Source: a virus (taxonomy: Duplodnaviria > Heunggongvirae > Uroviricota > Caudoviricetes). From it: a stretch of 64,000 nucleotides of DNA. The translations under genes and the position numbers were made by a program. Under the pieces are notes generated by a model, which had not been told where the DNA came from, ran no database searches, and was given only the letters and a program-made list of their open reading frames with translations. The stretch lies in the IMG/VR virus record IMGVR_UViG_3300044799_000708; one strand, given 5' to 3'. Position 1 is the stretch's first letter, and each line of letters starts with the position of its first letter. Positions 1 to 64,000 of the stretch are shown one piece after another.

Positions 1-294
1 GATGGGATTATTCCTATTGGCACTATAGGAAAGATAACAGAGATTGATAATGATTTTAGAAGTTATCGTGGGCTTCATCGTATCGAAGTGATATTTTATG
101 TTAAAAAGGTTGATTTGAACAGAAATAAATGGAAAGATTTTAGGAAAAATCAAGAATTTTTATTTCAAAATATATATAAAATTATTCATTATTTCCAGAA
201 AAAGGAACTGATTCGTGCAAATGAAAAAGAAGCTGAATGGTTCAAAGAAATGGAAGAAAGTTATTTTTCAATAAAATTGGCTGAAAAATTATGA
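1..294 (+). CDS. hypothetical protein, 5' end outside window
   Basis: Reading frame is open from nt 1 into track ORF 88..294 (track start is GTG); TGA overlaps next ATG at 291 (ATGA). Confidence 0.4.
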   Translation, partial: DGIIPIGTIGKITEIDNDFRSYRGLHRIEVIFYVKKVDLNRNKWKDFRKNQEFLFQNIYKIIHYFQKKELIRANEKEAEWFKEMEESYFSIKLAEKL

Positions 295-722
295 AAATTG
301 AAAGGGAACTCTGGGAATATTTCATGGATAAAAAATTTAAAATAGGCGATATAGTAAAGGTAAACAAAAAAATTGAATACGATGACAACTTTTTTTATTC
401 ATTTAAATATGCTATTTATCCACCATATTTTAATGGAAAGATTGGAAGGATTATAAAAATAATCACAGAACAACCAAAATATGATGAAAAAATGTATTCA
501 ATACCGATAAATCGTATAATAGAAGAGAGGCTATCATCTTTTGAAAACAAATTATATATGGTATCGATGATTATGCCCTTGCCGAAGACAAAAGATTTCC
601 TTATGGAAGTTATAGGCTTTTTGACAGAGGAAGAAATCGTTTTCGCCAATGAAAAGGAAAGGGAAATCTATCCCCATACAGAAGAAAATTTCATTTCGCA
701 GACAATAGCGGAGGAAATATGA
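291..722 (+). CDS. hypothetical protein (143 aa)
   Basis: ATGA-type overlaps with both neighbours; no recognisable motif. Confidence 0.5.
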   Translation: MKIERELWEYFMDKKFKIGDIVKVNKKIEYDDNFFYSFKYAIYPPYFNGKIGRIIKIITEQPKYDEKMYSIPINRIIEERLSSFENKLYMVSMIMPLPKTKDFLMEVIGFLTEEEIVFANEKEREIYPHTEENFISQTIAEEI

Positions 723-991
723 CTTGGAAAACATCAGAAGTCATATTGCTTGATGGCACTAAAATGAAATATGAATGGAAACACCACAAAAAGAAGAATG
801 CCATAGAAATCTTGGTGGAAAACAAGGGAAAAGTATCGCATATCCTAATCAATGCAGGATTGAAGGAAATAACCTTTTTTGGCGAGATAGACTGGTCGGT
901 GGCTAAAATCACGACCAACAAGAATGGCTTTAAATTCGAAAAATTGAGGACAGAAGACGAATTCGCAAAGAAAATGGCAGATACTTTGTAA
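719..991 (+). CDS. hypothetical protein (90 aa)
   Basis: Start overlaps stop of previous ORF (ATATGA); lysine-rich; no motif. Confidence 0.45.
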   Translation: MTWKTSEVILLDGTKMKYEWKHHKKKNAIEILVENKGKVSHILINAGLKEITFFGEIDWSVAKITTNKNGFKFEKLRTEDEFAKKMADTL

Positions 992-1188
992 AATTGTAAG
1001 GCATGGGAAGCCCGAACCAATTAAGCAATATATCATACAAACGGATTATGCCCTATCACCTATTAGGAATAATATGCACATTCCTAACATCAAGGCATAA
1101 CCTCCATTTAGTTATAATATTGGACTTGCCCAATTGCCTTGTCTCTATGTTATTCAAGAATTGTTTTTCTAACTATATAAATGCATAA

Positions 1189-2412
1189 ATGATAGAATTT
1201 AATAATATGAAAGCCAAAAAATCATACAAATACAGGCTTTATCCGAAAAGGGAAGCTTTATACAAGATGGAAAACACTCTGGAAATATGCAGACAAGTTT
1301 ATAATGAAATGCTATCGATAAGGCAGGCTACATACGAAATCACTTGTGAAGGTTTGAGCAAATTCGACATGAATAGTTGCATAAGATATGGCATTGATGC
1401 TGACATTTCGCAAGTCCATTCGCAGGTTTTGCAAAATATCAATGATAGGATAGACAAGGCATATGTCAACTTCTTCCGAAGGCTCAAAGAAAAACAAGCA
1501 GGGAAGAAAATCAAACTTGGCTACCCACGCTTCAAAAATAAATACAAATCGTTCACATATCCGCAGAGTGGATTCACGCTTGACGGAAACAAACTGCATC
1601 TATCGAAAATAGGAAAGGTCAATGTCTGCATAGGAAAAAAACAGAATAGGGTCTCTGGGAAAATGAAGACATTGACGATAAAAAGAGAGCCTTCTGGCAA
1701 ATGGTTCGCCATATTCAGTTGCATTGATGTTCCTGTCAAGAAATTGAAACCGAACAAAAGGGAAATAGGTATAGATGTCGGTTTGGAATACTTTGCTACA
1801 TTGTCGAATGACAAAAAGATAGACAATCCGAGATTCTTATTTCATTCTGAACAAAAGTTGAATGTATTGCAACGAAGGCTATCACGCAAGAAACTTCACG
1901 GAAAAAATTGGCAGAAAGCAAGCCATAAGGTCGCATTGTTACATGAGCATATAGCGAACCAGAGATATGATTTTCATCACCAACTAACGCATAAACTGAT
2001 AATCGAATATGGAACAATCTGCTATGAGGATTTAAATATAAAGGGAATGGTAAAGCATCCATATTTGGCAAAACATATTCACGATGCATCATGGGGTCAA
2101 TTCACAAGGTTGCTAAAATGTAAGGCTGAAAGTGCTGGCAGGATAGCAAAAGCAATAGACCCAAGAGGGACATCACAGACTTGTTCGCAATGCAGGAACA
2201 AAGTCCCAAAGACATTGGCTCAACGATGGCATAGATGTCCTCATTGTGGAATCAAATTGCATAGAGATTTGAATTCGGCTAAAGAAATACTTACCAGAGG
2301 AACTCTGGAAAAATACGCCTGCGGAGATAGGAGTTCTGCTCTTTTTGCACAAAGCAATTTTGAGCATAGCCTATCAAGGAAGCAGGAAATCCCTCAACTC
2401 ATTGGGGGATAG
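1189..2412 (+). CDS. tnpB: TnpB-like RNA-guided endonuclease (IS200/IS605 OrfB family), stand-alone IS1341-like
   Basis: 407 aa; C-terminal half has RuvC-like layout followed by zinc ribbon CSQCRNKV..x..CPHCG typical of OrfB_IS605/OrfB_Zn_ribbon; no Y1 TnpA nearby. Confidence 0.85.
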   Translation: MIEFNNMKAKKSYKYRLYPKREALYKMENTLEICRQVYNEMLSIRQATYEITCEGLSKFDMNSCIRYGIDADISQVHSQVLQNINDRIDKAYVNFFRRLKEKQAGKKIKLGYPRFKNKYKSFTYPQSGFTLDGNKLHLSKIGKVNVCIGKKQNRVSGKMKTLTIKREPSGKWFAIFSCIDVPVKKLKPNKREIGIDVGLEYFATLSNDKKIDNPRFLFHSEQKLNVLQRRLSRKKLHGKNWQKASHKVALLHEHIANQRYDFHHQLTHKLIIEYGTICYEDLNIKGMVKHPYLAKHIHDASWGQFTRLLKCKAESAGRIAKAIDPRGTSQTCSQCRNKVPKTLAQRWHRCPHCGIKLHRDLNSAKEILTRGTLEKYACGDRSSALFAQSNFEHSLSRKQEIPQLIGG

Positions 2413-2620
2413 TTCACAAAGATTTTTCAACTGTTTTTTCACTACCAGCTCACGATAGTTGCATTTTTTTCAATAGCGTATAAATGGCTACGTTACCTTT
2501 AGTTGCAGAAATGGAATATGAGCCTCCTTTATTCTTCCATTATATTAGTGGATTCCCCTGAAAAGAATAAGAAATGCAAATGCCACACAGAGTATCAATT
2601 CTGATAACATATTTTTTCAC
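2413..2620 (+). ncRNA. candidate omegaRNA / IS right-end region of TnpB element
   Basis: Non-coding gap of about 210 nt immediately 3' of tnpB before a convergent gene, where TnpB guide RNA and the transposon right end are normally encoded. Position-based inference only. Confidence 0.2.
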
Positions 2621-2623
2621 CCT

Positions 2624-3046
2624 TTAAAATGGCAATGCTTGTGCTATTGCCTGTAATACGCCTATCAATGCCTTTACAATTTCTATTATTATCGGAACTA
2701 ACAACACTATCGACACTATACCTGCTGGAATGAATAGTATGAAGCCGAGCCACCATAGAGTAGAAGATGTCATAAAGAATATGAATATAGCCCAAAGGTA
2801 TGTCACTATCTGTGCTGGAATTAACAAAGCTGCGGTTATTTGACCCATAATTTTTGTAGCATTACAAAATGTATCTTCGGAAGGGCAGGTATTCGTAAGT
2901 TCTAATGATGTTGCAGTAAATGGATTTGTCGGGAAGGCAGAGCCGAATACGGACTGACCTGTTAATGTTACGACTACCAGAAGGAAACCTATCAATATGA
3001 GATACGAAAACATTATTTCTGTCGCAGTGTCTGTCATATTAACCAT
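2624..3046 (-). CDS. polytopic membrane protein (140 aa)
   Basis: Several long hydrophobic segments; last gene of a three-gene surface-protein operon (overlaps 3039..4601 by 8 nt). Confidence 0.5.
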   Translation of the reverse strand: MVNMTDTATEIMFSYLILIGFLLVVVTLTGQSVFGSAFPTNPFTATSLELTNTCPSEDTFCNATKIMGQITAALLIPAQIVTYLWAIFIFFMTSSTLWWLGFILFIPAGIVSIVLLVPIIIEIVKALIGVLQAIAQALPF

Positions 3047-4601
3047 ACCTCGTAAGTATGAATTTCCTAACGAAATATACCACTATCATACCGCTTAACA
3101 CAAGCATTATCCATATCAGTAATGGTTCTATATATCCTATCCTTATGAATACGGTGAAGCCATAGATGAATGTCCCTATTCCTGCTATAATGTCGGCATT
3201 TATTATGAGTATCACAGTCATAGCCAAAAGGAAAAATATAGCCATGAACATAAGACCGCCTTGAGGACTGGTTTGGAAGGCACTCGCCCAATATGTAGAA
3301 AGCATTGGCATAAGGTAACTCATATTTATTGGATATGGGAAAGTCGGGTATCCTGTTACGTTTGCTGGCGATATTCCTATTATATACCATAGGTCGTAGT
3401 CTGGCGTGACATAACTGCTTCCATTTGGGCATGAAAGAGTCCAGTTGTAAACAAGATGTATAGATATGAAAGGTTTGCCAAAAACATTATAATATGTTGT
3501 ATTTTTTGAGTTTGGATTTATGACAAGACCGCAGTTCCAATAGTCAAAGGAATTGTTCGTTATTCCGCCAATCTCACAGTCTCCTTTCTGGCTTGTGTTG
3601 GCATAGTTATAAAATCTAAAAGTGAGATTTGCATTTCCGCAGGTGTTGTTAAGGTAAGAGTGAAAATTAATCACTTGGTTATGATATGCCTTCTTGTCTT
3701 GGCACATATTCTGTATGCTTACCCAACTTGCATTGTATAGGAAAAGGGTATATTCGCAGTAAACTGCCTCATCTCTTGGATATATGTGAGAGAACTGCGT
3801 GTTTATGAAATAATTATATTTCTGGTAGCCAGTATCTGCAACAAGGTTAGCTCCGTCTACTTCTCCTTCTAAAATTCGCATTTTAGCTTTCCAGTATTTC
3901 GGGTTATATGAAGGCAATTCCTCATAGTTCGTTATAAAACTGTCATACATATAGTTTTCGCAGCCTATTCTATGAATTCCAGAAGAGAGCGGATTTTCCG
4001 AACTGGCATCCAATTTTATGACGCATATAGTTCTTTCAGATGAGGATAATGGCGTTCCAGAGTATGAGCTATATCCGTAGAAATACACATATCTCGGAGA
4101 ATGTATTTCAGATGGAAAGTAAACGTCAACAGTGTAATTGACCATGAAGTTCGTGTAGTCGCCAGTAACATTCTCGCCATTTATGGGATATACAGGTATA
4201 AGGACAAATTTTGTCAGTATTATGTTCCAGTTCCTTTGATTCGAAAAATATACTGTGCTGTCGTTGTGTGTATAGTTTGCCCTCCAGTAAAAAGAGCCTG
4301 TGGTGTAATTGTAAAAATAAGGTGTGAAATAGACATCTATACCAGCAATGTTTACTCCTTCAACTGGACTACCACATATTCCAGCATTTGTAGAAGTATC
4401 CCAAGTCAGACATATAGTTCCATTTATAAGGTCGCTTCCATTTGCCTCTATGACTGCAGAGAAATTTATGATAGTTCCATTTTCAATGCTGAAACCTTCT
4501 GGCGGACTGAAAAAGTTGTAACTCCAATATATATCGGCTGATACATTTGCTGCTATCAAAAACACGAATGCTATTATCATGGGTAGTATTTTTTTCATCA
4601 T
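3039..4601 (-). CDS. secreted surface (glyco)protein with C-terminal membrane anchor (520 aa)
   Basis: N-terminal signal peptide MMKKILPMIIAFVFLIAANVSA, more than 20 N-x-S/T sequons, C-terminal hydrophobic helices ending in basic tail RKFILTRYG. Confidence 0.65.
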   Translation of the reverse strand: MMKKILPMIIAFVFLIAANVSADIYWSYNFFSPPEGFSIENGTIINFSAVIEANGSDLINGTICLTWDTSTNAGICGSPVEGVNIAGIDVYFTPYFYNYTTGSFYWRANYTHNDSTVYFSNQRNWNIILTKFVLIPVYPINGENVTGDYTNFMVNYTVDVYFPSEIHSPRYVYFYGYSSYSGTPLSSSERTICVIKLDASSENPLSSGIHRIGCENYMYDSFITNYEELPSYNPKYWKAKMRILEGEVDGANLVADTGYQKYNYFINTQFSHIYPRDEAVYCEYTLFLYNASWVSIQNMCQDKKAYHNQVINFHSYLNNTCGNANLTFRFYNYANTSQKGDCEIGGITNNSFDYWNCGLVINPNSKNTTYYNVFGKPFISIHLVYNWTLSCPNGSSYVTPDYDLWYIIGISPANVTGYPTFPYPINMSYLMPMLSTYWASAFQTSPQGGLMFMAIFFLLAMTVILIINADIIAGIGTFIYGFTVFIRIGYIEPLLIWIMLVLSGMIVVYFVRKFILTRYG

Positions 4602-6238
4602 TTTTCTGCTCTCCTTTTATATGCCATAAGGAATGCTATTACCATAAAGAATGATACTATGCCAGTAAGCATATCTGTCATTCCTATGGCTGTAAATGCT
4701 ATTATCATAATCATTATGATAGCCCCACTTATCATGTCCTTGTCTGGTATTTTCACTTCATTTTCTTTATATTCATGCTCAATATATTTGAAAATCCAGC
4801 CTACGGCACTTAATACAACGGCAAGTATGAAAAGAGATGCCACCAAGCAGCCACCTTCATAAGTAGAGCCAGTCAGCCAAACACCTGAACCGCACATCAT
4901 CCCCTTGAAGTCGGCAGAGTAAGGGGAAGTTGGAATGTTAGGGGGCGCAGGAGGTGAAGGTGGTGATATTCCGACATATGTTAGGCTTGTTCCTTCATAT
5001 AGGAAATAAGCTTCATTTGAGCCTTCATTTATATAATAAGCCATTATGCCAGAACCATAGATTGCGAAATCCCTTGTCCTATGTTCTGTTATCATGCTCG
5101 TAATCCTGTCGAAAATCCATCTGCTCTTTGAATTGTTTTGGAATAGGTGGACTAATGAATTATCGTTAGCCGAATATAGAAGGTGAAGATTTCCAAGTGT
5201 ATCTATCTTCATTGGTATGTGCGTATATCTTCCTCCAGCACCTTCGAATGTTCCTGTTGCGGTTTGAAGTGAAAATGACGTTGATGTATTAGGCATATAA
5301 TTTCCGCATGAATACCAGTTAGTTCCAGCCGTTACTGAACAACTGACTCCGAGAGTATCTGATGTATCAAAAACGTAGTAAAGCTGGTATTTGCTTCCGT
5401 AAGCAGAATTACACAAGATTCCGACAGTATCCGTGCAATTCATCGTAGCATAATAAATAGCATCTATTTCTTTGAAACCTATGGCAGACCCCCTCAAATA
5501 CCTCTGCTCATTAATCGTGTTTAAAACGCCTGTTTTTATGCTTGCAGGAGAGGTTATTTCATCAAGGTTCTTGTCAGCCCTTCCAGCAAAACCGATACCA
5601 TCGTGGTATGTAAAAAATCTATTATCCGTCTTTACAGACTGTGAAAGATATATTGTCCTTGTTTCTCCATAAACGTCTTTTGTAGTGAAATTCCATATAT
5701 TACTTATTTTTTCAGCATATTTTGTCCTTGTCATAGGAAAGGGGAATTGATAATAATTCTGATAAACTCCATATATGTCAATATTGTTTTTGTCAAACAG
5801 AAATACTGCATCTCCGTATATGCAATCGCTAACATCTTCAACGAAACTCCATATGTGGTCTCCCTTCTTTGCATAATAATGTTTCATCACCGTTCCATTG
5901 CAGTAGAATGCATGAATGTCGCTGCTGTTCTGTATAAGGCTTATACCATTTTCTGAAGTTACTATCTGCGAGGAAACTGTGTAAATATTTCCTGACCAGC
6001 TTCCGCCTGATTCCGTTATTACAACATTTTTTATCCCAGAAGGAGATGCATATACAACTTCCACTTGATTGTCATGCGTTATCATATCGCTTATGCCATA
6101 AACTCCAGAAAGGCTGTAAACATTATTATACGTCAAATTTATTGGATTTACCTCGTCAAATATTCCAGCATTTGTATTAACAGGAAATACTAAAAAAAAT
6201 AAAAATAATATTGCTAAAATTGTTAATTTGTTCTTCAT
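4598..6238 (-). CDS. secreted surface (glyco)protein with Pro-rich linker and C-terminal membrane anchor (546 aa)
   Basis: Signal peptide MKNKLTILAILFLFFLVFPVNTNA, many N-x-S/T sequons, linker PPSPPAPPNIPTSP, two C-terminal TM helices, tail YKRRAEK; overlaps next gene ATGA-style. Confidence 0.65.
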   Translation of the reverse strand: MKNKLTILAILFLFFLVFPVNTNAGIFDEVNPINLTYNNVYSLSGVYGISDMITHDNQVEVVYASPSGIKNVVITESGGSWSGNIYTVSSQIVTSENGISLIQNSSDIHAFYCNGTVMKHYYAKKGDHIWSFVEDVSDCIYGDAVFLFDKNNIDIYGVYQNYYQFPFPMTRTKYAEKISNIWNFTTKDVYGETRTIYLSQSVKTDNRFFTYHDGIGFAGRADKNLDEITSPASIKTGVLNTINEQRYLRGSAIGFKEIDAIYYATMNCTDTVGILCNSAYGSKYQLYYVFDTSDTLGVSCSVTAGTNWYSCGNYMPNTSTSFSLQTATGTFEGAGGRYTHIPMKIDTLGNLHLLYSANDNSLVHLFQNNSKSRWIFDRITSMITEHRTRDFAIYGSGIMAYYINEGSNEAYFLYEGTSLTYVGISPPSPPAPPNIPTSPYSADFKGMMCGSGVWLTGSTYEGGCLVASLFILAVVLSAVGWIFKYIEHEYKENEVKIPDKDMISGAIIMIMIIAFTAIGMTDMLTGIVSFFMVIAFLMAYKRRAEK

Positions 6239-6260
6239 ACATACTACTTGTCCTTATCAT

Positions 6261-6647
6261 TTAAATAATTTTTTTCAGTTTTACAGTGACTCTTTCGGCA
6301 TGTTCTCTTTCCAGTTGCTGTAGTTTTTTTACTGCGCCTGCGCTTTCGAGCCATCCCATTAATGCGCCACCGATACCTGCACCCCATACAACATGGGGAG
6401 GTGCAGTCAATCCAGTCATGGATTCTGCGAGCAAAACGAATGCTATCGGTGTCCCTATGCGCAGCATATGTATTTTCAGTTGCAAACGTCTATCCGCTGG
6501 TATCTTTTCTATCAGTTCGTGCAGTTTATCTCTTATGTGGCTATGGTGTATTCCTGTTCTGCTCGAAAGGGTCTTGGATATGTCTTCAAGGTTTTTCTGG
6601 TGTCTTTTCTCAAGATGTTCCAGTTCCTTTGTCGTCAAGTTCCTCAA
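6261..6647 (-). CDS. small protein with glycine-zipper hydrophobic segment (128 aa)
   Basis: Track start is TTG preceded by GGTGG; motif GLTAPPHVVWGAGIGGALMGWLESAGA. Confidence 0.45.
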   Translation of the reverse strand: MRNLTTKELEHLEKRHQKNLEDISKTLSSRTGIHHSHIRDKLHELIEKIPADRRLQLKIHMLRIGTPIAFVLLAESMTGLTAPPHVVWGAGIGGALMGWLESAGAVKKLQQLEREHAERVTVKLKKII

Positions 6648-6850
6648 TCAAACCACCTTTCTTGCTTTGGTATACATTCTCCTTTTGAGGCTTTCAGCCC
6701 AGTCCGTCAAAGATAGCGGTCTTCCCATATCCTCATCTTTGATTGTTTCTTCTGGGGCTAAAAGCTCGTCTTCATAACGCTTACCGACTATCCGTTCCAA
6801 TCTGCGTTCTTCCATTTGTAATCACCTGATTAAACATTAGCAAATGACAC

Positions 6851-7117
6851 TTATAATATTTTTTTGAGTTTTTCCTTTTCTTTCATCTTCTTTATATTTT
6901 GGGCAATCTGCCTTTCTATTGCTCTCCTTTGCTGTTTTTGGATACTTTCTGCCATCTTTTCATATTTTTTTTCTTCTTTTTCTTCCCATACATATGCTTT
7001 TTTGCCAATGTCTATGATGCTCTGGAAAAAGCCCTTCGGCTTTCCCTTTTCAGCCCTTTTTATTTTCAGCGTTGGCTTTTCAACATAAAATACCCATCCT
7101 TCACGTCTTATTTTCAT
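6851..7117 (-). CDS. hypothetical small protein (88 aa)
   Basis: Minus-strand array; C-terminus LKKIL; K/E-rich. Confidence 0.5.
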   Translation of the reverse strand: MKIRREGWVFYVEKPTLKIKRAEKGKPKGFFQSIIDIGKKAYVWEEKEEKKYEKMAESIQKQQRRAIERQIAQNIKKMKEKEKLKKIL

Positions 7118-7118
7118 A

Positions 7119-7379
7119 TTATGTCACCTTTTTTAGCCTTTGTTTCAATTTCGGCAATCTTATATTTTCGTAATATTTTATTTTCTTTCTTATTCTTTCT
7201 TTCTCTGGAAACAAATAAATTGTGCCTTCAATAGGTCTGTATACTATTGTCTTTTCTTTGCCTAAATCCTTTAGCAGTGTTTTTAGACTTTTAACTTTTT
7301 TTTCTCCGATTTCTATATTCTTTTTCAACAACCATTTTGTTCCTAATATTGGAAATTGTCTGGATATGTCAATTTTCAT
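7119..7379 (-). CDS. hypothetical small protein (86 aa)
   Basis: Array member; stop 1 nt from next start. Confidence 0.5.
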   Translation of the reverse strand: MKIDISRQFPILGTKWLLKKNIEIGEKKVKSLKTLLKDLGKEKTIVYRPIEGTIYLFPEKERIRKKIKYYENIRLPKLKQRLKKVT

Positions 7380-7380
7380 A

Positions 7381-7605
7381 TCATATCACCTCTTTCAGTT
7401 TTTCCCTCTGTTTATAACCGACAATAGGATAACCCAGACCTTTCATCAACTGTAAATATTCTATAATATTTTTGTCGGAGGGGGGGACATCATCTGTTTT
7501 TTTGTATCCTTTTCTTTCCCATTCGTCAAGTATTTTTCTCACCTTGTCTATTGCCTGTTGTTTGGTATAAAATTGATGCAGGACATATACTCCTTCGCTC
7601 ATCAT
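7381..7605 (-). CDS. hypothetical small protein (74 aa)
   Basis: Starts ATGATG inside GGTGATATGATG junction; ends LKEVI. Confidence 0.5.
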   Translation of the reverse strand: MMSEGVYVLHQFYTKQQAIDKVRKILDEWERKGYKKTDDVPPSDKNIIEYLQLMKGLGYPIVGYKQREKLKEVI

Positions 7606-7763
7606 ATCACCTTTCTGATTCTCAAATCTTCAAATGGTTTTTTTTGAGGGTTGGTTATGCTATGCAATGGACAGGTCGCATAAACTGAAAAATATCCTTT
7701 TGATATTTTCCAACCCTTGCCACCATGATATACTTTGCCACACTCGCTACATTTGACCATCAT
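7602..7763 (-). CDS. zinc-ribbon protein (53 aa, below track cut-off)
   Basis: Hand translation MMVKCSECGKVYHGGKGW..ATCPLH..RKVI; stop TGA overlaps next ATG within GGTGATATGATG. Confidence 0.4.
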   Translation of the reverse strand: MMVKCSECGKVYHGGKGWKISKGYFSVYATCPLHSITNPQKKPFEDLRIRKVI

Positions 7764-7891
7764 ATCACCCTTCCTATTTTTGCATGTAATTCCATTAATT
7801 TATTTCGGCATCTGAATAAATCTTGATTAAGATTTTCAATTTCTTTTTTTAGTAATATATTTTCTGTTTCTAATGTCTGTATTTTATTCAT

Positions 7892-8191
7892 TTATATCAC
7901 CCTTCCTATTTTTCTCTGGAAATTTTCAATTTGGTTTGCTATCATATGCGCCTTTCCATATCCCATTCCATGTTTCATCAGGTCTCTTTCGGCAAATTCG
8001 TGCATAAGGATATGCTTTCTCTCCTTTACAGGTATGGATTTTTCTATCCAAATCTGGTTCTTGGGTATGTAATCATAAGCCTTGTCGTGACCTCCAAAAA
8101 CGAAGCCGACATCGAGCAGGTTTCGTATCCTTGTTCCATCAACTATTTTAATTACCAGCTTTCCTATTTTGTTGAACTTTTTTCCTTTCAT
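7892..8191 (-). CDS. hypothetical protein (99 aa)
   Basis: Array member; ends IGRVI with junction motif. Confidence 0.5.
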   Translation of the reverse strand: MKGKKFNKIGKLVIKIVDGTRIRNLLDVGFVFGGHDKAYDYIPKNQIWIEKSIPVKERKHILMHEFAERDLMKHGMGYGKAHMIANQIENFQRKIGRVI

Positions 8192-8382
8192 ATCACATCT
8201 TTCAATTCTTTCAATTTCTTCCTGCTTAATGTCACTTTGAATCCTCTTTCTATAAAATCTGCACTTCGTTCTTCACTTTCCCTTAATGAATCTGCGTGTA
8301 ACAGCATCAATGGAACTCCTTCCGATGAGGATATGAATATCTCATATTTTCCTTCCTTTCCTTTCTTCTTTTCTTTTTCCAT
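8188..8382 (-). CDS. hypothetical small protein (64 aa)
   Basis: Array member; ends LKDVI. Confidence 0.5.
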   Translation of the reverse strand: MEKEKKKGKEGKYEIFISSSEGVPLMLLHADSLRESEERSADFIERGFKVTLSRKKLKELKDVI

Positions 8383-8383
8383 A

Positions 8384-8569
8384 TTACATTACCTTTTTCA
8401 GTCTTTCAAAAAATATTTCATATGGGTATCCTTCTACCCTATCAGTTCTTTTCACTATTGCTATTTCTCCTTTTTTTAATGTCCTCTGAAACTTTCCTGC
8501 CGTTTCTAATGCCTCTTCTTTAAATTTGTATGCTTCTTTCATAGTAATTCCTTTTTTATGAAACATCAT
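8384..8569 (-). CDS. hypothetical small protein (61 aa)
   Basis: Array member; ends LKKVM. Confidence 0.5.
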   Translation of the reverse strand: MMFHKKGITMKEAYKFKEEALETAGKFQRTLKKGEIAIVKRTDRVEGYPYEIFFERLKKVM

Positions 8570-8799
8570 ATCACATCCTTTAAGTGAACGAATTCCTTTT
8601 TCTTTCTGTCAAAACCAAGAACACCGATGGTTATTCCAGTTTCCCCTATCAGACGGAATTTTGCTTGTGAATTTATTATCAGATGTTTCCGTATGTCTGG
8701 ATTCATTACGAAATAATCCCACATTTTTTCAGAAGTTCCACTTTTTATTGTCTGAAAATGCTTTCCATCTGGTGCGAATTCCACTCTTGCTTTTGTCAT
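8566..8799 (-). CDS. hypothetical small protein (77 aa)
   Basis: Array member; ends LKDVI. Confidence 0.5.
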   Translation of the reverse strand: MTKARVEFAPDGKHFQTIKSGTSEKMWDYFVMNPDIRKHLIINSQAKFRLIGETGITIGVLGFDRKKKEFVHLKDVI

Positions 8800-8800
8800 A

Positions 8801-9046
8801 TCATATTACCTTCTTTAATCCCTTTTTGTGTCTAAAATATCTCTTTTCTTTGACATACGCTGTTTCTAATATTTTATCTCCACGCATTTCATCTGGAAGC
8901 AATTGCCAAGATTTCGTTCCATCAGATTCTTTTATAAAATATACTAAAACATCTCGTTCATTATTTGTTACTATTGCTTCCCCCAAATCTCCAACCCATA
9001 ATTTTTTACCTCTTCTAAAGGTAAAATATGGTTTTCCTTTTGGCAT
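8801..9046 (-). CDS. hypothetical small protein (81 aa)
   Basis: Array member; ends LKKVI. Confidence 0.5.
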   Translation of the reverse strand: MPKGKPYFTFRRGKKLWVGDLGEAIVTNNERDVLVYFIKESDGTKSWQLLPDEMRGDKILETAYVKEKRYFRHKKGLKKVI

Positions 9047-9201
9047 TTTATATCACCCTTTCATATCTTCTTTTATATGCATCGATTACAATTTCTGCTA
9101 ATTTTTGGTAATCACGCAATCTGGCTTCTTTTATGGTATGATTATGTATTATATCTATCATTTTTTCCTCTTCATTTTGGGTAAATTTTAGATTCGCCAT
9201 A

Positions 9202-9429
9202 TCATATCACCATTCCAGCCTTTTTTTTGTCTAACAATAAATCTCTTCTATACTTTTCATATTCTAAATCTGTCATGCCAACTCTGTATCCACAATTCAT
9301 GCAAATCATTTTACCTGCAAAAATTCCAGATGTGTGTTTGAAAAGCCCGAACATCGCACCGCATTTTGGGCATTTTTTTGGATTATATGGTGTCAAGTAA
9401 AATCTCACTTTTTGTTCTTCGGACATCAT
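9202..9429 (-). CDS. zinc-ribbon protein (75 aa)
   Basis: CPKCG..x..CMNCG; MM start. Confidence 0.5.
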   Translation of the reverse strand: MMSEEQKVRFYLTPYNPKKCPKCGAMFGLFKHTSGIFAGKMICMNCGYRVGMTDLEYEKYRRDLLLDKKKAGMVI

Positions 9430-9603
9430 TTCACCTTTTTCATTTTAGCCCTGCTATGAAGCGACTGCGTTCTTGTAGCCATATCCCATAGCGATTTCCT
9501 TTTTCCTTTCGGCTTTTGGAACATTATGTCAGTCGCTTTGAGCAGAAGACCGCCTGCTATCACAGTTCCACCGAGACCAATCAAATTATCGAGCATTGAC
9601 ATT

Positions 9604-9801
9604 TCATATCACCTTTTTTAAACCATAGACTACTATTGATTTTTTTATGATATTGGGGTCTTTCATTAATTCTTTTGTTCTTCTTTTAACTTCATTTGTA
9701 TCGAAAGTATATTCATCTATTTGAGGTGGGAGATTTCGAGAAATCTGAAATGAACGCTTATATTTATATATAATCATCTTTAATTTTCTTTTTTCTACCA
9801 T
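9604..9801 (-). CDS. hypothetical small protein (65 aa)
   Basis: Array member; ends LKKVI. Confidence 0.5.
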   Translation of the reverse strand: MVEKRKLKMIIYKYKRSFQISRNLPPQIDEYTFDTNEVKRRTKELMKDPNIIKKSIVVYGLKKVI

Positions 9802-10170
9802 CTATATCACCTTCTTTAATTTCTCCAATCCCTTTATTTTTCCAGTTTTTTCATCAACTTTCAAATTTATGAATTTCTTTCCTGTCGGTTGCCAGCTTGA
9901 AGCACCGAAAATGGGGTCAGGCTCGTATTCTATTTCCTGCCCTATGACATTTTCGTATATCTTTTTGCTTGAAACATATGGGAATTCTTTGGAGGAAATA
10001 TCGAAAGCTGAATCAAGCCCATCTCTCATGGGTCTCCAGTCGCCTCGTATTATTGTTATTCTGCCTTTCGGCTTTCCTTTGACAAATCTATCTGCTACAT
10101 TTATTTGCCATATAGTTCCCAAATCATGGACTTCGACTATTACGCCTTTCTTTTTAATATGATATGGCAT
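9802..10170 (-). CDS. hypothetical protein (122 aa)
   Basis: Array member; ends LKKVI. Confidence 0.5.
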   Translation of the reverse strand: MPYHIKKKGVIVEVHDLGTIWQINVADRFVKGKPKGRITIIRGDWRPMRDGLDSAFDISSKEFPYVSSKKIYENVIGQEIEYEPDPIFGASSWQPTGKKFINLKVDEKTGKIKGLEKLKKVI

Positions 10171-10185
10171 ATTATCACATCTCCT

Positions 10186-10371
10186 TTATATCACCCTTTT
10201 GAGTTTTTTCTGACCCCATTTTGTATTTTTAAGATTCTCAAATATGCTATCAACCTCTTTAGTTGTCATATGTTTTCTCATATCTATTGCAAAATCCTTT
10301 GAGGTTAATCCATATCTTTCCATCTTTCTTATCAAATATTCTTTCTGTGACATTCTTTTGAGTTTTTTCAT
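10186..10371 (-). CDS. hypothetical small protein (61 aa)
   Basis: Array member; ends LKRVI; three further ORFs under 60 aa (including a CHKC..CPLCG zinc ribbon) fill 10372..10838. Confidence 0.5.
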   Translation of the reverse strand: MKKLKRMSQKEYLIRKMERYGLTSKDFAIDMRKHMTTKEVDSIFENLKNTKWGQKKLKRVI

Positions 10372-10827
10372 CAGACCACCATACCCATTTTTTTAGCCTT
10401 TTTGCGGAATTGCCTGCGTAACAATTTTATTTCATAAACATTTTTTTTGCTAATACAGAAATCTAATGCCGAAAGGAATCCCCTCAAATATATTTTATCA
10501 TATTGTGTAACTTTTCTCATATTATATCACTCTTCCTAATTTTTTGACCCTATATATTTCGAAAGCGTGTGCCTTGTCGAGTTTCCTTGTAATTTTTTCC
10601 GCCTTTGTTTTGGATGAATGCCGTGATAATGTTTCCCAGTGTGGCTCATCCCATCGGTTAAGGATTTGAACTGCATATTTTTTCTTCATCTTTCTTTTCA
10701 TTATATCACCTTCAACATCTTCAACATCTCAATCTCGGTGTTCCGCAAAGGGGGCAGTATGTTGAAGTATTTATTCCTCCTTTTGCTTTTACTTCGTATT
10801 CTTTTTTGCATTTGTGGCATTTGGTCA

Positions 10828-11235
10828 TCATATTACTCTCTCCAGTCCTCTTGTCGATAACGGCAGTTGTATGGGTTTTGCGATATATGGTTCTACGAAA
10901 TCGACATCTCTGATGATGTCCTGCTCTATCATCACTGACTTTTGGTCTAACTTTGTTGCTGTTTCCTTTGCCAAATCATGCATGAATTCCCAGTCTGTCT
11001 TGAAAATCAAGCGATGGTCTTGTCCTGCTCTGACATCCCTTGCAGATACCAGCAGAAAATTGTCGTCATAGACCGCTTGCTTTGTTTTCGGATTCTTCCA
11101 GTATCCCCTTATCATTGGGAATATAGTTACTCCTTCAAAGTGACTCACCATTTTATCGGCTACCTTTTCCATTTCCTCCCTTTTCGATATTGGTATTATG
11201 ATTTTGAATGTCCTCTCGTTTGGTGCATAGCCCAT
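10828..11235 (-). CDS. hypothetical protein (135 aa)
   Basis: Array member; ends LERVI. Confidence 0.5.
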   Translation of the reverse strand: MGYAPNERTFKIIIPISKREEMEKVADKMVSHFEGVTIFPMIRGYWKNPKTKQAVYDDNFLLVSARDVRAGQDHRLIFKTDWEFMHDLAKETATKLDQKSVMIEQDIIRDVDFVEPYIAKPIQLPLSTRGLERVI

Positions 11236-11420
11236 TCATATCACCCTTTTGAGTTTCTTTATTCTCTTCAGATGTTCAGCCTGAACTTGAATAAAAGCCC
11301 TTTCCATATCATTAAGCTTTTCCTTTCTGAAAAATTTTTCTTTTATATTCTCAAGCATAGCATTCTGCCATTTAAGTGAACCGAATTTATATTTTTTGGG
11401 GTCTTCCATTCATATCACCT

Positions 11421-11687
11421 TTATATTATATGCGCCAACTGGTATGCTCTCACATCATCCAGTTTCTTTGCATGTTTTTCCATCAGCTTTCTTTTCTTCC
11501 ATGACCAGTCAACCATTCCGTCTATGATTTTTGTTCCCTGTATCACGAAATTCTCTATGAATCTCATATCCTTTTCTGGTATTTTTTGCCCAAATTTAAT
11601 TCTGAAATTAATGTCTTCCCATATTGAAGGAGGGCGATATAGTTTTGCATATCTTTCTGGATGCTTTTTTGCCTTCTTTTTTGCCAT
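11421..11687 (-). CDS. hypothetical small protein (88 aa)
   Basis: Array member. Confidence 0.5.
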   Translation of the reverse strand: MAKKKAKKHPERYAKLYRPPSIWEDINFRIKFGQKIPEKDMRFIENFVIQGTKIIDGMVDWSWKKRKLMEKHAKKLDDVRAYQLAHII

Positions 11688-11870
11688 TTAAATCACAGAC
11701 ATTATTTTATTTCGGATTCTCTCCCATTTTTCTATCGCTTGAAGATTAACCAAGCCTTCCCTGTTTATCGCTACCATATCTTTTTCCACATTTCGCACAG
11801 GAAAGCGCAGGGCATCGATTTTTAGTTCCCTTAAGGCATCTGTCAGCAAATGCTGTTCAACTATGTCCAT
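11688..11870 (-). CDS. hypothetical small protein (60 aa)
   Basis: Array member. Confidence 0.45.
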   Translation of the reverse strand: MDIVEQHLLTDALRELKIDALRFPVRNVEKDMVAINREGLVNLQAIEKWERIRNKIMSVI

Positions 11871-12160
11871 TATACAACACCTCTTAATTTTTTCAGTAGG
11901 TTTCTTCCTTTCGTGCTTGTAAACGGTATGAATTCTATCGTAAAGTTTCCATCATGTCTGCCAACCTTTCTGAATTGCCTTAATCTTTCATCAATCGTAT
12001 ATCCTTCGAAGCTCGATAATTCTCTCATCATATCACCTTTTTTAATTTCTTGTATCTTTTTTCTTTTTTCAGTAAACGCATATGACAGACTGCGTGTTCT
12101 GGTTGAAGGTGTTCTTCGCACCAAAGTATAACTCCTTCTATGCTTTTGCAAACACCGCAT
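11870..12160 (-). CDS. hypothetical small protein (96 aa)
   Basis: Array member; ends LRGVV. Confidence 0.5.
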   Translation of the reverse strand: MRCLQKHRRSYTLVRRTPSTRTRSLSYAFTEKRKKIQEIKKGDMMRELSSFEGYTIDERLRQFRKVGRHDGNFTIEFIPFTSTKGRNLLKKLRGVV

Positions 12161-12183
12161 CTTGTTGGTATCATCATATCACC

Positions 12184-12438
12184 TTACATAGCGAATGCCT
12201 TATGGAATTTTTCCATTTCCCTTTCTTTTTTAATCTGTTCTATCTGCATCTGGTGATTGAGCATGATGTCATATGCCTTGTCGAAATCTTTATCGCAGTT
12301 GGCAAGATTTTGTTTAATTTTTTTACATCCTGCCTTTTTTGTTAGTTCTCCCATAGTTTTCTTTCTGTCATCAACGCTGGCGACAAATATTTTATCGCCA
12401 CCTATTATGCTCATGTCATTTTTAATTCCAAGCATCAT
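12184..12438 (-). CDS. hypothetical small protein (84 aa)
   Basis: Array member; MM start. Confidence 0.5.
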   Translation of the reverse strand: MMLGIKNDMSIIGGDKIFVASVDDRKKTMGELTKKAGCKKIKQNLANCDKDFDKAYDIMLNHQMQIEQIKKEREMEKFHKAFAM

Positions 12439-12674
12439 ATCACCTTTTTTATTTTTCCCCTTTGTCTTTCTACATAGTCATGTATGGCTTGAATTTCTCC
12501 TTTGGTCATGGCTATCGCACCGCCACCGATTACTGACATTGGCAATGCTTCTCCGATAAGAGAAGATGGTATAGATGCACCAAGACCAATTGCCCCTAAA
12601 CCCATCAAATATGTGGTTAAATTTGGATGTTTTTTGACGAATTTTAACAATTTTCCTTTTTCATTTATTTTCAT
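12435..12674 (-). CDS. small glycine-zipper membrane protein (79 aa)
   Basis: GLGAIGLGASIPSSLIGEALPMSVIGGGAIAM; ends IKKVI. Confidence 0.5.
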   Translation of the reverse strand: MKINEKGKLLKFVKKHPNLTTYLMGLGAIGLGASIPSSLIGEALPMSVIGGGAIAMTKGEIQAIHDYVERQRGKIKKVI

Positions 12675-12866
12675 TTATATCACCTTTGCCATTTTCCTTT
12701 TCGCCATATTTATGAAATCCTTCGGATGTTTTTTGAAGACTTCCAGTTTTCCTTTCAGACAGTCGTATCTGTCAGGCATTTCCTTGTAATTCAGGCAGTC
12801 CTCGAATATCCACTCGATTACTATCTGGATGTCCTCTTTGGTTATCATTACATCACCTCTTGCCAC
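12675..12866 (-). CDS. hypothetical small protein (63 aa)
   Basis: Array member; ends MAKVI. Confidence 0.45.
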   Translation of the reverse strand: MARGDVMITKEDIQIVIEWIFEDCLNYKEMPDRYDCLKGKLEVFKKHPKDFINMAKRKMAKVI

Positions 12867-12981
12867 AACTTCGTCAATAATGAAAGTCTTTCTGGTCTTG
12901 CTTCTACCTTTATTTTTTTCATTCCTTTCATTCTGGCATAGTCCAATAGACCGTGCCTTATGACCAGTCTTGTTCTTTCCA

Positions 12982-13215
12982 TTATATCACTTTTTTTATT
13001 TTTTGCACAGTTATCTCCATGCTCATTGGTATGGTTTCTGCATATGACGACATCGTAATTAGGTCAAGTTTTACTTTATGCAATGTCGATTCAATATCAT
13101 TAAGAATCGTGCTTACTGTTCCCATAGAAGTGATATTTTTAACTTTGAATTGCATGTATTCCTTGTATTTCTTATGTTCTTTTTCTCTTTTTATTTCAAG
13201 TTTTGTTTTTATCAT
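12982..13215 (-). CDS. hypothetical small protein (77 aa)
   Basis: Array member; ends IKKVI. Confidence 0.5.
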   Translation of the reverse strand: MIKTKLEIKREKEHKKYKEYMQFKVKNITSMGTVSTILNDIESTLHKVKLDLITMSSYAETIPMSMEITVQKIKKVI

Positions 13216-13562
13216 ATTATTTTCGCCAATTTTATCTTCATATCTGGAATCTCTATGAAATTATTATAATCCTTTACAATCTGACTGCTTATTTCCTTGA
13301 ATTCCTTTTTGGCTATGTCATAGAGACCGCTTTTGTCATAATCGCCAACAACTACAATCCTATCGCCTGCCCATCTTCCTGCTGATGGATAAGGTTTCAT
13401 TATGTCTCCACCGCCACCTTCGCTGCTTTTCCTCAAAAGCAAGGGGAAAAGTCTTGTGGGATTGTTTGCTGATATTTCCCAAAGTTTTGCACCGCAGCCA
13501 AGTCTATGTGGATGAATATATTCCTTTTTGTCAAGATTTACAATTAGAAAATATTGTCCCAT
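13212..13562 (-). CDS. hypothetical protein (116 aa)
   Basis: Array member; ends LAKII. Confidence 0.5.
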   Translation of the reverse strand: MGQYFLIVNLDKKEYIHPHRLGCGAKLWEISANNPTRLFPLLLRKSSEGGGGDIMKPYPSAGRWAGDRIVVVGDYDKSGLYDIAKKEFKEISSQIVKDYNNFIEIPDMKIKLAKII

Positions 13563-14015
13563 TCATATCACCTTCTTTAATTTATCCTTTGAACGAATTG
13601 TTTCCCATTTTCCAATATCCGTTGTGGATTTCCATGAGCCTGTTCTGCTTCTTACCTTTATTTCTCCAGTTTTTGTATTAATGTCATACTCGTATTCAGC
13701 CCAGTCATCATAATGCGAAATGTCACTAATATCATAATCTTCAGCAGAAACTACAAAACCACGCCTTATTCCTTTTTTTATTTTTTCTATTGGAAGTTTG
13801 TGTTTCTTTACAAGGTATTCCTCACGTTCTTTTTGCAGTTCTTTCAGAACGATTTTGTCAGCAAAATCTATTATATGTTTTTTGGCAACGCTCATTATGG
13901 ATTTAATCGTTGGTCTTGCTTTTTTCAGGTCTTCACCAAGACCTTCTGGATTACCATCCCAGTGCGTTGCAAATATCGGCTTTCCATCAATCTTAATCAT
14001 CGCTCTTGTTCCCAT
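13563..14015 (-). CDS. hypothetical protein (150 aa)
   Basis: Array member; ends LKKVI. Confidence 0.5.
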   Translation of the reverse strand: MGTRAMIKIDGKPIFATHWDGNPEGLGEDLKKARPTIKSIMSVAKKHIIDFADKIVLKELQKEREEYLVKKHKLPIEKIKKGIRRGFVVSAEDYDISDISHYDDWAEYEYDINTKTGEIKVRSRTGSWKSTTDIGKWETIRSKDKLKKVI

Positions 14016-14222
14016 TTACATCACCTTCTTTAGTTCATTTTTTACGTCTTTCAAAAACCTTATCATCTGATTTATGCCCTTTATGTCCAGATATAATCTT
14101 TCTGGTTCTTTTGGATAACCTATTGAAACTATTGCTTCTTTTGTGGTTTCAAAATCGTGGATTCTGAATGAAACTGGTGTTCCAACTTCACCGATTTCCA
14201 CTTTTTCATTTTGTTTTACCAC
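14016..14222 (-). CDS. hypothetical small protein (68 aa)
   Basis: Array member; ends LKKVM. Confidence 0.5.
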   Translation of the reverse strand: MVKQNEKVEIGEVGTPVSFRIHDFETTKEAIVSIGYPKEPERLYLDIKGINQMIRFLKDVKNELKKVM

Positions 14223-14375
14223 TCATACCACCTTCTTCAGCTTTTTCAGTTCCCTGATGGATTTTTTGTCCCTCTTTATTCCCATTTTTGCTTCTGAAAT
14301 GTCTTCTTTCAGATGGGCGATTAGGTTTCTGATTATCGCTTTCTCTATCGCCTTCTTCATTTAACCACCTTTATT

Positions 14376-14642
14376 CTATAATATTTTCTTCAGTCCAGTA
14401 GGAACTTTTGCTCTCGGATGCCTGTAAAGTATTCCGTGAACAAATTTCCTTACATGAGGGTCTCCAACCGCTATGTCCTTTTTGCTGACGAGGAAAGCCT
14501 GCGTTTTCCATTTTCCGCTTTTCTTCAGGCACGCTATCCTCTTGCTGTGACCTTTTCTTCCTATATCATGTGTTCTACAGGTCACAGTTCCCTTTGGCGA
14601 AGACACTCTTATGTGGACATACTTGCTTCTCGATTTTATCAT
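14376..14642 (-). CDS. highly basic small protein (88 aa)
   Basis: K/R/H-rich: SKYVHIRVSSPKG..RKGHSKR..; ends LKKIL. Confidence 0.5.
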   Translation of the reverse strand: MIKSRSKYVHIRVSSPKGTVTCRTHDIGRKGHSKRIACLKKSGKWKTQAFLVSKKDIAVGDPHVRKFVHGILYRHPRAKVPTGLKKIL

Positions 14643-14655
14643 CTATATCACCTTT

Positions 14656-14853
14656 TTACCAAACACTTTTGAGTTTCTTTTTTGATATTGTCTTGCCCAT
14701 GTCTGCCAGCGACTTCATTTTCTTTTTCTTGCCGTATTTTGTATACATCTGCGATAGGGATTTTCCTTCGAATTTTCCTTTTTTCCCACGCTTTGCTCTG
14801 TCAAGCACGCTTGGCATTCTTACAGCCTGTTCCATTAAACTTATTCTTTTCAT
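14656..14853 (-). CDS. highly basic small protein (65 aa)
   Basis: RAKRGKKGKFEGK..KYGKKKKMK; Lys-rich. Confidence 0.45.
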   Translation of the reverse strand: MKRISLMEQAVRMPSVLDRAKRGKKGKFEGKSLSQMYTKYGKKKKMKSLADMGKTISKKKLKSVW

Positions 14854-14865
14854 ATTTTACCTCCA

Positions 14866-15360
14866 TTATATTATTTTCTTTAGTTTCATCAATTGCTTTT
14901 TTCTTATTGCTTCGACAGGTATCAGTTCCCCTTTTCTTTCCTTCTTCAAGACCTTTATGGCTTTCTGGAAAGCCCTTTTTGCCTCTGCCCTCTTTGGTTC
15001 TTTTGCGTATTTCCTTCTTGCAACCTGCGTTGCCAGCATTCCAAGCCAAGACCTTCCTGTTATCCCCGACTTTTCGAAGACACTTCTCCATTCGGCTTCG
15101 GTTAATGCGGATGGGTGCTTCTCATAGCCGAGTGCCTTGAAGACCGCATATTTCATTCTGCCCTTTTTCAGGTCTGGCATTCCTCTCGGTCTTAAAGACC
15201 TGCCGACTGCGCCTATGTCCTTTATGTAGAATTTTGTTCTGGAAACACAGAATGGCTTTATTTTTGTCGCAGGGACTTTTACTCCGCCCTTTCTTTTATA
15301 TGCCTTTCTTGCATATCCTCTTTTGCAATATGCTTTCCTATGCACCAATAATCTTTTCAT
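14866..15360 (-). CDS. highly basic protein (164 aa), possible nucleic-acid-binding
   Basis: HRKAYCKRGYARKAYKRKGGVKVPATKIKPF...; about 30% K+R; ends LKKII. Confidence 0.5.
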   Translation of the reverse strand: MKRLLVHRKAYCKRGYARKAYKRKGGVKVPATKIKPFCVSRTKFYIKDIGAVGRSLRPRGMPDLKKGRMKYAVFKALGYEKHPSALTEAEWRSVFEKSGITGRSWLGMLATQVARRKYAKEPKRAEAKRAFQKAIKVLKKERKGELIPVEAIRKKQLMKLKKII

Positions 15361-15597
15361 TTACATCACCTTCTTTATTCTCTTTTTCCAGATTTCTCCT
15401 AATTTTTTCTTTAATTCCTTTTCATCTATAAGACTTGACCCAACTATACCTCCAGCCGTTGCTAATGACAAAGGAACACCAATAGCAGGTTCTGTTAAAA
15501 GTAATGCTAATGGCACTCCTCCTAAACCAGCACCAGCCAGTTCTGGATAATACCTTTTTAACATTTTTTTTATTTCTGGTTTTTTCATATGTTCCAC
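15361..15597 (-). CDS. small glycine-zipper membrane protein (78 aa)
   Basis: AGAGLGGVPLALLLTEPAIGVPLSLATAGGIVG; ends IKKVM. Confidence 0.5.
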   Translation of the reverse strand: MEHMKKPEIKKMLKRYYPELAGAGLGGVPLALLLTEPAIGVPLSLATAGGIVGSSLIDEKELKKKLGEIWKKRIKKVM

Positions 15598-15954
15598 CTA
15601 TTCTATATACGTCAATTTCTCCTTTGATTTTGCAGTTATTTGTTTTTCGGGCAACTGCTCACTGGCTTCTTGCATAGCCTCCATCACCATTCCGATTTTT
15701 TTCTCCGCTTCCTTTAGCATCAAATCAATTTCGCAAAGGGAATATCCTATTGCGAATTCATTTACGCCCCTTTTCTGCATAAGCTTTATGAATTCTGTTT
15801 TTTTCTCTCCACCGCTTTTCTTTAGCAAATCAAACATTTCACTCACATTCAGCCCGACAACATCATGCGGTGAGAATTCCCCCTTTTTATCAACTGTTTC
15901 CACGAAATCCTTGCTCGTCATTCCAAGTTTTTTTTCTATTTTTTTCTTTTCCAT
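15598..15954 (-). CDS. hypothetical protein (118 aa), paralog of 18391..18756
   Basis: Alignable with the 18391 ORF; both end K-L-T/S-Y-I-E. Confidence 0.5.
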   Translation of the reverse strand: MEKKKIEKKLGMTSKDFVETVDKKGEFSPHDVVGLNVSEMFDLLKKSGGEKKTEFIKLMQKRGVNEFAIGYSLCEIDLMLKEAEKKIGMVMEAMQEASEQLPEKQITAKSKEKLTYIE

Positions 15955-16098
15955 ATCATATCACCAGTCCCATTTTGCGTTTAAGGTATCTTTCACGCTC
16001 TCGTTCTTCTAATGTTAATTCTCTTTTAGGAAGAGCGAGCAAGTCTACCAGTTCCAGTTTTTCCTTTTGTGTCAGCCCCTTTCTTTTTGACCCTTTCA

Positions 16099-16284
16099 TT
16101 ATATCACCTTTTTTATTTTTTTCTTCCATTCTTTGGCAAGTTTTTCTGCTTCACGTTTACTTGGAAGAACATCTGCATCAAAGACGACAAGACTTCCATC
16201 TTTCTCCTTGTAATATCTTCTCGTCACCCATGCAGGTGGAGAAAGTTCATCATCATAGTATACATCGACATATGTTTTCTTCAT
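16099..16284 (-). CDS. hypothetical small protein (61 aa), copy 1 of exact duplicate
   Basis: Identical protein and DNA to 19976..20161. Confidence 0.55.
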   Translation of the reverse strand: MKKTYVDVYYDDELSPPAWVTRRYYKEKDGSLVVFDADVLPSKREAEKLAKEWKKKIKKVI

Positions 16285-16298
16285 TTTATATCACCTTT
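16101..16298. repeat. 198-bp segment duplicated exactly at 19978..20175
   Basis: Nucleotide-identical; contains a whole 61-aa gene; both ends lie in the tatatcacc junction motif. Confidence 0.8.
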
Positions 16299-16454
16299 CT
16301 TATTTTTCCTATAATTCTATTCAAATTTCCTATTGTTGTTTCAAAATCTTTCTTGAAATAAGCTGAACGCTCATCGATGTCGCTTCTTTTTATTTCATTT
16401 AAAATTTCAATTAAATCATTTGCTTCTGTTTTTGTTAAATGAATTACTTTCATA

Positions 16455-17147
16455 TCAAATCACCTTTTCCAATTTTTTGACGAAATGTGCCTTTTCCCAT
16501 GTCTTTATTTTTTCAAGTTCACCATGAACGAAATCCTCGAATTTGTGTATGTCTTTTTCGATTTCTGCCTGCAGTTTCTTGTTTCTTATGAGTTTTTCTG
16601 CGACCACGCCTGCGACAATGGGTGAGGAAGCAATTGCCCAAGCAAGCGGTGGGTTTACTGCTTCGAGTTCTTCAACCAATGGCATAAGGAACTGCGTGCC
16701 TACCACTGTTGACCCCACGAAAGCATATGGATAGTCTTTTGCCTTAATCCTTTGGACATAAAGAGGATAATGGATTATTGGAATCATGCCGAAAATAGGC
16801 ATTTTTGCCTGCTTCTGGACATGGAGAATTTGCCCTTTTACCGCTTTGTCTATTCCTATGAACAGGTTCTTTTCTTTGTCGTGGGCATATCTGTCACCCT
16901 TAATATTGGCATAGATGTCAAAACCCTTCACCCTTTCTTTTACCTTTTTGAAGAATGGAATTCTTGTATCTATGTCCATTTCCTTTGTTACTTTCAACCT
17001 TTTGTGCCAGTTCTCTTCGCCCATGCCAATAAGTTCCCCTGTCTCTTCATCGAGGACATAAGGCAGTTTTTTCTTTGTGTCCAAGAATCTTATACCTGCT
17101 TCATCTGATATACCTGCAAGTTCGTATCTGAATTCCTTTCCCTTCAT
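16455..17147 (-). CDS. hypothetical protein (230 aa)
   Basis: Array member; ends LEKVI. Confidence 0.55.
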   Translation of the reverse strand: MKGKEFRYELAGISDEAGIRFLDTKKKLPYVLDEETGELIGMGEENWHKRLKVTKEMDIDTRIPFFKKVKERVKGFDIYANIKGDRYAHDKEKNLFIGIDKAVKGQILHVQKQAKMPIFGMIPIIHYPLYVQRIKAKDYPYAFVGSTVVGTQFLMPLVEELEAVNPPLAWAIASSPIVAGVVAEKLIRNKKLQAEIEKDIHKFEDFVHGELEKIKTWEKAHFVKKLEKVI

Positions 17148-17443
17148 ATAACTTCCTCAAGTCTTTCTTTTCCTTTCATGCCAGCCTGCCAAAAAGAGCC
17201 TCCGTATAATTTCTTTTCTTTAAGACTCCATTTGGTCATCAATGCACCTAATCCGACAGCACCAGCACCTATGACTATTTCTGGGTTCAGACCTGCAAGG
17301 AAAACGGAAGATAGCCCTCCTTCCATGACTGCCATATCGATTAGGTCATTGTGTTTTCTGTAGAATTCCCTTATTTTTGCTGGCTCATGCTTTATTTTTC
17401 CGAATTCTCTGTTCAGGAATTCTATGATTTTTCTTTTGTCCAT
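17144..17443 (-). CDS. small glycine-zipper membrane protein (99 aa)
   Basis: EGGLSSVFLAGLNPEIVIGAGAVGLGALM; ends LEEVI. Confidence 0.5.
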   Translation of the reverse strand: MDKRKIIEFLNREFGKIKHEPAKIREFYRKHNDLIDMAVMEGGLSSVFLAGLNPEIVIGAGAVGLGALMTKWSLKEKKLYGGSFWQAGMKGKERLEEVI

Positions 17444-17594
17444 TAGATTACCTTTTTCAATTTTTCTATAGTTATTTTTACATCTTCAATGGTCTTTTCT
17501 TCCCATTTATTCCATTTTATATTATCATGCGGAAAATCCATTATATCTTCAATTTCTGTTCCCTTTTTGAATATTTTTGATATTTTTTGGGGCA

Positions 17595-18014
17595 TCATAT
17601 CACCCTCTTCAATTTATTATCTTTGTAACTGATGCGAATATTATTGAAAACTGCATCCCTTGCCCTTTTAATTAATGTTGGTGTGAGAAATTCTTTTGGT
17701 TGTTCCTCTGTCCCTGTTTCAAAACTCGTAATAAATGGTGCTTTTCCGAATACTATTTTATAGTCGTGGGCGAGTCCGTTATAATCTGCAACAAGACTTC
17801 CGATTTTTTCAAGGATGTATCCGTGTCTTATCAGTGGCTCTAAATCGCCTTTCCATTTGGCAACCTCCATTATTATTCCATTTGCCCTGTTCACCATAGA
17901 TGTCGAAATGGCTATGCTTTCATTTATGGCAGGAACATTGGGGATTCTATTTGCGTGTTCCGATAGTTTTTCGAATTTGATATTTGCGGATTCAATGTCG
18001 TTTTTGGTTATCAT
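17595..18014 (-). CDS. hypothetical protein (139 aa)
   Basis: Array member; ends LKRVI. Confidence 0.5.
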   Translation of the reverse strand: MITKNDIESANIKFEKLSEHANRIPNVPAINESIAISTSMVNRANGIIMEVAKWKGDLEPLIRHGYILEKIGSLVADYNGLAHDYKIVFGKAPFITSFETGTEEQPKEFLTPTLIKRARDAVFNNIRISYKDNKLKRVI

Positions 18015-18133
18015 ATTAAACCACCTTTCCGATTTTCTTGCTTATCTTTAGCTTTTCATTAAGGTTTGCCTGTTTGAAAGGCAAATTCCATAGCTTTAAG
18101 CTTTTGATAAATTCCGAATGCCATCCTGCCATA

Positions 18134-18385
18134 TCAAATCACCCTTCTTAATTTTTTTCTATCCAGTCTTTCTATTTCTTTAAGCGTATCTGCCATTTCC
18201 TTGCTGCAAAAATCAAGTTCTGTTTTTAACTGGTTTCTCACCTTTCTGAAAGGTTCTGCTCTGATACCTACTCTTTTTGAAAGTGAATCGAAATGCTCAT
18301 ATTCGCTGGCTGTTTTGTTTTTCATTCCAAGCACTTCTCCAAAATACTGAACCAACCTTTCCCTTTTATCTGATTTTTTCATCAT
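18134..18385 (-). CDS. hypothetical small protein (83 aa)
   Basis: MM start; ends LRRVI. Confidence 0.5.
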   Translation of the reverse strand: MMKKSDKRERLVQYFGEVLGMKNKTASEYEHFDSLSKRVGIRAEPFRKVRNQLKTELDFCSKEMADTLKEIERLDRKKLRRVI

Positions 18386-18390
18386 ATCAC

Positions 18391-18756
18391 CTATTCTATA
18401 TATGATAATTTTGCTTTATCTCTGTCAATTTTTTGTTTTTCAGTTGTGCCTGCACCCATCATGGTTTCTGCGAGTTTTCTTAACATTGGGTCTGATTTCA
18501 TTTGTTCAAGCATTTTCTGTTTTTCTTCTATTTCCAAAACAGTTTGGGTAGCCATTCTCGAACTCCATCCCCATGAAAAATCAGTCATTCCCATTGCCTT
18601 GAAATCTTGGACAACATCGCTCAAAGTATTATGTTTTTTCAATACGTCAATAAATTGCATTTTATCTATTCCAATAACTCGGCTATCATCCAAAGGTTCT
18701 TTCTTTTTTAATTTGTTTATGAATTGTTCACCAGTAATACCTATTTTTTCTTTCAT
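18391..18756 (-). CDS. hypothetical protein (121 aa), paralog of 15598..15954
   Basis: Shared ..F..LKK.. core and C-terminal KLSYIE. Confidence 0.5.
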   Translation of the reverse strand: MKEKIGITGEQFINKLKKKEPLDDSRVIGIDKMQFIDVLKKHNTLSDVVQDFKAMGMTDFSWGWSSRMATQTVLEIEEKQKMLEQMKSDPMLRKLAETMMGAGTTEKQKIDRDKAKLSYIE

Positions 18757-18972
18757 TCAAATCACCTTCTCCAAAGCACTACGAATTCTTGGATTGTTCA
18801 TCGCCTGTTCATGGGGCGAAAATCCATACCTATCAAGTTCATCCTGCGTTATCGTGAAGGTTATTGGAATCTGCATTCTTACAGTTCCATGAGGCTCTAA
18901 CATTCCAGTTTTTGGGATATGCCTTTCTTCCTTTCGTTTCTTCAATATATTTTTTATGAATCCCAATGCCAT
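18757..18972 (-). CDS. hypothetical small protein (71 aa)
   Basis: Array member; ends LEKVI. Confidence 0.5.
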   Translation of the reverse strand: MALGFIKNILKKRKEERHIPKTGMLEPHGTVRMQIPITFTITQDELDRYGFSPHEQAMNNPRIRSALEKVI

Positions 18973-19221
18973 TTAGACCACTTTTTTTAATTTCTTTCTT
19001 GCAGAGAGTTTTCTATCCAGTTCTTTAATCAATTCAGGTCTCTTTTTTAGTTGTGGATAATCCCCTCTATGCGCTAACACGGCAACCCAATAGTCATGTA
19101 TATCATGCTTCAGCCCTTTGATATTCATCGCATGAAAACAGGTATTGCAAGGATAACCTGTATGTTGTATTTCACAACCAGTCTTTGCGACCAATTTCTT
19201 TCTGAAAATTTCTTTATCCAT
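18973..19221 (-). CDS. hypothetical small protein (82 aa), Cys/His-rich
   Basis: CEIQHTGYPCNTCFH..; ends LKKVV. Confidence 0.5.
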   Translation of the reverse strand: MDKEIFRKKLVAKTGCEIQHTGYPCNTCFHAMNIKGLKHDIHDYWVAVLAHRGDYPQLKKRPELIKELDRKLSARKKLKKVV

Positions 19222-19451
19222 TACACCACTGCCTCCAATTTCCTTGCCTTCACCTTTTTTATTTTGTATGCCATCTCTCCCAACCGTATTGCTGGCATAT
19301 CTCTAAATATACTGCCCTTTGGTTGGCTTTTTGCCCATTTTTGATATTTTGCCTCATATCTTTTCTTTGCCTCTTCAGCCTGTTCTTTGGTTGGATAAAT
19401 TTTTTTGGGATACCATTCAAATTCATCCATTTCTTCAAGAACAAATGCCAT
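19221..19451 (-). CDS. hypothetical small protein (76 aa)
   Basis: Ends LEAVV. Confidence 0.5.
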   Translation of the reverse strand: MAFVLEEMDEFEWYPKKIYPTKEQAEEAKKRYEAKYQKWAKSQPKGSIFRDMPAIRLGEMAYKIKKVKARKLEAVV

Positions 19452-19476
19452 ATCAAATCACCTTTTTTCCTTTCAT

Positions 19477-19974
19477 CTATACCACCGCCTCAAGTTTTCT
19501 TGCCTTTCTGCATACAAGAATCTCTTCCGAAGGCAGAACGCTTGTAGGCACTTCTGCCCTTTCGACTTCTTCTGTTGGCACTACCGCTTCAGGTGATGGA
19601 ACGCCACCAAATTCCCATTTCTTTCTTTTTGCGCCTTCCACAATCCCTTCGCCGATAGCACGAAATCCATGTTCGATGTGCGTTTCCATACTTGCTATCC
19701 TTTCGGCTGGCGTTAAGCCTTCAATGCTCATCTTGTGGCGCAGACCTTCTGCCATAGCATGAAGAAATTTATGCTCTTCTGGACTTTCAGTTGCCCAGTG
19801 AATAATGCCACTTTTTGTGCGGTGCAGTATTCCACGATGCTTCGGCTTTTCTTCCAGTTCTATTTCCTTTTCTGGAAGCCCTTCCGCAGATAGCTCAACA
19901 TACTCGTCTTTTCTGACTCTTGACCTGTCCATAATGCTTTTCGCTTTCGACCTCTTCAATAGACTTTCTGCCAT
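19477..19974 (-). CDS. hypothetical protein (165 aa)
   Basis: Ends LEAVV. Confidence 0.5.
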   Translation of the reverse strand: MAESLLKRSKAKSIMDRSRVRKDEYVELSAEGLPEKEIELEEKPKHRGILHRTKSGIIHWATESPEEHKFLHAMAEGLRHKMSIEGLTPAERIASMETHIEHGFRAIGEGIVEGAKRKKWEFGGVPSPEAVVPTEEVERAEVPTSVLPSEEILVCRKARKLEAVV

Positions 19975-19975
19975 A

Positions 19976-20161
19976 TCATATCACCTTTTTTATTTTTTTC
20001 TTCCATTCTTTGGCAAGTTTTTCTGCTTCACGTTTACTTGGAAGAACATCTGCATCAAAGACGACAAGACTTCCATCTTTCTCCTTGTAATATCTTCTCG
20101 TCACCCATGCAGGTGGAGAAAGTTCATCATCATAGTATACATCGACATATGTTTTCTTCAT
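19976..20161 (-). CDS. hypothetical small protein (61 aa), copy 2 of exact duplicate
   Basis: Identical to 16099..16284. Confidence 0.55.
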   Translation of the reverse strand: MKKTYVDVYYDDELSPPAWVTRRYYKEKDGSLVVFDADVLPSKREAEKLAKEWKKKIKKVI

Positions 20162-20175
20162 TTTATATCACCTTT
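19978..20175. repeat. second copy of the 198-bp duplication
   Basis: See 16101..16298. Confidence 0.8.
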
Positions 20176-20399
20176 TCCAATTTTTTTATTGCGAACATTC
20201 CTGTTCCATTTTTTCTCGGAAATGCTCTATAATAATATCCTTTTTCTGGTTTTCTCACATAGATTGCTCCATTCTTCAAAATAACAGAAACTCCTGCTCT
20301 TCTAAAATCTTGTATCATTGCATTCCAAATACCTTTGGGTCTGATATAGATTTTATTTCTGAATCGAATTCTTTCAGGCGTAGGTTTCCATTTCTCCAT
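20163..20399 (-). CDS. hypothetical small protein (78 aa)
   Basis: Ends LEKVI. Confidence 0.5.
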   Translation of the reverse strand: MEKWKPTPERIRFRNKIYIRPKGIWNAMIQDFRRAGVSVILKNGAIYVRKPEKGYYYRAFPRKNGTGMFAIKKLEKVI

Positions 20400-20744
20400 T
20401 CATATCACCTTTTTTATTTTTCTTTTGGCGAGATAATCACTAATTTTTTGACCTAAAATATCTCCAAGTCCCCACGCACCGAATGGTAATGCCACCACGC
20501 CAAGTTCGGGATGACCAAGAACTATTCCTATTACTGTCTCTCCAGTTGCAATCCCTGCAGTCAATTTAGCCCAATCTTTAGCACCAATTATTTTTTTTGC
20601 CATCATATCACCTTTCCTATCTTTTTGCACGCACAGAATTTGACCGCTTTCTTGAATTCTTTTTGCCAAGCCTTTTTGCCAGAATAACGCTTTTTTGAGA
20701 GTTTTGTCTTCATGCATCTTTGGAATTTCATAAATTTTCTCCAA
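20400..20744 (-). CDS. small glycine-zipper membrane protein (114 aa in track, probably 105 aa)
   Basis: Track start is TTG; in-frame ATG at 20717 is more likely and sits near the AT-rich promoter. Motif GIATGETVIGIVLGHPELGVVALPFGAWGLGDILG; ends IKKVI. Confidence 0.5.
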   Translation of the reverse strand: MEKIYEIPKMHEDKTLKKALFWQKGLAKRIQESGQILCVQKDRKGDMMAKKIIGAKDWAKLTAGIATGETVIGIVLGHPELGVVALPFGAWGLGDILGQKISDYLAKRKIKKVI

Positions 20745-20870
20745 ATATATTAATTAATAATATAATGTTGATTTTACCACTATTTACCTGTATGTAATAC
20801 CTTTTTGAGTATTTTGGTAAAAAATTCGTTTGTAATACATCTTTTTAAATGATAGAAACAAAAAATATTT
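20745..20870. promoter_or_regulatory. divergent promoter region
   Basis: AT-rich 126-nt spacer between divergent genes; CTTTTTAAAT at 20841..20850 lies exactly 20 nt upstream of ATG 20871 (leaderless spacing); TTATATTATTAATTAATATATTT on the other strand upstream of 20744. Confidence 0.45.
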
Positions 20871-21122
20871 ATGCCAAAACATTTCGAAAAGACAATAATT
20901 TTTCGTGTGGATGAGCATCTCGATAAGACCATAACTCTTTTTGCACAGGAAAAGGGTTATAAATATAAGTCGGATTTAATAAGGGATATACTCACTTTAC
21001 ACTTTATGTCTATTATGCTTGGTTACCTTCCCACAATGACATTCGAAGATATGCAGAAGGAGTTCCTACAGAAGTTCAGCACGAAGAAAAAGAAAAGGGC
21101 AAGAGCTAAAGTGCATTTATAA
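20871..21122 (+). CDS. ribbon-helix-helix (CopG/Arc-like) DNA-binding protein (83 aa)
   Basis: N-terminal beta strand KTIIFRVDEHL followed by two helices (DKTITLFAQEKGY, KSDLIRDILTLHF); basic C-tail. Confidence 0.5.
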   Translation: MPKHFEKTIIFRVDEHLDKTITLFAQEKGYKYKSDLIRDILTLHFMSIMLGYLPTMTFEDMQKEFLQKFSTKKKKRARAKVHL

Positions 21123-21211
21123 ATATGAAATGTGTAAAGGAATGTTATGTCGAATGAAAAATACTCCAATATCCTGTCATTCTAACGAATGGCGTGGTAT
21201 TGGTGTAGAAA

Positions 21212-21430
21212 ATGCGAAAAGGCAAAGAAAAAGGTAAAAGACAGCGAAAAGAAAGCCTGACAAAAGGCGTGATTGGTAAATTCTCTATTGCAAAAAAACC
21301 CAGTAGATTTGATATTGCAAGGGGATTGGAAATGAAGCTGAATCACCCAGAAGGCAGGGGGACAAACAGAAGTCTGGGAAGTAATAAGGCTTTACAGAAC
21401 AAAATCGAACAATTGAGGTCTAAACGGTAG
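21212..21430 (+). CDS. hypothetical basic protein (72 aa)
   Basis: MRKGKEKGKRQRKESLTKG...; uncertain, overlaps convergent ORF by 11 nt. Confidence 0.3.
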   Translation: MRKGKEKGKRQRKESLTKGVIGKFSIAKKPSRFDIARGLEMKLNHPEGRGTNRSLGSNKALQNKIEQLRSKR

Positions 21431-21641
21431 ACTGGAGTTTTTGCTGGTCGATAGAATGTTTCATGTTGTTTAGCTCTTGTATTCTTCTGCGTATTTCCCT
21501 GACCCTTTCGGCAAGTGCGAGAAGTTCCTCCCTGTTGGCATCTGGGTTTGTAGATGCTTCCTCTTCAAGATAACCTTCAAGACCCAGAGAATGCTTTTGA
21601 CCAACCAATTTTATTGGTTGTTTGTCATGCACTCTGGACAA
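21420..21641 (-). CDS. hypothetical small protein (73 aa)
   Basis: Coiled-coil-like (LALAERVREIRRRIQELNN); overlaps downstream gene start. Confidence 0.4.
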   Translation of the reverse strand: MSRVHDKQPIKLVGQKHSLGLEGYLEEEASTNPDANREELLALAERVREIRRRIQELNNMKHSIDQQKLQSTV

Positions 21642-22738
21642 TTTTGACCTCGAAGATGGTCTTCCAAAGCTATTCCATTTTTAATCGCCTGTTCCTTATG
21701 CCAATTGGAATGGTCTGTATGTTCATCCATATTATTCTCCTCCATAAAATTTTTAATTTTTTCTAATATTTTATTTTTGTCCTCATAAATTTCATTTTCC
21801 CATAAAACAAGCATTTTATACCCATATTTTTCATAAATTTTTCTTCGACCATATTCCGTCTGTCTAAATTTTGTAGCACCTTCTCTATGCCAATAATTTC
21901 CGAAAACTTCAATAATTAATTTTTTTCCATTACATTCTATAAAATCTGGATTTATTCCTCCGATAATAAAAGACCCATTACCAACATATTTATATGGTAA
22001 ATTATTTTTTTCAATTAAATTTTTTATTTCTATTTCTGGTTTTGTTGGTCTTTTCAATAATGATTTGAGCATTTTTTCTCTATTTAAGTCAGTTATTTTT
22101 CGTATATTTTTAAGATAAATCAACCAACATTCCCAACTACAAAATTTTCTTCTTGCCATCTTTGATGGATAAATAAGAAATGGTTTCTTACAGGTTTCGC
22201 ATATTTTTCTAACCTTTTCTTTATAATTTGGGTTATTTTCGCCCAATCTATTTTTAGAGAAAAATTTATTTGAACATTCCTGACTACAAAATTTTCTTTT
22301 ACCAGAATTACATTTTTTTGAATGAAACAATTTTATTTCTCCGCAATTTTGGCATTTTATTTTATATTCTTTGTAATTTGGATTATTTTTTCCACGATTA
22401 TAATCACTTTTTCTTTGCCATTCACTATAACATTTTTTATTACAAAATTTACCTATTTTGGACTGTATTTGCGATGGCAATTCTTCTAACCGATTTTTGC
22501 AATTTGGGCAAAAAAGGACAACTCTTTTTTTTCTTCGTTGTGGTTGTGATTCATGTCGTTTTGGGTCTTGCCTATAATATGCATATTGACATTTTTCAGA
22601 ACAAAATTTTATGTTATGAAAACCATCACTTTTATACAACTTTCCACAAAAAATGCAATTTCTATCATGCATTTTTACTCGTTCCCATGCCATGAATATA
22701 TTTAAATAACCCAAATATATAAATAAATATGGCTTCAA
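21611..22738 (-). CDS. homing-endonuclease-like protein: tandem zinc ribbons + C-terminal Vsr/DUF559-like PD-(D/E)xK domain (375 aa)
   Basis: Four CxxC..FCSxxC repeats with recurring G(K/E)NNPNYKE; C-terminal NLPYKYVGNGSFIIGGINPDFIECNGKKLIIEVFGNYWH matches the DUF559/Vsr-like nuclease signature; paralog of 41710..42657. Confidence 0.55.
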   Translation of the reverse strand: MKPYLFIYLGYLNIFMAWERVKMHDRNCIFCGKLYKSDGFHNIKFCSEKCQYAYYRQDPKRHESQPQRRKKRVVLFCPNCKNRLEELPSQIQSKIGKFCNKKCYSEWQRKSDYNRGKNNPNYKEYKIKCQNCGEIKLFHSKKCNSGKRKFCSQECSNKFFSKNRLGENNPNYKEKVRKICETCKKPFLIYPSKMARRKFCSWECWLIYLKNIRKITDLNREKMLKSLLKRPTKPEIEIKNLIEKNNLPYKYVGNGSFIIGGINPDFIECNGKKLIIEVFGNYWHREGATKFRQTEYGRRKIYEKYGYKMLVLWENEIYEDKNKILEKIKNFMEENNMDEHTDHSNWHKEQAIKNGIALEDHLRGQNCPECMTNNQ

Positions 22739-22962
22739 AAGCTATAATCGGGGCTTTTCTCATTCTTATTATTCTCTCGTATATAATGGTCATAAATTCC
22801 CTGAATTTCGATATGGCATACAAGGTTCTGCTTTATATCCCTGCGCTTTTGCTGTTCCTTGTCTTTATGTATATGGGTTTCGGTAACAAGTCTCCTACCG
22901 AAGATGTCGGTGGCTTTCCATATTTAGAATATGCTTATTTCTCCAGTCTCGGCACTTCTTGA
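22729..22962 (+). CDS. small membrane protein (77 aa), uncertain
   Basis: Two hydrophobic helices; only plus-strand ORF in the region and may be spurious. Confidence 0.25.
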   Translation: MASKAIIGAFLILIILSYIMVINSLNFDMAYKVLLYIPALLLFLVFMYMGFGNKSPTEDVGGFPYLEYAYFSSLGTS

Positions 22963-25509
22963 AAAATACAGATAGAGTATGAAGACCGCTATCAAACCGA
23001 TGAAGACATATATCCATATCTGATACGCAGGCAGCACGCAGGCATTCTTCACGCAGCCATATGTGCATATCTGCTCATCTGTCTCTATATATGTCTTGTT
23101 CAGCGAGCCTCTGATATATTTCGTGGTATATTTCACAAGCGTTACGTTATCTTTGCAAGACCATAGTGCATTTTCTTCACCAAGACCCCCGAATGGAAGG
23201 AAGCCCATATAGGCGTAGCCTTTTGACGCTATTTTATCGCCTCCGAAGGCTACAAGCATACCTATTACCTCGTCTTGGCTTGTGGTTATGTTGATGGTAA
23301 GGTTGCTGACATTCATCAATCCGTTTATTATGCTGTTATTCAGTGATGTTATTTCATCCTGTATCATAAACAGTTTGTTCATTATTGTGGTGTTTACCAT
23401 CCCGATTAGATTGTAGATGAGCGTGAGATTATTATTTATGTCTTGAAGTTCTCCCTGAATGGTAAATAATTTTCCCCAGATGCTCTGGTTAACGGCGAAA
23501 ATAGTTGCATTTATTTCGTCTATTTTATTTGACAAGGAAAGATTAGTTGCAGAAATGAGACTGTAAAGGCTGTTATAATGGAGGTTCTGCGTGTAATTCA
23601 TGTCCCAGAGATATGTGAATATTCCGCTTTGGTTGTAGTCGGTGAGAGTCCTGTTCGGGTGAGACCATATTTGCGAAGGCATGGAAAGGATTGTGTTCGT
23701 GATTCCATTTTCGCCGAGAAGCAGTGTTGTTTTTATTGTTGATTCCCTGTAAAATCTCAACTCATCCCAGTTTTGCAGATTTTCTCCTGCCGTATTTATC
23801 GCCAGCGAGGAGTTGTAGTAAAGTTCCGACCAGTAGAAATCATCATATAGGTGATGGCAAGTGGATAAGTATGGGTCGTTGCTGACTATTGTGCTGTTTG
23901 TTATCGGGGAGACATATGTGTAATTGGATATATTTGCAATCGAATCGCAGTAGGGAACTATCAAATTTTTGATGTTTATGATTTGGACATAGCTCCAGTC
24001 TATTTCCCATTTTACATAATTGTCCATTTTTATGCGGTATTCGTATGTATTACCCCTGACCAAATCGATAGGCACGAATATATTGCAACTGCTATCTGCT
24101 TCCGTGAATGTCAATAATGTTTCCAAATCAATATCTGTCCAGCCAGTCCCATTATATTCCTTTAACCAGTATAATGCATCGCAACTGACGCTTGGGGGTG
24201 TTCTGTATTTCCAGTATTGACCATCTTTTGTTTCTAATGCAATTATCGTTATGTTATCTTCAAGTTCGCCTTCTGGCATATTGAATTCTCCTGTATTGGT
24301 GAAAACAGCACAAGCCGATTCCAGAGTTACACTCGTTACTTCAGTTGTTTCACCGCATAGGGTTGTCATGGTATATGGAAGGTCTTTTGACGAAGAGACA
24401 TGGATTTCGCCTGAACCTATTATCTGCTGGTATTGCGATGAAAATTGTGCGATGACATCGACATGGACATAATCGCTTTTGAAAAGATTTAGTGATGCAT
24501 CTGTTATGTTGGTATCGTTGAATAAAATGGACACTATTCCGTTATTTACCAGACCGCTTGCCGTTGCATTAGTTGTTAGTATTGTATTCGTAACCGTGAC
24601 CACGCTTCCTCCTGTGTCTGTAATTTTGTTCGGCAGTTCAATCCAATTTCCGCTTGTGAAATTCTTTATGTGAATGGTGATGCTATCTCCTGATGGTGCG
24701 GAATTCCATATACCTGCCCAAGATATGCCTAATCCTGTTTGCAGTGCTGGCTGTGTCACATTTGTGAAGTTCATTCTTATTTGGATTTGCCGTGTCACAT
24801 TGGTTAATATTTCTCTCACAACCCAGTATACAGAATCCAGAATCCAAGTTGATATATAGTCCCCCGATGTCGTAGTTCCTATGTCCACGATACCAGATGT
24901 GGCATTATTTTGCACAGTTGTCGTTACATAGTAGCAATTCACTATGCTTGGGTATACTCCAACTTCGTTTGGAACTAAAAAATTATAATAATATATCCCT
25001 TCTTCAATAAACGACATCAAAGCTTTTTCAAACAGATGACCACTACCATTTGCTGGTCTGTAAATATCTACATAGCACGTTGCATTATCAACTGGTAGTT
25101 TATTCGCATCCAGAACTTGAACCCATATCTTTCCACATTCTCCGATTGTATATTCTGTCCCATGAACCGTAATCGAAGGTGAATTCTGGTAAACCTGCTG
25201 TTTCATTATCTTCAGTTCATCATATATTTTTTCAAGTGCAGTGGAAGTGTCATTCTTCGGGAGTTCGTTGCATGATGGTGTTTCGAATATTTTTGTGTCA
25301 TCTATCCTGCAACCATATCTGCAATCTTCATGGTAAGTATATGTGCATATTTTTAGTTTCGTATCAAGAATTCCTTTCGTGTATAGGGTAGAATTCGTGC
25401 ATATGTCTGGGCAAGTGCCATTGATAGGCTGTATTTGTATCTGCGCCTTTGCGTTAATTGCTAAAAGAAGAAAGAATATTATCGGAAATATAAAGGCTAT
25501 TTTTTTCAT
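22924..25509 (-). CDS. giant secreted surface (glyco)protein with C-terminal membrane anchor (861 aa)
   Basis: Signal peptide MKKIAFIFPIIFFLLLAINAKA; more than 40 N-x-S/T sequons; C-terminal TM IWIYVFIGLIAVFILYLYF + tail SRSAETGEISIF. Confidence 0.65.
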   Translation of the reverse strand: MKKIAFIFPIIFFLLLAINAKAQIQIQPINGTCPDICTNSTLYTKGILDTKLKICTYTYHEDCRYGCRIDDTKIFETPSCNELPKNDTSTALEKIYDELKIMKQQVYQNSPSITVHGTEYTIGECGKIWVQVLDANKLPVDNATCYVDIYRPANGSGHLFEKALMSFIEEGIYYYNFLVPNEVGVYPSIVNCYYVTTTVQNNATSGIVDIGTTTSGDYISTWILDSVYWVVREILTNVTRQIQIRMNFTNVTQPALQTGLGISWAGIWNSAPSGDSITIHIKNFTSGNWIELPNKITDTGGSVVTVTNTILTTNATASGLVNNGIVSILFNDTNITDASLNLFKSDYVHVDVIAQFSSQYQQIIGSGEIHVSSSKDLPYTMTTLCGETTEVTSVTLESACAVFTNTGEFNMPEGELEDNITIIALETKDGQYWKYRTPPSVSCDALYWLKEYNGTGWTDIDLETLLTFTEADSSCNIFVPIDLVRGNTYEYRIKMDNYVKWEIDWSYVQIINIKNLIVPYCDSIANISNYTYVSPITNSTIVSNDPYLSTCHHLYDDFYWSELYYNSSLAINTAGENLQNWDELRFYRESTIKTTLLLGENGITNTILSMPSQIWSHPNRTLTDYNQSGIFTYLWDMNYTQNLHYNSLYSLISATNLSLSNKIDEINATIFAVNQSIWGKLFTIQGELQDINNNLTLIYNLIGMVNTTIMNKLFMIQDEITSLNNSIINGLMNVSNLTINITTSQDEVIGMLVAFGGDKIASKGYAYMGFLPFGGLGEENALWSCKDNVTLVKYTTKYIRGSLNKTYIETDEQICTYGCVKNACVLPAYQIWIYVFIGLIAVFILYLYFSRSAETGEISIF

Positions 25510-25539
25510 ACATATTACTTACTTGTTTTATTTAAATCT

Positions 25540-28167
25540 TCACAGCACAAGCCCTTGCCATACTGCGACAATCATCAGTATGATAATCGTTATGCCTATC
25601 ATCACCTTCGCTATCATTTCTGGGTCTCTCCAAGAGTATCCGAAATATAAAAGCGTCATAACGGAGAACAGACCCATTATACCGAAGCCAATCGTAAGGA
25701 CAAGTTGACCTGTTATTGAAGGCATCTGGTCTATTATAGGAACTGATGCAAGTATTACATTGAATTCTCTACTGGTATCCATAGTTAATGATGTCATGTT
25801 CGCTACATATCCGCTCTTCGTGGCTGTTATGTTGTGCGGAGTCGAGTTTGTCCTGCTGTTTAATTTTGTTACATAGTAGTCAAGAAGCCACACATCTTCC
25901 GAATCGGAGAATGATGAGACCTCATCGCCTGTTGAGTTGTAGATTTTCACGCTGGCTGAAAGCGGATTCCTGACCGAAAGATTCCAGTAGACGTTGAGCC
26001 TTGAGTAGTTGATATAATAGTCGGTAAGAGTAGTGTTATACAGGCTGTAGGTGTTGTTGTTCCAACATGGAGGATTAATGCAATATGTGTAAATAGCACC
26101 GAAACTGCTGTTTGTTGAGCCTCTTTCTATTCTGCTGTTATAAATGTCAATATGACCATATCTACTGTTGTCTATGGAAAATGCTATGTTGTTTCCATAA
26201 ATATACGAATTGATAATGGTAATATTTAGTTTATCTGTAGGGGAAACTAAAGTATCGAAAGTGCCACTCACAAATGGACTTGCTGCATTATTTATGTTGT
26301 AAAAAGTGGAATTTATTATATCAATTTGTCCTGAACCAGAAATAAACATAGTAATATTATATTCATTGCTGATTTTATCCATTCTGAAGACTGAATTTTT
26401 AAGCGTAATATTGTTTCCGCCTATGGCATTCCCAAAACTGGGAATGGTTGTATTATATACACTGACATTGTCAAGAACAGAGTCATTCACTGAAGACAGC
26501 AGACTGAAAGCCCCCCTCTCCCTTATGAAAATGTTTGAAATTTCAAGATTCTTGCTTCTATAAGCAAATATTCCATCCTCGCCGTCAAATATTCCATTCT
26601 TTATTTTCGAACCAGTGGAATTGCAGAGATATATACCACTTATATTGTCTGGAACTGGGTTTATGTCAACGGTGTCATTCGTGAATAACGGCACTTTGCC
26701 GTCAGTTGCAGTAAGGTTAATGAATGACCTTAACGAGTGGCAGGCACTTCCAGTTGCAGCAAGAATTCTATAATCAAGAACTATGTTGTCATGCGAACTT
26801 ATGTTTTCAAGAGTAGTGTTGTAAATAATTGATAAATCCATCCCAACATAATTGTCATACAATTCAGAGTTTACTATGGTTATATTGTTACTACCAGCAA
26901 CATTCAAGCCTTCTACAATTGGTATACCAATTCTTGTAACATTATGAATAACAAGTTTTTCTGCATATGTATTGTTAGAACCTGAAATCCTTATGCCATA
27001 ACCAAATGAAGATGTTGAATTTATGTTATACACCTCTATATCGCTCAAAATGACGTTATTGCATCTATCAACAAAAAGACCATAGGGGCTGCTATAATTC
27101 ATGTCATAAATCGTAGTATTTTCAATAGTTTCGTTGTTGCAGGGAACTGAAATATATATTCCCCTTTGACCACTTTTCTCGGATATGGAATTGTTTATGA
27201 CAGTATTGTTTACATTCGATAATTGAATGCCATATCTCGAATTGTTCGATACAACCACATTATCGAAAATAGCGAGGTTTACTGAATTCAAAGAAATGCC
27301 ATCTTGGTAATTGGATATGTTTACGTTCCTTGCCGTGAAATTGTAGCTGTTGGAAGAAATGTCTATACCTCTCACATTGGCACTATTTCCGTAAGCGGTG
27401 AAATTCTCGACTATGTTGTTCTTGCCATCAGTGAGGCGCAATGCGGTGCTGTTCGACAGACATCTTATGTTGGTGAAAACAGAATCATTAATCGGCTTGT
27501 CAGCATAAAGGCATCGGTTAGCAGATGTTATGTTTATGTTATTAATTATGTAATTGTTTCCCCCACCTAAGTCAATTCCATTATAGCCATAGATAATGCC
27601 GTTAGAAAATGTCATGTTAAAACCGTAATTAAGTCCAAAAATTGTGGCTTGGCTGCCAGCAGAAACATTAATCATAAAATCATTGAGCGTAAAATTCATT
27701 ATGTTCCCATTGAGCTGAATCCCTTGTGTTGTGACATTGGTAATGGATATGTCGTTCATTGTAATGTTAATGTTGCTGGCATTACTCAAGTATCTCATCC
27801 CATAGCTACCGCCACTAAAGTTAATGTTTGACAAAAGCAAGTTTGTTATTCCGCCCTGAAACTGTATACCCTGATTGGCTGTTGAGTTTATGCTACAATT
27901 TTCAATAGTTGCTAAATTAATTAAGGTTGTAGTATATACTAAACTTTGTAAACCATTTAAGTATGAGCCATTGCAATCCAATGTGATATTGCTGGCAGTA
28001 ATATAAAAGCACCATCCAAGAGGTGAATTTATCGAGGCGTTCATCACATAGGTTTCATTCTCGGTGGAAAGAGTCTGGCAGGTGTCGATGTATGTCAGGG
28101 CAGAGACACTATTACAAAAAATAAATAAAAATAAGAATACAATTGTCAAAATGCCTATCTTCTTCAT
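25540..28167 (-). CDS. giant surface protein with right-handed parallel beta-helix repeats and C-terminal membrane anchor (875 aa)
   Basis: Signal peptide MKKIGILTIVFLFLFIFCNSVSA; repeated N-N-x-I/V-x-N pectin-lyase-like turns (NNTVINNSISEKSGQRGIYIS.., NNVILSDIEVYN..); very many sequons; two C-terminal TM helices. Confidence 0.65.
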   Translation of the reverse strand: MKKIGILTIVFLFLFIFCNSVSALTYIDTCQTLSTENETYVMNASINSPLGWCFYITASNITLDCNGSYLNGLQSLVYTTTLINLATIENCSINSTANQGIQFQGGITNLLLSNINFSGGSYGMRYLSNASNINITMNDISITNVTTQGIQLNGNIMNFTLNDFMINVSAGSQATIFGLNYGFNMTFSNGIIYGYNGIDLGGGNNYIINNINITSANRCLYADKPINDSVFTNIRCLSNSTALRLTDGKNNIVENFTAYGNSANVRGIDISSNSYNFTARNVNISNYQDGISLNSVNLAIFDNVVVSNNSRYGIQLSNVNNTVINNSISEKSGQRGIYISVPCNNETIENTTIYDMNYSSPYGLFVDRCNNVILSDIEVYNINSTSSFGYGIRISGSNNTYAEKLVIHNVTRIGIPIVEGLNVAGSNNITIVNSELYDNYVGMDLSIIYNTTLENISSHDNIVLDYRILAATGSACHSLRSFINLTATDGKVPLFTNDTVDINPVPDNISGIYLCNSTGSKIKNGIFDGEDGIFAYRSKNLEISNIFIRERGAFSLLSSVNDSVLDNVSVYNTTIPSFGNAIGGNNITLKNSVFRMDKISNEYNITMFISGSGQIDIINSTFYNINNAASPFVSGTFDTLVSPTDKLNITIINSYIYGNNIAFSIDNSRYGHIDIYNSRIERGSTNSSFGAIYTYCINPPCWNNNTYSLYNTTLTDYYINYSRLNVYWNLSVRNPLSASVKIYNSTGDEVSSFSDSEDVWLLDYYVTKLNSRTNSTPHNITATKSGYVANMTSLTMDTSREFNVILASVPIIDQMPSITGQLVLTIGFGIMGLFSVMTLLYFGYSWRDPEMIAKVMIGITIIILMIVAVWQGLVL

Positions 28168-28255
28168 TGTCCCACTTTATACTTTACACTAAAAAGGAAA
28201 AGAGAAAGGAGGTTATAGGTATAACTATGCGCATCCAAGATACGGTTTCCTGTCT

Positions 28256-28606
28256 TTACAGGAAGACCGTAAGGATGAACATCAGCACACCAGCACCAAC
28301 TACCAGACCAACTACAGTCGCAGAAAGCAACGGTATTCCAGTCACCTGATTGACTGCGCTGATAAGGGTCGGAATAAGGTATACTGCAATAGTTACGCCA
28401 ATGATACCTTCCACGAATCCCTTCGTGTATTCTCTCACATCGAACTTTGCGTATTCAGCCATATTTCTCACTGAAAAATAGTTCTTCGAGATTGCTAATA
28501 AAGAGGGCTTACCAAAAAAGTGGAGGGATGTCCCCTCAAAAAAATATAGGAATCCTATAAAAAATGTGAACCACCACACAAAAAATTTTATATATGTTAA
28601 GAACAA
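28256..28606 (-). CDS. membrane protein (116 aa)
   Basis: Three hydrophobic helices; divergent from the plus-strand island. Confidence 0.45.
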   Translation of the reverse strand: MFLTYIKFFVWWFTFFIGFLYFFEGTSLHFFGKPSLLAISKNYFSVRNMAEYAKFDVREYTKGFVEGIIGVTIAVYLIPTLISAVNQVTGIPLLSATVVGLVVGAGVLMFILTVFL

Positions 28607-28617
28607 TAAGGTAATTA

Positions 28618-29100
28618 ATGGTAGACATAAATTTTAATTTAACAGAAAGAGAAAAAGGATGGTTAGAAGGTATCATAGATGGCGAAGGTTATCTTGCAAT
28701 TTTAAAAAATAAGAACAAGAATAGTAAAAATGGATATGTATGGTCAATGTATCTATCTGTTACCAGCACAAGAAGGGAAATATGTGAAAAATTATTAAAA
28801 TTGTTTAGTAATGAAAAATATGTTGGCGGTAATATAATTAAAAAACCTGCAAAAAATAAAAATTGCAAGGATGCTTATTATTTTATGGCTAAAAGATATT
28901 CTGCCAAAAGGATTTTGCCTCAATTAAATTTTGTAATAAAAGAAAGGCATAGAGAATTACTAATTAAGGCACTCGACCTTGTAGAAAAATATAGAATAGG
29001 TGAATATTTTATGGGCGGAAATGGAAGACCGCCAGAAGTAGAAAATGAAATTATTAAATTATATGAGGAAATGAAAATATTAAATAAGAGAGGTAATTAA
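28618..29100 (+). CDS. LAGLIDADG homing endonuclease, single-motif type (160 aa)
   Basis: Motif KGWLEGIIDGEGYLAI near N-terminus; size and K-rich C-terminal half fit I-CreI-like homodimeric enzymes; TTTTATATAT 22 nt upstream of ATG. Confidence 0.7.
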   Translation: MVDINFNLTEREKGWLEGIIDGEGYLAILKNKNKNSKNGYVWSMYLSVTSTRREICEKLLKLFSNEKYVGGNIIKKPAKNKNCKDAYYFMAKRYSAKRILPQLNFVIKERHRELLIKALDLVEKYRIGEYFMGGNGRPPEVENEIIKLYEEMKILNKRGN

Positions 29101-29101
29101 C

Positions 29102-29401
29102 TTGCAACTGACTCAAAAAGTTATAGATTTTCTTGTGGAAATGCGAAAAAATAATAATGAAATCACAAAAAGAGACCAGAAAATGTTTGATGATGTGCGT
29201 TTCTATGTTATGACAGGCTATTTGTCCAATATTGGTCTAATATATTGTAATGGTGTCAATAAATACAATCAGAAAAGATGGAAACTTTCTGAAAGAGGGG
29301 AAAAGATAGCCGAATTACTGGAAGGGGTAATGAATATTTATTATGAAAAAGGAGGCAAGGAGAATGGCAAAAAGAAGGGCAAAGGGAATTCTGCTCGATA
29401 G
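29102..29401 (+). CDS. hypothetical protein (99 aa)
   Basis: Plus-island ORF; K/G-rich tail. Confidence 0.45.
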   Translation: MQLTQKVIDFLVEMRKNNNEITKRDQKMFDDVRFYVMTGYLSNIGLIYCNGVNKYNQKRWKLSERGEKIAELLEGVMNIYYEKGGKENGKKKGKGNSAR

Positions 29402-29969
29402 TGACTTTAGCGGAAGGGAAGTTACGGTCTCGATAGACTCTGGCTTTACGAAGATTGATGTTGATAAGAATTTGAAATTTGATTTTTTCACGGATAGGAC
29501 AAAGCCCATTAAGATTTTCCGTGATGGTCTTCTCCAGAAAGATGTAAGCGATTTCTATATCTTCAGTTGGAAGTCGCTGATACCTTTGGAGTTTGAATTG
29601 AGGCAGGAACTATGGAAAAGGGATGAAATATATGAAAGAATGAGGAGCAACAATTTTACCGAAGAGGAAATTGAAAGATTCCAGAAGGATGTGGAGAAGA
29701 AGGAAAAGGAAGGCTACAACATGGATTATTTTGTTTTCAAGGCTTTAGAGCCAGTCGAAATAACGAAACAGCACTGGGCAAAGACGGAATTGCCTTCAAT
29801 CATCAGGGATACTGTTGATATGAGGTTTTTGAAAGCCCTGAAGACCTATACTGAAGGCACGAAAGGCGGAATAGGCAGGGGGGCGATAATAATTTTCATC
29901 GTAATATTTATGGTTTTAGTTCTGGTATATGCATATATGTCGGGAGGGGTATTCAAATTACCAACATAA
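29343..29969 (+). CDS. hypothetical protein with C-terminal TM helix (208 aa)
   Basis: C-terminal GAIIIFIVIFMVLVLVYAYM. Confidence 0.45.
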   Translation: MKKEARRMAKRRAKGILLDSDFSGREVTVSIDSGFTKIDVDKNLKFDFFTDRTKPIKIFRDGLLQKDVSDFYIFSWKSLIPLEFELRQELWKRDEIYERMRSNNFTEEEIERFQKDVEKKEKEGYNMDYFVFKALEPVEITKQHWAKTELPSIIRDTVDMRFLKALKTYTEGTKGGIGRGAIIIFIVIFMVLVLVYAYMSGGVFKLPT

Positions 29970-29972
29970 ACT

Positions 29973-30332
29973 ATGGCTAATATACGAGATAGATTACAGA
30001 AGACCGAAGGCGGTGAGCTTTTCGGTCTCGAAGAAGCTTTGGCAAAAATAAATATGGAACTGCTGAACCCTTCGGGTGAAAAGCTGTATACTGTTTCTGA
30101 TGTGACTGCAACGGAAATCTTTCCTCTTGCATATCTGCTTACGCTTTCAAAAAAACTGGATTCGAAGCTTATGGAAAAATGGGCTGAAAAATTCCTGCTA
30201 TTGAGGATTTCAAGGTTCAGGCTTGGAAGGCGTGAATTTGTTTTTATTTCAGGGGGTCTGCGAGAAGTAAGTGAAGCAAGGAAAGGCGGACAGAAGGGAG
30301 GCTTGGCAAATCTTTTTTCGGGCTTTAAATGA
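29973..30332 (+). CDS. hypothetical protein (119 aa)
   Basis: Plus-island ORF. Confidence 0.45.
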   Translation: MANIRDRLQKTEGGELFGLEEALAKINMELLNPSGEKLYTVSDVTATEIFPLAYLLTLSKKLDSKLMEKWAEKFLLLRISRFRLGRREFVFISGGLREVSEARKGGQKGGLANLFSGFK

Positions 30333-30426
30333 CCCTATTGATAAGTGATAACTATGTATGAAAATATGAATATGTGGGATAGAGTAGATAAAATTTTATT
30401 TCATAAAATATAAAAGGGTGATATAA

Positions 30427-30597
30427 ATGGCAGACGAGCAGCAAAGGCAACTTGATAAGGTGGTTGATGTCGATTCTATGTATGGCTATGAGCCAGAAGA
30501 AGAACAAAAAAAGGAAGACAGAAAAGCGGAAATTCTCAAAGCATTCCTTCACCATTTGAATGAAAGGAAAAAATTATATTTGAGGAAAGTCGAGTGA
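30427..30597 (+). CDS. hypothetical acidic small protein (56 aa, below track cut-off)
   Basis: GGTGATATAAATG RBS; MADEQQRQLDKVVDVDSMYGYEPEEEQ..; stop TGA one nt before next ATG. Confidence 0.45.
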   Translation: MADEQQRQLDKVVDVDSMYGYEPEEEQKKEDRKAEILKAFLHHLNERKKLYLRKVE

Positions 30598-30598
30598 T

Positions 30599-30997
30599 AT
30601 GAGAATAGAAATCACGGAAATAAATGGCAAGGGTCTTAACCTTAAGAATATAGACCAGTCGCTTGATGAATTTACAGAAGCTGCCGAAAAGGAATATGAT
30701 GAAAGCAAGGAAAGGGCTTTGAAAAGTTTTAAGGCAAGGGCATTCGGTTTGACTGGTGCTATACGCAACAAGATGCCAGAATTTATGGTTCATTTGCATT
30801 TTATAGAGGATAACAGGGTCATTTTGAGGAATTCTCTTCCCTTCAGCAAAATTGCGGAGAAGACAGGTTCGTATAAGAAAATGGAAGAGGGTCTGAAGGG
30901 TTATCTGAAGGCAAAGGGATTCGAGTGCGATGTCAAGATTATGAAAGACAAGGAGGAGAGAGATAAAATGGGTGTCTATGAAAGGAGAGTGGAATAG
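30599..30997 (+). CDS. hypothetical protein (132 aa)
   Basis: Coupled to the preceding ORF. Confidence 0.5.
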   Translation: MRIEITEINGKGLNLKNIDQSLDEFTEAAEKEYDESKERALKSFKARAFGLTGAIRNKMPEFMVHLHFIEDNRVILRNSLPFSKIAEKTGSYKKMEEGLKGYLKAKGFECDVKIMKDKEERDKMGVYERRVE

Positions 30998-31038
30998 ATG
31001 GTTCTATTCGGCATCATAGGGGAAAACTGAAATCTATT

Positions 31039-31107
31039 ATGGATTTTAGTCCCAATTTAGGTGCTGGTAAGACCTTAACTCTGGCATATTTGTCTTGGTT
31101 AGTATGA
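31039..31107 (+). pseudogene. orphan Walker-A (P-loop) fragment of the downstream Zot-like ATPase
   Basis: MDFSPNLGAGKTLTLAYLSWLV then stop; different reading frame (phase 1) from the Walker-B-containing ORF 31208 (phase 2). Confidence 0.4.
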
Positions 31108-31207
31108 AAGGAAAGAAAATTCCTATTATGCCCAAAAAAATTGGTTCAGAAAAAGGTCAAAATTATATTGTAATTTCCATCTATATAAAATACCATATAT
31201 CCATATT

Positions 31208-31732
31208 GTGGCTATTGACCAGATTACACAGATGCACGATGGTCACGTTTCACTCGATGAACTTTGGACAATATTAGATGCAAGGGCATCTGCCTCTACG
31301 AGAAATAGGTTTGTTGCGGATATAATGCTGAAATCGAGGAAAAGAGACCTTACCATTATGTTCACGACACAGCTTCTGGATATGCTTGATAAAAGGGTGA
31401 GGAAAATAATGGATTTTACAGCATACACATTACTAAACAGAGTTGAGACATTGGGGAAATGTTTCATCTTTCGTGGTGGTTATCCAAAAGACCATATGCT
31501 TCTCAAGAGTTTCATGTTCTACACACAGCCTGTATTTGGTATGTTCAATACGAACCAAGAAATCCAAATGGAGGAATCAAGCGATAATGCGCCTATGAAA
31601 ATTGTGTTCCAAGAAAGCCCAGAAAAGCCACCGAAATATTTTGATACATGGGAAGATTGTGACCATTATGCTGAAAAGTGGTGGGAAAAAAATGGCAAGG
31701 AACTTTTATCTTTTCTTATAACAGGTCAGTGA
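31208..31732 (+). CDS. Zot-like (inovirus pI-type) P-loop ATPase, C-terminal portion lacking in-frame Walker A
   Basis: HVSLDELW (Walker B hhhhDE) followed by RKRDLTIMFTTQLLDMLDKRVR matching the Zot family R-x-x-D..TQ motif; track start is GTG. Confidence 0.45.
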   Translation: MAIDQITQMHDGHVSLDELWTILDARASASTRNRFVADIMLKSRKRDLTIMFTTQLLDMLDKRVRKIMDFTAYTLLNRVETLGKCFIFRGGYPKDHMLLKSFMFYTQPVFGMFNTNQEIQMEESSDNAPMKIVFQESPEKPPKYFDTWEDCDHYAEKWWEKNGKELLSFLITGQ

Positions 31733-31733
31733 T

Positions 31734-32006
31734 ATGGAAAACGGAAAATATGAAAAATGGTATAGGTATACGGTGAATCATTTTAATAATATGATTCTGG
31801 ACAGGGATGGCTTCGATATTTATGAAAAATACTTGTTCAAAGGAATAGATAAGATGAGACCCTATGCCCCAGACTTATGCAATACTCTGGAACATATGGC
31901 AAAACTTATGAAAAAGAAGAGAAATAACTTGCTTCTTTCTCTCACATTCATGTTTCTTTTCTACCAGTTTCCATTTATTTTCAAATTGAAGAGGATGGCT
32001 TTCTAA
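31734..32006 (+). CDS. hypothetical protein (90 aa)
   Basis: Plus-island ORF. Confidence 0.4.
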   Translation: MENGKYEKWYRYTVNHFNNMILDRDGFDIYEKYLFKGIDKMRPYAPDLCNTLEHMAKLMKKKRNNLLLSLTFMFLFYQFPFIFKLKRMAF

Positions 32007-32251
32007 TGGGCTTGCTTCGTGACCATCTGATTAAAGACCCTGTAATGAAGAGAAAGGTCACTATGGCTATGACAATTGTTATGATGTTGGGTTTGGTCAT
32101 ATCATTATTCATACCGCAGATTATGGGCATACCGTATCAGCAGGGAAGGGACTGGGCAAAGGAGATATGTCTGGTCACTGAAGACGACCTGAAGAATATG
32201 AATATGAGCGAAGGTTTTCTTTATGGAATGGACTTGGAGAAGAGTTCTTAA
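32006..32251 (+). CDS. small single-TM protein (81 aa)
   Basis: TMAMTIVMMLGLVISLFIPQIMGI. Confidence 0.45.
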   Translation: MGLLRDHLIKDPVMKRKVTMAMTIVMMLGLVISLFIPQIMGIPYQQGRDWAKEICLVTEDDLKNMNMSEGFLYGMDLEKSS

Positions 32252-32534
32252 CTATGACGGAAGCAGGGAAGCGAAGATTAGCATAATTTTAGATGTAATA
32301 TTGATTATAACATTTATTTTATGGGGATTTTATGTCACGAATAATGTTTTCGGAAAAGGTCTTGATGACGGTCTTACGGAGATTAGATGCGTGCTTACCA
32401 ATCCGCAGTATCACGATATGATGTGGAACAATAGCGGTTCTGTTTTTTCGGCTGGTTACAATTCAAGTAGATTTGTGGTAGACAAGATGGAACTGCTCAA
32501 GAGCATAAGAAATGGTAGCTTCCAAATCAAATAA
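32223..32534 (+). CDS. small single-TM protein (103 aa)
   Basis: ISIILDVILIITFILWGFYV; last gene of plus island, convergent with minus array. Confidence 0.45.
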   Translation: MEWTWRRVLNYDGSREAKISIILDVILIITFILWGFYVTNNVFGKGLDDGLTEIRCVLTNPQYHDMMWNNSGSVFSAGYNSSRFVVDKMELLKSIRNGSFQIK

Positions 32535-32587
32535 TTCCACTATTTCTCATTCCGAATTCGACTTTGTATACAAAATTAGTTGCATTT

Positions 32588-33076
32588 TTATGGGTTATGG
32601 GCTTCCTTTCTGAAGTATTTTAGTGGTAGAAAAAGTTGCGTTTCAAAGCAACCGAGACTGTCTTCTATTGCATATTTTTTCCAAGTTTTGACATCGCTGT
32701 AATATACTTCTTGTGTTCCGTCTACCTTCGTGTAGATTATGAGTATTTCAGTTACCTTGTTTGATATTAGGTTGAAAACTTCCTTTGTTATGCCGAATGA
32801 GACATATTTCCTTACGAAATGGGTCTTGTCCCTGAAGGAAATATACTTTAGACCCCTCATCAAGCCGACTTTCCTGTTGCCGTAGAAAACTTCCTCATTC
32901 TTCTCTGGTTCAAATAATGGCTTAATATTTTTTGCCTTTATTCCCCTTCTTCTTCTTGGAAATTTGTTTTGGCAGTCACCACATAGGACAGAAAATTTGT
33001 TTTTGTAAATCAGGTTCGTAGAACCGCATTTTGGGCAGGTCTTTTGGTTTCTTGCCTGTTCTATGAATTCGACCAT
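32588..33076 (-). CDS. zinc-ribbon protein (162 aa)
   Basis: CPKCGSTNL..x..CGDCQNKF at N-terminus. Confidence 0.5.
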   Translation of the reverse strand: MVEFIEQARNQKTCPKCGSTNLIYKNKFSVLCGDCQNKFPRRRRGIKAKNIKPLFEPEKNEEVFYGNRKVGLMRGLKYISFRDKTHFVRKYVSFGITKEVFNLISNKVTEILIIYTKVDGTQEVYYSDVKTWKKYAIEDSLGCFETQLFLPLKYFRKEAHNP

Positions 33077-33212
33077 ATATTATTCTTCCATTTTTCTTAT
33101 TATAAGCATCCCTAAAAGGAAAATTAATATGCATATCATACTGACTATTTGTAGCAAGTCCTTTGTAAATGCGAAAGTTAATGCGGATATGAGAAGACCG
33201 AAGAAAAAAACA

Positions 33213-33581
33213 TCACTTTTTTTCACTTCCACCACCCAATTGTTCTTCAATGGTCTTTTTTATCTCATCCATTTTGCTTTTTTCAAGCGGTTTGTTGGCT
33301 TTGTTTTTCATATGGAAAACCTTGTCCTCAAGAGCAGTCTGCCATGCAGTAAAGCTTGATGTCAGTTGCTTTTCTGCGAGTAGGCGAAGATATTCTGGGT
33401 TTTTGTTGTAGTCCACACCCTTTCCCTTAAGGAAATTCATTATCCTGTCGAGTTCGCCAAAGTTGTTCTCAAGAAGTTCATTTTGCATTTTTTCCTGTTC
33501 CTCTTTCGTGAGTTCTACCCTATGATATTGGTATCTTATCTGGGTTGTTCTTCCTAATAATGCCATTTTCAACACCTCCAT
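33213..33581 (-). CDS. hypothetical protein (122 aa)
   Basis: Minus array ORF. Confidence 0.5.
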   Translation of the reverse strand: MEVLKMALLGRTTQIRYQYHRVELTKEEQEKMQNELLENNFGELDRIMNFLKGKGVDYNKNPEYLRLLAEKQLTSSFTAWQTALEDKVFHMKNKANKPLEKSKMDEIKKTIEEQLGGGSEKK

Positions 33582-33617
33582 ATTTTTCTTCTTTCCATAC
33601 TTGATAATCGAGGATTC

Positions 33618-33920
33618 TTATTTTTTTACAAGTTCCTTTCTGCACATTTTCGTCATTCTTTTTTTAAAGCATTCGAAATGGCTGAAATAAAATTGTTTCG
33701 TAGCCCCGATTGTGATAAACACTATATTCTTGTCATTTTCTTCTATCATTTTGGGGCAGAAACAACAGGCAAAACCTATCTTCTTGCCTTTCAAAAATTC
33801 TTTCCTGCCTTTTGGCGTGTTTATGTATATCTCATGTGTGGTTAACTTTCTTCTCATATTTCGCTCTCCAGTAGCACAATCGGTTTTTTGCCGACAAATC
33901 TCCTGTGGCATTTTGGGCAT
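33618..33920 (-). CDS. Cys-rich small protein (track 100 aa; probable start at internal MRRKL, about 79 aa)
   Basis: A 54-aa zinc-ribbon ORF (MKPIPTIKIKKMMCGYETCNH..CPKCH..) ends with TGA overlapping ATGAGAAGA inside this ORF. Confidence 0.45.
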   Translation of the reverse strand: MPKMPQEICRQKTDCATGERNMRRKLTTHEIYINTPKGRKEFLKGKKIGFACCFCPKMIEENDKNIVFITIGATKQFYFSHFECFKKRMTKMCRKELVKK

Positions 33921-34014
33921 CCTGTCGGAAGTCCATCTTTTTGCCTCAACCAGATGTGATTACAAGTTTCATAACCGCACATCATTTTCTTTATTTTTAT
34001 TGTTGGTATCGGTT

Positions 34015-34278
34015 TCATTTGTTCCTCTCATTCACCTTTTCATGTTCTATGACATCTTCATAATAACATATTTCGCTATCTTTTGGCAATAGGTAAATAA
34101 TAAAGCAAGATAAGACAAATGCCAATATGGATGTTGAGATTATTTCACCAGTATTTATTATCCAAATGTAAGCAGCTCCCAAATTGAAAAACTCAAAAAG
34201 TATCAATGCGATGACAAATGTCCCCCAATGATATTTCTTTATTCTTCTTTCTACATGCCTGACTGCAAGTTCTTTCAT
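34015..34278 (-). CDS. small membrane protein (87 aa)
   Basis: Two TM helices. Confidence 0.45.
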   Translation of the reverse strand: MKELAVRHVERRIKKYHWGTFVIALILFEFFNLGAAYIWIINTGEIISTSILAFVLSCFIIYLLPKDSEICYYEDVIEHEKVNERNK

Positions 34279-34282
34279 CCTT

Positions 34283-34546
34283 TCACCTCAATCCCTTTCG
34301 GTTTTCCGTTAAGACAGTCAATATTAGTGCCTTGTTCTTTTTCAGGTTCTGGAAAAGCCCCCATCTGACATTGCCCTTTTCATTTGTTGGAAGTCTTATC
34401 ATTCCTCCGCTTCCTTGCGAAGCCTGCAGCATCTGACCTGCTCGGAATCTCATCAGCATTTTGTCTATCTCCGACATCATTTTCAGCAGTTCATCTTCCT
34501 TGAGTTTTCGCAGTTCCTTTGCCTTCAGCCGTTTGTTCAAATCCAT
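34283..34546 (-). CDS. hypothetical small protein (87 aa; may start at internal MMSEI)
   Basis: Overlaps the preceding ORF by 56 nt in another frame. Confidence 0.4.
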   Translation of the reverse strand: MDLNKRLKAKELRKLKEDELLKMMSEIDKMLMRFRAGQMLQASQGSGGMIRLPTNEKGNVRWGLFQNLKKNKALILTVLTENRKGLR

Positions 34547-34754
34547 ATTTCTTCTCCAGATTTTCCAACCTTTTCTTGAGTTTTCCTATGTCCGAATAAC
34601 TCGGATATATGAAAACTACCATCAGATAAAGCAAAAAGAAATATATCATAGCAACCAATCTGATTGTCACATCGGGAAAAAACCAAAGAAATATGACCCC
34701 AATAACTATCAAAATTTCATAAAATGTATCAAATTTATCGCCCATACAAATCAC
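34491..34754 (-). CDS. small membrane protein (87 aa)
   Basis: Two TM helices and K-rich tail. Confidence 0.45.
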   Translation of the reverse strand: MICMGDKFDTFYEILIVIGVIFLWFFPDVTIRLVAMIYFFLLYLMVVFIYPSYSDIGKLKKRLENLEKKYGFEQTAEGKGTAKTQGR

Positions 34755-34791
34755 TAATACTTATTTATTTGTATCAAACATATATAAAGAT

Positions 34792-35112
34792 TTATTGAAC
34801 CTTCTTTTTCTCTGTAATATTGCCCAGAAAATCATATTCATAGACATAGACTTCCTTTTCTTTGAAAAGCACTTGAAATGGTTTTTTTGGGCAGGTCAAA
34901 TCAAGGGCAATACGCTTTACGTCATCGCCAAGTTTTAATCTGTATCTACAGCATTCTTCTTTACTCAAATCTAAAAACCGCCAGCCATAATGCCAACCAC
35001 GTTTTGTCTTTCTTATGAGATATGGAAATCTGCCAAAGATTACCGTTCCTTTGAATAGGTAATATAATAATTTCATTGCATCATGGTCGTCTTGGTCGCA
35101 TAGGACTCTCAT
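34792..35112 (-). CDS. hypothetical protein (106 aa)
   Basis: Minus array ORF. Confidence 0.5.
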   Translation of the reverse strand: MRVLCDQDDHDAMKLLYYLFKGTVIFGRFPYLIRKTKRGWHYGWRFLDLSKEECCRYRLKLGDDVKRIALDLTCPKKPFQVLFKEKEVYVYEYDFLGNITEKKKVQ

Positions 35113-35345
35113 TTTATCATCTCTTCGATTTCACGAACTGGGCAATCCACCATTTTCCCATTCATATAGCAGGTTTGATTTATTATTATCGTTTCATTTC
35201 GTAATGTCGTTGAAAAAATGCAATTGCCTAAAATATCGCATTCAACCTTGTCCGCATTAAAGTAAAGGACATAGACTTCTACAAGTGTGCCTACTAAAAT
35301 TATGCAAAGAATTATTACAAAAACGATTTCTATAGTTTTATCCAT
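35109..35345 (-). CDS. small protein with N-terminal TM (78 aa)
   Basis: IVFVIILCIILVGTLVEVYVLYF then 4 Cys. Confidence 0.45.
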   Translation of the reverse strand: MDKTIEIVFVIILCIILVGTLVEVYVLYFNADKVECDILGNCIFSTTLRNETIIINQTCYMNGKMVDCPVREIEEMIK

Positions 35346-35349
35346 ATTA

Positions 35350-35679
35350 TCATCCTTTATCCAAAGCCTTTTTTCTGTATTTTTCCTTTATTCTCGAAAT
35401 ATTTTTCATGTATATCATATAGAAAAAAATCATTGGCACAACAAGTATCATCTTGATTATGCTATTCCAGAATAAAATGAGATATATCATACCTTCAAAA
35501 CCAAATGCTAACATAGAAATTGACCACATCAAAAGAATGAATTTTTCTTTTTTGCTGTAGTATTTATTAGACCAAGTATAACTCACTTTAAAAGATTTTG
35601 TTTCACTTATGGTTTCCTCTGTTTTTGATTTCGGTATTGAAAAAATGAATCTCAATGTATATTTTAATCTTTCAAGCAT
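35350..35679 (-). CDS. membrane protein (109 aa)
   Basis: Two or three TM helices. Confidence 0.45.
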   Translation of the reverse strand: MLERLKYTLRFIFSIPKSKTEETISETKSFKVSYTWSNKYYSKKEKFILLMWSISMLAFGFEGMIYLILFWNSIIKMILVVPMIFFYMIYMKNISRIKEKYRKKALDKG

Positions 35680-35693
35680 TTTTGACCGCCTTT

Positions 35694-35882
35694 TTAATTT
35701 TTGCTGTCATCAGTTTCTTCCTTATTCCATATTCCATGCCAACTTCTTGTATGGAGTTTCAAATCCCTTTCATCGTGATAGGTCATAGGGCAACGAGTGC
35801 ATTTATGTGACTTGTTAAGACCCCTTTGCCCACCTATCCTTTTTGTTTTATCTTTTGCCCTGTCCTGTTTCTTTTTCTGCAT
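35694..35882 (-). CDS. C2H2-type zinc-finger protein (62 aa)
   Basis: HKCTRCPMTYHDERDLKLHTRSWH = C-x2-C-x12-H-x4-H; basic N-tail. Confidence 0.45.
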   Translation of the reverse strand: MQKKKQDRAKDKTKRIGGQRGLNKSHKCTRCPMTYHDERDLKLHTRSWHGIWNKEETDDSKN

Positions 35883-35894
35883 ATTGTCTCACGC

Positions 35895-36086
35895 TCAAGT
35901 TCTTTTTATTATTCTGATGTCGGAATGATGATACCTATCCAAAAGCAATTTGAAAATGTCATCCTCGAAATCTTCAAGTTTGCTTTTAACTATTTCCGAT
36001 TCGTAGTTTGCATCCATTTCCTGCCTTATGATTATTTCTATTTTTCGGCTTCCATCATCCGCAAATATATGTTTGGTTCGCTTCAT
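35895..36086 (-). CDS. hypothetical small protein (63 aa)
   Basis: Minus array ORF. Confidence 0.45.
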   Translation of the reverse strand: MKRTKHIFADDGSRKIEIIIRQEMDANYESEIVKSKLEDFEDDIFKLLLDRYHHSDIRIIKRT

Positions 36087-36091
36087 CTATT

Positions 36092-36361
36092 TCACCTCCT
36101 TCGAATTCCTTTCATCCTTGTATCATTATCCTCATCCCATCTATATCTTGTTTTTTCTCTTAACCTTCGCAATTCTGGTATGCCAACCTGCTTTTCCAGT
36201 TCTGCAATCCTTTCATCGATTGCTTTTGTCCATTTGTTATCGGCATTTTGACGACCTTCATTAAACTGATAAGTAGTCGCTTCGGTAAACTCTTCTTCCG
36301 TGAGATGCCTCGTTTTCTTTTCGGTCATACTTTCACATCTTTCATTTTGGCTTTTCCACAT
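36092..36361 (-). CDS. hypothetical small protein (89 aa)
   Basis: Minus array ORF. Confidence 0.45.
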   Translation of the reverse strand: MWKSQNERCESMTEKKTRHLTEEEFTEATTYQFNEGRQNADNKWTKAIDERIAELEKQVGIPELRRLREKTRYRWDEDNDTRMKGIRRR

Positions 36362-36522
36362 TTCGGGCAGATGACATTATAGTATACGCCTTTTTTATGT
36401 TTTGTTTTATGCTTGAGTCTGAATTTTATTTCGCATTTTTTGCATATTCCAAAGGCTTTGCCTTCATGCAGTTTGGTCTTTGGCACTATTTTTTTGCCCT
36501 TTCTTTCCTTTTCCTCTTTCAT
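36325..36522 (-). CDS. zinc-ribbon protein (65 aa)
   Basis: CKKCEIKF..x..CPKCGKAK. Confidence 0.45.
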   Translation of the reverse strand: MKEEKERKGKKIVPKTKLHEGKAFGICKKCEIKFRLKHKTKHKKGVYYNVICPKCGKAKMKDVKV

Positions 36523-37079
36523 ATTTGCATATCCTCATTTGAAGCCAAATGTTCTTTCTTATAGATAAACATCTTCTTTTTCATTCCCTTCGCATATCTT
36601 ATCGTCTGGGAAGTCCCTCCCTTTACACCTTTATGGTTGAATGCGATAAGAATATCGGAGATTTCAGCGATTATTTTGTTCCTTTCATAGAACCTCTCTG
36701 GTGAAGGTTTTTTCGGGTCTGGGTAGATGATTAGAAATGGAATTCCGTTTTTCTTTGCATATATCTGGGCAAAAGTGTCCACTCCGATTGCGCCACCAGA
36801 TACGATTATGTCCTTTTGCGTGATGTCCAGCCATTCCTTGTTCAGTTTGTCAAGTTTTTCAAGGACTTCCATAAGCCCCCATCCATATCTGTTGCCAACG
36901 ATTCCAATAATCCGAATATTATTTCCTGTTGGTATTCCGATTTTTTTAATAGTTTTCTTCCATGCCTTTACCTTTATATCCCTTGACAGCCTTTCAATCT
37001 GCTTTCTGCTCTCTTGTGTGAAACTCCCAACCGCTAAAGCGTGTGGGCTTCTATTGGACTTTGCCATAGTTGCCTCCAA
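36519..37079 (-). CDS. DprA/Smf-like (SLOG superfamily) Rossmann-fold protein (186 aa)
   Basis: IIGIVGNRYGWG ... IIVSGGAIGVDTFAQIYAKKNGIPFLIIYPD resembles the DprA GxxxGID motif region; overlaps the TnpB 3' end by 29 nt. Confidence 0.35.
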   Translation of the reverse strand: MEATMAKSNRSPHALAVGSFTQESRKQIERLSRDIKVKAWKKTIKKIGIPTGNNIRIIGIVGNRYGWGLMEVLEKLDKLNKEWLDITQKDIIVSGGAIGVDTFAQIYAKKNGIPFLIIYPDPKKPSPERFYERNKIIAEISDILIAFNHKGVKGGTSQTIRYAKGMKKKMFIYKKEHLASNEDMQI

Positions 37080-38169
37080 TAGTTCTGGGCATAATCACAG
37101 ATGCCCCTGAACTTGACATTTCGCCAAGTCCTCGTTTGGCTATGTTTATAGCCCCATTCCTGTCTGCATTGTCCTCGTATCCGCATTTGCATTTGAATAA
37201 TCCTTTATTCCTCTTTCCTGTTTGACCACATTTTGAACAAGTCTTTGATGTATATGCCTCGTTTACCTTTATGACATGTATGCCCTCCCAATTCGCCTTG
37301 TATTCGATATAATTTGATAACTCGGCAAAAGGCATCGTATTGAGTCTGCGATTGAATTTCCTTCCTTTATCACTATTTTTCGTTATTCCTTTTAAGTTTC
37401 CGATTGCAATCACTGAATTGGTCTCTTTTGCCTTATTCACTATTTTTCGGCTAATTTTGTGTAGCTGGTCTTTCACTTTGCGTTTTTCCGTGTTTCCTAT
37501 CCTTTTGATTGTCTTGTTTGCTTTCTTCTCTCCCAATTTCTTCCGCAGATGGAAATAGTGTCCTCTTATTTGTCGAATCTCCCTGCCATAGTATCTGGTC
37601 ATGCCATCGGATAATTGCACCACAGATGCGATTCTCCTGATGCCCAAGTCTATGCCAAGAACATCTTTGTATTCGGTTATCATTTTGATTTCCTTTTCTA
37701 TGGTTATGTGTGCATACCATTCATTGTTTCTTTTTACTATCTTGCTATCACAGAATGTGAAATCCTTCATTTTGTTTTCATAATGTTTGGGTATGTTAAC
37801 TGCGACCCAGAATTGTCTCCTTTGTTTTGTCGGGACTTTGAGCCAGTATTTGAATTTCTTTGTGGGTTGTTTCTCCAATCTTGATACATCATTGCGTAAA
37901 TATAATGGTTGCTCGGTAAGGTTTCTGAATGGTTCTGTTATCATTCGGATAGCCGATGTGACCTGCTGACAATATGTGCTTCCATTCTTGAACCAAGAAT
38001 ATTGTGGCTCTATGTCGTTATTTCTACACTCCTGAACCTGCTGGCATATATTGTTGAAACTATCATATTCCTGTTGGAGTATGGCTTCCTTTATGTTGGT
38101 TAAGCCGACTACTTTTCCCATTAATGATATTTGCTGGTTGGGCTTGGTTCTATTGATGCAAAAGGTCAT
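37051..38169 (-). CDS. tnpB: TnpB-like RNA-guided endonuclease, second and unrelated copy (372 aa)
   Basis: C-terminal zinc ribbon CSKCGQTGKRNKGLFKCKCGYEDNADRNGAINIAKRG (OrfB_Zn_ribbon + RuvC-III); no TnpA. Confidence 0.8.
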   Translation of the reverse strand: MTFCINRTKPNQQISLMGKVVGLTNIKEAILQQEYDSFNNICQQVQECRNNDIEPQYSWFKNGSTYCQQVTSAIRMITEPFRNLTEQPLYLRNDVSRLEKQPTKKFKYWLKVPTKQRRQFWVAVNIPKHYENKMKDFTFCDSKIVKRNNEWYAHITIEKEIKMITEYKDVLGIDLGIRRIASVVQLSDGMTRYYGREIRQIRGHYFHLRKKLGEKKANKTIKRIGNTEKRKVKDQLHKISRKIVNKAKETNSVIAIGNLKGITKNSDKGRKFNRRLNTMPFAELSNYIEYKANWEGIHVIKVNEAYTSKTCSKCGQTGKRNKGLFKCKCGYEDNADRNGAINIAKRGLGEMSSSGASVIMPRTIGGNYGKVQ

Positions 38170-38173
38170 ATTA

Positions 38174-38470
38174 TCATCCTGCCTTATTTTCCATTTTTCT
38201 CCTTTCTTTTTCTGCTTCTATCATTATTTTAGCTATTTCCTTTAGTGTCTTTTTGGGAAGACCAGTTCTTTTTTTGATTTCATCAGTGATTTCTATCGTA
38301 TATGGTTTTTTGATTTCAAGGAAACAGTTGCCACATATGGGTTTTATACCTTTCTTTCTGCCTATTCCATCAGAAAGAAATACGCTTCCTCCACATTTTA
38401 TGCATTTCTTCTCATATTCATTTTCTAAAAATTGTGCTTCTGGAGAACCGACAACATACATTTTTTTCAA
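38174..38470 (-). CDS. zinc-ribbon protein (98 aa)
   Basis: CIKCGG..x..CGNCF; no HuH motif, so not TnpA. Confidence 0.45.
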   Translation of the reverse strand: MKKMYVVGSPEAQFLENEYEKKCIKCGGSVFLSDGIGRKKGIKPICGNCFLEIKKPYTIEITDEIKKRTGLPKKTLKEIAKIMIEAEKERRKMENKAG

Positions 38471-38796
38471 CTAAACCACCTCTTCGCTTCAGACATTAGT
38501 TGCACCTTTTTCATTAACATATTTGACCACCAGTCGTAGTTAGTTGCAAAATTTGTAAATAACCCCCCAAATTTAGTTGCACAATCAGTGAAAAGCCCTC
38601 CGAAATATCTGTCTGTTTCTTCTGATGCACTACCTCCAGACTTTCTTCTCCTTAATATTCTCAACAAGATTCTGATGGCTATGTAGAGTATGAAAAGTGC
38701 GATTGCCAAAGGCAGAATCCATTTTACATTCAAAAAAAAATAGGTGAATATTAGGAATGAGATTATCGCCCCTGCTATGAATAATTTTCCAATCAT
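38467..38796 (-). CDS. membrane protein (109 aa)
   Basis: Two N-terminal TM helices. Confidence 0.45.
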   Translation of the reverse strand: MIGKLFIAGAIISFLIFTYFFLNVKWILPLAIALFILYIAIRILLRILRRRKSGGSASEETDRYFGGLFTDCATKFGGLFTNFATNYDWWSNMLMKKVQLMSEAKRWFS

Positions 38797-38993
38797 AATG
38801 TTCCCAATATTCTATATGTCCGATTCGCTCTCCTTTCCTTTTCTAATGTCCTTCCGCAAATGGGGCAAATGGTATCTCCCATAGACGAATGGTATTCTAT
38901 GTTGCAGACATGACAATATCCTGCTATCATATTCTCACGGCACTTGTCGTTGTAAGCGTATTCGCTCAATTGAACGGCAGTCGTCTTCATCAT
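38793..38993 (-). CDS. zinc-ribbon protein (66 aa)
   Basis: CHVCN..x..CPICG; MM start. Confidence 0.45.
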   Translation of the reverse strand: MMKTTAVQLSEYAYNDKCRENMIAGYCHVCNIEYHSSMGDTICPICGRTLEKERRANRTYRILGTL

Positions 38994-39477
38994 ACTCGAA
39001 GCTCAAAGTCCCATCCGCATCTGCGAAAGCGCAGTATCTGTAGATTTCGAAATATTTCAGTTTATCCTCGCTTCTGAAGTATTTCATTACCTCGTCTTCA
39101 TCTATACTTTCCACTTCCTTTCCTTCTATTACCATTTTCGCTCTTGGGGTCACAGGAAATATGGTTCTGACATCCTTTTCGATAAGCGCATCTTCAGATT
39201 CGACAGCCCCAGATTCTTTGGCATCATATATGGACTGAAAAAGGGTTTCAGTATAGTTTACAGCCTGTTCCAGACCCTTGTCCAAAGTTTTCAGTTCTAA
39301 TATTGTCGGCTTGTTTGGCAGGAAAATAAAAGCCCTCAATTCGCAGAAAGGTGCTGGTGTTTTGCCCTTTAAGTGATATTGCTCGGCTGAATATTGTCGC
39401 ACAAAACTTACACGAAAAATTGTTTGTTTAACTGCCATTCTCGTTGCCCCCCACCTGCTTTTATTGCAGGTCTTCAT
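38935..39477 (-). CDS. hypothetical protein (180 aa)
   Basis: Minus array ORF. Confidence 0.45.
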   Translation of the reverse strand: MKTCNKSRWGATRMAVKQTIFRVSFVRQYSAEQYHLKGKTPAPFCELRAFIFLPNKPTILELKTLDKGLEQAVNYTETLFQSIYDAKESGAVESEDALIEKDVRTIFPVTPRAKMVIEGKEVESIDEDEVMKYFRSEDKLKYFEIYRYCAFADADGTLSFEYDEDDCRSIERIRLQRQVP

Positions 39478-39817
39478 CCTTTATGTCGATTTTTTTATCT
39501 TTCGTATCGATTTTTTCCATATCCTCTTCGGTGATTTCCGTGTTTGCCTGTTCCTTCATTTTAATTTTTATCTGCGGAACTCTTGCCTTCAATTCTTCTA
39601 TGCCTGCATTCTTAATAAATTCACGCACCCTGTAGACCGCATTCCAGCAGTTGTTTTTTTTGAGTCTTTTTATGGTCTCCAGTATTTTCCGTATTTCATT
39701 CGTGTTCTTCTTCTTCATTATTTCCTTTATCTTTCCATCTATTTCCATGAATGCAATACCGAATTCTTCGAGTGTGAACAATTCGCCCTGTTCTACTTTT
39801 TTGCTTCTTCTGAACAT
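39461..39817 (-). CDS. hypothetical K/E-rich protein (118 aa)
   Basis: Minus array ORF. Confidence 0.45.
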   Translation of the reverse strand: MFRRSKKVEQGELFTLEEFGIAFMEIDGKIKEIMKKKNTNEIRKILETIKRLKKNNCWNAVYRVREFIKNAGIEELKARVPQIKIKMKEQANTEITEEDMEKIDTKDKKIDIKDEDLQ

Positions 39818-40089
39818 ACGTTGTCCTCCTCGTTAATAATTATATCAATTTGCTTAAAAAGAATGGACAATTTCTTGCCCCTGTCGGTAAGTTTCACAAG
39901 ATTTTGCCTTCCGCTCTTTTCTATGGTCAAAAGTCCCATTTTTCCAAAGTCATATATGTTTTTTCGGACTGTGACATATGTCATATTCCATTTATGCGAA
40001 TAGTTTTGTATGTTTCCTTGTTCGGATATGTCCCTGAACATTTTCAACACAGTTCCGAACTGCAGACCATTAATAATGCTTTTTGTCAT
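39793..40089 (-). CDS. winged-helix DNA-binding protein (98 aa)
   Basis: NMTYVTVRKNIYDFGKMGLLTIEKSGRQNLVKLTDRG has HTH + wing pattern. Confidence 0.4.
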   Translation of the reverse strand: MTKSIINGLQFGTVLKMFRDISEQGNIQNYSHKWNMTYVTVRKNIYDFGKMGLLTIEKSGRQNLVKLTDRGKKLSILFKQIDIIINEEDNVCSEEAKK

Positions 40090-40348
40090 ATTTGTCCTCT
40101 TTATCTTTATTCGGTATTAAATTTACGCAGGAAATCATAAATAACAAAAATCCTGCAAGGAATTTATCGAAATCCATCATACTTGAATGACAGTCTTCGC
40201 TTTTTAGGGTATACCCGAAGAATGTCGCAACCGAATCTTTTGTGCAGTCCTTCTGCTTGATTTCGATTGAACTTGCCATTACCAGTAGGCTGAATATTAT
40301 CATAATGGCGAAAAGAACTCCATACCAGAATCTATTTTCTTCAGTCAT
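40070..40348 (-). CDS. membrane protein (92 aa)
   Basis: Two TM helices. Confidence 0.45.
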   Translation of the reverse strand: MTEENRFWYGVLFAIMIIFSLLVMASSIEIKQKDCTKDSVATFFGYTLKSEDCHSSMMDFDKFLAGFLLFMISCVNLIPNKDKEDKYDKKHY

Positions 40349-40554
40349 AGTGCATTCGCAACCTCCTTTGATACCAAATCCTCATAAAATTGCTCTATGT
40401 TGTCCAGCATTCTTTTTATAGCTTTGCGTGACATTTTCGTTTTATTTTGTAGATATGCTATCAGTATTTCTTCATTTACGCCATTCTTTTTCAGGGCTTC
40501 GAAGGTTTCCTTTATTTCCTTCAGCCTTCTTTCCAGCAATGTTACTTTTTCCAT
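40345..40554 (-). CDS. hypothetical small protein (69 aa)
   Basis: Minus array ORF. Confidence 0.45.
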   Translation of the reverse strand: MEKVTLLERRLKEIKETFEALKKNGVNEEILIAYLQNKTKMSRKAIKRMLDNIEQFYEDLVSKEVANAL

Positions 40555-40557
40555 AGT

Positions 40558-40893
40558 CTACCACTTCCAATCAAATACCTTCCATATCAAAAAAATCCCA
40601 AACCAGATTGGAAATGAACTAATCATTAATTTGATTAGAGATTCATAAGGGCTTTCTTGTGGCTGTTCTTGAGTAATATTGGTATCATTTATCTTTATTT
40701 TTGGTTGTTGATTGAGTTCTTCCATAGGCACTATAGGTGCTTCTGACTGTGTTTCTGGTTGTGCATTCATCGAAAAATTATACAATAATATCATTGCCAA
40801 TAGAAAACCTAATGTTAATATTATCATAAATATAATTAGACCTTTGTATTCCTTGAGGTCTTTTACATTTACCTTTGTCTTCAATTTTACCAT
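40558..40893 (-). CDS. membrane protein (111 aa)
   Basis: Two TM helices flanking a Q/E/P-rich loop. Confidence 0.45.
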   Translation of the reverse strand: MVKLKTKVNVKDLKEYKGLIIFMIILTLGFLLAMILLYNFSMNAQPETQSEAPIVPMEELNQQPKIKINDTNITQEQPQESPYESLIKLMISSFPIWFGIFLIWKVFDWKW

Positions 40894-40896
40894 ATT

Positions 40897-41097
40897 TTAT
40901 ATCATTACCTTTTTTTCATATTTCCATATCATGTGGTCGAGAATTATTGAAAAGACAAATAGCGCAAGTGCAAAGTAAAAATTGAAGTTTAACCTGCCTT
41001 CGCTTATGAATATCAGCACAAGGCTTGCACCAAGTAAAAACCTTATTGCAATCCTCGCAAGTATTATCCTTTTCGATTTTTCAAAATAGAAAGGCAT
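40897..41097 (-). CDS. small membrane protein (66 aa)
   Basis: Two TM helices. Confidence 0.4.
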   Translation of the reverse strand: MPFYFEKSKRIILARIAIRFLLGASLVLIFISEGRLNFNFYFALALFVFSIILDHMIWKYEKKVMI

Positions 41098-41242
41098 ATT
41101 CTATCACCTATCACAAAGCCTCTATATACATAACTATGTTAAGTGCCAACATTCCAAGACAAATTGTTGCCACATCTTTCAAAAATTCTACTCTTTTCAT
41201 ATTACCACTCTCCTATGAAAATGCTCTATTCTTTTTTTCATA

Positions 41243-41455
41243 TTAATAGCAATCTGTATCACTATATAAGACCCAACATGCTAAACCGCCTTCAACTAAC
41301 ATTACAATGCCATTCCAGAAAATCAGGTTTTTGATATTACCTATTGGTAAAAAAATAAGTAGTATTGCAATATGGACTTGTATAAGTGCTATTAAAAACC
41401 ATATAACTAATACCATATCCTTTCTTGAAAATCTTTTCTTTTTTTCTTCAGTCAT
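41243..41455 (-). CDS. small membrane protein (70 aa)
   Basis: Two TM helices. Confidence 0.4.
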   Translation of the reverse strand: MTEEKKKRFSRKDMVLVIWFLIALIQVHIAILLIFLPIGNIKNLIFWNGIVMLVEGGLACWVLYSDTDCY

Positions 41456-41462
41456 ATTCTTT

Positions 41463-41717
41463 TTACCTCCCTTCTGTTTTCACATATTTTTTGATGGTTT
41501 TTTTGCTTTCATATATGAACATACAACCGCATATCAGAACTATAAAGCACATCGCACCGACAACCATAGAAATTAGAATTGGAACTACACATGGCTGTAG
41601 GATATTTATTACAAAACCAATACCTATTGAACAAAATATGATAAATATTCCTATTATTATCTCCCACCAGTCATATTCTTCTATTTCTATATATTGTCTT
41701 GCCATGATTTTATCCAA
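41463..41717 (-). CDS. small membrane protein (84 aa)
   Basis: Two TM helices. Confidence 0.4.
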   Translation of the reverse strand: MDKIMARQYIEIEEYDWWEIIIGIFIIFCSIGIGFVINILQPCVVPILISMVVGAMCFIVLICGCMFIYESKKTIKKYVKTEGR

Positions 41718-42657
41718 CCTTTATTTTTTCTAATATCATATTTTCATTATCAAAATCTTCTTCCCATACAACAATACAATTCCAGCCAAATTTAGAATAA
41801 TGTTCCTTTCGTCTTTTTTCATACTCATCTGGGGAACAACTATTCCATATAGGACACATTTTTTTGGGTCTAGTTTCAATACAAATTTTTTCTCCATTGA
41901 TATTTACAAAATCTGGACTCCTGTAACCTATCAGAAATGAACCATTACCAACATATTTATATGGTAAATTATTTTTTTCAATAATTTCTATCATTTTTCT
42001 TTCGAGTGAAGTTGGTCGTTTAAAACGACCTTTTAATGAATTTCTAATAACTTTTTCCCTATATTCAGATTTTGTCCACAACTCCTTTATTTCTTTGCAT
42101 CTTTTTTCTCTAAATTCTGGATTTGACCATCTTTTTTTTATATTTGCAATCATTTTTTCTCTTTGTTTCGGGTCTGCCCATTTTTTTTCTATAATTTTCA
42201 TTCTTTTTGCTCGGTATTCTGGGTCTTTCCATTTTTCTTGCATGGATTTTATTATTTTTTCCTTAAATCTTATGTCTGACCATCGCTCTTTTGTAAATTC
42301 ATTTTTGGAATGTTTTCCAATATTATAATGATGCCCCCCTTTGAATTCTGTCTCTGGGGAATAATGTTTACCAGAATGAAATTTGGATATTTTTTCTTTT
42401 GCCTCTTTACTCATTGTTCTACCTAACATTGGATGCTTTTTTCCTTCCCATTGTTTAATGCCTTTATTCCATATCTTTATTTCACCGTTTTTAAATTTTT
42501 CTTTATAATTTTCTAATTTAGTCCAATGAATTATTTTTCCTTCTGCGTATAATTTTTTTTTCGTTTTACTTCCCCTTTTACCTGATAATTTGAGTCTATT
42601 ATCTATTTCTTTTGTTAAACCTTTATTCCATGCCTTATGTCTTTTTTGGAATCTCAT
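41710..42657 (-). CDS. homing-endonuclease-like protein: NUMOD-type DNA-binding repeats + Vsr/DUF559-like nuclease domain (315 aa)
   Basis: GRTMSKEAKEKISKFHSGKHYSPE (NUMOD3-like G..HS.E.K.KIS) and repeated W(K/A)DPEYR/KQREK modules; C-terminal NNLPYKYVGNGSFLIGYRSPDFVNINGEKICIE is paralogous to 21611..22738. Confidence 0.55.
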   Translation of the reverse strand: MRFQKRHKAWNKGLTKEIDNRLKLSGKRGSKTKKKLYAEGKIIHWTKLENYKEKFKNGEIKIWNKGIKQWEGKKHPMLGRTMSKEAKEKISKFHSGKHYSPETEFKGGHHYNIGKHSKNEFTKERWSDIRFKEKIIKSMQEKWKDPEYRAKRMKIIEKKWADPKQREKMIANIKKRWSNPEFREKRCKEIKELWTKSEYREKVIRNSLKGRFKRPTSLERKMIEIIEKNNLPYKYVGNGSFLIGYRSPDFVNINGEKICIETRPKKMCPIWNSCSPDEYEKRRKEHYSKFGWNCIVVWEEDFDNENMILEKIKVG

Positions 42658-42691
42658 TTATTCACTTTAGATAATGTTAGGGAGAAAAAAA

Positions 42692-43525
42692 TTAACCTCC
42701 CTGTGAAAGATTCAATGGTAATTGAACAAATGGCACTGCATTAGCGTTTCCCGAAAAAAATTGTGGAAGCACGCCATTCCATTTTTGTATTGCCAGCCAT
42801 TTTATGTAATCAGGGCTGTTTCGTAGTTGTGCATTTATTATTTCTATGGATTTCGCCTGACCTTCTGCCTGTGCGATAGCCTGTTGTGCCACTGCTTGAA
42901 TTTCCTTTACCTTATTTTCGGCTTCGAGTGCCTTTTGGACTTGCGTTTGCTTTGATGTTATTGCATTGTTGAAGTCAGGTGGGAACTCGAAATTGGTAAT
43001 GGAAATTGTTTCTACAATTATGCTTCTATTAAGCATCCTTTCTGTCAGTAATGTGTCTATATTCTGCTTTACATTCTCTCTCTTTTGTATCAGTCCTTGT
43101 GCGTCATATTTTGCCGTTACTGATTTTACGACTTCTTGAACCTGCGGTGCAATGACTCTTTCTTGATAGTTTTCGCTCAATTTCTGGTATATTGTATTTA
43201 CATTTGCAGGGTCTATGTGATAGTTGACCGCCACAGTTGTTCTTACATCAAGAAGGTCTAATGATGCTGACTCGCAGGCGACCTCGTATTTTTGTGTTCT
43301 TACTTCCATTGGTCTATAGCTTTCTACGAATGGGGTTATGAAATAAAGACCTTCGTTGAGAATCCTGTCTTCGACAGCACCGAATCGCAATACAACGCCC
43401 CTGTAACCTGCTGGAATTATCGCTATTGTGCTTGCAAGGGTAATTATTATGAACATCAGTAAAATGAACCCTCCTACAAGTCTTGGCAGCGAAAGGTTTC
43501 CTTCTTTGTCAATTAATATTCCCAT
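42692..43525 (-). CDS. SPFH/band-7 (prohibitin/HflC-like) membrane protein (277 aa)
   Basis: N-terminal TM then IPAGYRGVVLRFGAV..ILNEGLYFITPFVESY..MEVRTQKYEV and a long A/Q-rich coiled coil. Confidence 0.8.
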   Translation of the reverse strand: MGILIDKEGNLSLPRLVGGFILLMFIIITLASTIAIIPAGYRGVVLRFGAVEDRILNEGLYFITPFVESYRPMEVRTQKYEVACESASLDLLDVRTTVAVNYHIDPANVNTIYQKLSENYQERVIAPQVQEVVKSVTAKYDAQGLIQKRENVKQNIDTLLTERMLNRSIIVETISITNFEFPPDFNNAITSKQTQVQKALEAENKVKEIQAVAQQAIAQAEGQAKSIEIINAQLRNSPDYIKWLAIQKWNGVLPQFFSGNANAVPFVQLPLNLSQGG

Positions 43526-43529
43526 ATTT

Positions 43530-43733
43530 TTACCTCCCTTTTATATTTTCAGCATTTTTTCGTTTTTCGTATATGAAACTTGCATATAAAAATGAACTCG
43601 CACCTATTATTGGTATAAGTGATACCAGATAAAATAGGTTTCCATTGAGTATGACGTATCTGAAAAAATCCATTGAAAACCATCCTATTGCAAAAGCACC
43701 ACATAGCTGCAAACAAAATAATAATTTACTCAT
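43530..43733 (-). CDS. small membrane protein upstream of SPFH gene (67 aa)
   Basis: Two TM helices; occupies the NfeD-partner position but lacks the OB domain. Confidence 0.4.
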   Translation of the reverse strand: MSKLLFCLQLCGAFAIGWFSMDFFRYVILNGNLFYLVSLIPIIGASSFLYASFIYEKRKNAENIKGR

Positions 43734-44035
43734 TTTATCTCCTCTCTTATAAATCTACCATGAGAATCTCTTGGTTGTTCCTTTCTGCTTGTTTTCTTTT
43801 TAGGAAATCCACCCAAGTCACCAGTAATTTGCATAGTCTGTTCGAAATCCATTTTTCTCTTTCTTTTTGTTGAAAGTTTGTTCTCATATTCCTTATATTC
43901 CGTTTCAAGCCAACTGACCATTCCGATAATAAAAAGTGCTATTGCAAGATATATTAAGGGTCTTCCTGCCCTTTCTATGAAAGCGATTACAAACATTATT
44001 AGGGAGACAAAAATCCAATATTTGAATTCTTTCAT
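43730..44035 (-). CDS. membrane protein (101 aa)
   Basis: Two TM helices and basic tail. Confidence 0.45.
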   Translation of the reverse strand: MKEFKYWIFVSLIMFVIAFIERAGRPLIYLAIALFIIGMVSWLETEYKEYENKLSTKRKRKMDFEQTMQITGDLGGFPKKKTSRKEQPRDSHGRFIREEIK

Positions 44036-44076
44036 TATTGATTATGGAATATTAATCTTTAAATATGTTTATTGTC

Positions 44077-44409
44077 CTATAATTTCTTCTCTTTCACTAT
44101 ATAGAAGTAGTATTTTCCATCACGCTGGTCATAGTCATATCTGAAATAACTTGCGACCCTGACATTTTCTGATTCTTGCGTATAGCAATACATATTGTAT
44201 ACCGTGTCTGATATGTCTTCTACCTTGTATTTCTGGAAGCCGAGATTCGTGCAAAATCTGTCAATGAATATGCCCCTTTCCTTATCGAAATTCTGTTCCT
44301 GCAGTGTCTTTTGATTGAATGGTATGATGACAAAAACATAGAAAAGCCCAAAACATAAGGCTATCACCAGTCCGATTATTACCCAATTATATAGAGTTTC
44401 TCTTTCCAT
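44077..44409 (-). CDS. single-TM protein (110 aa)
   Basis: N-terminal TM helix. Confidence 0.45.
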   Translation of the reverse strand: MERETLYNWVIIGLVIALCFGLFYVFVIIPFNQKTLQEQNFDKERGIFIDRFCTNLGFQKYKVEDISDTVYNMYCYTQESENVRVASYFRYDYDQRDGKYYFYIVKEKKL

Positions 44410-44715
44410 ATCAATCGCATTTTCTTTTTTTGAAATCTTCGCATACTTTGTTTCTTGGCTCGAAATAATGCCTATGTGCGCAGTGGTCTATCTGGATGCA
44501 ATCTTCACATCTTTTCATATTTTATCACCGACAGCCTCTCCAGAATTTATATTTGGGGATGATTGGTGGTTAATAGGGGAAGTGTCTTAAGGGTAGGTTC
44601 TTTTTCTGGGGCTATCGCATGATTATGATTTTTTTAAGGTCTTTCATTTTTGACCTGTGGAAGCACGATGTGCATATGACAGAGCGTTTTTTTGATGTTT
44701 TCTTGCCATTTGTCC

Positions 44716-45087
44716 TTACTTTGATTGGGGCATGGCAGTAGCAGCATTCAAGTCCTCTGATTTGCCTTCCGCACATATTTTTTCTCCCCTTTTCTTTTCA
44801 AACCATTTTTTATATGCTTCCTTCATCTTTGCTCGGAATTCTGGGTCATTTTTATATTTTTCCTTCATCTTTTCATTGTATTCCTTCATCTTGTCTGGAT
44901 GCTTTTCACGCCATATTTTATTGTATTCGACTACCTTTTCCTTATTTTTGTCATAATAGTCTTTCCTCTGTTTTTTAATTTTTTCCTTGTTGTCTTCACG
45001 CCATTTTTTTTGCCATTCCTTGATTTTTATTTGGTTTTCTGGTCTTTTGCGCCATTCAAGGCTTTCTGCAGAATTATCTTTTTCCAT
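44716..45087 (-). CDS. K/E-rich repeat protein with NUMOD-like modules (123 aa)
   Basis: Repeats DYYDKNKEKVVEYNKIW / KYKNDPEFRAKMKEAYKKW resemble the modules of 41710..42657. Confidence 0.45.
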   Translation of the reverse strand: MEKDNSAESLEWRKRPENQIKIKEWQKKWREDNKEKIKKQRKDYYDKNKEKVVEYNKIWREKHPDKMKEYNEKMKEKYKNDPEFRAKMKEAYKKWFEKKRGEKICAEGKSEDLNAATAMPQSK

Positions 45088-45092
45088 TTATT

Positions 45093-45416
45093 TCACCCCT
45101 TTTCCTTTATATTTACATTTAATTCATATAAAAGTTTTTTCCTTAATTCAGGTGAAAGTTTCTTGAAATAGCATTTTGCTGAAGCATAAATGAATTTTTG
45201 AGGGTATTTTTTCATATATTCTTTATTTTTTCTCTGGAAGAACTTTGGGTCTTCTACCATCTTTTTTGCTCGGTATATCTGCCAGTATTCTCTTCCATAC
45301 GCTTTTCTTTTTTCCCTGTATTTTTCATCTGTGTGGTATCGTAAACTCGAATAATGGGAACGGCATAATCCTTTTATCTTCGCTTCCTTTTCACAGCCTT
45401 GTTTTGAGCATTTCAT
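45093..45416 (-). CDS. endonuclease-associated zinc-loop protein (107 aa)
   Basis: MKCSKQGCEKEAKIKGLCRSHYSSL = C-x4-C..GLC-x2-HY signature of the His-Me-finger endonuclease zinc-binding loop. Confidence 0.45.
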   Translation of the reverse strand: MKCSKQGCEKEAKIKGLCRSHYSSLRYHTDEKYREKRKAYGREYWQIYRAKKMVEDPKFFQRKNKEYMKKYPQKFIYASAKCYFKKLSPELRKKLLYELNVNIKEKG

Positions 45417-45694
45417 AAGAGCAACTGCCTTATCCTGTCTTTGGCATCTTCCTTCGTAGCAAATCTTTTTACATCTTCAAATAGATTTCCTTTCAGACAA
45501 TAGATTTCCCACTGAATGGCATTAGTTCCCGAAATATAGTCCTTGAGTTCTATTAGGCTTATCATACCCTTTCTTGACGAAAATATATACTGGTATTTGC
45601 CCAGTCCTAAAGGTCTGTATTTCCATGTATATTTATTTTTCTTTGATATTTCTTCAAGTTTTTTCTTTTCTTCATCTGTAAAATGGAACTTCAT
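45413..45694 (-). CDS. hypothetical protein (93 aa)
   Basis: Minus array ORF. Confidence 0.45.
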   Translation of the reverse strand: MKFHFTDEEKKKLEEISKKNKYTWKYRPLGLGKYQYIFSSRKGMISLIELKDYISGTNAIQWEIYCLKGNLFEDVKRFATKEDAKDRIRQLLL

Positions 45695-46002
45695 TTTTTA
45701 GCCCTCCATTTCATTGCGCTTTGTATTTGATAATGAATTTTTATCAGTTCCTGCCTTTCCTTCTGTTTTCTGCGGACTTTTTTTGGCACAAGCCCGAATC
45801 TTCTTTTATATTCGAGTATTCTTTCAGTGGTATCGAATTCTGTCCGCAGTTGTTTGTTTGTGAAGGTTTTGTGGATGAGTTTGTGGCACTCTTTGCATAC
45901 TGGTATAGTCTTATCGCTATACTTTTTGGTTTTCAGATGATGTTTTTGTATAGCCTCCATTTCTCCACATATTTCACACAACCTTTCTGTTATTATCACC
46001 AA
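45691..46002 (-). CDS. HNH endonuclease (103 aa)
   Basis: CEICG..x..HHL..x..VCKECHKLIH. Confidence 0.7.
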   Translation of the reverse strand: MVIITERLCEICGEMEAIQKHHLKTKKYSDKTIPVCKECHKLIHKTFTNKQLRTEFDTTERILEYKRRFGLVPKKVRRKQKERQELIKIHYQIQSAMKWRAKK

Positions 46003-46037
46003 TTAATCTATGTAAATAAGTTTTAAATGCTTGATTT

Positions 46038-46448
46038 TCATAGTATCCTTCTTACCTTATCGCCAATAACTATAGTTGCCTTCACCCTATGCCCCTTTCT
46101 TTTGAGTTTTTTCAATTCCTTGATGAAGTCCGTTCTTCTTTGTTCATCCTTTGACATAGAGCCGATTCTTCCGATGCGTGGTGGGTCTTTATTGAATATC
46201 TCCCACATACCGTATCCTCTTTCCTTTCGGATAAAAAATGATAGTTCTCCGTTTTTTTTCTTAAGATACCATTTCCTTTTTTCGGCATCTTGGGCTGATT
46301 TCTTTCTGTCTATTTTTGGTTTGGAAAGAAGGCTATAACCGCATTTGGGACAAAAAATAGTCTCCTCATGGTAATTTGTTTGCATTTCATATATCGCATC
46401 TCGGAATTTGCACTGCGGACATTTTATTGGGGACTGCACCGAACCCAT
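46038..46448 (-). CDS. zinc-ribbon protein (136 aa)
   Basis: CPQCK..x..CPKCG. Confidence 0.5.
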   Translation of the reverse strand: MGSVQSPIKCPQCKFRDAIYEMQTNYHEETIFCPKCGYSLLSKPKIDRKKSAQDAEKRKWYLKKKNGELSFFIRKERGYGMWEIFNKDPPRIGRIGSMSKDEQRRTDFIKELKKLKRKGHRVKATIVIGDKVRRIL

Positions 46449-46452
46449 TTTT

Positions 46453-46932
46453 TTACTCCTCCATTCCCTCTATTTCGATTTCTATTTCCTTTCCGACCAG
46501 ACCTTGATAATAAACAAATTTTTTGGGCGTATGTCTGCGTATGGTAGTCCACAATTTTCTGTTTATGTTCTTGTCATCTTTTTGCCAAGAGAAGATGAAA
46601 ATAACTATCGCTTTTTTGAAATCGATGGGGTAATGTTTGGTTTGCCCTGCCTTTTTGTCCCAATATGCCGTATCATAATCCAAAAAATGTTCAGAGAGTT
46701 CCTTTGTATTGAAAAATTCTACTCCGATTATATAATGTGTCCATCCAATTTCTCCAAACAGGGAAGATGGCATTTTGTAATATTTGTGGCTAAATCGTAT
46801 TTTCGGCTTCATATTTCCTCCTTTTTTTCGGCTTCGATGAAATCGAAATAGGCGGAATTTTTCCACCATTCCTTTTTGGTTTTGGCAGTGAGTTCTTTGA
46901 TTTCCCGAACAGTTTTTCCACAATCTCTGCAT
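46453..46932 (-). CDS. hypothetical protein (159 aa; may start at internal MKPKIRF)
   Basis: Overlaps upstream ORF by 124 nt. Confidence 0.4.
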   Translation of the reverse strand: MQRLWKNCSGNQRTHCQNQKGMVEKFRLFRFHRSRKKGGNMKPKIRFSHKYYKMPSSLFGEIGWTHYIIGVEFFNTKELSEHFLDYDTAYWDKKAGQTKHYPIDFKKAIVIFIFSWQKDDKNINRKLWTTIRRHTPKKFVYYQGLVGKEIEIEIEGMEE

Positions 46933-47402
46933 TTTGTTTCATCTTTCAAATCTGGAAAATCATGCAAAGATATGTTGCTACACGGTTTTATCTTCTTGAG
47001 GTCGATGCTTTTGCGATTCTCCTCGAATCTGTCACGGAGAAAACACACAATAGCCAGACCATCTGTCATTTCCCTAACCAAGTCATTCCACTCATCTCTT
47101 ATTTTGTCGCCTTCTTTTGAGCGAAGAAAATCAATCCATATCTTTTCGCACTTTTTGGTGAGTTTGGTGTCTTTCTCCATTAATCTTTTGATTATTTCCC
47201 TCGCCTCATCCGCCGTGATGCACTTGGCTCTGGTTTTCTTAATGGCTTTCAAAAAAGGTTCTTTGAGAAAATCTGTTTCGAATTTATAGACCAGACCAGC
47301 CTCTAATCCGCCAGCCTCCAGTTGTTTCGCCCTAAAACTTTCTGGAAGTTTCTTTTTTACATTTTTAAGATATTCCTCAAGAAAATTTTCAAATAGTTTC
47401 AT
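46809..47402 (-). CDS. hypothetical protein (197 aa)
   Basis: C-terminal CxxC pair. Confidence 0.5.
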   Translation of the reverse strand: MKLFENFLEEYLKNVKKKLPESFRAKQLEAGGLEAGLVYKFETDFLKEPFLKAIKKTRAKCITADEAREIIKRLMEKDTKLTKKCEKIWIDFLRSKEGDKIRDEWNDLVREMTDGLAIVCFLRDRFEENRKSIDLKKIKPCSNISLHDFPDLKDETKCRDCGKTVREIKELTAKTKKEWWKNSAYFDFIEAEKKEEI

Positions 47403-48018
47403 ATTTATCTCCTCCTATCTGTAAATATGATGTTTTTGTATATTTTTTTTGATAATTGCTTGCAAGTGAATATGCGGTATTTCTTATGACGACAAAGGGC
47501 ATCCTTTTTTTTATTTTTGGGTCATAATCATAGATAAATGACCATTTATTTTTAGGCATACATTTTCTTTTCTCCATTTCTACCAAGTCCGTTCTGCACG
47601 CATCGCATAGGTGTATGCTTATTTCTTTTTTTACTATCTTTTCCCTTATGTCCATTCCGCATCTCAAGCATTCAAAATTTAGCTCCCTTTTTATTATTGT
47701 CTCGAAAAGCAGGACATTATCAATGAATTTTTCATGTTCTTGGTCGATTATTTTTATGATATTAGGATTGAAGGGTTTGAAAACTCGTAGTTCTTCTTCC
47801 TCATAATGTATCATCCGTAAGTCTTCTCTTTTTACTGTTTCCAGAATATCTTCTTTGATTTCTTCTATATCGCTCTCTCGATTCATTCCAAGAGAAATTA
47901 TCTCGATAAAATTGCATCTGGGGCAGGCATGGAATTGAAGCCAACCTTGAGAGCCAGTTCTTAAGATTGCCCTTTTGTATTTGCATTTTGGGCAGTCTTC
48001 ATAACCTTCGCTTTGCAT
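47389..48018 (-). CDS. multi-zinc-ribbon protein (209 aa)
   Basis: CPKCK..CPRCN, CLRCG..CDAC. Confidence 0.5.
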   Translation of the reverse strand: MQSEGYEDCPKCKYKRAILRTGSQGWLQFHACPRCNFIEIISLGMNRESDIEEIKEDILETVKREDLRMIHYEEEELRVFKPFNPNIIKIIDQEHEKFIDNVLLFETIIKRELNFECLRCGMDIREKIVKKEISIHLCDACRTDLVEMEKRKCMPKNKWSFIYDYDPKIKKRMPFVVIRNTAYSLASNYQKKYTKTSYLQIGGDKYETI

Positions 48019-48215
48019 TTTCGCACCAGCCTATTATATTTATTCCATCTGTTTTTTGACTTTATGCATTTTTTCGCAAATTCTATGCGGTCTTTTATCT
48101 GGTTGTCCAGAAATTTCTTGGCATCTTCTATGTTGTCAAATGACTGGAAACAATTTCCACCGACATATTCGGCTTCCTTTGGGTCGAACCATGCTGTAAC
48201 CACGATTTTTACCAT
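47961..48215 (-). CDS. hypothetical small protein (84 aa)
   Basis: Minus array ORF. Confidence 0.4.
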   Translation of the reverse strand: MVKIVVTAWFDPKEAEYVGGNCFQSFDNIEDAKKFLDNQIKDRIEFAKKCIKSKNRWNKYNRLVRKCKAKVMKTAQNANTKGQS

Positions 48216-48217
48216 AT

Positions 48218-48514
48218 CTAAATCGACCTCTCATTTCTTTTTCGTATTAATTCCTTTATTTTTTCGGCAATCTCTGTATTTTTTTCCAAGATTCGTATAG
48301 CATTGGCTATCTGATGACATCGAAAGCAAAGGAAAATCGTATTATGGAATGCGAGTTCTGGTCTCTTCCTGACTTCATCGACACTATACTCGTATTTGGT
48401 ATGGTGATATTGCATACCTCTCGGCTTTCCTTCCCTTCCACAGCATTCGCAAATCTTTGGTTTTGTTCCTTCATACTTCACTATTGCATTTTTGTATTTT
48501 ATTTTTATCATCAT
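48218..48514 (-). CDS. HNH endonuclease (98 aa)
   Basis: CECCG..x..YHHT..x..LCFRCHQ. Confidence 0.65.
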   Translation of the reverse strand: MMIKIKYKNAIVKYEGTKPKICECCGREGKPRGMQYHHTKYEYSVDEVRKRPELAFHNTIFLCFRCHQIANAIRILEKNTEIAEKIKELIRKRNERSI

Positions 48515-48539
48515 TGAATTTTTCTTTCCCAGTCTTGGT

Positions 48540-48737
48540 TCATTTTATTACCTTTATGACTTTGCATATTGCTAAATTTTCTATCTTTTCTTTCACAAGT
48601 TTTCTGCTTTTATCATCAGAAGTGAACCATTCGATAGCATTCTTTATTGAAGGGAATGTCTGCCACCAGAATGCTTCATCGGCTATTTTGTCTTTTTCTT
48701 GCCATACTGCCACGATTTGACCTTTTTCCATAGGCAT
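48540..48737 (-). CDS. hypothetical small protein (65 aa)
   Basis: Minus array ORF. Confidence 0.45.
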   Translation of the reverse strand: MPMEKGQIVAVWQEKDKIADEAFWWQTFPSIKNAIEWFTSDDKSRKLVKEKIENLAICKVIKVIK

Positions 48738-49475
48738 TTACATCAGCCTCCCAAGATTATGCTTCTTTCTGATTTCAGTGAATTCCTTTAGCTTTTCTAT
48801 AAGTTCCAGAACCTTTTCCTTGCTCGGCTCTGGTAATTTATGTCCTTTGCTGTCTGCGCCTATATTGACCCATTTTGGTTTTGCTGTCTTTATTATTTCC
48901 ACCATATCTTTGACATCAAAATCCATTATCGGCTCTACTGTGAGCATAGTTTCGAATCCTGCCTTTCCTATTTTTGCAAGTGACCAAGCCCTTTCAATAA
49001 CATAAGGTGCTTTGCTGATTTTATAGTCCCTGTTGGTTTCGATTGTTGTCCCTATGACTGAATTTTTAGGTAGAAGGTCTTTTACTGCTAATATTCCATT
49101 GGGGTTTTTGCTCTGGAAAAGGTATTTGTTGTCGAATTTCCTGCAGTGTTCCAAAGCTATTTCAATCCATTTTCTGGGTATTTCTTTTGCAAACATATCG
49201 CATGAGCTTCCGACAAAAATGAAATTGCCTTTGCCTAAATCCGTTTTCAGTTCCTGCTCATCAAATTTCAATTCGCCGAGAGGGAATATCTTCATATAGC
49301 AATATTCACAGTCATGTGGGCATCGCCCCTTGATAAAATTCAGCGTGTGCGTTACGAAATCATACATATTGCCTTTCGATTCTCTCATCATATAAATCCT
49401 CCGAATGTTTTTTTGTAGCATTCCTTCTGGAATTTGCATTCTATTCCTTGTCCTCCGACCTCTTTTGGTGAACAC
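48738..49475 (-). CDS. radical SAM enzyme, family unassigned (track 245 aa; probable start at MM 49391, about 217 aa)
   Basis: GRCPHDCEYCY = CxxxCxxC(Y) cluster near N-terminus; GGAGGATTTATATGATG RBS at 49391; the track start is GTG. Confidence 0.6.
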   Translation of the reverse strand: MFTKRGRRTRNRMQIPEGMLQKNIRRIYMMRESKGNMYDFVTHTLNFIKGRCPHDCEYCYMKIFPLGELKFDEQELKTDLGKGNFIFVGSSCDMFAKEIPRKWIEIALEHCRKFDNKYLFQSKNPNGILAVKDLLPKNSVIGTTIETNRDYKISKAPYVIERAWSLAKIGKAGFETMLTVEPIMDFDVKDMVEIIKTAKPKWVNIGADSKGHKLPEPSKEKVLELIEKLKEFTEIRKKHNLGRLM

Positions 49476-49668
49476 GGTATTATTATTTCATCCTGTCTGC
49501 CAAAACATTTTGGTTTATTAATCATCCGAATACGACCTTAACCTTTTGTATTTCATTGTGAAAAAGCCAATTGAATGCTGTATGGCAGTCTTCACATACG
49601 AACTTTTTGTTGGGTAATATGAATTTTGGTGGCTTTTCTTCCTTGCACCATAGACATTTTCCAGCCAT

Positions 49669-49932
49669 TTATTTCACCTGTTCCATTCTTTTCAATCTTT
49701 CCTTTATTGTTGTGCAACCCAATTCTCTACCCATGAGGTATCCATATATATCCCAAAAAAGTATTGTTCTCAAATTCTTAACATCAACAAACTTTTTGTG
49801 GTCAGCATAGCCTTTGCCATCATCTTGTAATAAATTATATAGTCTACTAAATTGTGCATTATTTACTATGTTTTTAATAAATTTCCATAATGCCTTATTT
49901 TCACTTTGCAGAGGATGAACTTTAATTTTCAT
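49669..49932 (-). CDS. hypothetical small protein (87 aa)
   Basis: A 48-aa zinc-ribbon ORF lies just downstream (49525..49668). Confidence 0.45.
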   Translation of the reverse strand: MKIKVHPLQSENKALWKFIKNIVNNAQFSRLYNLLQDDGKGYADHKKFVDVKNLRTILFWDIYGYLMGRELGCTTIKERLKRMEQVK

Positions 49933-50201
49933 ATATATTGCCTTTTGCCTTTCGCATCATATACGCCCCCATCGTGAATAATCTGCAAAATTTCATTGAG
50001 CGCATTAATTTTAGCTTTGTATCTGTCTGCCCTTCTGCACCATGTTTTCAGAACTCCCTTGCATGGCATATTAAGTTCCCTTTGCCTTCTGCGGTATTTT
50101 CTTATTTTTTCATCCGCATATTCTTTGTCGTGCCTATATCCTTTTATCAGGCGTTTTATTTGATTTTTTATCTGCTCTTCTTTCATTTCGCTCATATGCA
50201 T
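49929..50201 (-). CDS. hypothetical small protein (90 aa)
   Basis: Minus array ORF. Confidence 0.45.
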   Translation of the reverse strand: MHMSEMKEEQIKNQIKRLIKGYRHDKEYADEKIRKYRRRQRELNMPCKGVLKTWCRRADRYKAKINALNEILQIIHDGGVYDAKGKRQYI

Positions 50202-50204
50202 GAC

Positions 50205-50522
50205 CTATAATTTTTTTGCAACATCCTTGCACCAGTCTTCATCGGTTTTTAATATTTGTTCTGTAAAACCATCCAAATCTTCGGAAATTACCTTCCATTC
50301 TGCATTCTTTTTTATTAAAATTGTCTTATTCTCTCTATCTATGTCTATTACAGTGCCATTTTTCTCTTCACCATGTAATTTGCCCAATAAATAGAGTATC
50401 AAATAATCATTTGTCGTGCTTATTTGCGAAACTTTATGACCTGTTCCTGCTGATATATATGTCCTTGTTATTATGCTTTTTCGTTTCCAACTGACTTTCT
50501 TGTTTTTTTCTATTATACCCAT
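50205..50522 (-). CDS. hypothetical protein (105 aa)
   Basis: Minus array ORF. Confidence 0.45.
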   Translation of the reverse strand: MGIIEKNKKVSWKRKSIITRTYISAGTGHKVSQISTTNDYLILYLLGKLHGEEKNGTVIDIDRENKTILIKKNAEWKVISEDLDGFTEQILKTDEDWCKDVAKKL

Positions 50523-50565
50523 CTTTATGCCTTGTAAACAAGCTTTAAATCCTTATTTGCATACC

Positions 50566-50802
50566 TTAAATAGGATGACAAATCATTCTTCTTGGCTCTG
50601 GTTTGAGGAATCTGAACTTTTTCATTATTTCGGTCAAGCATTTCTTGGAACATACTTCCTTGCTGAAAATGCCACGACCCATATTCTTGTCATATTGCCA
50701 TATTTCTATGTTGAACCAGTGTGAGATATGTCCAGAACTCTCTCTTTCTTCCTCTTTGCCACAGTTATCGCACTTGTGTATTTCTTTTTGTGTTATTGAC
50801 AT
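50566..50802 (-). CDS. zinc-ribbon protein (78 aa)
   Basis: CDNCG..x..C..C. Confidence 0.45.
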   Translation of the reverse strand: MSITQKEIHKCDNCGKEEERESSGHISHWFNIEIWQYDKNMGRGIFSKEVCSKKCLTEIMKKFRFLKPEPRRMICHPI

Positions 50803-51142
50803 GGAAATCCTCCTCCTTCAACTCGAATCTTTCCATCAAAAGTTTTATTGTGGGACACATTGAACAAAGATTACCATCATCCTCAATAGAACACCCAAAG
50901 GGTTTCCCATCTTTCCAGTGAATATCATTTTTATTCTTTTCACAGTCTTTAAATTTATGGTGTTCCTTTATCAGTTTTTTGACAATCATTTTCATCCACA
51001 GTTTCAAAACATGATATGGTATAGCACCCCATTCGCTATCAGTTGCTTTGAAACATGGCTCTCCTATACAGTCTCCTTCTGTTCTTTTCGCTGGTAAAAA
51101 TCTTGCCAGTTCGCTAATTTTTAATTCGTGCATCTTTTTCAT
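50765..51142 (-). CDS. Cys-rich protein (125 aa)
   Basis: Eight Cys; overlaps neighbours. Confidence 0.45.
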   Translation of the reverse strand: MKKMHELKISELARFLPAKRTEGDCIGEPCFKATDSEWGAIPYHVLKLWMKMIVKKLIKEHHKFKDCEKNKNDIHWKDGKPFGCSIEDDGNLCSMCPTIKLLMERFELKEEDFHVNNTKRNTQVR

Positions 51143-51750
51143 TTTAAACTACTTCCTTCCTTTTTCGCAAACCAAGTTCGATATAATACATACCACACAA
51201 GACTACAAAATATAATGATTATGATAAACATCACAATAGTCCATGAACTATCAATATCAGTATTTTCACCATCCATTTTCGCAGGTGTTTCCATTTCCAC
51301 AGGTGTTAAATTTTCCTTTATTTTGTCTATAGTGCATTTGTATCCATCGAAATATTTTTGTTTTGAAAAATTGGTTTCAATGCATTCCCTTGCTATGTCG
51401 CCAACTTTGGCATCATTTAAGTCCCCTTCCAGACCATAGCCCACTTCTATTCTATATTTATGCTCGGAAGGAACTTGCAGAATCAATATCCCATTATCTT
51501 TGCCTTGTTTGCCTATTCCCCATTCCTTAAACAATTCAACGGTATACATTTCTATGCTTTCGCCCTGCAAATTATTTGTAATGACGATGGCTATTTCATC
51601 AGTGGTATTTTGTTCTATACCTAATAAAATATTGTTTAAAGAGTTTTCCTCGCTTTCCGTCAAAATATTGGCATAGTCATTGACCAAACCTATAGGTTTT
51701 GGAAATGTTAAAGAATAAACAAAGGTTGGAGTGCATGAAATTAAAATCAC
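51139..51750 (-). CDS. TPM-domain (YgcG/TLP18.3-like) protein with C-terminal TM (203 aa)
   Basis: VNDYANILTESEENSLNNIL..TTDEIAIVIT..EWGIGKQGKDNGILILQ..RIEVGYGLEGDL; C-terminal TM IVMFIIIIIFCSLVWYVLY. Confidence 0.7.
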   Translation of the reverse strand: MILISCTPTFVYSLTFPKPIGLVNDYANILTESEENSLNNILLGIEQNTTDEIAIVITNNLQGESIEMYTVELFKEWGIGKQGKDNGILILQVPSEHKYRIEVGYGLEGDLNDAKVGDIARECIETNFSKQKYFDGYKCTIDKIKENLTPVEMETPAKMDGENTDIDSSWTIVMFIIIIIFCSLVWYVLYRTWFAKKEGSSLK

Positions 51751-51770
51751 TCCAACTATTATGAAAGATT

Positions 51771-52358
51771 TTATAATTCCACCTTTGGTGCTATTTCAGC
51801 CCCTTGTCCAGATTCAAAGTATTTTTTGGCATGATAGTCATATATATTCGCTACTATATTTGCTGGAAATACCTGAATCGCAGTATTGAATGGTTTGACC
51901 ACATCATTGTATCTCATTCTTTCAACGGCTATTCTATTTTCTGTTCCTGCCAGTTCATCCATTAGTTTTTGGACTTGGGTATCGGCTTTGAGTTGTGGGT
52001 AATTTTCCATCACAACAATCAGTTTGGATAGAACACTTTCGAGACCATTTGAAGCCTCGACTTTTTCATCAGGTGTTTTTGCATTTCCCCACTGGCTTCT
52101 ATAAAATGTTACATTTTCCAGTAGAGCCTTTTCATATGCCATATATCCCTTTACTGATGCTACGAGATTCGGTATTAGGTCATATCTTCGCTGGTATTGT
52201 GATTCCACTTGCCCCCATTGGTTGTTCACGTTCTGGTCTAATTTTATGAAGTTGTTGTATGTGCCTATGAACCAACTTACCGTTCCCAAGCCGATTATTG
52301 CTATGATAACCACAGCCCAGAACCACTTCTTCAAAAAGAATGGTTGTTCTTCTGCCAT
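51771..52358 (-). CDS. lemA: LemA-family protein (195 aa)
   Basis: N-terminal TM then NNFIKLDQNVNNQWGQVESQYQRRYDLIPNLV...NYPQLKADTQVQKLMDELAGTENRIAVERMRYN..FPANIVA. Confidence 0.8.
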   Translation of the reverse strand: MAEEQPFFLKKWFWAVVIIAIIGLGTVSWFIGTYNNFIKLDQNVNNQWGQVESQYQRRYDLIPNLVASVKGYMAYEKALLENVTFYRSQWGNAKTPDEKVEASNGLESVLSKLIVVMENYPQLKADTQVQKLMDELAGTENRIAVERMRYNDVVKPFNTAIQVFPANIVANIYDYHAKKYFESGQGAEIAPKVEL

Positions 52359-53809
52359 TTTATACCTCCTATTTTTTCAATGTCAATTTGAGAAAGTTTA
52401 TTCTTCGGTGAACAACCTGCTGCCCCCGAACCTGCACAGGCACAAGCGCAGGCGCAAGCTGCTACACATGCACAACTTACACAGGATGGACTTGAATCAT
52501 AACCTCCGCTTTTTCCTGCCCCTCCCGATTCTCCACCACCGAATTTAAATGCCTGAACTGATAAAGCCCCAGTAGCGCATATGTGCGGATAGAATAGCCA
52601 CCAGTAAATTGGAAACCATTCGCCACCCTCATCCCTTTTCTTTTTTTGTTCATCTTCCTGTTCGTTTCGTATCTTTTTTATTTTATCGAACTGTCCTCTG
52701 TCCAGCCATATTCCACTGCAATCATCACAGACTAAAATGCTGGTCGAATCGCCCTTGTATATTTTCGTTACTTTGCTCATAGCCCCTTCGCATCTTGGAC
52801 ATACTCCTCTTCTATATGGTTTAGGTTCTCCAGTCGGTTTTCCAGTAGTGAACATTGATTCGGAAGCATCGTTTTTTATTAGCTTTTCTATTTCTCCCTT
52901 GTCGAAGAATCCACCACCGCATTTATTGCAGATGTCTATCGTAACTTCCTTTACATCTTTTTTTTCCAGCTTTTCATCATCGTTGATGCAATTCATGCTC
53001 AAATGCCTTGTGAAATTGGAATTCCCTCCGATATGGAATGAAGGACTTTCATAATCTCCTCCAGACCCAAGAACTTTAAAGAGAAAAAAGACAATAAACA
53101 TTGCAATAAAGATAAATGGCAAAGCTGATAAAATAGAAAAATAACCCAAATTCTGGCTTATTGGTGATGATGGAACTCCTAACCCTGAATTCGATTGTGC
53201 ATTTTCCATATTAGTAAAAACATTGAGAGGCATTATGACCCCAACAGTTTTCTTTACGCCTCTTCCGACATTATCCCATTCCCAGACCACGCTGTTGTTT
53301 TCATATCTTGTCGGTTCAGAATCGGTCTTCACATCTTTGATTTCTGGAGGCATCCAGACGGCAATGGTCAATTTTTCTGTTTGGGCATTATCCCACCAAG
53401 TCGGTGTAAATTGTATGCTGGCATTCTCTCCGTATTTGTTTACGAAATTTTTCTGGTTTACCTTGAAATTAAACGTGAAGGAATCGCCACTGAAATATGT
53501 TTTGTCCAGTTCGATATAAACCCCCGACCAGCCATAACTGTTTTTCGGGCTTGCTGATATAGCCGACCCTCCATAATTTATTACCTCAAAATCGGAAGTG
53601 GGAAGACCAATCGTGACATAAGGTATGTTCCCTCCAGTGACCCTGAATTTTACATTATATTCTATATAGACATCCCTGTTTGTCTGAACTGTAAGGTCTG
53701 TCCTCTGGCTTTCTATGACATAAGTTCCAGTATCTGCCAAAACTGGTTTTATCAATATGGATATTGCTAAAATGAATATTATGAATAAATATGGAATATT
53801 TGTTTTCAT
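52331..53809 (-). CDS. DUF2207-like secreted/membrane protein with C-terminal zinc-ribbon and Cys/Ala-rich extension (492 aa)
   Basis: Signal peptide, beta-rich ectodomain, central TM (FSILSALPFIFIAMFIVFFLF), then CNKCGGGFFDKGEIEKL and CPRCEGAM..x..CDDCSGIWLDRGQFDKIKKI (zf-TFIIB-like), Gly-rich linker and CVSCACVAACACACACAGS tail. Confidence 0.5.
   Translation of the reverse strand: MKTNIPYLFIIFILAISILIKPVLADTGTYVIESQRTDLTVQTNRDVYIEYNVKFRVTGGNIPYVTIGLPTSDFEVINYGGSAISASPKNSYGWSGVYIELDKTYFSGDSFTFNFKVNQKNFVNKYGENASIQFTPTWWDNAQTEKLTIAVWMPPEIKDVKTDSEPTRYENNSVVWEWDNVGRGVKKTVGVIMPLNVFTNMENAQSNSGLGVPSSPISQNLGYFSILSALPFIFIAMFIVFFLFKVLGSGGDYESPSFHIGGNSNFTRHLSMNCINDDEKLEKKDVKEVTIDICNKCGGGFFDKGEIEKLIKNDASESMFTTGKPTGEPKPYRRGVCPRCEGAMSKVTKIYKGDSTSILVCDDCSGIWLDRGQFDKIKKIRNEQEDEQKKKRDEGGEWFPIYWWLFYPHICATGALSVQAFKFGGGESGGAGKSGGYDSSPSCVSCACVAACACACACAGSGAAGCSPKNKLSQIDIEKIGGIKWQKNNHSF
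52431..52490. repeat. GC-rich (TGY/GCA)n-like microsatellite encoding the Cys-Ala tail
   Basis: cctgcacaggcacaagcgcaggcgcaagctgctacacatgcacaac stands out in an otherwise AT-rich window. Confidence 0.5.
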
Positions 53810-53982
53810 AATTTTTTCACCTTATTACCTTTTCTGAATAATATTCTATTACTGATATTATTCCGAATGTGTAAAGTGTCGAAATCCCAAAAATCATTAG
53901 TGACCAGTTCCACAAAAGTCCTATGAATCCTATTACACCTCCAGTTAATGCCATTATCGCAAACCATATTGATTTATTCATG

Positions 53983-55383
53983 TTATATCACCTTTTTGCA
54001 CATTCTGTTTTCCCTGTCTAAAGGGCAACCACCTTTGCACATATTGAAAAATTCGCATTTCATGCATTCCTCGTTGGCATATTTGTTGTTTCTTATTTTC
54101 TTTGCGATTTTGCCATTCCATATGCTATTCCATGAATCCTCCAATATGTTGCCCAGTTTTTCATGTGTCCATGATTGGCATGGAATGACATCGCCATTCG
54201 GTTCTATCATCATATTTATTTGACAAGCCGAACAGCATCTTTGACCGAACCCCAATTCAATGGGGTTTAATCTTTTGTAACAGCTTGGAAGAAACCAGTT
54301 GAATGTTACTCCTCTTTTTTCTGCATAGCTTTTTCCGTCTGTGAGGGTTTCTTTCAGGATTTCTTCTGACAATCCATCAGTTATTTTTTTCTCTTTGCCT
54401 CTGCCTGAATTGATTATGGCATTGGTAGAAACTATGTTTACGCCGAGTTCCTTTGCCAAATCTATCAAACATCTCAAGTCCTTATAGTTTTTTTTCGTCA
54501 GAGTAGCATTGATGGAAACTACCAAGCCAGCATCAATACAATGATTTATTCCTCTTAATGTTTCCATAAACGCACCTTCTCTGCCTTGCATTTCGTCATG
54601 GACTTTTGATTTGTTTGATTCCAATGTGATTTGTATCCAGTCCAGTTCGGCATCAACGAAATCTTTTGCCATTTTTGCGTTTATCAGCGTTCCATTCGAA
54701 ATTACGCCAGTTACGAATTGTTTTGAATAGGAAATGAGGTCAATCAAATCGCTTCTCATCGTGCATTCCCCACCAGTGAAAACGAGTTGTGGAACGCCCA
54801 CGCTCCATAATTTGTCTATGATTTTTTTCCATTCTGTTTTCGGCAACCTTCCATTTTCATCGGCATTTTTCGGGAGATAGCAATGAGGGCATTTGTTGTC
54901 ACATTCATATGTTAAGGATAAATCCATCCTGTTCGGTGCTTTGACATCATTATCCTTTATTTTTTTCATTCCGACTAAATGGGTCGGGATTTCATTTCTT
55001 GCAAAGCTGTTTATCACTCCGATGATTTGATTCAGGTCTTTTTCCAGTATTTCCACTTTTATTTTTCTATATTTCTTTTTCAATTTGGAAATGGTTTGCT
55101 CAAAGATTTTATTTTGCGGAACTTCATAGCACGAATCGATAAAGGATGATAAGATAAAATTGCTTGTTTTATTCAGATGCAGAACGTAATAACCATTAAT
55201 CCATAGTTTATTTTCATCTGTTTTCAGGTGTATTCTGACCCCATCTAAAGTAACGTGCTTCAAAATATTTCCCTTTTCGCTTATTCCCTTTAATATTTTC
55301 ATACTAATCCCCAATATAATGCCAATCCAATGACAGTTAATGTTGTCATAATACCAGTCACAAATCCATGACCAAACCACCAC
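53983..55383 (-). CDS. radical SAM / SPASM-domain enzyme with N-terminal extension (RiPP-maturase-like); probable start 55302
   Basis: CDNKCPHCY (CxxxCxxC) about 130 aa from the probable start; C-terminal Cys clusters CYKRLNPIELGFGQRCCSACQ..x..ECMKCEFFNMCKGGCP fit a SPASM/twitch domain. Track start is GTG; ATG at 55302 overlaps the stop of the upstream peptide ORF (TATGA). Confidence 0.75.
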   Translation of the reverse strand: MVVWSWICDWYYDNINCHWIGIILGISMKILKGISEKGNILKHVTLDGVRIHLKTDENKLWINGYYVLHLNKTSNFILSSFIDSCYEVPQNKIFEQTISKLKKKYRKIKVEILEKDLNQIIGVINSFARNEIPTHLVGMKKIKDNDVKAPNRMDLSLTYECDNKCPHCYLPKNADENGRLPKTEWKKIIDKLWSVGVPQLVFTGGECTMRSDLIDLISYSKQFVTGVISNGTLINAKMAKDFVDAELDWIQITLESNKSKVHDEMQGREGAFMETLRGINHCIDAGLVVSINATLTKKNYKDLRCLIDLAKELGVNIVSTNAIINSGRGKEKKITDGLSEEILKETLTDGKSYAEKRGVTFNWFLPSCYKRLNPIELGFGQRCCSACQINMMIEPNGDVIPCQSWTHEKLGNILEDSWNSIWNGKIAKKIRNNKYANEECMKCEFFNMCKGGCPLDRENRMCKKVI

Positions 55384-55412
55384 ATTCTTTCGTTGTTTTC
55401 TAACAAAGCCAT
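55299..55412 (-). CDS. 37-aa aromatic/hydrophobic peptide coupled to the rSAM-SPASM gene (candidate precursor or small TM peptide)
   Basis: GGTGAAATC-ATG RBS; MALLENNERMWWFGHGFVTGIMTTLTVIGLALYWGLV; stop TGA overlaps rSAM ATG. Below the track cut-off, translated by hand. Confidence 0.4.
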   Translation of the reverse strand: MALLENNERMWWFGHGFVTGIMTTLTVIGLALYWGLV

Positions 55413-55424
55413 GATTTCACCTTT

Positions 55425-55586
55425 CTATGGAGTTGAAGTATGGGGTTTGATTAGTGGATAAGTCGGAGGATAACCGATTTTTGGTTTAAAATAATCGTAT
55501 TTATCCATATTATTTTTGCATTCACTGCACTTTATTCCCCTTGATTTGCATTTGTTCCTATAGACACAATTCGGTTCATTCATCAT
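55425..55586 (-). CDS. 53-aa Cys-rich peptide (candidate precursor or zinc ribbon)
   Basis: catcatttcacc RBS/MM start; MMNEPNCVYRNKCKSRGIKCSECKNN..; TAG immediately followed by the RBS of the 37-aa ORF. Confidence 0.4.
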   Translation of the reverse strand: MMNEPNCVYRNKCKSRGIKCSECKNNMDKYDYFKPKIGYPPTYPLIKPHTSTP

Positions 55587-55642
55587 TTCACCTTATTTTT
55601 CACATTTATATTTGATGAAATCTTCCTTTTCTCTCAATTTTA

Positions 55643-56032
55643 CTATTTTTCATTTTTTTCAACCTCCATTTTCTTTCCGCACATAGCGCAATATTCATCT
55701 ATTTGTATTTTCCTGCGCCTATCCAGTTTTTTGATTAGCGAACCTATGACATTCATTTTTGTCATATAGCCAAAACCAGAATAGGTATTGTATAGATGAC
55801 CATATTGTTTTTCAAGCATTTTTGCATAGTCTTTTAGCAAAAAGATAGCGTTCTTTATCTCATTTTTTCTGAAAGGTATGCATTCTCCTCTTTTTATCAG
55901 CATCTCATTCTCAAAGCAACTTTTGCATATTGCCTTTTCTACCCCATTTATTTTCTTTAGGGCAAGCCATTTCGTTTCTCCGCATATTTCGCATTTGTCA
56001 ATTGACTTTTTCAACTTCCTTTTTCTTTTCAT
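55643..56032 (-). CDS. zinc-ribbon protein (129 aa)
   Basis: CEICG..x..CKSCF and CAMCG. Confidence 0.5.
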   Translation of the reverse strand: MKRKRKLKKSIDKCEICGETKWLALKKINGVEKAICKSCFENEMLIKRGECIPFRKNEIKNAIFLLKDYAKMLEKQYGHLYNTYSGFGYMTKMNVIGSLIKKLDRRRKIQIDEYCAMCGKKMEVEKNEK

Positions 56033-56035
56033 TTT

Positions 56036-56605
56036 CTACCTTCCTCCTATGTTCTTTTCCCATTTTTTAAATTTCTCCTTCCAATGTTTTTCGCCTGCCT
56101 TCCTCTTCCTTTCTAATTCTCTGTATAATTTTATATTTTGATATTTGTTACCTAATATTTCATTTGTTTCTGGTGACATTCTTTCCTTTTTCCCTGTATT
56201 AATATTTGTTCCGAAATCATGCATAGGGGCGTATGCATAGAGGCTGAATTCTGGTGAACCCCCACCTTCTCTTGTAACTTCCCAAGATGCAAACTTTTTA
56301 TTCCAATACACAACCCCAGTATTTGAAAAATACGCTGTTCCGCAAGAACCACTATCTTGCCATGCTCTTCTTATATTTTTAACTATGTCTCCTTCGAAAA
56401 TCTCCTTGCCATTCTTGTCTTTGAGACCTGCGGATTGCATTAAAATACACTCATCAAAATCTACACCACTTATTGTTGCATGTATTTGCCCATTAATTTT
56501 TTGAAAATTATTTGTTATTCCCAAACAGTTATCTGTCCACCTAATTTCAATAACATCATACATCTTTTTCCATTTCTTATGCCATGCCCTAAATTTTGGT
56601 ATCAT
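56036..56605 (-). CDS. YopX-family phage protein (189 aa)
   Basis: MIPKFRAWHKKWKKMY and ILMQSAGLKDKNGKEIFEGDIV are the two YopX signature blocks. Confidence 0.75.
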   Translation of the reverse strand: MIPKFRAWHKKWKKMYDVIEIRWTDNCLGITNNFQKINGQIHATISGVDFDECILMQSAGLKDKNGKEIFEGDIVKNIRRAWQDSGSCGTAYFSNTGVVYWNKKFASWEVTREGGGSPEFSLYAYAPMHDFGTNINTGKKERMSPETNEILGNKYQNIKLYRELERKRKAGEKHWKEKFKKWEKNIGGR

Positions 56606-57120
56606 TTAATCACATCCTCTTTTAAAATCTTTTTACAACTTTTATATTTTCTTTTACCCCTTCCGTCATACCTTGTCATAGTTCCGTCATCATTCATGCC
56701 GATTACGCAAACTGGTTTCGGTTTTCTCTTTTCTTTTTTTGCATCTTTCTTTTCCATCTCCGAGAACATTATGCCCATAAGGGCAGTCCTTATGTATTGA
56801 TACATGACATAATCTCCGAGTTCCGCTTGGTTTTTTGGCTTGATTTCCCCCTCATCAGTGTTTTTCCAGCTTTCACTAAAACCGAATTTCGTAGGTATGG
56901 TCTTCGTTTTCCAGTGTCTATCTATAAGTTCGATGAAAATCTTCTTTATTTCATCGATTTCCTTTTTGTTAGTTCCATATTTTATGTTAAAGGCTTTCTG
57001 CCAACATTTGTTTGCTATTTCATATTTCGAGCCATCTTTCATTATGCATTCAAATATTTTGGTCATATTTTGCACCATTTCAAAAATTTGATTGTATTTC
57101 CTTCCTCTTCCACCCAACAT
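56602..57120 (-). CDS. hypothetical protein (172 aa)
   Basis: Minus array ORF. Confidence 0.45.
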   Translation of the reverse strand: MLGGRGRKYNQIFEMVQNMTKIFECIMKDGSKYEIANKCWQKAFNIKYGTNKKEIDEIKKIFIELIDRHWKTKTIPTKFGFSESWKNTDEGEIKPKNQAELGDYVMYQYIRTALMGIMFSEMEKKDAKKEKRKPKPVCVIGMNDDGTMTRYDGRGKRKYKSCKKILKEDVIK

Positions 57121-57335
57121 GGTTTGCCTTCGAGTTCCTTGACATCATAGACTTCTGAATTTTGTATAATCTGCAATGCTCTCTTCCCTTCAAATATTTG
57201 TAGACTTCCGACAGATTCATTTATATAAACTGAAAAGAAAAGGCATGGTCTTCCTATGTCACGATTGCCAAATCCAATATCCTTTACTATAGCCATTTTT
57301 TCAGTCATAATTCTTTCACCTCTACGAACATTCAC
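57063..57335 (-). CDS. hypothetical protein (90 aa)
   Basis: Overlaps neighbour by 58 nt. Confidence 0.35.
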   Translation of the reverse strand: MNVRRGERIMTEKMAIVKDIGFGNRDIGRPCLFFSVYINESVGSLQIFEGKRALQIIQNSEVYDVKELEGKPCWVEEEGNTIKFLKWCKI

Positions 57336-57356
57336 ACTGGCATTCTTTTTTTTGTT

Positions 57357-57554
57357 CTAAACATTTTTATCACCTTCAACCATTTTCCTTTTGGTTATTT
57401 CCTGTGCCATATCATTTAACAGCTTATTTTTCGCTTGGAAATCGGCATCTAACCCCCATTCTGTCTCGTCACGCAGTTTGAAATATGCCTTCAAAAAATC
57501 ATTATCTTTTAATTTTTTCAGTTCCTCGAAGGTCTTTTCCGTCATTTTAACCAT
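57357..57554 (-). CDS. hypothetical small protein (65 aa)
   Basis: Minus array ORF. Confidence 0.45.
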   Translation of the reverse strand: MVKMTEKTFEELKKLKDNDFLKAYFKLRDETEWGLDADFQAKNKLLNDMAQEITKRKMVEGDKNV

Positions 57555-57880
57555 TTCCCCATGTAAAAATCTTCTAAAGTCTTTTTATATTTAGGATGTT
57601 CCTTGAATACATCATCTATTACTTTTGCATATATGATTCCAGCAACTATCAAGGCGACCTCATTTATTTTTTTGTTATTGATGTCAATCAAACCACCACA
57701 TTTAGGACAGACCAAAATATAACCCAAATCCTTTCTGTATTTTTCCTTGCCTTTTATTCTGCAACTTATACAAGTTTTCCATCTATATTTACCTTTCATA
57801 TCAATTCCTAAACTGGGCAATACCAATCCCCTCCTGCATCTTTGCAGCGATAGCAAACTATGGTCTGGTTTCCACCACAT
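57542..57880 (-). CDS. zinc-ribbon protein (112 aa)
   Basis: CISCR..x..CPKCGG. Confidence 0.45.
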   Translation of the reverse strand: MWWKPDHSLLSLQRCRRGLVLPSLGIDMKGKYRWKTCISCRIKGKEKYRKDLGYILVCPKCGGLIDINNKKINEVALIVAGIIYAKVIDDVFKEHPKYKKTLEDFYMGKWLK

Positions 57881-58161
57881 TTGCCAAAATCCTCTATTAT
57901 TATTTTTATTTCGATTTCACAGAATGGTTCTCCTCTGAAATCTGGATATATGACGCTTGAATTTGTTGTATAATTTTGAGTCCATCCTGTTGTATTTGGC
58001 ATCCAAGTGGAATTTTTATAAAAATCACATCTATAACACTGCGTGCTTACACATGGTAAGTCTTTATCTACATGACAATATTGCGAACTATAGCCGTAAA
58101 TCGCTCCAAAAACAAATATTATGACTGCTATTGTTATCGGGAATATGTGGTTAATGCTCAT
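57808..58161 (-). CDS. secreted Cys-rich small glycoprotein-like protein (117 aa)
   Basis: Signal-anchor, 10 Cys, sequons NSTWMPNTTGWTQNYTTNSS. Confidence 0.45.
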   Translation of the reverse strand: MSINHIFPITIAVIIFVFGAIYGYSSQYCHVDKDLPCVSTQCYRCDFYKNSTWMPNTTGWTQNYTTNSSVIYPDFRGEPFCEIEIKIIIEDFGKCGGNQTIVCYRCKDAGGDWYCPV

Positions 58162-58176
58162 CTTTTCACCTCGCCT

Positions 58177-58371
58177 TTAACATTTACGCCTTTTTCCCCG
58201 TTCCTCTTCGGCTTTAGTGAGTTTGGCTTCGAGGCTTTGGCGGTCGGCGAACCACGCTTTCAAAACAATTAGTCTTGCCTTCTCTATATGATACTCCTCT
58301 TCTGACATAAAATTTGGTCGCTTTAATTCTTTTTCAAGTCGTTCTATCTCCTTCTCTATCGTGCCTGTCAT
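58177..58371 (-). CDS. coiled-coil small protein starting MTGT (64 aa)
   Basis: Begins with conserved ATGACAGGCACG.. motif. Confidence 0.45.
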   Translation of the reverse strand: MTGTIEKEIERLEKELKRPNFMSEEEYHIEKARLIVLKAWFADRQSLEAKLTKAEEERGKRRKC

Positions 58372-58646
58372 TACTTCAACTCCTTTCCCTTCGGAAATAA
58401 CTTATCGAGTAGTTCCTTTTCATGAAACCTGAATAGATGTTTTTGAATATCCTCACCTTTCATCTCTGGTCTGCTATCGAGTATCTTGCCGCAAAACGGA
58501 CAAGGTTCTCCATTCCCCACAGCTAAATAGTTCATTTCGTAATCTCCTTCCCTACCGTGCCTGTCATCTCTTACCGCCTCCGAGGGCTTTGATTTGACTT
58601 TTGATGTGAGCAATACAACGCCAACCATCAGTCTTACAATTCTCAT
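58371..58646 (-). CDS. composite ORF: 11-aa MTGT upstream ORF (58532..58567) + 54-aa zinc-finger protein (58371..58535)
   Basis: Track ORF reads through; by hand MTGTVGKEITK-stop overlaps ATGAAC start of MNYLAVGNGEPCPFCG..HLFRFH. Confidence 0.35.
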   Translation of the reverse strand: MRIVRLMVGVVLLTSKVKSKPSEAVRDDRHGREGDYEMNYLAVGNGEPCPFCGKILDSRPEMKGEDIQKHLFRFHEKELLDKLFPKGKELK

Positions 58647-58803
58647 GATATTTCAAGAACGCCTCGACTTCTTTCAGGGTTTCGGAGATGGCGATGTCGA
58701 TTTGAGTGCTTATATTGCCTTTCTTGTCTTTGACCCACTCATACAAAATCCTCTCATTCAAAGTCATGTCTTCCAGTTTCTCCTTCCCTGCCGTGCCTGT
58801 CAT
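58564..58803 (-). CDS. hypothetical small protein starting MTGT (79 aa)
   Basis: Same 25-nt 5' motif. Confidence 0.45.
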   Translation of the reverse strand: MTGTAGKEKLEDMTLNERILYEWVKDKKGNISTQIDIAISETLKEVEAFLKYHENCKTDGWRCIAHIKSQIKALGGGKR

Positions 58804-58921
58804 GGTTTCACAATTCCATTAATCGCTTTTTCATAGCAAATTCGATGAGATGGATATAAACGCCTATCTCCATTATATATCGTCTGTATGAACGATACGT
58901 CTTTTCTACAAATTTGACATT

Positions 58922-59716
58922 TCATGCTACTTCACACTCCTTTCCCTTCACTTCAACTTCCATGCGTAAGCCGTCTATGTTCTTGTTCACCCATTTCGTT
59001 TTCTGTTCCTTCAAGTCAACGCCCCTCTTGGCGAAGAAGTCGATTTCTTCCAATAGTTTTCGTCTCACGTTCTCGACTATCTCGAAACAATGTCGATTGA
59101 ACCGCCCTCTACAGAAGTCCAGCTTTTCCTTGTTAGTCCAGATAAAAATGTCTTTCGGATAAGGGTTTTCGTAACTTTCGATTATCCCCCTCGCATCGGC
59201 GGGGGTGAGGGACTTGGCGAGGGCTTCTTTTAACTTCTTTGCCTCTTTTCTATGAAATTCTTTGCAATTAAACAGACGTTCACCTGCATTATATAGTTTT
59301 TTGTTTTTGGCTTCGAGCTTGGAGATTTTACCTAATAATTCCTTTTTCGCTCCTGCACAACCTTCAAAGAAGCCTGAAGCATTTGCCTGTTCACATTTCC
59401 TTTTTGTTTCACCTTCCAGTTGCTTGATTTCACCTTGCATTTCTAATCCGTTTCGCCGAAAATAGTCATTTTCCTCCTTTAATACATTTTTATCATGCTT
59501 GATTTCCTCAATCTGGTCGGCAAGTCCAGTTACTTTCATAAATTCCTCATTATTCATATTGAAAAGCTTGGAGTGGACAGTTTCATTTGAATATCCTTGA
59601 GCCAAAATCCAATTGCATAATCTCTGTCCAAGTCTCAATTTATTTTTAATGTCTTCCTTTGGTGTCATTTTCCCCACAACTCCTTCATCTTTCGTAAAGC
59701 ATCTGGGTCTGACCAT
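58922..59716 (-). CDS. coiled-coil protein (264 aa; probable start at MTPKED)
   Basis: Heptad-rich K/E sequence; a 27-aa ORF ends ATGA-overlapped at MTPKED. Confidence 0.5.
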   Translation of the reverse strand: MVRPRCFTKDEGVVGKMTPKEDIKNKLRLGQRLCNWILAQGYSNETVHSKLFNMNNEEFMKVTGLADQIEEIKHDKNVLKEENDYFRRNGLEMQGEIKQLEGETKRKCEQANASGFFEGCAGAKKELLGKISKLEAKNKKLYNAGERLFNCKEFHRKEAKKLKEALAKSLTPADARGIIESYENPYPKDIFIWTNKEKLDFCRGRFNRHCFEIVENVRRKLLEEIDFFAKRGVDLKEQKTKWVNKNIDGLRMEVEVKGKECEVA

Positions 59717-60045
59717 ATCTCTTTGAGTTTTTTGATGTTTTCAGTCATAAATTCACACCTATTAGCGTTCCTATGAAAGTTCCAATTACTAAAGCACCTA
59801 CTGTAATAAGCCCCCACTTTACTCCCCATTTTACTGTGTCCATAAAACTCTCTTCTTTATTCATTTTTTTGATGTCTTCCTTCATACTTTCACCAACTTT
59901 CTCCTTCCGTTTATTCCGCATTTTCTACAACCCCATCCAAATTCTGGCATTGGCTCATTATTTATGTCGGTTAAATCACCTATTTTCTCTTTGGTTATAT
60001 CTCCGCAATTATCACATTTCCACTTTTTGATGTTTTCCTTTCCTT

Positions 60046-60351
60046 TCATGCTCCACTCCTGTCTTTTCCATTTTCGATTGCAAGTCTATATGCTTCACCT
60101 TTGTCTAAACCCATTCTTGAAAGATGTTTCACCCTGAAATCCAAATTATTATTGAACTTGTCCCAGAATCTCTTGCTATCTAAAGATTCATCTTTGGCTT
60201 CGAGATGCGGATACTTTCTTGATACCCACTTGAAATATAATTTTGCCATCCAGTAAAAAGGAAAGGATATTTCGCTTAATGCCTTCCCTCTGTCTATTAC
60301 CTTTACTTCCCACTTCCAAGTTGTAAAGTCCCAATAAAATAATGTTATCAT
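60046..60351 (-). CDS. hypothetical protein (101 aa)
   Basis: W/F-rich. Confidence 0.45.
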   Translation of the reverse strand: MITLFYWDFTTWKWEVKVIDRGKALSEISFPFYWMAKLYFKWVSRKYPHLEAKDESLDSKRFWDKFNNNLDFRVKHLSRMGLDKGEAYRLAIENGKDRSGA

Positions 60352-60508
60352 CAGCCTTCCCTCCTATCTTTCAGTTCTTTGGCTTCAACTTTCTTCCATA
60401 ATCCGCATTCGCAAGCAAAATATAATGAAGATATGTGCTGTTGTGCAAGGTCATCATAGCGTTCTTCTACGAATTGCCATTTATGTTTATGTTTCATTTC
60501 AAATCACC

Positions 60509-60742
60509 TTAATGATAATAAATCTCGCTATCTTTGAACAACTTTGATACTATGGTTATGTTTTTACATTTTTTACAGGCATATGCCACTCTTATTACTC
60601 TTTTAAAGATTATCCCCTCTTTTTCAATCATTATATTCTCATTAAAATATGTCATTTTCTTTTTACAATGTTTACATTTTATGTCCAGCCACCATGCTTC
60701 ATCAAGCCATTTTTTTCTTGTTTCAAATGAAATATTTATCAT
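60509..60742 (-). CDS. zinc-ribbon protein (77 aa)
   Basis: CKHCKKK..x..CKKCK. Confidence 0.45.
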   Translation of the reverse strand: MINISFETRKKWLDEAWWLDIKCKHCKKKMTYFNENIMIEKEGIIFKRVIRVAYACKKCKNITIVSKLFKDSEIYYH

Positions 60743-60757
60743 TCCTTCCTCCTCCCT

Positions 60758-61171
60758 TCACGGCAAATCACCCAATATAGCCCTTATCCGATTTATTCTA
60801 ATCATTGTATGTTCTTCTGGTCTTTTTTGTTTCTGCTTGCCGTTTGCACCCACATAAAACCAGAGCGCATTTCCAATTATGTTCCAATCTTCTTGCGTAA
60901 GATATTGTGATTTATTTCCATCTGTCATGTTCTCCTCCTCTTCTTCTTCCTTTAGACTTCTCGCAGGAAGGCTTGCGGATTTATTCACAAGAGTTTCGAG
61001 TTTCTTTAATATAGCATATTCCCCATCCGTATCTCTAACTATTACCTTGACCGCCTCCAGCGTTTCGGTTCTTGCATCTTGTTTTCCTGCTTCATATCCG
61101 TTTGAATATCCTTCTGAATAACTGCCTTCCTCTCCTGTCGCATATCTCGGCTCTTTAAGCATTCCAGTCAT
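60758..61171 (-). CDS. hypothetical acidic protein (137 aa)
   Basis: EEEEEEN stretch. Confidence 0.45.
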   Translation of the reverse strand: MTGMLKEPRYATGEEGSYSEGYSNGYEAGKQDARTETLEAVKVIVRDTDGEYAILKKLETLVNKSASLPARSLKEEEEEENMTDGNKSQYLTQEDWNIIGNALWFYVGANGKQKQKRPEEHTMIRINRIRAILGDLP

Positions 61172-61206
61172 ATTAATTTTATCCTCCTACTATATTTTCA
61201 TTTTCA

Positions 61207-61647
61207 TCATAATATATTTGGATATTTTCCATCGATTTCAAGGCAGTGAACTGTCAATAGGAACATTCGAAGGTTCGGGGGGCAGTAAATCACTCGGCTT
61301 CTCTTGCTTTTTGGGTAAATGATAAAACTTTTATTGCAACCGACACATTTTTTCGATATGCAGGTGTGCGTTGGCTGTCTTCTTCCGCAGTTGGGGCATT
61401 CCACTATCACGCTGTTTCCAAGTCTGTTCCAGTATTTTTTTATGGTCTCATGTATTCCCTTTTCCTGTTTTATATTTTTATTATAAAGGTGTTCATCATA
61501 ATTTTTTGCGGTCACGAATTCCTTCTTTTTATTTTTTTCAAGTTCCCTCTCTTCCGCTTTCGCTTCTTCCATCACTTTGTCGAGTTCATCATTCATATTT
61601 ATCATCACTTTTGAAATTGTCGTATTCCTTATATTTTTCATTTCCAA
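61207..61647 (-). CDS. zinc-ribbon protein (146 aa)
   Basis: CPNCG..x..CISKKCVGCN. Confidence 0.45.
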   Translation of the reverse strand: MEMKNIRNTTISKVMINMNDELDKVMEEAKAEERELEKNKKKEFVTAKNYDEHLYNKNIKQEKGIHETIKKYWNRLGNSVIVECPNCGRRQPTHTCISKKCVGCNKSFIIYPKSKRSRVIYCPPNLRMFLLTVHCLEIDGKYPNIL

Positions 61648-61870
61648 TTTCTATATCCAATTTTTTAAGGACATTTTCTGTTGCTTTCAGCCATTCATTT
61701 ATTTCCTCTTCGCAAATTAGTTTCATCTTATAGCTCCTCTCTCTGTATAATCTATAATTTATCCTTTTCAGCATAATGAAGAAAATTTCTCGTAATTCTT
61801 GATACCTAAAATAATTTTCCTTAATCATATCTTTTGTCATTTCCATACTAATCACCCTTATTTTTTTCAA
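61589..61870 (-). CDS. hypothetical protein (93 aa)
   Basis: Overlaps neighbours. Confidence 0.4.
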   Translation of the reverse strand: MKKIRVISMEMTKDMIKENYFRYQELREIFFIMLKRINYRLYRERSYKMKLICEEEINEWLKATENVLKKLDIEIGNEKYKEYDNFKSDDKYE

Positions 61871-62399
61871 TGAATGATATTAGTTTTGAATTTTTATCAT
61901 GTTTTTTCATAGTTTCCTCAATTTTTTTTATACAACAGTCTCGATGTTCTTTGATATGTTCTTTTATGATACTATTGATTATGGGTTCACCACTTGTGTC
62001 TAATTTTAGACCATATGAATTATAGAAACCGCAGTTCTCTCTTTCAAGTATACCAAATTTATACATTTTTTCTAACATATTGTTTGCCCACTGTCTGGAT
62101 ATACCCAAAAAAGAGGCAACATCTTTAGTTTTTATTTTTCTTTTTGCAAAAAACAGAACCCATATACCAAAAAATGTCTTAAAAAATGCGTGTCTTCTCA
62201 AAAAAATCGATATGCCATCACTATTTGATTTTTTAAATGCATCTTTATTCCCAATTTTTTTTGCAATTTCATATAAGTTATTGTAAAGTAGTTCATCTTC
62301 CTTTGTCGTTTTTTCGTTTTCTGTCATTTTCGACACCAGTTCAACTATTTTTAGCTTCCATGACTGGAATTTGTTGCAATTCTTGCATCTTTTCCTCAT
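61848..62399 (-). CDS. putative HTH DNA-binding protein with N-terminal CxxC (183 aa)
   Basis: KTKDVASFLGISRQWANNMLEKMYKFGILERE looks like an HTH. Confidence 0.4.
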   Translation of the reverse strand: MRKRCKNCNKFQSWKLKIVELVSKMTENEKTTKEDELLYNNLYEIAKKIGNKDAFKKSNSDGISIFLRRHAFFKTFFGIWVLFFAKRKIKTKDVASFLGISRQWANNMLEKMYKFGILERENCGFYNSYGLKLDTSGEPIINSIIKEHIKEHRDCCIKKIEETMKKHDKNSKLISFIEKNKGD

Positions 62400-62622
62400 A
62401 CCAGACTAAAATATAGTTGCCGAGCCTTTCGGTCTTGATATTTTCAACAGTTTTAGCCATTTTCTTTACTTTTTGGTAAAAAAGAGGGTGGCAAAAGTTC
62501 AGTTCTGGGTATCTTTTTCTCAAAAGGTGATAAAGACCATAGATGGTAAATTTTTTTCCTTTGTTTTCTTTTAGGAACTGTATGGTTAGTGGGTCGATAA
62601 GAAGAAACTCCTTTTTGGGCAT
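62341..62622 (-). CDS. putative winged-helix protein (93 aa)
   Basis: FTIYGLYHLLRKRYPE..ILVWYEE pattern. Confidence 0.35.
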   Translation of the reverse strand: MPKKEFLLIDPLTIQFLKENKGKKFTIYGLYHLLRKRYPELNFCHPLFYQKVKKMAKTVENIKTERLGNYILVWYEEKMQELQQIPVMEAKNS

Positions 62623-62726
62623 ACTTATAATTGGCTTTGATATTTAAATACTTTAGTTACTCCTTTTATTTTTGGTCTTCACTACCAAGAAGAAAAGAAT
62701 TTAATTTAAAAAACATTAGTCGATGT

Positions 62727-63152
62727 TTATCGGTTTGTCTCATATTTCTGTTCTTTGGAAGTGAGTGGAAGATTTTTCTGCTCGGTATGGTTTATGAAGC
62801 CCTTATTTATCATAACCTTGATTACATAGCCTGTTTCTGCCCTTCGCAGGATTTCTTCTGTAGTTCCAAGTATAACACGCATCAATTGGTCGCCATTTAA
62901 TAAACTTACTTGCCTTTTTTCCAGTTCCTCCTTTGTCTTGAATGAAAGACCGACAAGCATATACCTTCTTATGCTATCTATAGCCATAAAATTTTCTTGT
63001 GTCTGTTCAATCATTTTTTGTTTTTCTTCTTTGAGGTCGCCTAATACCGTTTTATCGCCTTCCAACATACCAGCTTTTGCTCGTTGCTGATATTCCCAGT
63101 TTTTTTCCTTTTTTTCCTTTTCCTTTTCTTCCGCTTTGTCAAAGTGTCCCAT
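62727..63152 (-). CDS. hypothetical protein, first gene of the long minus-strand array (141 aa)
   Basis: ATG lies 20 nt downstream of CTTTTTAAAT (minus strand, 63173..63182). Confidence 0.5.
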   Translation of the reverse strand: MGHFDKAEEKEKEKKEKNWEYQQRAKAGMLEGDKTVLGDLKEEKQKMIEQTQENFMAIDSIRRYMLVGLSFKTKEELEKRQVSLLNGDQLMRVILGTTEEILRRAETGYVIKVMINKGFINHTEQKNLPLTSKEQKYETNR

Positions 63153-63200
63153 AATCTTTTCTTATTTTCAGAATTTAAAAAGACTATAGGCACAATATCT
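63153..63200 (-). promoter_or_regulatory. archaeal-type promoter of the 62727..63152-led operon
   Basis: Minus-strand CTTTTTAAAT-N20-ATG, identical motif and spacing to 20841..20871. Confidence 0.4.
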
Positions 63201-63644
63201 TGGGCTATTGATAAATAAAAACCACAATCCATTGTGCTTCAGTTTTTTGGTAAGCGGTCTTTATTATACCAGTTAACTATATATTAATAGCATCATCGAA
63301 AGTAGCTTGGCTGTGAAATTGGTGATTGCGAAAGACCCGAAAACAGAACCAAATCGGAAAATGGGGGTGCGGATTTCAAGTCCTGTCAAAACCTAAAACC
63401 GAAGAGGTTTTCACCGAAAGTGATATGAAAATAGTCGGGCTTGGTATTTACTCCTCAATCATCAAGAAAAAAAAAGAAAAGTGGTGATAGAGGTAGTATA
63501 AAGTGCTATCAAATTTTATATATATTATAAAAAATATAGTTTATAAGATAGTTATTACAACTACAAGTAGAAGAACAAATAGAAGATAGTGTGGTGTTTT
63601 CTATTTGTGTTCGGTGTGAATGCTACACACTGGTAAAGTAAAGC

Positions 63645-63920
63645 AACGATTCTTGTCAACGATTTCTCCAACAATTGTATGTCAACCGATGCTTGTTCCA
63701 CTGGAAATCCTGTAAACGATTCTTGTCATCTAAACGTGTAAAGTGTTTTGATGAAATCGTGGTGTCAACCGATGTCGTTCATTAATCATATTGTGTCAAG
63801 TGTTAATAATACTTAAGAGTGACAAGTAATCTTGTCAAGTGTTCTTGTAAACAAAACTTGTCAACAAATCATGTAAACATTTCTTGTCAACAGTTCTTGT
63901 AAAGTATTCTTGTCATGTGA
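63645..63920. repeat. iteron-like array of about 15 degenerate TTCTTGTCAAC / CTTGTAAAC / CTTGTCAAG units
   Basis: Read directly: ..attcttgtcaacg..gtcaaccgatg..attcttgtcatc..tcttgtcaagtgttcttgtaaacaaaacttgtcaacaaatcatgtaaacatttcttgtcaacagttcttgtaaagtattcttgtcatg. Confidence 0.6.
63695..63708. promoter_or_regulatory. ORB-like dyad (candidate Orc1/Cdc6 origin recognition box)
   Basis: GTTCCACTGGAAAT is the reverse complement of ATTTCCAGTGGAAC, which contains the archaeal ORB core TCCAGTGGAAA. Confidence 0.35.
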
Positions 63921-64000
63921 TATGATATGTGAATGATGAATGGTTTATTTCCGTTTTTATTTTTTATTTTTCTTATTATATTTTTTTCGTTTTTTCTGTA

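Follow-up and report, generated by a model that had tools for sequence, protein, structure and literature searches.

Predicted BHB mini-introns split a Zot/pI-like ATPase gene in a conserved module of an uncultivated archaeal virus

Background

Short non-canonical introns occupy many positions in archaeal tRNA genes, often in a relaxed bulge-helix-bulge (BHB) form; they bear signs of transposition between sites and are processed by a broad-specificity EndA; Sugahara in 2008 and Fujishima in 2010 are said to have described them in Thermoproteales and other archaea. Those elements reside in tRNA genes, and not in protein-coding genes or viral genomes as do the inserts described below.

Within coding sequence, a BHB intron was established in the cbf5 pre-mRNA of Desulfurococcales and Sulfolobales (Watanabe 2002; Yokobori 2009, PMC2738675). 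That intron measures 33-39 nt in several species, disrupts an essential motif, adopts a relaxed BHB form that the tRNA-splicing endonuclease cuts between the second and third bulge bases (the published cut rule), and has been gained and lost among relatives, its splicing having been shown experimentally (PMC2738675). In Haloferax volcanii, the HVO_1309 mRNA was found to be a substrate of the archaeal splicing endonuclease, by virtue of a 46-nt BHB intron in its 5' UTR (PMC7714728). Among archaeal viruses, 12-bp indels in the Sulfolobus rudivirus SIRV1 were proposed as putative introns (Peng et al., cited in PMC2738675); in the account given there these are in-frame units with no demonstrated BHB structure or splicing, and they may simply be translated.

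The window examined here (the whole 64,000-nucleotide stretch) contains putative introns that are likewise short, lie inside coding sequence, follow the same cut rule, mostly in a relaxed BHB form, and are gained and lost among relatives. Whereas the cbf5 intron is confined to a single site of a single cellular gene within one archaeal lineage, viral genes are involved here: at least three are affected, one of them at five sites, and filled and empty alleles occur at 92% protein identity; splicing, in this case, is predicted from sequence. HVO_1309 similarly carries a BHB intron in an mRNA, but that intron sits in the leader of a cellular gene whose reading frame is uninterrupted, while the SIRV1 indels share with these inserts their short length and their position in protein-coding genes of an archaeal virus.

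A conserved module on the plus strand

Ten consecutive plus-strand ORFs occupy positions 28618-32534, and GC and AT skew change sign over 28-33 kb. A previous reading of the sequence alone described this as the only multi-gene island on the opposite strand; the island is real, although a left-edge cluster at 88-2412 is also plus-strand. Its genes, other than that of the ATPase, and their divergent partners are as follows.

28618-29100, plus: gene for a free-standing LAGLIDADG-type endonuclease with a single motif, 160 aa, heading the module
29102-30997, plus: five conserved module genes, function unassigned, order kept in relatives (next five lines)
29102-29401, plus: 99 aa
29343-29969, plus: 208 aa, C-terminal transmembrane segment
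29973-30332, plus: 119 aa
30427-30597, plus: 56 aa
30599-30997, plus: 132 aa
31734-32534, plus: three small genes, kept after the ATPase gene in 3-13 loci (next three lines)
31734-32006, plus: 90 aa
32006-32251, plus: 81 aa, one transmembrane segment
32223-32534, plus: 103 aa, one transmembrane segment
22924-28606, minus: divergent partner genes of the module (next three lines)
28256-28606, minus: small hydrophobic protein, 116 aa, candidate capsid protein, in 20 loci at up to 97% identity
25540-28167, minus: beta-helix, adhesin-like protein, 875 aa, C-terminal anchor (PF13229 Beta_helix)
22924-25509, minus: beta-helix, adhesin-like protein, 861 aa, C-terminal anchor (PF13229 Beta_helix)

The module recurs in 10-37 related contigs, where it is syntenic and always adjoins the same small hydrophobic protein and beta-helix genes; the divergent layout is the same in locus L001. 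Each of the five genes at 29102-30997 was located by tblastn in 14-37 related loci in unchanged order, and profile searches assigned none of them to a significant Pfam or PHROG family. BLASTP similarity of the 116-aa protein to His1-like capsid proteins was not significant. The window also carries two TnpB genes of the IS200/IS605 type. An integration event, as once proposed for the island, is not supported, given this synteny, a composition that matches the neighbouring DNA, and a search for direct repeats flanking 28618-32534 that found none. Two small single-transmembrane proteins do follow the ATPase, as had been noted, with the 90-aa ORF preceding them; the suggested likeness to the order after gene I of filamentous phages does not hold, since Ff phages carry their small membrane protein genes upstream of gene I.

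The LAGLIDADG ORF, which includes WLEGIIDGEGYLAI, matched PF00961 below its cut-off (E 4.8e-4, 21.4 bits against 23.1) and, in phmmer comparisons with solved LAGLIDADG enzymes, gave values of 6e-5 to 1e-3 (aHE15 6e-5, I-SmaMI 9e-4), making its earlier assignment plausible. The gene was found in only one other locus (L054, same position, 58% identity), is absent from L057 and L001, and occupies what is a 20-nt intergenic gap in L057. Judged from these comparisons, it is the module's only recent insertion, and a variable accessory.

The ATPase and its relatives

The ORF at 31208-31732, previously taken for the C-terminal portion of a Zot-like ATPase, matched Zot (PF05707; E 3e-3, 17.5 bits against a cut-off of 20.3) and PHROG 1675 ('protein I of M13'; 1.8e-5). 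The whole ATPase scored 17.9 bits against PF05707, again under 20.3, and that family was matched by 44 of 83 full-length relatives. The sole significant match of the ATPase family profile among solved structures was 2R2A, the Zot N-terminal domain, which was also the best solved-structure match of a confident AlphaFold model (pLDDT 93.6; E 3.4e-7, TM-score 0.54-0.60); the best matches in a viral library were inovirus Zot proteins (TM-score 0.62-0.65). Profile and predicted fold thus support the description of this protein as Zot/pI-like. While it has the P-loop ATPase fold in common with Zot/pI ATPases (PF05707, including the WyrdV1 'AAA+ ATPase related to pI', MZ666939), it is only 221 aa long and has neither the transmembrane segment nor the C-terminal domain found in pI and Zot. 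Its genome, unlike that of an inovirus, consists of double-stranded DNA and belongs to an archaeal element measuring at least 64 kb.

Among viral proteins, the nearest relatives of the ATPase come from WyrdV1 (31% identity over the N-terminal half of the window protein) and Muninn virus, both of Asgard archaea and both carrying His1-like capsid genes, so that the proposed inovirus kinship is not upheld. The ATPase resembles those of Asgard spindle-type viruses. A decayed inovirus insert was rejected on the basis of these relatives and of the conserved, syntenic module. Taken jointly with the intron reading developed below, there is good reason to regard the island as a morphogenesis module conserved within a group of uncultivated archaeal viruses.

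Three predicted exons and two inserts

Gene callers report only a 174-aa C-terminal ORF for the ATPase. A Walker A motif (SPNLGAGKTL, in an ORF at 31039-31107 that ends in TGA) does lie in another frame, as the sequence-only reading stated; that reading overlooked the true N-terminus, MVLFGIIGE, which shares its frame with the C-terminal ORF. What cuts the gene is thus a pair of discrete inserts, and not a single-base shift.

30998-31024, plus: ATPase exon 1, which supplies the beta-strand preceding the P-loop (MVLFGIIGE)
31025-31056, plus: predicted BHB mini-intron 1, 32 nt, site a, between GE and LGAGKT, with an in-frame TGA
31057-31100, plus: ATPase exon 2, 44 nt, Walker A / P-loop, placed by frame analysis and spliced translation
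31101-31137, plus: predicted BHB mini-intron 2, 37 nt, site c, within the L codon of SWL/NW, with an in-frame TGA
31138-31732, plus: ATPase exon 3, with Walker B (IVAIDQ...DELW), the SRKR motif and the C-terminal domain

Exon 1 matches the N-termini of four intact homologues (P0007, P0009, P0012, P0014) and of the intronless L057, and the spacing of conserved motifs supports its placement. Exon 2 encodes LGAGKTLTLAYLSW and the first two bases of a Leu codon. Removal of both inserts yields MVLFGIIGE/LGAGKTLTLAYLSWL/NWFRK..., co-linear with an uninterrupted relative, in a spliced ORF of 666 nt (221 aa); intact homologues read MVLFGIIGELGAGKTL..SW.NW.RK, and the window holds the same peptides in three pieces. 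The predicted junctions are GGGGAA/TTAGGTGC for intron 1 and CTTGGTT/AAATTGGTTC for intron 2. The L057 protein, at 92% identity, has neither intron.

Sequencing or assembly error, an earlier suspicion for which the runs of A in the region might speak, is excluded: the inserts are 32 and 37 nt long and identical in a second contig (L060, itself identical in sequence), and homologous inserts occur in independent JGI, ENA and Logan assemblies.

Searches of relatives identified 24 inserts in 18 loci, at five sites in the ATPase gene and with up to two per gene copy, which display presence/absence polymorphism in the absence of target-site duplication; being gained and lost among close relatives, these BHB introns behave as mobile elements. 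BHB-compliant excision alone restores an intact N-terminus in every disrupted locus (24 introns, 18 loci). A homology-filtered scan of 473 kb returned nearly only the ATPase gene.

That the gene is instead a pseudogene, filled with junk insertions in a decaying module, was the principal earlier interpretation. Stops and frame changes do interrupt it, the called ORF is C-terminal only, and about 30 of the 122 family members retrieved in searches are gene calls truncated at the N-terminus; against this, a comparison of exons 1 and 2 with L057 gives 16 synonymous and 2 non-synonymous differences, conservation and synteny extend over the whole module, inserts of this kind occupy five precise sites in 18 loci, their removal in the BHB register gives the exact intact protein each time, and the stems covary. 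Decay is consequently very unlikely. The suggestion that expression needs frameshifting likewise finds no footing, the inserts being 21-37 nt long with stop codons, some of them multiples of 3, and not slippery sites.

Structure and register of the inserts

All four central pairs of the BHB motif are present in 20 of the 24 introns; a random (start, end) pair in the window passes the strict BHB test with a frequency of 1.9e-4, and the loose test with one of 8e-3. ViennaRNA lowest-energy folds gave a complete motif with both outer helices for three inserts (L017 a', L017 b and L034 a'), and the BHB form without the outer exon-exon helix for all others in the ATPase gene, both of those in the window included.

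In intron 1 the central helix consists of GGG/CCC and a G·A mismatch; the bulge is AAA (3 nt), and the intron hairpin has 11 bp. The site-a introns of L020, L051, L054 and L047 share this register. The lowest-energy conformer of intron 1 corresponds instead to a 30-nt excision (31026-31055), creating GAA ATT TAG; for the productive 32-nt register the bulge must slide by one A, and the outermost pair of the central helix is then the G·A. For intron 2 the lowest-energy fold pairs UUGG with CCAA in a 4-bp helix and shows a 3-nt bulge and a hairpin, and a cut after the second bulge base joins TGG TT to A AAT TGG, giving WLNW; its homologues in L002, L051 and L030 show compensatory changes. Across the family, RNAalifold identified compensatory changes in the stems, some of which pair exon wobble positions with intron bases, and the 3' end of each insert pairs with its own exon context.

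An in-frame stop is present in 19 of 21 introns, which therefore cannot be translated through. Ribosomes might instead hop over them, as in programmed bypass of T4 gene 60 and the 'byps' of Magnusiomyces mitochondria, which are short hairpin inserts inside essential genes, with an early stop codon close to the take-off site, and can be mobile. The inserts resemble these in length (21-37 nt), hairpins and early stops, but a take-off codon matched by an identical landing codon in the correct frame occurs in just 2 of 22, and the covarying pairing joins the upstream exon to the insert's 3' end around a fixed 3-nt bulge, a geometry of EndA substrates and not of a take-off hairpin; bypass is accordingly even less probable than decay.

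The helices contain 22 G·U pairs and 2 A·C, which indicates that the structure is formed on the sense RNA. This bears directly on a somewhat less improbable, though still unlikely, explanation, namely that the inserts are small palindromic DNA elements, either removed without EndA and ligase or retained, leaving the ATPase in pieces or its C-terminal part only. Their polymorphism, hairpins and lack of target-site duplication, together with the two TnpB genes, would suit such elements. The G·U excess, however, argues for selection on sense RNA and not on DNA; no further copies were found elsewhere in 470 kb of related DNA; the 3' ends complement their own exon context, unlike transposon ends; no Rfam family or ribozyme matched; and a C-terminal fragment lacking the P-loop cannot be an ATPase. 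Most probably, then, as these comparisons suggest, the ATPase gene is intact and is split into three exons by two archaeal BHB mini-introns.

A predicted third intron in a second gene

The top match of a strict scan over the whole window lies in a different gene.

21420-21730, minus: conserved 94-aa gene (exon 1 21730-21622, exon 2 21595-21420)
21596-21621, minus: predicted third BHB intron, 26 nt, canonical motif with both outer helices

Its lowest-energy fold (-22.7 kcal/mol) comprises two 3-nt bulges, a 4-bp helix and an outer helix. L074 and L075/L076 carry homologous introns at this site, with 2 compensatory pairs, and L077 provides an empty site. The predicted junction on the minus strand, CATGACAA/AGCATTCTC, gives CPECMT/KHSLGLEGY, co-linear with uninterrupted homologues of 93-95 aa (P0123-P0130, P0134).

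Proposed splicing and significance

On the pre-mRNA, the upstream exon would pair through its final bases with the insert's 3' end in a 4-bp helix, with a 3-nt bulge holding the 5' cut site and the remaining insert folded as a hairpin; the 3' cut would fall two bases past the helix. The host tRNA-splicing endonuclease (EndA) would cut both sites and an RtcB-type ligase would join the exons, yielding the 666-nt ORF and its 221-aa product. Examination of the window's 31 largest ORFs revealed neither an EndA nor an RtcB. According to PMC5829648, cleavage of the relaxed form requires a broad-specificity (alpha-beta)2 or epsilon2 EndA; most motifs here are relaxed, so that the proposed splicing would call for a host with such an enzyme. 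No more than about 140 nt separate the introns from the start codon, and in this region transcription-coupled ribosomes could compete with folding.

Everything that the sequence-only reading had observed is present, from the island and its LAGLIDADG gene to the Zot-like C-terminus and a Walker A that lies out of frame; of its interpretation, the Zot/pI-like ATPase and a plausible LAGLIDADG gene survive, while decay, frameshifting, integration and inovirus kinship do not.

An archaeal BHB intron within coding sequence was previously known for cbf5 only, and a literature search found no report of one in a viral protein-coding gene.

A split ATPase gene in a plus-strand island

Ten consecutive open reading frames occupy the plus strand at 28618-32534, where both GC and AT skew change sign; almost all of the rest of the window is coded on the minus strand. 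The sequence-only reading had described this island as the only plus-strand cluster, which agrees with the ten reading frames and the skew flip but not with the left edge of the window, where further plus-strand genes are found. Its account of the island's contents (a gene with a LAGLIDADG motif, a Zot-like C-terminus and an out-of-frame Walker A motif) was borne out by open reading frame and profile evidence. The Walker A peptide, SPNLGAGKTL, lies in a different frame and runs into a stop codon, and the gene had accordingly been proposed to be pseudogenised or expressed by frameshifting.

Searches with the C-terminal open reading frame returned two classes of relatives: proteins of 165-195 amino acids that begin near Walker B, like the window's own frame, and proteins of 214-225 amino acids that open with MVLFGIIGELGAGKTLxLTxLxWxNWxRK. 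All of the N-terminal sequence of these intact relatives is present in the window, as three pieces.

Parts of the ATPase gene (plus strand)
30998-31024: exon 1, encoding MVLFGIIGE
31025-31056: insert of 32 nt (intron 1)
31057-31100: exon 2, encoding LGAGKTLTLAYLSW(L), in the other frame
31101-31137: insert of 37 nt (intron 2)
31138-31732: exon 3, beginning NWFRKRSKLY..., in the first frame again

Two inserts, one of 32 nt and one of 37 nt, thus break up the gene, which is not altered by a single-base shift; if spliced, it would form a reading frame of 666 nt encoding 221 amino acids. The closest relative, locus L057 (92% protein identity), contains neither insert and reads straight through. 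Comparison with such intact homologues resolves two discrete inserts, and a second contig (L060) is identical to the window across the region; together these rule out both a frameshift and a sequencing artefact. Pseudogenisation is likewise excluded, since the 24 codons of exons 1 and 2 differ from those of L057 by 16 synonymous and only 2 non-synonymous changes (one of the latter being ATG versus ATT at the start), a pattern incompatible with a dead N-terminus.

Among the 122 family proteins returned by searches, about 30 are N-terminally cut gene calls that do not include the P-loop; gene callers split or truncate these genes, and their products are systematically mis-annotated as fragments. 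Two further irregularities were observed among the relatives. The start-codon position, immediately behind the upstream gene's stop, reads ATT or ATA in L057 (at 2691), L002 (at about 3797), L067 and L016, which suggests non-canonical initiation or re-initiation; and L055 displays, besides an intron at site d, an apparent single-base frame change at about 220-250 (...TLTLAFL^SWHNW..., the caret marking the change), corresponding either to an error or to a real frameshift.

A recurrent class of probable bulge-helix-bulge introns

A total of 78 loci were fetched, most of them containing a relative of the ATPase gene, and the spacing of conserved motifs indicated extra DNA in many of them, with inserts at five positions.

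Insert sites in the ATPase gene (caret, point of insertion)
Site a': GI^IGE
Site a: GE^LGAGKT (intron 1 of the window)
Site b: GAG^KT
Site c: SWL^NW (intron 2 of the window)
Site d: ADE^LW

Inspection by hand revealed a common architecture, that of the archaeal bulge-helix-bulge (BHB) motif, in which the last bases of the upstream exon form 4 bp with the 3' end of the insert, three bases of the 5' strand are unpaired, and the remainder of the insert is a hairpin. Under the published rule for this motif (PMC2738675), each bulge is cut after its second base and before its third. In a test that involved no manual selection, excisions were allowed only with three or more of the four central pairs, 3 bp or more of intron helix and cuts two bases into each bulge, and a greedy search over these excisions was required to restore similarity to the family N-terminus. 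That N-terminus was recovered in every disrupted locus, and a separate scan filtered by uninterrupted homologues identified three additional introns, for a total of 24 introns of 21-37 nt in 18 distinct loci. All 24 have a 3-nt 5' bulge, an intron hairpin of 3-12 bp and at least three of the four central pairs (all four in 20 of them), and each excision, cut between the second and third bulge bases, gives the uninterrupted protein of the relatives; equivalent registers number at most five per intron. Random (start, end) pairs in the window pass the loose test at a rate of 8e-3, and a strict test, which demands all four central pairs and 5 bp or more of intron helix, at 1.9e-4.

Lowest-energy folds computed with ViennaRNA contain the complete BHB (the outer helix, and two 3-nt bulges with the 4-bp helix between them) for the site a' and site b introns of L017 and the site a' intron of L034; the other ATPase introns, including both in the window, adopt a relaxed form that does not include the outer exon-exon helix. 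Consensus folding at each site with RNAalifold produced the same motif; both partners had changed in 3, 8 and 8 pairs at ATPase sites and in 2 pairs at a further site in another gene (21596-21621, minus strand). The wobble bases of exon codons covary with their paired intron bases, as in the Gly GGN codon of site a or the Ala/Ser codon of site b. The helices taken together comprise 222 Watson-Crick, 22 G·U and only 2 A·C pairs, an asymmetry indicating that pairing is maintained on the sense transcript and not on DNA. In-frame stops occur in 19 of 21 introns, including every one with a length that is a multiple of three, and the introns therefore cannot simply be translated.

The predicted spliced junctions in the window (caret, point of ligation) are ATCATAGGGGAA^TTAGGTGCTGGT for intron 1, TTGTCTTGGTT^AAATTGGTTCAG for intron 2 and, on the minus strand, GAGTGCATGACAA^AGCATTCTCTGG for 21596-21621. 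In the lowest-energy conformer of intron 1 the bulge is shifted by one A in the 3' direction, corresponding to a 30-nt excision (31026-31055) that would create a stop; the productive 32-nt register, reached when a single A-U pair slides over the bulge, is nearly equivalent, has a G·A as the outer pair of its central helix, and is common to the site a introns of L020, L051, L054 and L047. An ATG within intron 1 (31039-31041) is in frame with exon 2. Splicing of intron 2 alone could yield a variant ATPase starting MDFSPN and missing the first beta-strand, which is probably coincidental.

Several other identities were considered for the inserts. Translational bypass of the gene 60 type would call for identical take-off and landing codons, which flank 2 of 22 inserts, a frequency consistent with chance, and was rejected on this test. 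Known ribozymes are all longer than these inserts, and searches with Rfam families and ribozymes returned nothing at gathering score over the window and nothing at E <= 1 over 30900-31300. Nor do they belong to a dispersed repeat family or to MITEs, as blastn-short located no further copies of the introns in about 470 kb. Genes for EndA (the archaeal tRNA-splicing endonuclease) or the RNA ligase RtcB were not found among the 31 largest open reading frames of the window. On the strength of their anatomy, register, covariation and selection, the inserts are probably BHB introns, for which excision and ligation are predicted.

Probable introns in other genes

Window-wide and locus-wide BHB scans that relied on the merging of open reading frames alone were far too noisy, and were replaced by the homology-filtered scan and by a strict scan of both window strands in which agreement with the lowest-energy fold was required. 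The latter returned 12 candidates, of which ATPase intron 1 and a minus-strand element of 26 nt had the two best energies.

Third probable BHB intron and its host gene
21420-21730, minus strand: conserved CxxC/coiled-coil gene
21596-21621, minus strand: 26-nt BHB intron splitting that gene

This element folds as a textbook BHB with an outer helix (-22.7 kcal/mol), and its splicing would join ...CPECMT to KHSLGLEGY... in a 94-aa protein; exactly this CPECMT/KHSLGLEGY junction and spacing recur in nine homologues that are uninterrupted and 93-95 aa long. Homologous introns occupy the same site in L074 and in L075/L076, with two compensatory pairs, and the L075/L076 allele is seen on 14 contigs; L077 carries the empty site. 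Exon 1 of this split gene is entered, in frame and with no intervening stop, by a 375-aa open reading frame (21611-22738, minus strand) that has zinc-ribbon repeats as well as a DUF559/Vsr-like endonuclease domain. The homologue of the 94-aa gene stands alone in L074 and L075, so that the endonuclease frame looks like an insertion specific to the window, possibly of the homing-endonuclease type.

A further BHB intron, of 23 nt and with an in-frame stop, is found in L058 (14815-14837, minus strand), in a homologue of a window gene (34792-35112, minus strand) that is itself intact; splicing would restore ...LGDDK^NRIRLDLNCPKK, co-linear with the window gene. The element at 6376-6399 (minus strand) is not counted as an intron: it has a BHB-like fold of -18.9 kcal/mol inside an open reading frame, and is 24 nt long, in frame, free of stops and unsupported by homologues.

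Family and fold of the ATPase

The description of the ATPase as Zot-like was correct, as indicated by a family profile, by Pfam Zot matches and by structural matches to 2R2A and inovirus Zot proteins. The Zot profile proposed as a check on 31208-31732 did match (PF05707, E 3e-3), with a score below the cut-off, and the same frame matched the PHROG family 'protein I of M13' at 1.8e-5. The spliced product scores 17.9 bits against PF05707, short of the curated cut-off of 20.3; matches to this profile at E <= 0.01 are found in 44 of 83 full-length relatives, the best at 1.2e-7. When the ATPase family profile was searched against solved structures, 2R2A was the only match (4.9e-5). An AlphaFold model of one relative (P0007) reached a pLDDT of 93.6 with an alignment of 83 sequences, as compared to a poor value of 55 with 15. 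The best solved-structure match of this model is 2R2A, the Zot N-terminal domain (E 3.4e-7), and the best viral models are those of inovirus Zot proteins (TM-score 0.62-0.65). The GAGKT and DELW blocks are invariant across the family, and the modelled fold is that of the P-loop NTPase domain at the Zot N-terminus, with both Walker A and Walker B. Unlike pI and Zot, in which a transmembrane segment and a C-terminal domain follow the ATPase domain, the 221-aa product has neither; it contains no hydrophobic segment, and separate small membrane proteins are encoded downstream.

Viral context of the module

The proposal of a decayed inovirus is not upheld by this context, which is that of an archaeal virus morphogenesis module with genes kept in the same order across loci. 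Island genes are found in that order in 10-37 loci, and the neighbours of the module are always the same, a small hydrophobic protein and large beta-helix proteins. An inovirus module combines pI with secretin or coat genes in a small genome of single-stranded DNA, whereas the window is a double-stranded DNA element, at least 64 kb long and densely packed with genes; it differs further from inoviruses in its beta-helix adhesin-like genes and archaeal-type features, and in that its nearest viral ATPases are those of Asgard archaeal viruses. Lokiarchaeota virus WyrdV1 and Muninn virus are the nearest named viruses. Each has His1-like capsid genes, and the WyrdV1 gene is annotated as an 'AAA+ ATPase related to pI'. 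In Muninn virus (OM716000, L062) the ATPase homologue at 3992-4672 is unannotated and 28% identical; its P-loop region is continuous, no canonical start codon lies upstream, and its end overlaps that of the polymerase gene on the opposite strand. A His1-like capsid identity for a 116-aa protein remains a guess, with BLASTP not significant.

Direct repeats around the island, expected to mark an integration event, were sought and no meaningful ones were found; the window contains no tRNA genes, and has no DNA match among phage records. The first open reading frame of the island (160 aa) contains WLEGIIDGEGYLAI, with the motif LEGIIDGEG, scores 21.4 bits against PF00961 (LAGLIDADG_1), just under the Pfam cut-off of 23.1, and matches the sequences of solved LAGLIDADG enzymes at 6e-5 to 1e-3. 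It is the sole variable gene of the island, filling what is a 20-nt gap in L057, and is found in one other locus.

Elsewhere in the window, minus-strand accessory genes (42692-43525, 51139-52358, 48738-49475, 53983-55383 and 56036-56605) encode SPFH/Band 7, TPM-domain, LemA, two radical SAM (one with a SPASM domain) and YopX-like proteins, an odd cargo for a virus with a spindle-virus-like module. There are also two genes for TnpB (IS200/IS605 OrfB), at 1189-2412 (plus strand) and 37051-38169 (minus strand), the latter abutting a DprA/SLOG-like open reading frame (36519-37079).

An initial genome scan for a host with the ATPase profile found nothing. The TnpB at 1189-2412 is closest (56% identical) to one from an Aenigmatarchaeota genome bin, and ATPase relatives occur in bins labelled Nanopusillaceae, Bathyarchaeia and Parvarchaeota; these labels are suggestive, and not proof, of DPANN or TACK hosts. 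In two independent Nanopusillaceae bins (L070, GCA_018920305.1; L071, GCA_038835965.1), an intact copy of the module has Rad51/RadA and UvrD-helicase genes as neighbours. Such a copy could be a provirus, or a viral contig binned in error, and is a hint of a DPANN host.

Inteins and possible mobility

The ATPase relatives also harbor inteins at four sites, some with LAGLIDADG endonuclease domains.

Intein sites in ATPase relatives (caret, point of insertion)
P-loop, G^SGKT: L033, L048, L058/L059, P0028
Before C/LDEFW: L030, P0008, P0043
After DELWxI: P0058
LTY^CFT: L049, L051, L054, P0113

Intron and intein are present in one gene copy in L058, L030, L049, L051 and L054. Across what are few intein alleles, the P-loop intein point is flanked at 6-7 nt by intron sites a and b, and the Walker B intein point precedes site d by 9 nt; this proximity may reflect a shared preference for conserved motifs.

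Between the window and L057, nucleotide identity falls to about 72% over 30957-31138, as compared to 87-90% in flanking DNA, and the same raised divergence adjoins the intron when L015 (filled, 1533-1573) is compared with L016 (empty). In both pairs exon DNA beside the introns is 72-76% identical to the empty allele and the flanks 87-95%, with the excess at synonymous sites; neither pair displays a target-site duplication. The diverged exon patch looks like a product of co-conversion or recombination, and would fit the arrival of introns by recombination together with flanking exon sequence. A more far-reaching reading, which we regard as rather unlikely, is that BHB mini-introns constitute a mobile and non-neutral class of element that enters with a patch of donor exon, clusters 6-9 nt from intein points, and could hide conserved DNA from intein homing endonucleases or CRISPR spacers at the cost of dependence on the host's tRNA-splicing enzyme. 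Such dependence could gate or time production of the ATPase.

Significance

In the literature consulted, the only BHB intron known within an archaeal coding sequence is that of cbf5 (PMC2738675), and one in HVO_1309 lies in the 5' UTR (PMC7714728). Indels of 12 bp in SIRV1 were proposed to be viral introns, with splicing never demonstrated, according to the work as cited in PMC2738675. Literature searches found nothing that links BHB introns to viral protein genes or to archaeal viruses. What is new here is the probable presence of multiple, polymorphic BHB mini-introns in protein-coding genes of an archaeal virus. With inteins at four sites among its relatives as well, this 220-aa gene is unusually crowded with selfish elements. 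The gain, loss and movement of BHB introns can be approached directly in this testable system, which offers filled and empty alleles that are 92% identical, five insertion sites in a span of 200 nt, and homologous introns that show compensatory changes. Should splicing take place, expression of an essential morphogenesis gene of an archaeal virus would depend on the tRNA-splicing machinery of its host, and protein-coding BHB introns would be far commoner in uncultivated lineages than has been thought.

Follow-up and report, generated by a model that had tools for sequence, protein, structure and literature searches.

The conserved partner of the radical-SAM/SPASM enzyme encoded in this window (the whole 64,000-nt stretch of DNA that was analyzed) is, judging from sequence comparison across genomes, a 492-aa membrane protein with a cysteine-alanine-repeat tail, and not the small ORFs that directly precede the enzyme gene. 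The best explanation, which we hold to be reasonably probable, is that the two proteins form an ancient and widespread module in which a domain resembling a RiPP recognition element (RRE) guides radical modification of the partner tail. The relevant features are as follows:

51139..51750 (-), TPM-domain membrane protein (Pfam TPM_phosphatase, E 1.1e-36)
51771..52358 (-), LemA family gene, overlapping the 3' end of the partner gene (Pfam LemA, E 1.8e-54)
52331..53809 (-), conserved partner, 492-aa membrane protein
52403..52483 (-), (Cys-Ala)n tail of the partner, residues 443-469, CVSCACVAACACACACAGSGAAGCSPK, proposed substrate site of the radical-SAM enzyme (alignments A2 and A3)
53817..53981 (-), 54-aa hydrophobic ORF with two helices, in a variable slot between the radical-SAM and partner genes
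53983..55302 (-), radical-SAM/SPASM enzyme, 439 aa, with an N-terminal RRE-like domain (Pfam, homologues, AF2, Foldseek)
54025..54234 (-), SPASM domain with auxiliary-cluster residues C357, C375, C413, C416, C422 and C426 (Pfam; enzyme alignment A1)
54880..54903 (-), radical-SAM cluster motif C134-x3-C138-x2-C141 (sequence reading; invariant in A1)
55000..55269 (-), RRE-like (PqqD-like) domain, residues about 12-101 (AF2 secondary structure, SkfB profile alignment, PqqD in relatives)
55299..55412 (-), 37-aa ORF, an ORFan outside the conserved module (HMMER, tblastn, DNA comparison with the sister element L001)
55425..55586 (-), 53-aa ORF with C-x5-C-x6-C-x2-C, outside the conserved module (lone relative in L001/L002)

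A preliminary description of this DNA had recognized a radical-SAM CxxxCxxC motif and SPASM-like cysteine clusters in the enzyme, and the HMM search that it suggested places both domains above their Pfam cut-offs: Radical_SAM (PF04055) at residues 129-279 (E 4.8e-21, 76 bits against a cut-off of 29.5) and SPASM (PF13186) at residues 357-417 (E 1.3e-11, 45 bits against 21.5). A total of 246 homologues of the enzyme were found. The C134-x3-C138-x2-C141 motif is unchanged throughout alignment A1, and the six auxiliary-cluster cysteines are invariant or nearly so, with G370-x4-C375 and C413-x2-C416-x5-C422-x3-C426 following the canonical SPASM pattern. The cluster motif and the match to the radical-SAM fold assign the enzyme to the radical-SAM superfamily, and the seven-cysteine pattern for two auxiliary 4Fe-4S clusters assigns it to the SPASM subfamily. 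About 128 residues precede the radical-SAM core, in line with the ~130 aa noted earlier, and the suggestion that this extension is of the RRE type is borne out by the AF2 model (pLDDT 84.5 for the 439-aa enzyme). There, four N-terminal strands (residues 14-19, 22-27, 32-35 and 39-42) and three helices (45-60, 63-77 and 83-101), with a domain pLDDT of 76-94, reproduce the RRE fold, in which three helices follow a three-stranded sheet. In Foldseek, the best matches over the full length of the structure are SkfB and SuiB (410-451 alignment columns), and SkfB is the top sequence-profile match, its alignment starting at residue 12 and thus including the N-terminus. PqqD (PF05402) is matched by 5 of 20 family members (best E 5.3e-07) and falls below the Pfam threshold in the window enzyme itself. 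Taken as sequence and model together, the enzyme looks like a peptide-modifying maturase. Membership of a non-RiPP SPASM group, which the preliminary description had named as an outcome that would speak against it, was not observed, as the enzyme scores under the cut-off of every such NCBIfam family. Single-sequence scans and scans with alignment A1 recovered no relatives of the enzyme in the viral_contigs collection. Among the PADLOC anti-phage models, the enzyme shows only the generic similarity of its radical-SAM core to pVip, and the partner, LemA, TPM, Band_7 and small ORFs have no match.

The 492-aa partner consists of a signal peptide, a beta-sandwich ectodomain (residues about 26-200), a transmembrane helix (226-247), two zinc ribbons and a disordered C-terminus. 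Pfam identifies the zinc ribbons only, and no NCBIfam family matches the protein. Partners range from 320 to 770 aa across the family, with the ectodomain and the tail as the only invariant regions and a variable region in between. The tail of the window partner reads C-V-S-CAC-VAA-CACACACAG-SGAAGC; the invariant consensus is roughly CAC-x3-4-CACACAGG-x2-GC-x2-K, and its C/A/G columns are invariant in alignments A2 and A3. An origin of the tail as a DNA-repeat artefact was considered and rejected because synonymous codons are mixed while the protein sequence is conserved. In the AF2 model, pLDDT drops below 50 from residue 408 and the tail is unstructured; the single transmembrane helix would leave it on the cytoplasmic side. 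The window type of partner has 20-30 residues C-terminal to the tail, and in many lineages the tail forms the extreme C-terminus after a Gly/Ser-rich linker (..GGGSSCACACACAGCACACAGGGR-stop). In the Bathyarchaeota record CP070659.1, the partner gene contains an in-frame TGA. By hhalign, the two partner types have homologous ectodomains (probability 100%, E 6.9e-42). A candidate conserved segment N-terminal to the tail was seen only in the other (upstream-type) partner, and no RRE-docking site was identified in partners of the window type. Kinship to DUF2207 (PF09972) is distant at best by profile comparison: the window partner has no Pfam match to it, the N-terminus of one partner (L065) has a weak match (E 0.038, 14.6 bits against a cut-off of 24.4), and among 22 proteins of the other type, one matches weakly (E 2.9e-4).

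We assessed the linkage of enzyme and partner in 80 genomes, one per species, by searching for a same-strand ORF with a (Cys-Ala)n tail beside the radical-SAM homologue. Such a gene adjoins the homologue in 67 of the 80 species-level genomes, spanning Thermoplasmatota, Bathyarchaeia, Chloroflexota, Zixibacteria, Acidobacteriota and others. It lies upstream in 46, the tail match ending 42-289 nt before the radical-SAM match (749 nt in one case), and is the next gene downstream in 21. The 13 exceptions comprise five loci cut by contig ends, a single further locus (L054) and seven in a separate subclade, six of which show another, apparently common downstream gene while L045 differs; the seven radical-SAM homologues without a tail partner have 35-39% identity. 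A tail-bearing neighbour is present in L001, L003, L006, L008, L009, L090 and L091. Searching in reverse from two partners (P0212, from Bacillota, and P0201) returned the radical-SAM gene immediately upstream, while the partner is followed first by either a 218-aa gene or TPM and next by LemA. LemA accompanies the module in L001, L090, L092 and L094 as well, and the TPM gene directly precedes the radical-SAM gene in L090 and L091 and follows the partner gene in L094. This conserved adjacency shows a functional link but does not by itself make the tail the substrate, a role that is proposed here. No paper on the pairing was found in the open-access literature and no Pfam or NCBIfam family covers it; the association of radical-SAM enzyme and Cys-Ala tail is widespread and apparently undescribed. 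In the window, the module is probably carried on an archaeal virus or other mobile element. The surroundings do resemble a mobile element, as had been proposed earlier, and when 20 further large ORFs in the window were compared with PHROG and Pfam, hardly any had a match and no capsid, portal or terminase was identified.

A potential mechanism would begin with export of the partner N-terminus-out, so that the ectodomain lies outside and is anchored by one transmembrane helix. The zinc-ribbon region and disordered C-terminus would stay in the cytoplasm, leaving the tail within reach of an Fe-S enzyme. The N-terminal RRE-like domain may then dock on the C-terminal region of the partner, after which 5'-deoxyadenosyl-radical chemistry would alter the cysteine-alanine repeat. 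Thioether cross-linking is probably the most likely reaction, by analogy with sactipeptide and ranthipeptide maturases, and its products would be the Cys-S to carbon thioether cross-links that those enzymes make. The module is often extended by TPM and LemA genes. More tentatively, with rather more doubt than confidence on our part, the system may represent an undescribed RRE-guided modification that turns the tail into a thioether ladder or into a novel structure on the protein for metal binding or redox chemistry, acting with LemA and TPM at the cytoplasmic membrane face in many anaerobic archaea and bacteria, and carried by mobile elements to remodel the host envelope.

A different role for the tail, which we regard as unlikely, would be that of an unmodified metal or Fe-S site, with the radical-SAM enzyme delivering a cluster or cofactor, or making a small-molecule cofactor for the partner/LemA/TPM complex. 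In its favour are the likeness of alternating Cys-X repeats to Cys-X-Cys motifs that bind metals, the kinship of LemA with the magnetosome protein MamQ (99.8 bits against a cut-off of 250), and the best NCBIfam scores of the enzyme, which are to the cofactor-pathway SPASM enzymes NirJ2 (136 bits), AhbC (130 bits) and AhbD (129 bits). These scores are nevertheless 4-5 fold under the cut-offs, and the heme-pathway enzymes lack the RRE found in this enzyme family together with its full-length match to SkfB and SuiB; no other cofactor-pathway genes are conserved nearby.

Two further alternatives retain RiPP-like or radical chemistry and appear improbable to a similar degree. The first supposes that the tail cysteines undergo another radical reaction, such as formylglycine or thioaldehyde formation (as by anSME), epimerization of Ala or Cys (as by YydG and EpeE), or C-C or S-S coupling. 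anSME acts on full-size proteins, and the structural matches include both anSME and EpeE (ranks 8 and 50), but anSME has no RRE and its profile aligns to the SPASM part only, the tail lacks the sulfatase motif C/S-x-P/A-x-R, and the best match by sequence and structure alike is SkfB, a sactisynthase. In the second, the tail would be a genuine RiPP core and the 440-residue membrane protein an oversized leader or scaffold, from which a peptide would be cleaved off to serve as a free metallophore, signal or toxin. The frequent position of the tail at the extreme C-terminus behind a Gly/Ser-rich linker is compatible with such release, as is an Acidobacteriota locus in which three tandem tail-bearing paralogues follow a single radical-SAM gene; this arrangement recalls multiple RiPP precursors and favours the main reading as well. 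The neighbourhoods examined contain no conserved protease or exporter gene, however, the tail of the window type is followed by further residues, and the ectodomain is as strongly conserved as the tail, which argues for a function in cis.

We regard as very unlikely the preliminary proposal in which one or both of the 37-aa and 53-aa ORFs encode RiPP precursors, bound by the RRE and cross-linked by the enzyme at, for example, WWFGHGF: the maturase-like architecture, the tight translational coupling to the enzyme gene and a marginal daptide-type match of the 37-aa ORF (E 0.054, 13 bits against a cut-off of 25) are set against the non-conservation of the ORFs, and the enzyme family tracks the tail-bearing protein instead. 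The three-gene chain itself is as described, entirely on the minus strand. The 53-aa ORF begins MMNEPNCVYRNKCKSRGIKCSEC, and its TAG is followed by AAAGGTGAAATC and then by the ATG of the 37-aa ORF, whose TGA (55301-55299) shares ATGA with the ATG of the 439-aa gene (55302-55300). In an exhaustive HMMER search of 1.84 billion representative proteins the 37-aa ORF recovered itself only, and tblastn found no match in 91 related loci, including the sister element; contrary to the expectation that standard annotation would miss both small ORFs, its product had already been called publicly (P0241, 100% identity, 37 aa). It is a predicted single-helix membrane protein in which residues 16-37 read as one hydrophobic helix, a feature out of keeping with a core peptide. 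For the 53-aa ORF, the only relative lies in L001/L002, has 60% identity and retains the four cysteines, but 65-aa and 100-aa ORFs stand between it and the enzyme; a word-index search of a 5.8-billion-protein index returned no candidates. The 53-aa ORF probably encodes a small protein that binds zinc and belongs to the element. At the DNA level, neither the segment of the 37-aa ORF nor the 3' end of the 53-aa ORF is conserved with L001, while the flanking genes are about 80% identical, and chromosomal homologues of the enzyme in Thermoplasmata (56-60% identity) have no small ORF upstream. The slot of the 54-aa ORF is similarly variable, encoding 89 aa in L001, 106 aa in L090 and 92 aa in L091 and standing empty in L003 and L006. 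Nothing significant was found for the 37-, 53- or 54-aa ORFs in Pfam, NCBIfam, PHROG or PADLOC. A canonical RiPP cassette keeps a short precursor conserved and syntenic with its maturase; neither the 37-aa nor the 53-aa ORF shows synteny in related elements, which the preliminary description had itself named as evidence against its proposal. On these sequence comparisons, the 37-aa and 53-aa ORFs are small genes unrelated to the module, in variable slots flanked by conserved blocks.

RRE-containing radical-SAM/SPASM enzymes are usually mined as markers of small-peptide natural products. The dedicated substrate of the present family instead appears to lie in the C-terminus of a membrane protein of 320-770 aa, and the case offers a caution for genome mining in that the precursor need not be the small ORF that lies nearest. 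If confirmed, RRE-guided modification of the partner tail would add a class of protein-tail substrates to RiPP-like chemistry, and would open a first way into the function of the widespread, unexplained LemA/TPM/DUF2207-like gene sets. It would also mean that a complete module of this kind is carried as an auxiliary function of an archaeal mobile element.

Among known systems, the sactipeptide maturases SkfB and AlbA share the architecture of RRE, radical-SAM and Twitch/SPASM domains with the window enzyme, and a cysteine-rich substrate is common to both (presumed here). SkfB is the best solved match (profile E 4.8e-33, fold E 3.5e-19) at 19% identity, and the enzyme misses the cut-offs of the sactipeptide families AlbA (NF012164, 107 against 850 bits), SkfB (TIGR04403, 75 against 300) and StsB (NF045574, 99.5 against 625). 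Unlike in the SkfB and AlbA systems, the presumed substrate is the tail of a large membrane protein and not a short leader-core peptide, and the neighbourhood has no protease or ABC exporter. The streptide enzyme SuiB, an RRE-radical-SAM-SPASM protein with two auxiliary clusters, is a full-length structural match (TM 0.68), and CteB of the SCIFF (thermocellin) system is a profile match (E 2.3e-15). SCIFF substrates are Cys-rich; the substrate motifs of SuiB and CteB nevertheless differ from the tail, SCIFF and KxxxW precursors are small peptides, and the enzyme scores 68 bits against a cut-off of 500 with the KxxxW maturase model. Short Cys-repeat substrates are also indicated by the NCBIfam names and descriptions of two radical-SAM/SPASM families, rSAM_ACGX (TIGR04340), to which the enzyme scores 76 bits against a cut-off of 400, and FibroRumin (TIGR04135); one partner tail matches FibroRuminTarg at E 0.032 (14 bits against a cut-off of 45), although the targets there are small peptides. 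PqqE (110 against 381 bits) and MftC (118 against 265 bits) are likewise below cut-off, with no pqq or mft genes nearby. The heme-pathway SPASM enzymes as a whole (NirJ, NirJ1/2, AhbC and AhbD) give the highest NCBIfam scores, 125-136 bits against cut-offs of 500-650, and differ in that the window enzyme has an RRE-like domain and the neighbourhoods examined have no heme-pathway genes. Precedents for SPASM enzymes that modify cysteines of proteins which remain functional are QhpD, which cross-links the QhpC subunit by thioethers, and anSME, which matures sulfatases. Both act on soluble proteins of the periplasm that carry other motifs, anSME does not share the RRE, and no membership of the enzyme in either family was found at the sequence level. 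The neighbourhood also recalls the DUF2207/LemA/TPM gene sets, in that LemA and TPM flank the module and many partners have Gly-rich linkers before the tail, but the (Cys-Ala)n tail and the obligatory radical-SAM neighbour set this partner family apart.

The window, probably a mobile element, carries a copy of a widespread module, which pairs an rSAM-SPASM enzyme bearing a RiPP recognition element (RRE) with a membrane protein ending in a (Cys-Ala)n tail. The module is apparently undescribed so far; no description of the pairing was found in the open-access literature, and an earlier account may exist elsewhere. The genes concerned lie in this order:

55425-55586, minus strand: orf53, a 53-aa ORF ending in TAG, followed by AAAGGTGAAATC and then the orf37 ATG
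55299-55412, minus strand: orf37, a 37-aa ORF whose TGA overlaps the ATG of the 439-aa gene as ATGA
53983-55302, minus strand: the 439-aa radical-SAM/SPASM gene, with Pfam Radical_SAM and SPASM matches
53817-53981, minus strand: a 54-aa ORF in the slot between the rSAM and partner genes
52331-53809, minus strand: the 492-aa partner gene, the next large gene after the rSAM gene, with Zn_ribbon_TFIIB matches

The chaining of orf53, orf37 and the rSAM gene is thus as the preliminary description had it, and the CxxxCxxC and SPASM-like Cys clusters that it read in the rSAM gene are borne out by Pfam matches to Radical_SAM (residues 129-279, E 4.8e-21) and SPASM (357-417, E 1.3e-11), by the cluster motif C134-x3-C138-x2-C141 and by canonical SPASM cysteines (G-x4-C375, C413-x2-C416-x5-C422-x3-C426). 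The core is preceded by ~128 residues, where about 130 had been proposed. No NCBIfam model reached its cut-off with the enzyme; among the highest-scoring, NirJ2 gave 136 bits (cut-off 500), AhbC 130 (650), MftC 118 (265), PqqE 110 (381) and AlbA 107 (850), which places the enzyme outside every curated family. With a profile of 20 homologues, the best solved relative is the sactisynthase SkfB (E 4.8e-33), and this alignment begins at profile position 12 and so includes the N-terminal domain. PqqD (Pfam) is matched by 5 of the 20 homologues (best E 5.3e-07), and PF05402 is listed in precomputed annotations of three homologue matches. In the AlphaFold model (mean pLDDT 84.5), predicted strands (14-19, 22-27, 32-35, 39-42) are followed by helices (45-60, 63-77, 83-101), the order of an RRE. 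Foldseek ranked the RiPP maturases SkfB and SuiB at the top (410-451 aligned columns), followed by PqqE and anSME, which match the core only. Profile, PqqD matches, predicted fold and Foldseek together support the proposed RRE-bearing rSAM-SPASM enzyme of RiPP-maturase type.

All close relatives likewise have, as the next large gene behind rSAM, one coding for a protein of 480-528 aa that matches Zn_ribbon_TFIIB. The model of the window's partner begins with a signal-like helix, followed by a confidently predicted beta-sandwich ectodomain (29-194), one TM helix (226-247), two zinc ribbons and a disordered C-terminus containing SCVSCACVAACACACACAGSGAAGCSPK. This tail recurs in the sister element L001 and in two further loci with enzyme relatives (L003, L006). 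With growing distance from the window, it is met again in L008 (enzyme 42% identity), whose partner lies upstream and lacks zinc ribbons, and on a Bathyarchaeota chromosome (enzyme 39% identity). Upstream-type and downstream-type ectodomains are homologous by profile-profile comparison (probability 100%, E 6.9e-42), and only ectodomain and tail are invariant across the family. The ectodomain is a generic beta-sandwich, and any relationship of the partner to DUF2207 would be a distant one. Mixed synonymous codons encode the tail, indicating conservation at the protein level, and its three flavors, ..SCAC(V/A)(S/A)CACACACACAGGGAAGC.., ..CVCACAxCACACACVSCACACA(G/H)GGAR* and ..CACACACAGCACACAGGGR*, track enzyme clades.

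Several partner loci have individual features. On Bathyarchaeota chromosome CP070659.1 (L009 3930-3972 = L049 4862-4906), an in-frame TGA sits exactly at the third tail cysteine of other Bathyarchaeia partners (RCVCA-TGA-ASCACACACVSCACACAGGGAR vs SCVCACASCACACACVSCACACAHGGAR), which could reflect a selenocysteine/cysteine pair, a sequencing error or a pseudogene. In Acidobacteriota CAZYAF010000004.1 (L025 6227-9279), a single rSAM gene is followed by three tandem tail-bearing paralogues, resembling RiPP clusters with multiple precursors. Aligned upstream-type partners (e.g. L065 3147-4931) share a conserved segment that precedes the tail by ~20-60 residues, PG..FA.S.V.G....S...V.....FT........P.P.S, in which a TNPxPVS-like motif occurs; this is a candidate leader-like site for RRE binding.

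Scanning a single genome for each species yielded 80 loci with enzyme relatives (33-63% identity) from Thermoplasmatota, Bathyarchaeia, Dehalococcoidia and other Chloroflexota, Zixibacteria, Krumholzibacteria, Acidobacteriota, Planctomycetota, Asgard archaea and others. In 67/80, the enzyme gene is neighbored by an ORF on its own strand that encodes a (Cys-Ala)n tail: upstream in 46, the matched tail part ending 42-289 nt before the enzyme match (749 nt in one), and as the next gene downstream in 21. The other 13 comprise five at contig ends, one unexplained (L054) and seven forming a separate subclade. This subclade (L045, L059, L068, L070, L077, L079, L085; 35-39% identity), from Asgard archaea, Coatesbacteria and some Chloroflexota, is probably a different system; all but L045 have an apparently common downstream gene, judged homologous by eye, whose product ends e.g. 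..TPIFWILARK. Conversely, the tail is present in 111 of the 120 best among 783 partner homologues. For two bacterial partner homologues, an rSAM-SPASM gene lies immediately upstream and a 218-aa gene or TPM, then LemA, follows, which reproduces the window's gene set.

Adjacency of enzyme and partner is therefore tight, bidirectional and phylogenetically deep, with LemA and TPM genes in frequent company, and the two very probably form a functional pair. The cleavable-looking signal sequence and single TM helix would place zinc ribbons and tail in the cytoplasm, within reach of the oxygen-sensitive Fe-S enzyme. Its RRE-like domain may dock on the partner's C-terminal region, with radical chemistry acting on the tail, which we somewhat favor as the substrate. 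Thioether cross-linking would be the most likely reaction, because the nearest characterized relatives are sactisynthases and the substrate would be a cysteine array with small neighboring residues; thioether chemistry specifically on the tail is a tentative assignment. Less probably, the tail may be released as a free peptide, it may bind a metal or cluster without covalent modification, or the enzyme may perform a different radical reaction, for example epimerization or the formation of formylglycine.

The preliminary description instead took orf37 and orf53 as precursors, which is unlikely, as neither is conserved with the enzyme, an outcome that the description itself had named as refuting its proposal. 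Exhaustive HMMER found no homologue of orf37 but itself in 1.84 billion representative proteins, and tblastn gave zero matches in 91 loci encoding enzyme relatives. A word-index protein search gave zero candidates for orf53. It has a single relative, which was not called as a gene, in the sister element L001/L002 (60% identity, with the four Cys all retained), where 65-aa and 100-aa ORFs stand between it and the enzyme gene. DNA comparison with L001 showed conservation of the rSAM gene (80% identity), the 492-aa gene (80.5%), LemA and TPM (86%) and the 5' part of orf53 (78%), and none of 55478-55303 (orf53 3' end and whole orf37) or 54002-53760 (54-aa ORF segment), where L001 has unrelated small ORFs. 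The enzymes of L090 and L091 are 64-66% identical to the window's, and there a TPM gene sits directly against the start of rSAM; in chromosomal Thermoplasmata contigs a divergent gene lies upstream of rSAM, without a small ORF. The rSAM-partner slot, like that upstream of rSAM, is a hot spot of small-gene turnover: besides the window's 54-aa ORF it holds different ORFs of 89 aa (L001 2791-3060), 106 aa (L090 6335-6655) and 92 aa (L091 6311-6589), and it is empty in chromosomal copies. The expectation that annotation would miss both small ORFs fails for orf37, whose product exists as a called protein in a public collection, so not all pipelines miss it.

The window has uniform G+C (33-38%). Its recognizable genes include YopX, an HNH-endonuclease-like gene, a beta-helix protein and the following:

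1189-2412, plus strand: TnpB, IS605-family OrfB (Cas12f-like TNB domain)
37051-38169, minus strand: TnpB, IS605-family OrfB (Cas12f-like TNB domain)
42692-43525, minus strand: SPFH/Band_7 gene

No tRNA genes were found in the 64 kb; of 30 larger ORFs scanned, most lack a Pfam or PHROG match, and no housekeeping gene, capsid, portal or terminase was recognized among them. The exact partner protein stems from a 75.9-kb JGI contig. In L091, a Y1 transposase and TnpB pair lies directly upstream of the TPM-rSAM module, and in L090 a Band_7 gene lies a few kb upstream; Band_7 may repeatedly travel with these elements as another membrane-associated passenger. Among chromosomal homologues of the enzyme, the closest (56-63%) occur in Thermoplasmatota MAGs, so the window is consistent with a virus, or another kind of mobile element, that has a Thermoplasmata-type host.

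In its mode of working the enzyme is likened to SkfB, AlbA, SuiB and CteB; it falls outside all their curated families. Modification of protein cysteines by SPASM enzymes has precedents in QhpD and anSME. Closest in substrate style are the ACGX-repeat and FibroRumin systems, whose models score far under their cut-offs.

Follow-up and report, generated by a model that had tools for sequence, protein, structure and literature searches.

The window, by which we mean the whole stretch of 64,000 nt that was analysed, closes on its right in an 848-nt stretch without genes, which is the largest such gap that it contains (the next measures 450 nt); an earlier note on this DNA had called it the only substantial non-coding region. 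The genes of the right arm all read away from this gap: the 73 ORFs that we counted between 32588 and 63152 lie without exception on the minus strand, and their number is close to the approximately 75 given in the earlier note. GC skew is approximately +0.22 on blocks of plus-strand genes and approximately −0.22 on blocks of minus-strand genes; as it merely mirrors the coding strand, a skew test is uninformative here and lends no independent support to an origin. Within the gap lie an ORB-type dyad, an A/T block, a conserved non-coding block and an array of short direct repeats (Table 1). At least three diverged lineages have a modular layout in common, which runs, from the end inward, through approximately 85–100 nt of A/T-rich DNA, short direct repeats that are lineage-specific and have a non-helical period of 12–13 bp, a GTTTCC...GGAAC dyad with the archaeal ORB core, an A/T-rich block, a conserved non-coding block of approximately 150 nt, and finally a TATA box with the first gene.

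Table 1. Features at the right end of the window, listed from the end inward (a point in the strand column means that no strand applies).
Feature	Coordinates	Strand	Basis or remark
Terminal A/T-rich stretch	63918..64000	.	Right end of the source contig
Tandem array, seven 13-bp units (nnTTCTTGTMAAS)	63827..63917	+	TRF, repeat families, register/spacing
Seven dispersed same-orientation core copies	63644..63826	+	Spaced 26, 31, 13, 13, 26, 31 nt
ORB-type (mini-ORB) dyad GTTCCACTGGAAAT	63695..63708	.	12/14 match to the euryarchaeal consensus
A/T block, at least 92% A/T	63507..63560	-	One of only three sites in 75.9 kb with a 50-nt window of at least 92% A+T
Conserved non-coding block, ~150 nt	63290..63445	-	Alignments among relatives
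TATA-like box CTTTTTAAATT	63172..63182	-	20–30 nt upstream of the first gene's ATG
First right-arm gene, 141 aa	62727..63152	-	Conserved marker of the right terminus
183-aa protein	61848..62399	-	Sub-threshold winged-HTH matches

Dyad, repeats and promoter-like signals

The dyad was found exactly where the earlier note had placed it, and reads ATTTCCAGTGGAAC from the terminus inward. The published euryarchaeal ORB consensus is GTTCCAGTGGAAAC (PMC1868953), and the core of P. furiosus ORB1 is ATTTCCACTGGAAC, in which TTCC and GAA are invariant (PMC1904270). The dyad in the window agrees with the former at 12 of 14 positions; the Orc1 of the host may or may not recognise this ORB type. Two related contigs, L006 and L007, carry the consensus itself (14/14) at the homologous site, oriented as in the window; their first-gene protein is 65% identical, and the DNA around their dyad is otherwise unalignable. 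We estimate the chance of the L006 match at approximately 1e-5 or less, and from base composition we estimate that TTCCASTGGAA would be expected by chance approximately 0.03 times per 64 kb. The dyads of the window and of L006 both contain TTCC and GGAA, the dyad sequence is identical in L003 and L004, and L012 has a counterpart at the equivalent place, GTTTCC-cgaagca-GGAAC, in whose lineage the half-sites stand 4 nt wider apart, a spacing that canonical Orc1 binding may not tolerate. These comparisons support regarding the dyad as a true ORB-type element that has been conserved.

Within the genome the dyad stands alone: at two or fewer mismatches, neither the window nor the whole reconstructed sequence of 75.9 kb contains a further ORB in either orientation, and no copy of the dyad was found at the left end or in approximately 180 kb of other related loci. 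The single ORB that the earlier note had reported for the window is therefore single for the entire replicon, and the additional inverted copies that it suggested seeking further out are absent throughout the 75.9 kb. The G-run of a G-string extension is missing after both the GGAAAT of the window and the GGAAAC of L006. Archaeal origins normally hold several ORBs, inverted around an unwinding element. For a lone mini-ORB, weak binding of Pyrococcus Cdc6 and no binding in vivo have been described (PMC1904270). The earlier interpretation of this site as an archaeal Orc1/Cdc6 ORB gains from the conservation of the dyad, with its 14/14 match in a relative, and loses from the lack of both a second copy and an initiator gene.

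The TTGTMA-type repeats proved to be real and more regular than had been described, with 14 copies (63644–63917) instead of the approximately 15 first counted. All 14 copies of TGTMA(A/T) lie on the plus strand; the start-to-start spacings listed in Table 1 are followed by one of 39 nt and then by six of 13 nt. Autocorrelation of the repeat region peaks at lags 13, 26 and 39, and TRF reports a 13-bp/26-bp tandem array at 63828–63915. The density of TTGT[AC]A is 6–7 copies per 300 nt in the array compared to a window mean of 0.36. Along the tandem units, TGTCAA cores alternate with TGTAAA cores, giving a 26-bp super-period, and the one inverted copy (TTGTCAC, minus strand, 63819–63825) makes up a small palindrome together with the first of these units. 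Repeats were found at the right end only, beginning approximately 85 nt from the end, and L012 also has an array, with a 12-bp period and the core TGACA/TTACA. The repeats differ from lineage to lineage, and they cannot be counted as mini-ORBs: the 13-bp units are without the invariant TTCC and GAA. The term iteron array, used in the earlier note, does not fit them either: iteron-type origins have direct repeats of approximately 17–22 bp in helical phase and an adjacent rep gene, whereas the core here is 9–11 bp and the period 13 bp (12 in L012), too short and too close for classical iterons, and no Rep family was detected.

The A/T block is likewise real. At 135 nt from the dyad, it may serve as an unwinding element, as a TATA-type promoter facing the genes, or as both; its position is that expected of a TATA-type promoter for the downstream conserved non-coding block, and the promoter reading is equally good. 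In L006, L005 and L012 the corresponding position, immediately upstream of the conserved block, is also A/T-rich. This block is possibly a small RNA or leader, and inside it a 54-nt cassette (63351–63404) is swapped relative to the near-identical strain L003. A coding function was rejected, as no frame is open across all lineages. A stable structured RNA is likewise unsupported, as folding energy was no better than that of shuffles (z-scores of 0.4 to −1.8) and RNAalifold gave only 16 weak pairs; no Rfam family was matched, whether the threshold was the gathering one or relaxed, and no tRNA was found. The expression signals look archaeal: TATA-like boxes have their centres 21–30 nt upstream of the start codons of genes with an upstream gap (8 of 10 hits), GGTGAT-type Shine-Dalgarno motifs occur at −9 to −15, and the first gene has a TATA-like box without a Shine-Dalgarno motif, which suggests a leaderless, archaeal-type mRNA.

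Contig ends in the window and its relatives

The source contig (JGI, 75,859 nt) extends at most 6 nt further than the window, so that there is no sequence past 64000 to inspect. Joining the Logan left contig to the window yields 75,853 nt, 6 nt less than the JGI contig, and the Logan right contig (L001) ends at 63973; assemblers using different k-mers agree on where to stop at both ends to within 6–27 nt. At the left end, a third assembly that represents another strain (L017) starts within approximately 25 aligned nt of the same point, and its first left-arm gene is at position 157, as it is in L010. The same regularity is seen among relatives. All eight contigs with a homologue of the first right-arm gene, one of which (L002) is only 1.4 kb long, end 220–850 nt upstream of that gene; every contig of four related lineages ends upstream of it; and L006 and L007, the products of two different assemblers, stop at exactly the same position. 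In L003 and L004 the contig breaks off within the tandem repeats. L012 starts with TCAGACGTGTGCTCTTCCGATCT (TruSeq, Illumina adapter) fused to CCCCCCGACAAACCG, approximately 100 nt beyond its own repeat array, and this junction indicates repeated read-through at one fixed, physical DNA end. PCR duplicates could in principle also produce such an adapter junction. The terminus of L012 is G/C-rich (CCCCCC) within A/T-rich surroundings.

From these assemblies we infer that the non-coding stretch is the right-hand end of a linear, archaeal-type, virus-like genome of approximately 76 kb, and the terminal A/T-rich stretch probably reaches to within approximately 10 nt of the physical genome end. The earlier note had placed a candidate origin at the head of the minus-strand gene array, with an initiator gene, if any, past 64000; an internal origin with such a gene beside it is not supported, as the source contig continues for at most 6 nt past that position and the related contigs end here too.

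The assembled ends, taken without the last 6 nt or fewer of each, had no significant left/right similarity of the ITR or DTR kind and no overlap or terminal redundancy, and no stable hairpin fold was found at the assembled end. On these grounds we rejected ITRs, DTRs and hairpin telomeres for the ends as assembled. The class of linear genomes with ITRs, hairpins or protein priming does not fit either, as there is no shared ITR, terminal hairpin, pPolB/polymerase or Rep gene. A similarity of 11–18 nt between the right end of L012 and the left end of L010 (p ~ 0.013, uncorrected) was judged too weak.

Genes, host and database relatives

Homologues of the 141-aa first-gene protein fall into five clusters (56–100% identity), and in every relative the homologue is the first gene inside the contig end. 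Its AF2 model (mean pLDDT 71) combines a long helix with a small, possibly winged-helix C-terminal domain, and Foldseek returned only weak, non-significant matches to it (E of at least 0.85); on this model the product is a candidate DNA-binding protein. The 183-aa winged-HTH-like protein, which matched HTH_Crp_2, Fe_dep_repress, MarR and TrmB in Pfam with E values of 0.002–0.04, all below gathering scores, is a second candidate for binding the repeats. The linked orc1/cdc6, primase or Rep gene that the earlier note had envisaged is not detectable anywhere in the 75.9 kb, and neither the 147 ORFs of the window nor the left-arm genes matched Orc1/Cdc6, MCM, primase or polymerase families. Terminase, par, portal and capsid genes are likewise not recognisable in the 75.9 kb. 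A TubZ-type partition system was considered and rejected, as the "GTP-binding" PHROG match behind it (phrog_289; 186 aa, 36519–37079) is DprA/SLOG-like. The 546-aa protein is membrane-anchored and beta-propeller-like, and uninformative on replication or packaging.

The replicon is virus-like and appears to have an archaeal host; among GTDB representative genomes, the closest relative of its TnpB is found in a Ca. Aenigmatarchaeota MAG (56% identity). No relatives were recovered in IMG/VR by the exact repeat string, the 141-aa and 183-aa proteins, the conserved-block pattern or the 546-aa family, and the GenBank phage/virus collection gave neither a DNA nor a protein match. A DNA-pattern scan of metagenome contigs returned one chance match only, in a histidine-kinase gene of L008. 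With approximately 170 genes, nearly all of them without known relatives, the element family looks new and invisible to standard viral databases.

A putative subterminal origin and its alternatives

A role of the region in replication or end maintenance is credible but unproven. The explanation towards which we tentatively lean is that it forms the right-hand subterminal origin and end-maintenance region of a linear dsDNA replicon of approximately 75.9 kb, which borrows the Orc1/Cdc6 of its host. Since no replication genes are recognisable in the element, it must recruit host factors. Host Orc1/Cdc6 would bind the single mini-ORB, MCM would be loaded at the neighbouring A/T block, and the fork would travel leftward along the right arm, co-directional with its 73 genes. 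An element-encoded DNA-binding protein, for which the 141-aa and 183-aa products are the candidates, would coat the phased repeats, and the resulting coat would serve to mark or protect the DNA end nearby, with a possible role in initiation. The proposal gives no account of the completion of the 5' ends, or of the approximately 300 nt that lie beyond the putative origin.

The closest known counterparts of this arrangement are the ORBs and mini-ORBs of euryarchaeal oriC (Pyrococcus, Haloferax, Sulfolobus oriC1), with which the region shares the dyad core (TTCC and GAA), a nearby A/T-rich stretch and a non-coding setting. In contrast to these, the dyad here is a single copy and not part of clusters or inverted pairs, has no G-string and no adjacent orc1/cdc6, and is part not of a circular chromosome but of a linear mobile element, approximately 300 nt inside its end. 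The origin of Methanothermobacter thermautotrophicus is summarised as having multiple 13-bp mini-ORBs cooperatively bound by Cdc6-1 (PMC1904270). The likeness lies in clustered, short direct repeats of approximately 13 bp in a putative origin, for which cooperative coating is proposed; unlike those mini-ORBs, however, the units here (TTCTTGTMAAC) are without TTCC and GAA, 13 bp is their period and not the length of an element, and they differ between lineages while the true ORB dyad stays.

Other likenesses concern the array and its terminal setting. The centromeres tubC (TubZRC, 12-bp repeats) and parC (ParMRC, 11-bp repeats) consist of direct repeats in one orientation that are bound by a small adaptor encoded next door, and their non-integral helical period makes the protein spiral around the DNA. 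The repeats here are also short, of a single orientation and of non-helical period, but their location is terminal and no motor NTPase gene is detectable. The lipothrixvirus AFV1 of a hyperthermophilic crenarchaeal host reportedly has a linear genome with a short run of G/C at its very end and, at both ends, several hundred bp of clustered, telomere-like direct repeats resembling TTGTT. The C6 run at the end of L012 and the TTGTMA repeats recall these reported features, whereas the repeats here occur at the right end only, and a search of the phage/virus collection revealed no relationship to AFV1 in sequence or gene content.

The region could instead be a signal for genome-end recognition or packaging of the cos/pac kind, an explanation that we regard as unlikely. 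The repeats would then bind a packaging or end-processing protein, the dyad would be the site of a dimeric, element-encoded regulator, and replication would start elsewhere. Unique-sequence ends without ITR or DTR are typical of cos-type genomes, cohesive ends are G/C-rich in many cases, and cosB is the binding platform for the lambda small terminase. By the assemblies, the region does lie at a defined, unique-sequence DNA end without ITR or DTR, and its one-sided repeats, which are putative binding sites confined to the right end and starting approximately 85 nt inside it, resemble the cosN–cosB arrangement of lambda, where such repeats lie within a few hundred bp of the end; the CCCCCC of the L012 terminus in its A/T-rich context would also be in keeping with many cohesive ends. 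Unlike in lambda, however, no terminase gene is detectable, the host is apparently archaeal, and any cohesive ends here are putative. No portal or capsid gene is detectable either, the largest conserved proteins resemble membrane-anchored beta-propellers and not packaging enzymes, and, were the dyad an unrelated regulator site, its exact agreement with the ORB consensus in a relative would be a strange coincidence.

Control of early transcription alone seems to us decidedly unlikely as the full explanation. Under it, the A/T block and TATA boxes would be promoters for a non-coding RNA and for the right-arm operon, and the repeats and dyad would be operators for HTH-like regulators, which is consistent with TATA-like boxes at archaeal spacing, with a transcribed-looking conserved block immediately downstream of the A/T block, with a winged-HTH-like gene two genes in, and with right-arm genes that read away from the region without exception (73/73). 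The array, however, lies 490–765 nt upstream of the first ATG and 85–410 nt upstream of the A/T block, its fourteen phased sites greatly exceed the number in a typical operator, and both the terminal position and the dyad's identity with the ORB would be left unexplained.

More improbable still is a genome that is circular or concatemeric in the cell, its apparent ends being an unassemblable or under-covered junction. The 848 nt and the 156-nt left leader would then make up an internal intergenic region of approximately 1 kb in the classical position of an origin; with the left arm reading rightward (from nt 157) and the right arm leftward, joined ends would indeed give a divergent intergenic region, and the breaks of L003 and L004 show that repeats can break assemblies. 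Against this, assemblers with different k-mers stop only 6–27 nt apart at both ends, and two of them at the same nucleotide, there is no end overlap or terminal redundancy, and L012 has its adapter junction at the equivalent point. A partition centromere of the tubC/TubR or parC/ParR type, in which a small adaptor would coat the 12–13-bp repeats into a motor-segregated filament, is very improbable, as the one-orientation tandem repeats and the small putative DNA-binding genes beside them (weakly supported as adaptors) are accompanied by no ParA, ParM or TubZ-type NTPase detectable by Pfam or PHROG.

Beyond the preferred reading of a subterminal origin, a wider claim can be formulated, which we consider doubtful when taken as a whole. 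It would make these elements an undescribed family of linear archaeal viruses or extrachromosomal elements of 65–76 kb, absent from IMG/VR and GenBank phage records and without replication proteins, in which a subterminal origin would capture host Orc1/Cdc6 via a single canonical ORB, the lineage-specific array of 12–13-bp period would be a protein-coated telomere, and the interval between the origin and the first gene would hold a conserved small RNA whose 50-nt cassette can be exchanged.

How replication starts in archaeal viruses and plasmids that lack replication genes of their own is largely unknown, and the same is true of how linear elements without terminal repeats, hairpins or terminal proteins maintain their ends. 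The region described here offers a compact, testable system, in which a single canonical ORB, an A/T block and the phased array all lie within 350 nt of a DNA end, in a layout kept across diverged relatives. If host Orc1 binds here, the site would provide a handle for identifying the host, and would be an example of a mobile element that copies the origin code of a chromosome.

A gene-free region with an ORB-type dyad

The stretch 63153-64000, in which a replication origin had been proposed, contains no credible ORF, and its 848 nt exceed every other gene-free gap in the window (the second largest measures 450 nt). All features that the earlier note listed there are present, including the ORB (origin recognition box)-like dyad and the nearly pure A/T block, and the observation is confirmed overall with two counts revised: the roughly 15 degenerate repeats come to 14 copies of the core TGTMA(A/T), all on the plus strand, and the roughly 75 genes pointing away from the region to 73 ORFs between 32588 and 63152, every one on the minus strand. 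The A/T block is among only three places in the whole reconstructed genome where 50-nt windows are this A+T-rich. Start-to-start spacings of the repeat cores are 26, 31, 13, 13, 26, 31 and 39, then 13 six times; the autocorrelation of the repeat region has sharp peaks at lags 13, 26 and 39, TGTCAA and TGTAAA cores alternate within the tandem part, and TTGT[AC]A reaches 6-7 per 300 nt compared to a window mean of 0.36.

Features of the window, with coordinates
Feature	Position	Strand	Remarks
TnpB	1189-2412	+	IS200/605-type, OrfB_IS605 + Cas12f1-like TNB
TnpB	37051-38169	-	IS200/605-type, OrfB_IS605 + Cas12f1-like TNB
Conserved pair, 546 aa	4598-6238	-	
Conserved pair, 520 aa	3039-4601	-	
Conserved non-coding block	63290-63445	- (orientation)	~150 nt, kept in 4/4 lineages
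A/T block	63507-63560		at least 92% A+T
Dyad GTTCCACTGGAAAT	63695-63708		
13-bp / 26-bp tandem array	63828-63915		Tandem Repeats Finder

Among the modules of the terminal region, the dyad tells us most. The euryarchaeal ORB consensus reads 5'-GTTCCAGTGGAAAC-AAA----GGGGG-3' (PMC1868953), ORB1 of P. furiosus contains ATTTCCACTGGAAC, and both ORBs and mini-ORBs have TTCC and GAA as invariant motifs (PMC1904270). The dyad in the window matches 12 of the 14 positions of this consensus, which is euryarchaeal and may not be that of the host. In L006 and L007, Logan and JGI contigs of a lineage with 65% identity in the protein of the 141-aa gene, all 14 positions match and the orientation to the terminus is unchanged, within surrounding DNA that is otherwise unalignable. 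Given that TTCCASTGGAA is expected by chance at ~4e-7 per position from base composition, its occurrence in the 567-nt region of L006 corresponds to p ~2e-4 if the 11-mer is counted, and to a smaller value if the 14-mer is; the L006 dyad thus passes an independent test, and at the level of sequence this independent relative strengthens the ORB call. In L012, a Logan contig of another lineage, the spacer between the same half-sites is lengthened by 4 nt (GTTTCC-cgaagca-GGAAC). We found no second TTCCASTGGAA in the 75.9-kb genome (the Logan left contig joined to the window) or in ~180 kb of related loci. The G-string is absent from all dyad versions compared, so the element is of mini-ORB type; a single mini-ORB shows weak Pyrococcus Cdc6 binding, and none in vivo (PMC1904270).

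The probable end of the genome

The region 63153-64000 is probably a genome terminus. The protein of the 141-aa gene (62727-63152, minus strand) and one left-arm protein both lie on the same 75,859-nt JGI contig. One Logan contig, assembled separately, reproduces window positions 52727-63973 at 100% identity and ends at that point, and a second (L010) extends 11,853 nt leftward of window position 1 and then stops; since 11,853 + 64,000 = 75,853, the JGI contig exceeds the window and this left extension combined by at most 6 nt. An initiator gene beyond 64000, where the note would place one if it existed, is not supported. A third assembly, from a different strain (L017), begins no more than ~25 aligned nt from this left end, and the first gene lies at position 157 in L017 and likewise in L010.

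In eight of eight contigs with a homologue of the 141-aa gene, the sequence breaks off 220-850 nt upstream of that homologue (four lineages, 56-100% protein identity; one contig, L002, is just 1.4 kb), and L006 and L007 share an identical stop nucleotide. At positions 1-23 of L012 (Logan ERR12814455_319227), the 23-nt Illumina TruSeq adapter TCAGACGTGTGCTCTTCCGATCT is fused directly to CCCCCCGACAAACCG, a junction that we read as the product of repeated read-through at one fixed physical DNA end; it lies ~100 nt past the repeat array of L012, and the window ends 84 nt past its own array. The terminal C6 run at the L012 end is notable given its A/T-rich surroundings. The two ends of the window's genome have no inverted or direct terminal repeat in common and no hairpin-forming potential was found at either. 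Position 64000 probably lies within ~10 nt of where a linear genome with unique ends physically terminates.

Module order and candidate binders of the repeats

When the upstream regions of the lineages were aligned and read from the end inward, they showed a common order: A/T-rich terminal DNA, lineage-specific direct repeats, the GTTTCC...GGAAC dyad, an A/T-rich block, the ~150-nt non-coding block, a TATA-like box and the 141-aa gene. The repeat unit is TTGTMAAC with a 13-bp period in the window and its close relatives L003 and L004, and ACMTGACA with a 12-bp period in L012 (~10 copies; autocorrelation 0.54 at lag 12). L006 and L007 carry two clusters of GACGAT/GATGAC (GAYGAY) hexamers (28-88) in the position of the 13-bp array, with the core TCGTCA on the other strand, and both assemblies end 27 nt past them. 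The non-coding block is more conserved than its surroundings; it has no conserved ORF, no Rfam match and no significant folding energy, and contains one small hairpin (CAC-TTTYG-GTG) with a compensatory change. A cassette at 63351-63404 (54 nt) is wholly unlike the 48-nt segment of the near-identical strain L003, between flanks of 97-99.5% identity; the L003 segment agrees at 92% with the distant L006, and the break of contig L002 falls inside the cassette.

The 13-bp units are ruled out as mini-ORBs by the published criterion, as TTCC and GAA are missing (PMC1904270). The array was also rejected as classical iterons, its units being too short and its spacing too tight, with no rep gene. Since the units vary between lineages while the dyad is constant, the unit binder is likelier element-encoded and the dyad binder likelier a conserved host factor. 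Candidate element-encoded binders are the 141-aa product, modelled by AF2 as a long helix with a small C-terminal helical domain (Foldseek matches non-significant, E at least 0.85, several to winged-helix domains), and a 183-aa protein (61848-62399) with sub-threshold winged-HTH matches. As the helical repeat does not divide evenly into the 12-13 bp period, a protein on successive units would spiral round the DNA. In ParR/parC and TubR/tubC complexes, protein spirals around DNA on successive repeat units; the likeness lies in this repeat geometry, but no motor ATPase or GTPase was found here.

Gene content and proposed function

We detected ~147 ORFs in the window and ~170 in the whole 75.9 kb, most <150 aa and without a known family. 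Recognisable genes encode two TnpB, HNH and LAGLIDADG endonucleases, radical-SAM proteins, YopX, a TFIIB-type zinc-ribbon protein, LemA, Band-7, a DprA/SLOG-like protein, a beta-helix protein and an intein-bearing DUF2201 protein. Host-like accessory genes stand within the small-gene array (42692-43525, 51771-52358, 53983-55383 and 48738-49475, all minus strand), their products being Band-7/SPFH, LemA, a radical-SAM/SPASM enzyme and a DUF5131 / radical-SAM-like protein; another match in the window was to a TPM-domain protein. The intein of the DUF2201 (VWA-like / metallopeptidase) protein, at L010 2531-4978 in the left arm outside the window, carries a LAGLIDADG homing endonuclease. In strain L017 (left-arm loci 1254-3305 and 3509-7090), the DUF2201 protein has two inteins and the neighbouring homologue of the 366-aa protein one; in L018, a distant relative, the DUF2201 protein is just 403 aa with no intein domain.

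The 546/520-aa pair has homologues in about a dozen metagenomic clusters, 12 for the 546-aa member, down to 30% identity. This member has a signal peptide, an all-beta propeller-like ectodomain, a proline-rich PPxPPxPP linker and C-terminal membrane helices; a role at the surface or in the virion membrane is possible. It had no homologues by sequence in IMG/VR, GenBank phages or the PDB. L018 (ENA ERZ27256843 k141_4556974, 65,623 nt) shares 49% identity in this protein and the local gene order; because it stops ~1.3 kb past its DUF2201 gene, it could represent a member of this family whose genome is nearly complete. No relatives of the element family were found in IMG/VR or the GenBank phage/virus collection.

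Judged from motifs, the expression signals look archaeal: TATA-like boxes concentrate 21-30 nt upstream of start codons where a gap precedes the gene (8 of 10 hits), a Shine-Dalgarno motif is missing from several such genes, and internal genes have GGTGAT-type motifs at -9 to -15. The nearest relative of the plus-strand TnpB among GTDB species representatives is from a Candidatus Aenigmatarchaeota MAG (56% identity), followed by Bipolaricaulia and then Bacteroidetes MAGs, which is weak evidence of a host.

No polymerase, primase, helicase, Orc1/Cdc6 or Rep, and hence no expected initiator gene, was detected in the 75.9-kb genome, nor was any terminase, portal, capsid or partition ATPase. With no replication genes in the element, host machinery must be recruited. 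We tentatively favour, at somewhat short of an even chance, a subterminal mini-ORB origin using host Orc1/Cdc6, together with a protein-coated array that marks or protects the end. Host Orc1/Cdc6 would bind the mini-ORB, with MCM loading at the A/T block beside it; a leftward fork would then travel in the direction in which the 73 right-arm genes and a second minus-strand block are read, leaving about three quarters of genes co-oriented with replication. An element-encoded protein would coat the array, marking or protecting the nearby end and possibly stabilising weak Orc1 binding. This reading is weakened by the presence of just one ORB, by the L012 spacer variant, which may be unfit for canonical Orc1 binding, by an A/T block that is separated from the dyad by 135 nt and could equally be a promoter, and by a mechanism that leaves completion of the DNA ends unaccounted for. 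GC skew, proposed as a check, is uninformative: at ~+0.22 over plus-strand and ~-0.22 over minus-strand gene blocks, it tracks the coding strand. The origin interpretation is partly supported, in that the ORB call stands, with its full match in L006/L007, while the internal position, second ORB, initiator gene and informative skew do not.

A cos/pac-like end-recognition site would suit the unique ends and an array on one side, but packaging genes were not found, and we consider it unlikely. A purely early-promoter and operator region, to which the TATA boxes and conserved downstream block point, is a misfit with the distance, site number, ORB identity and terminal position, and is rather improbable. 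There is only a small chance that the molecule is circular or concatemeric with a junction that never assembles; if circular, the internal divergent intergenic origin first proposed would be restored. A centromere, for all the repeat geometry, lacks a motor gene and is very improbable. We rate 63153-64000 as an ORB-bearing, origin-like region, subterminal in a novel linear archaeal-type element.
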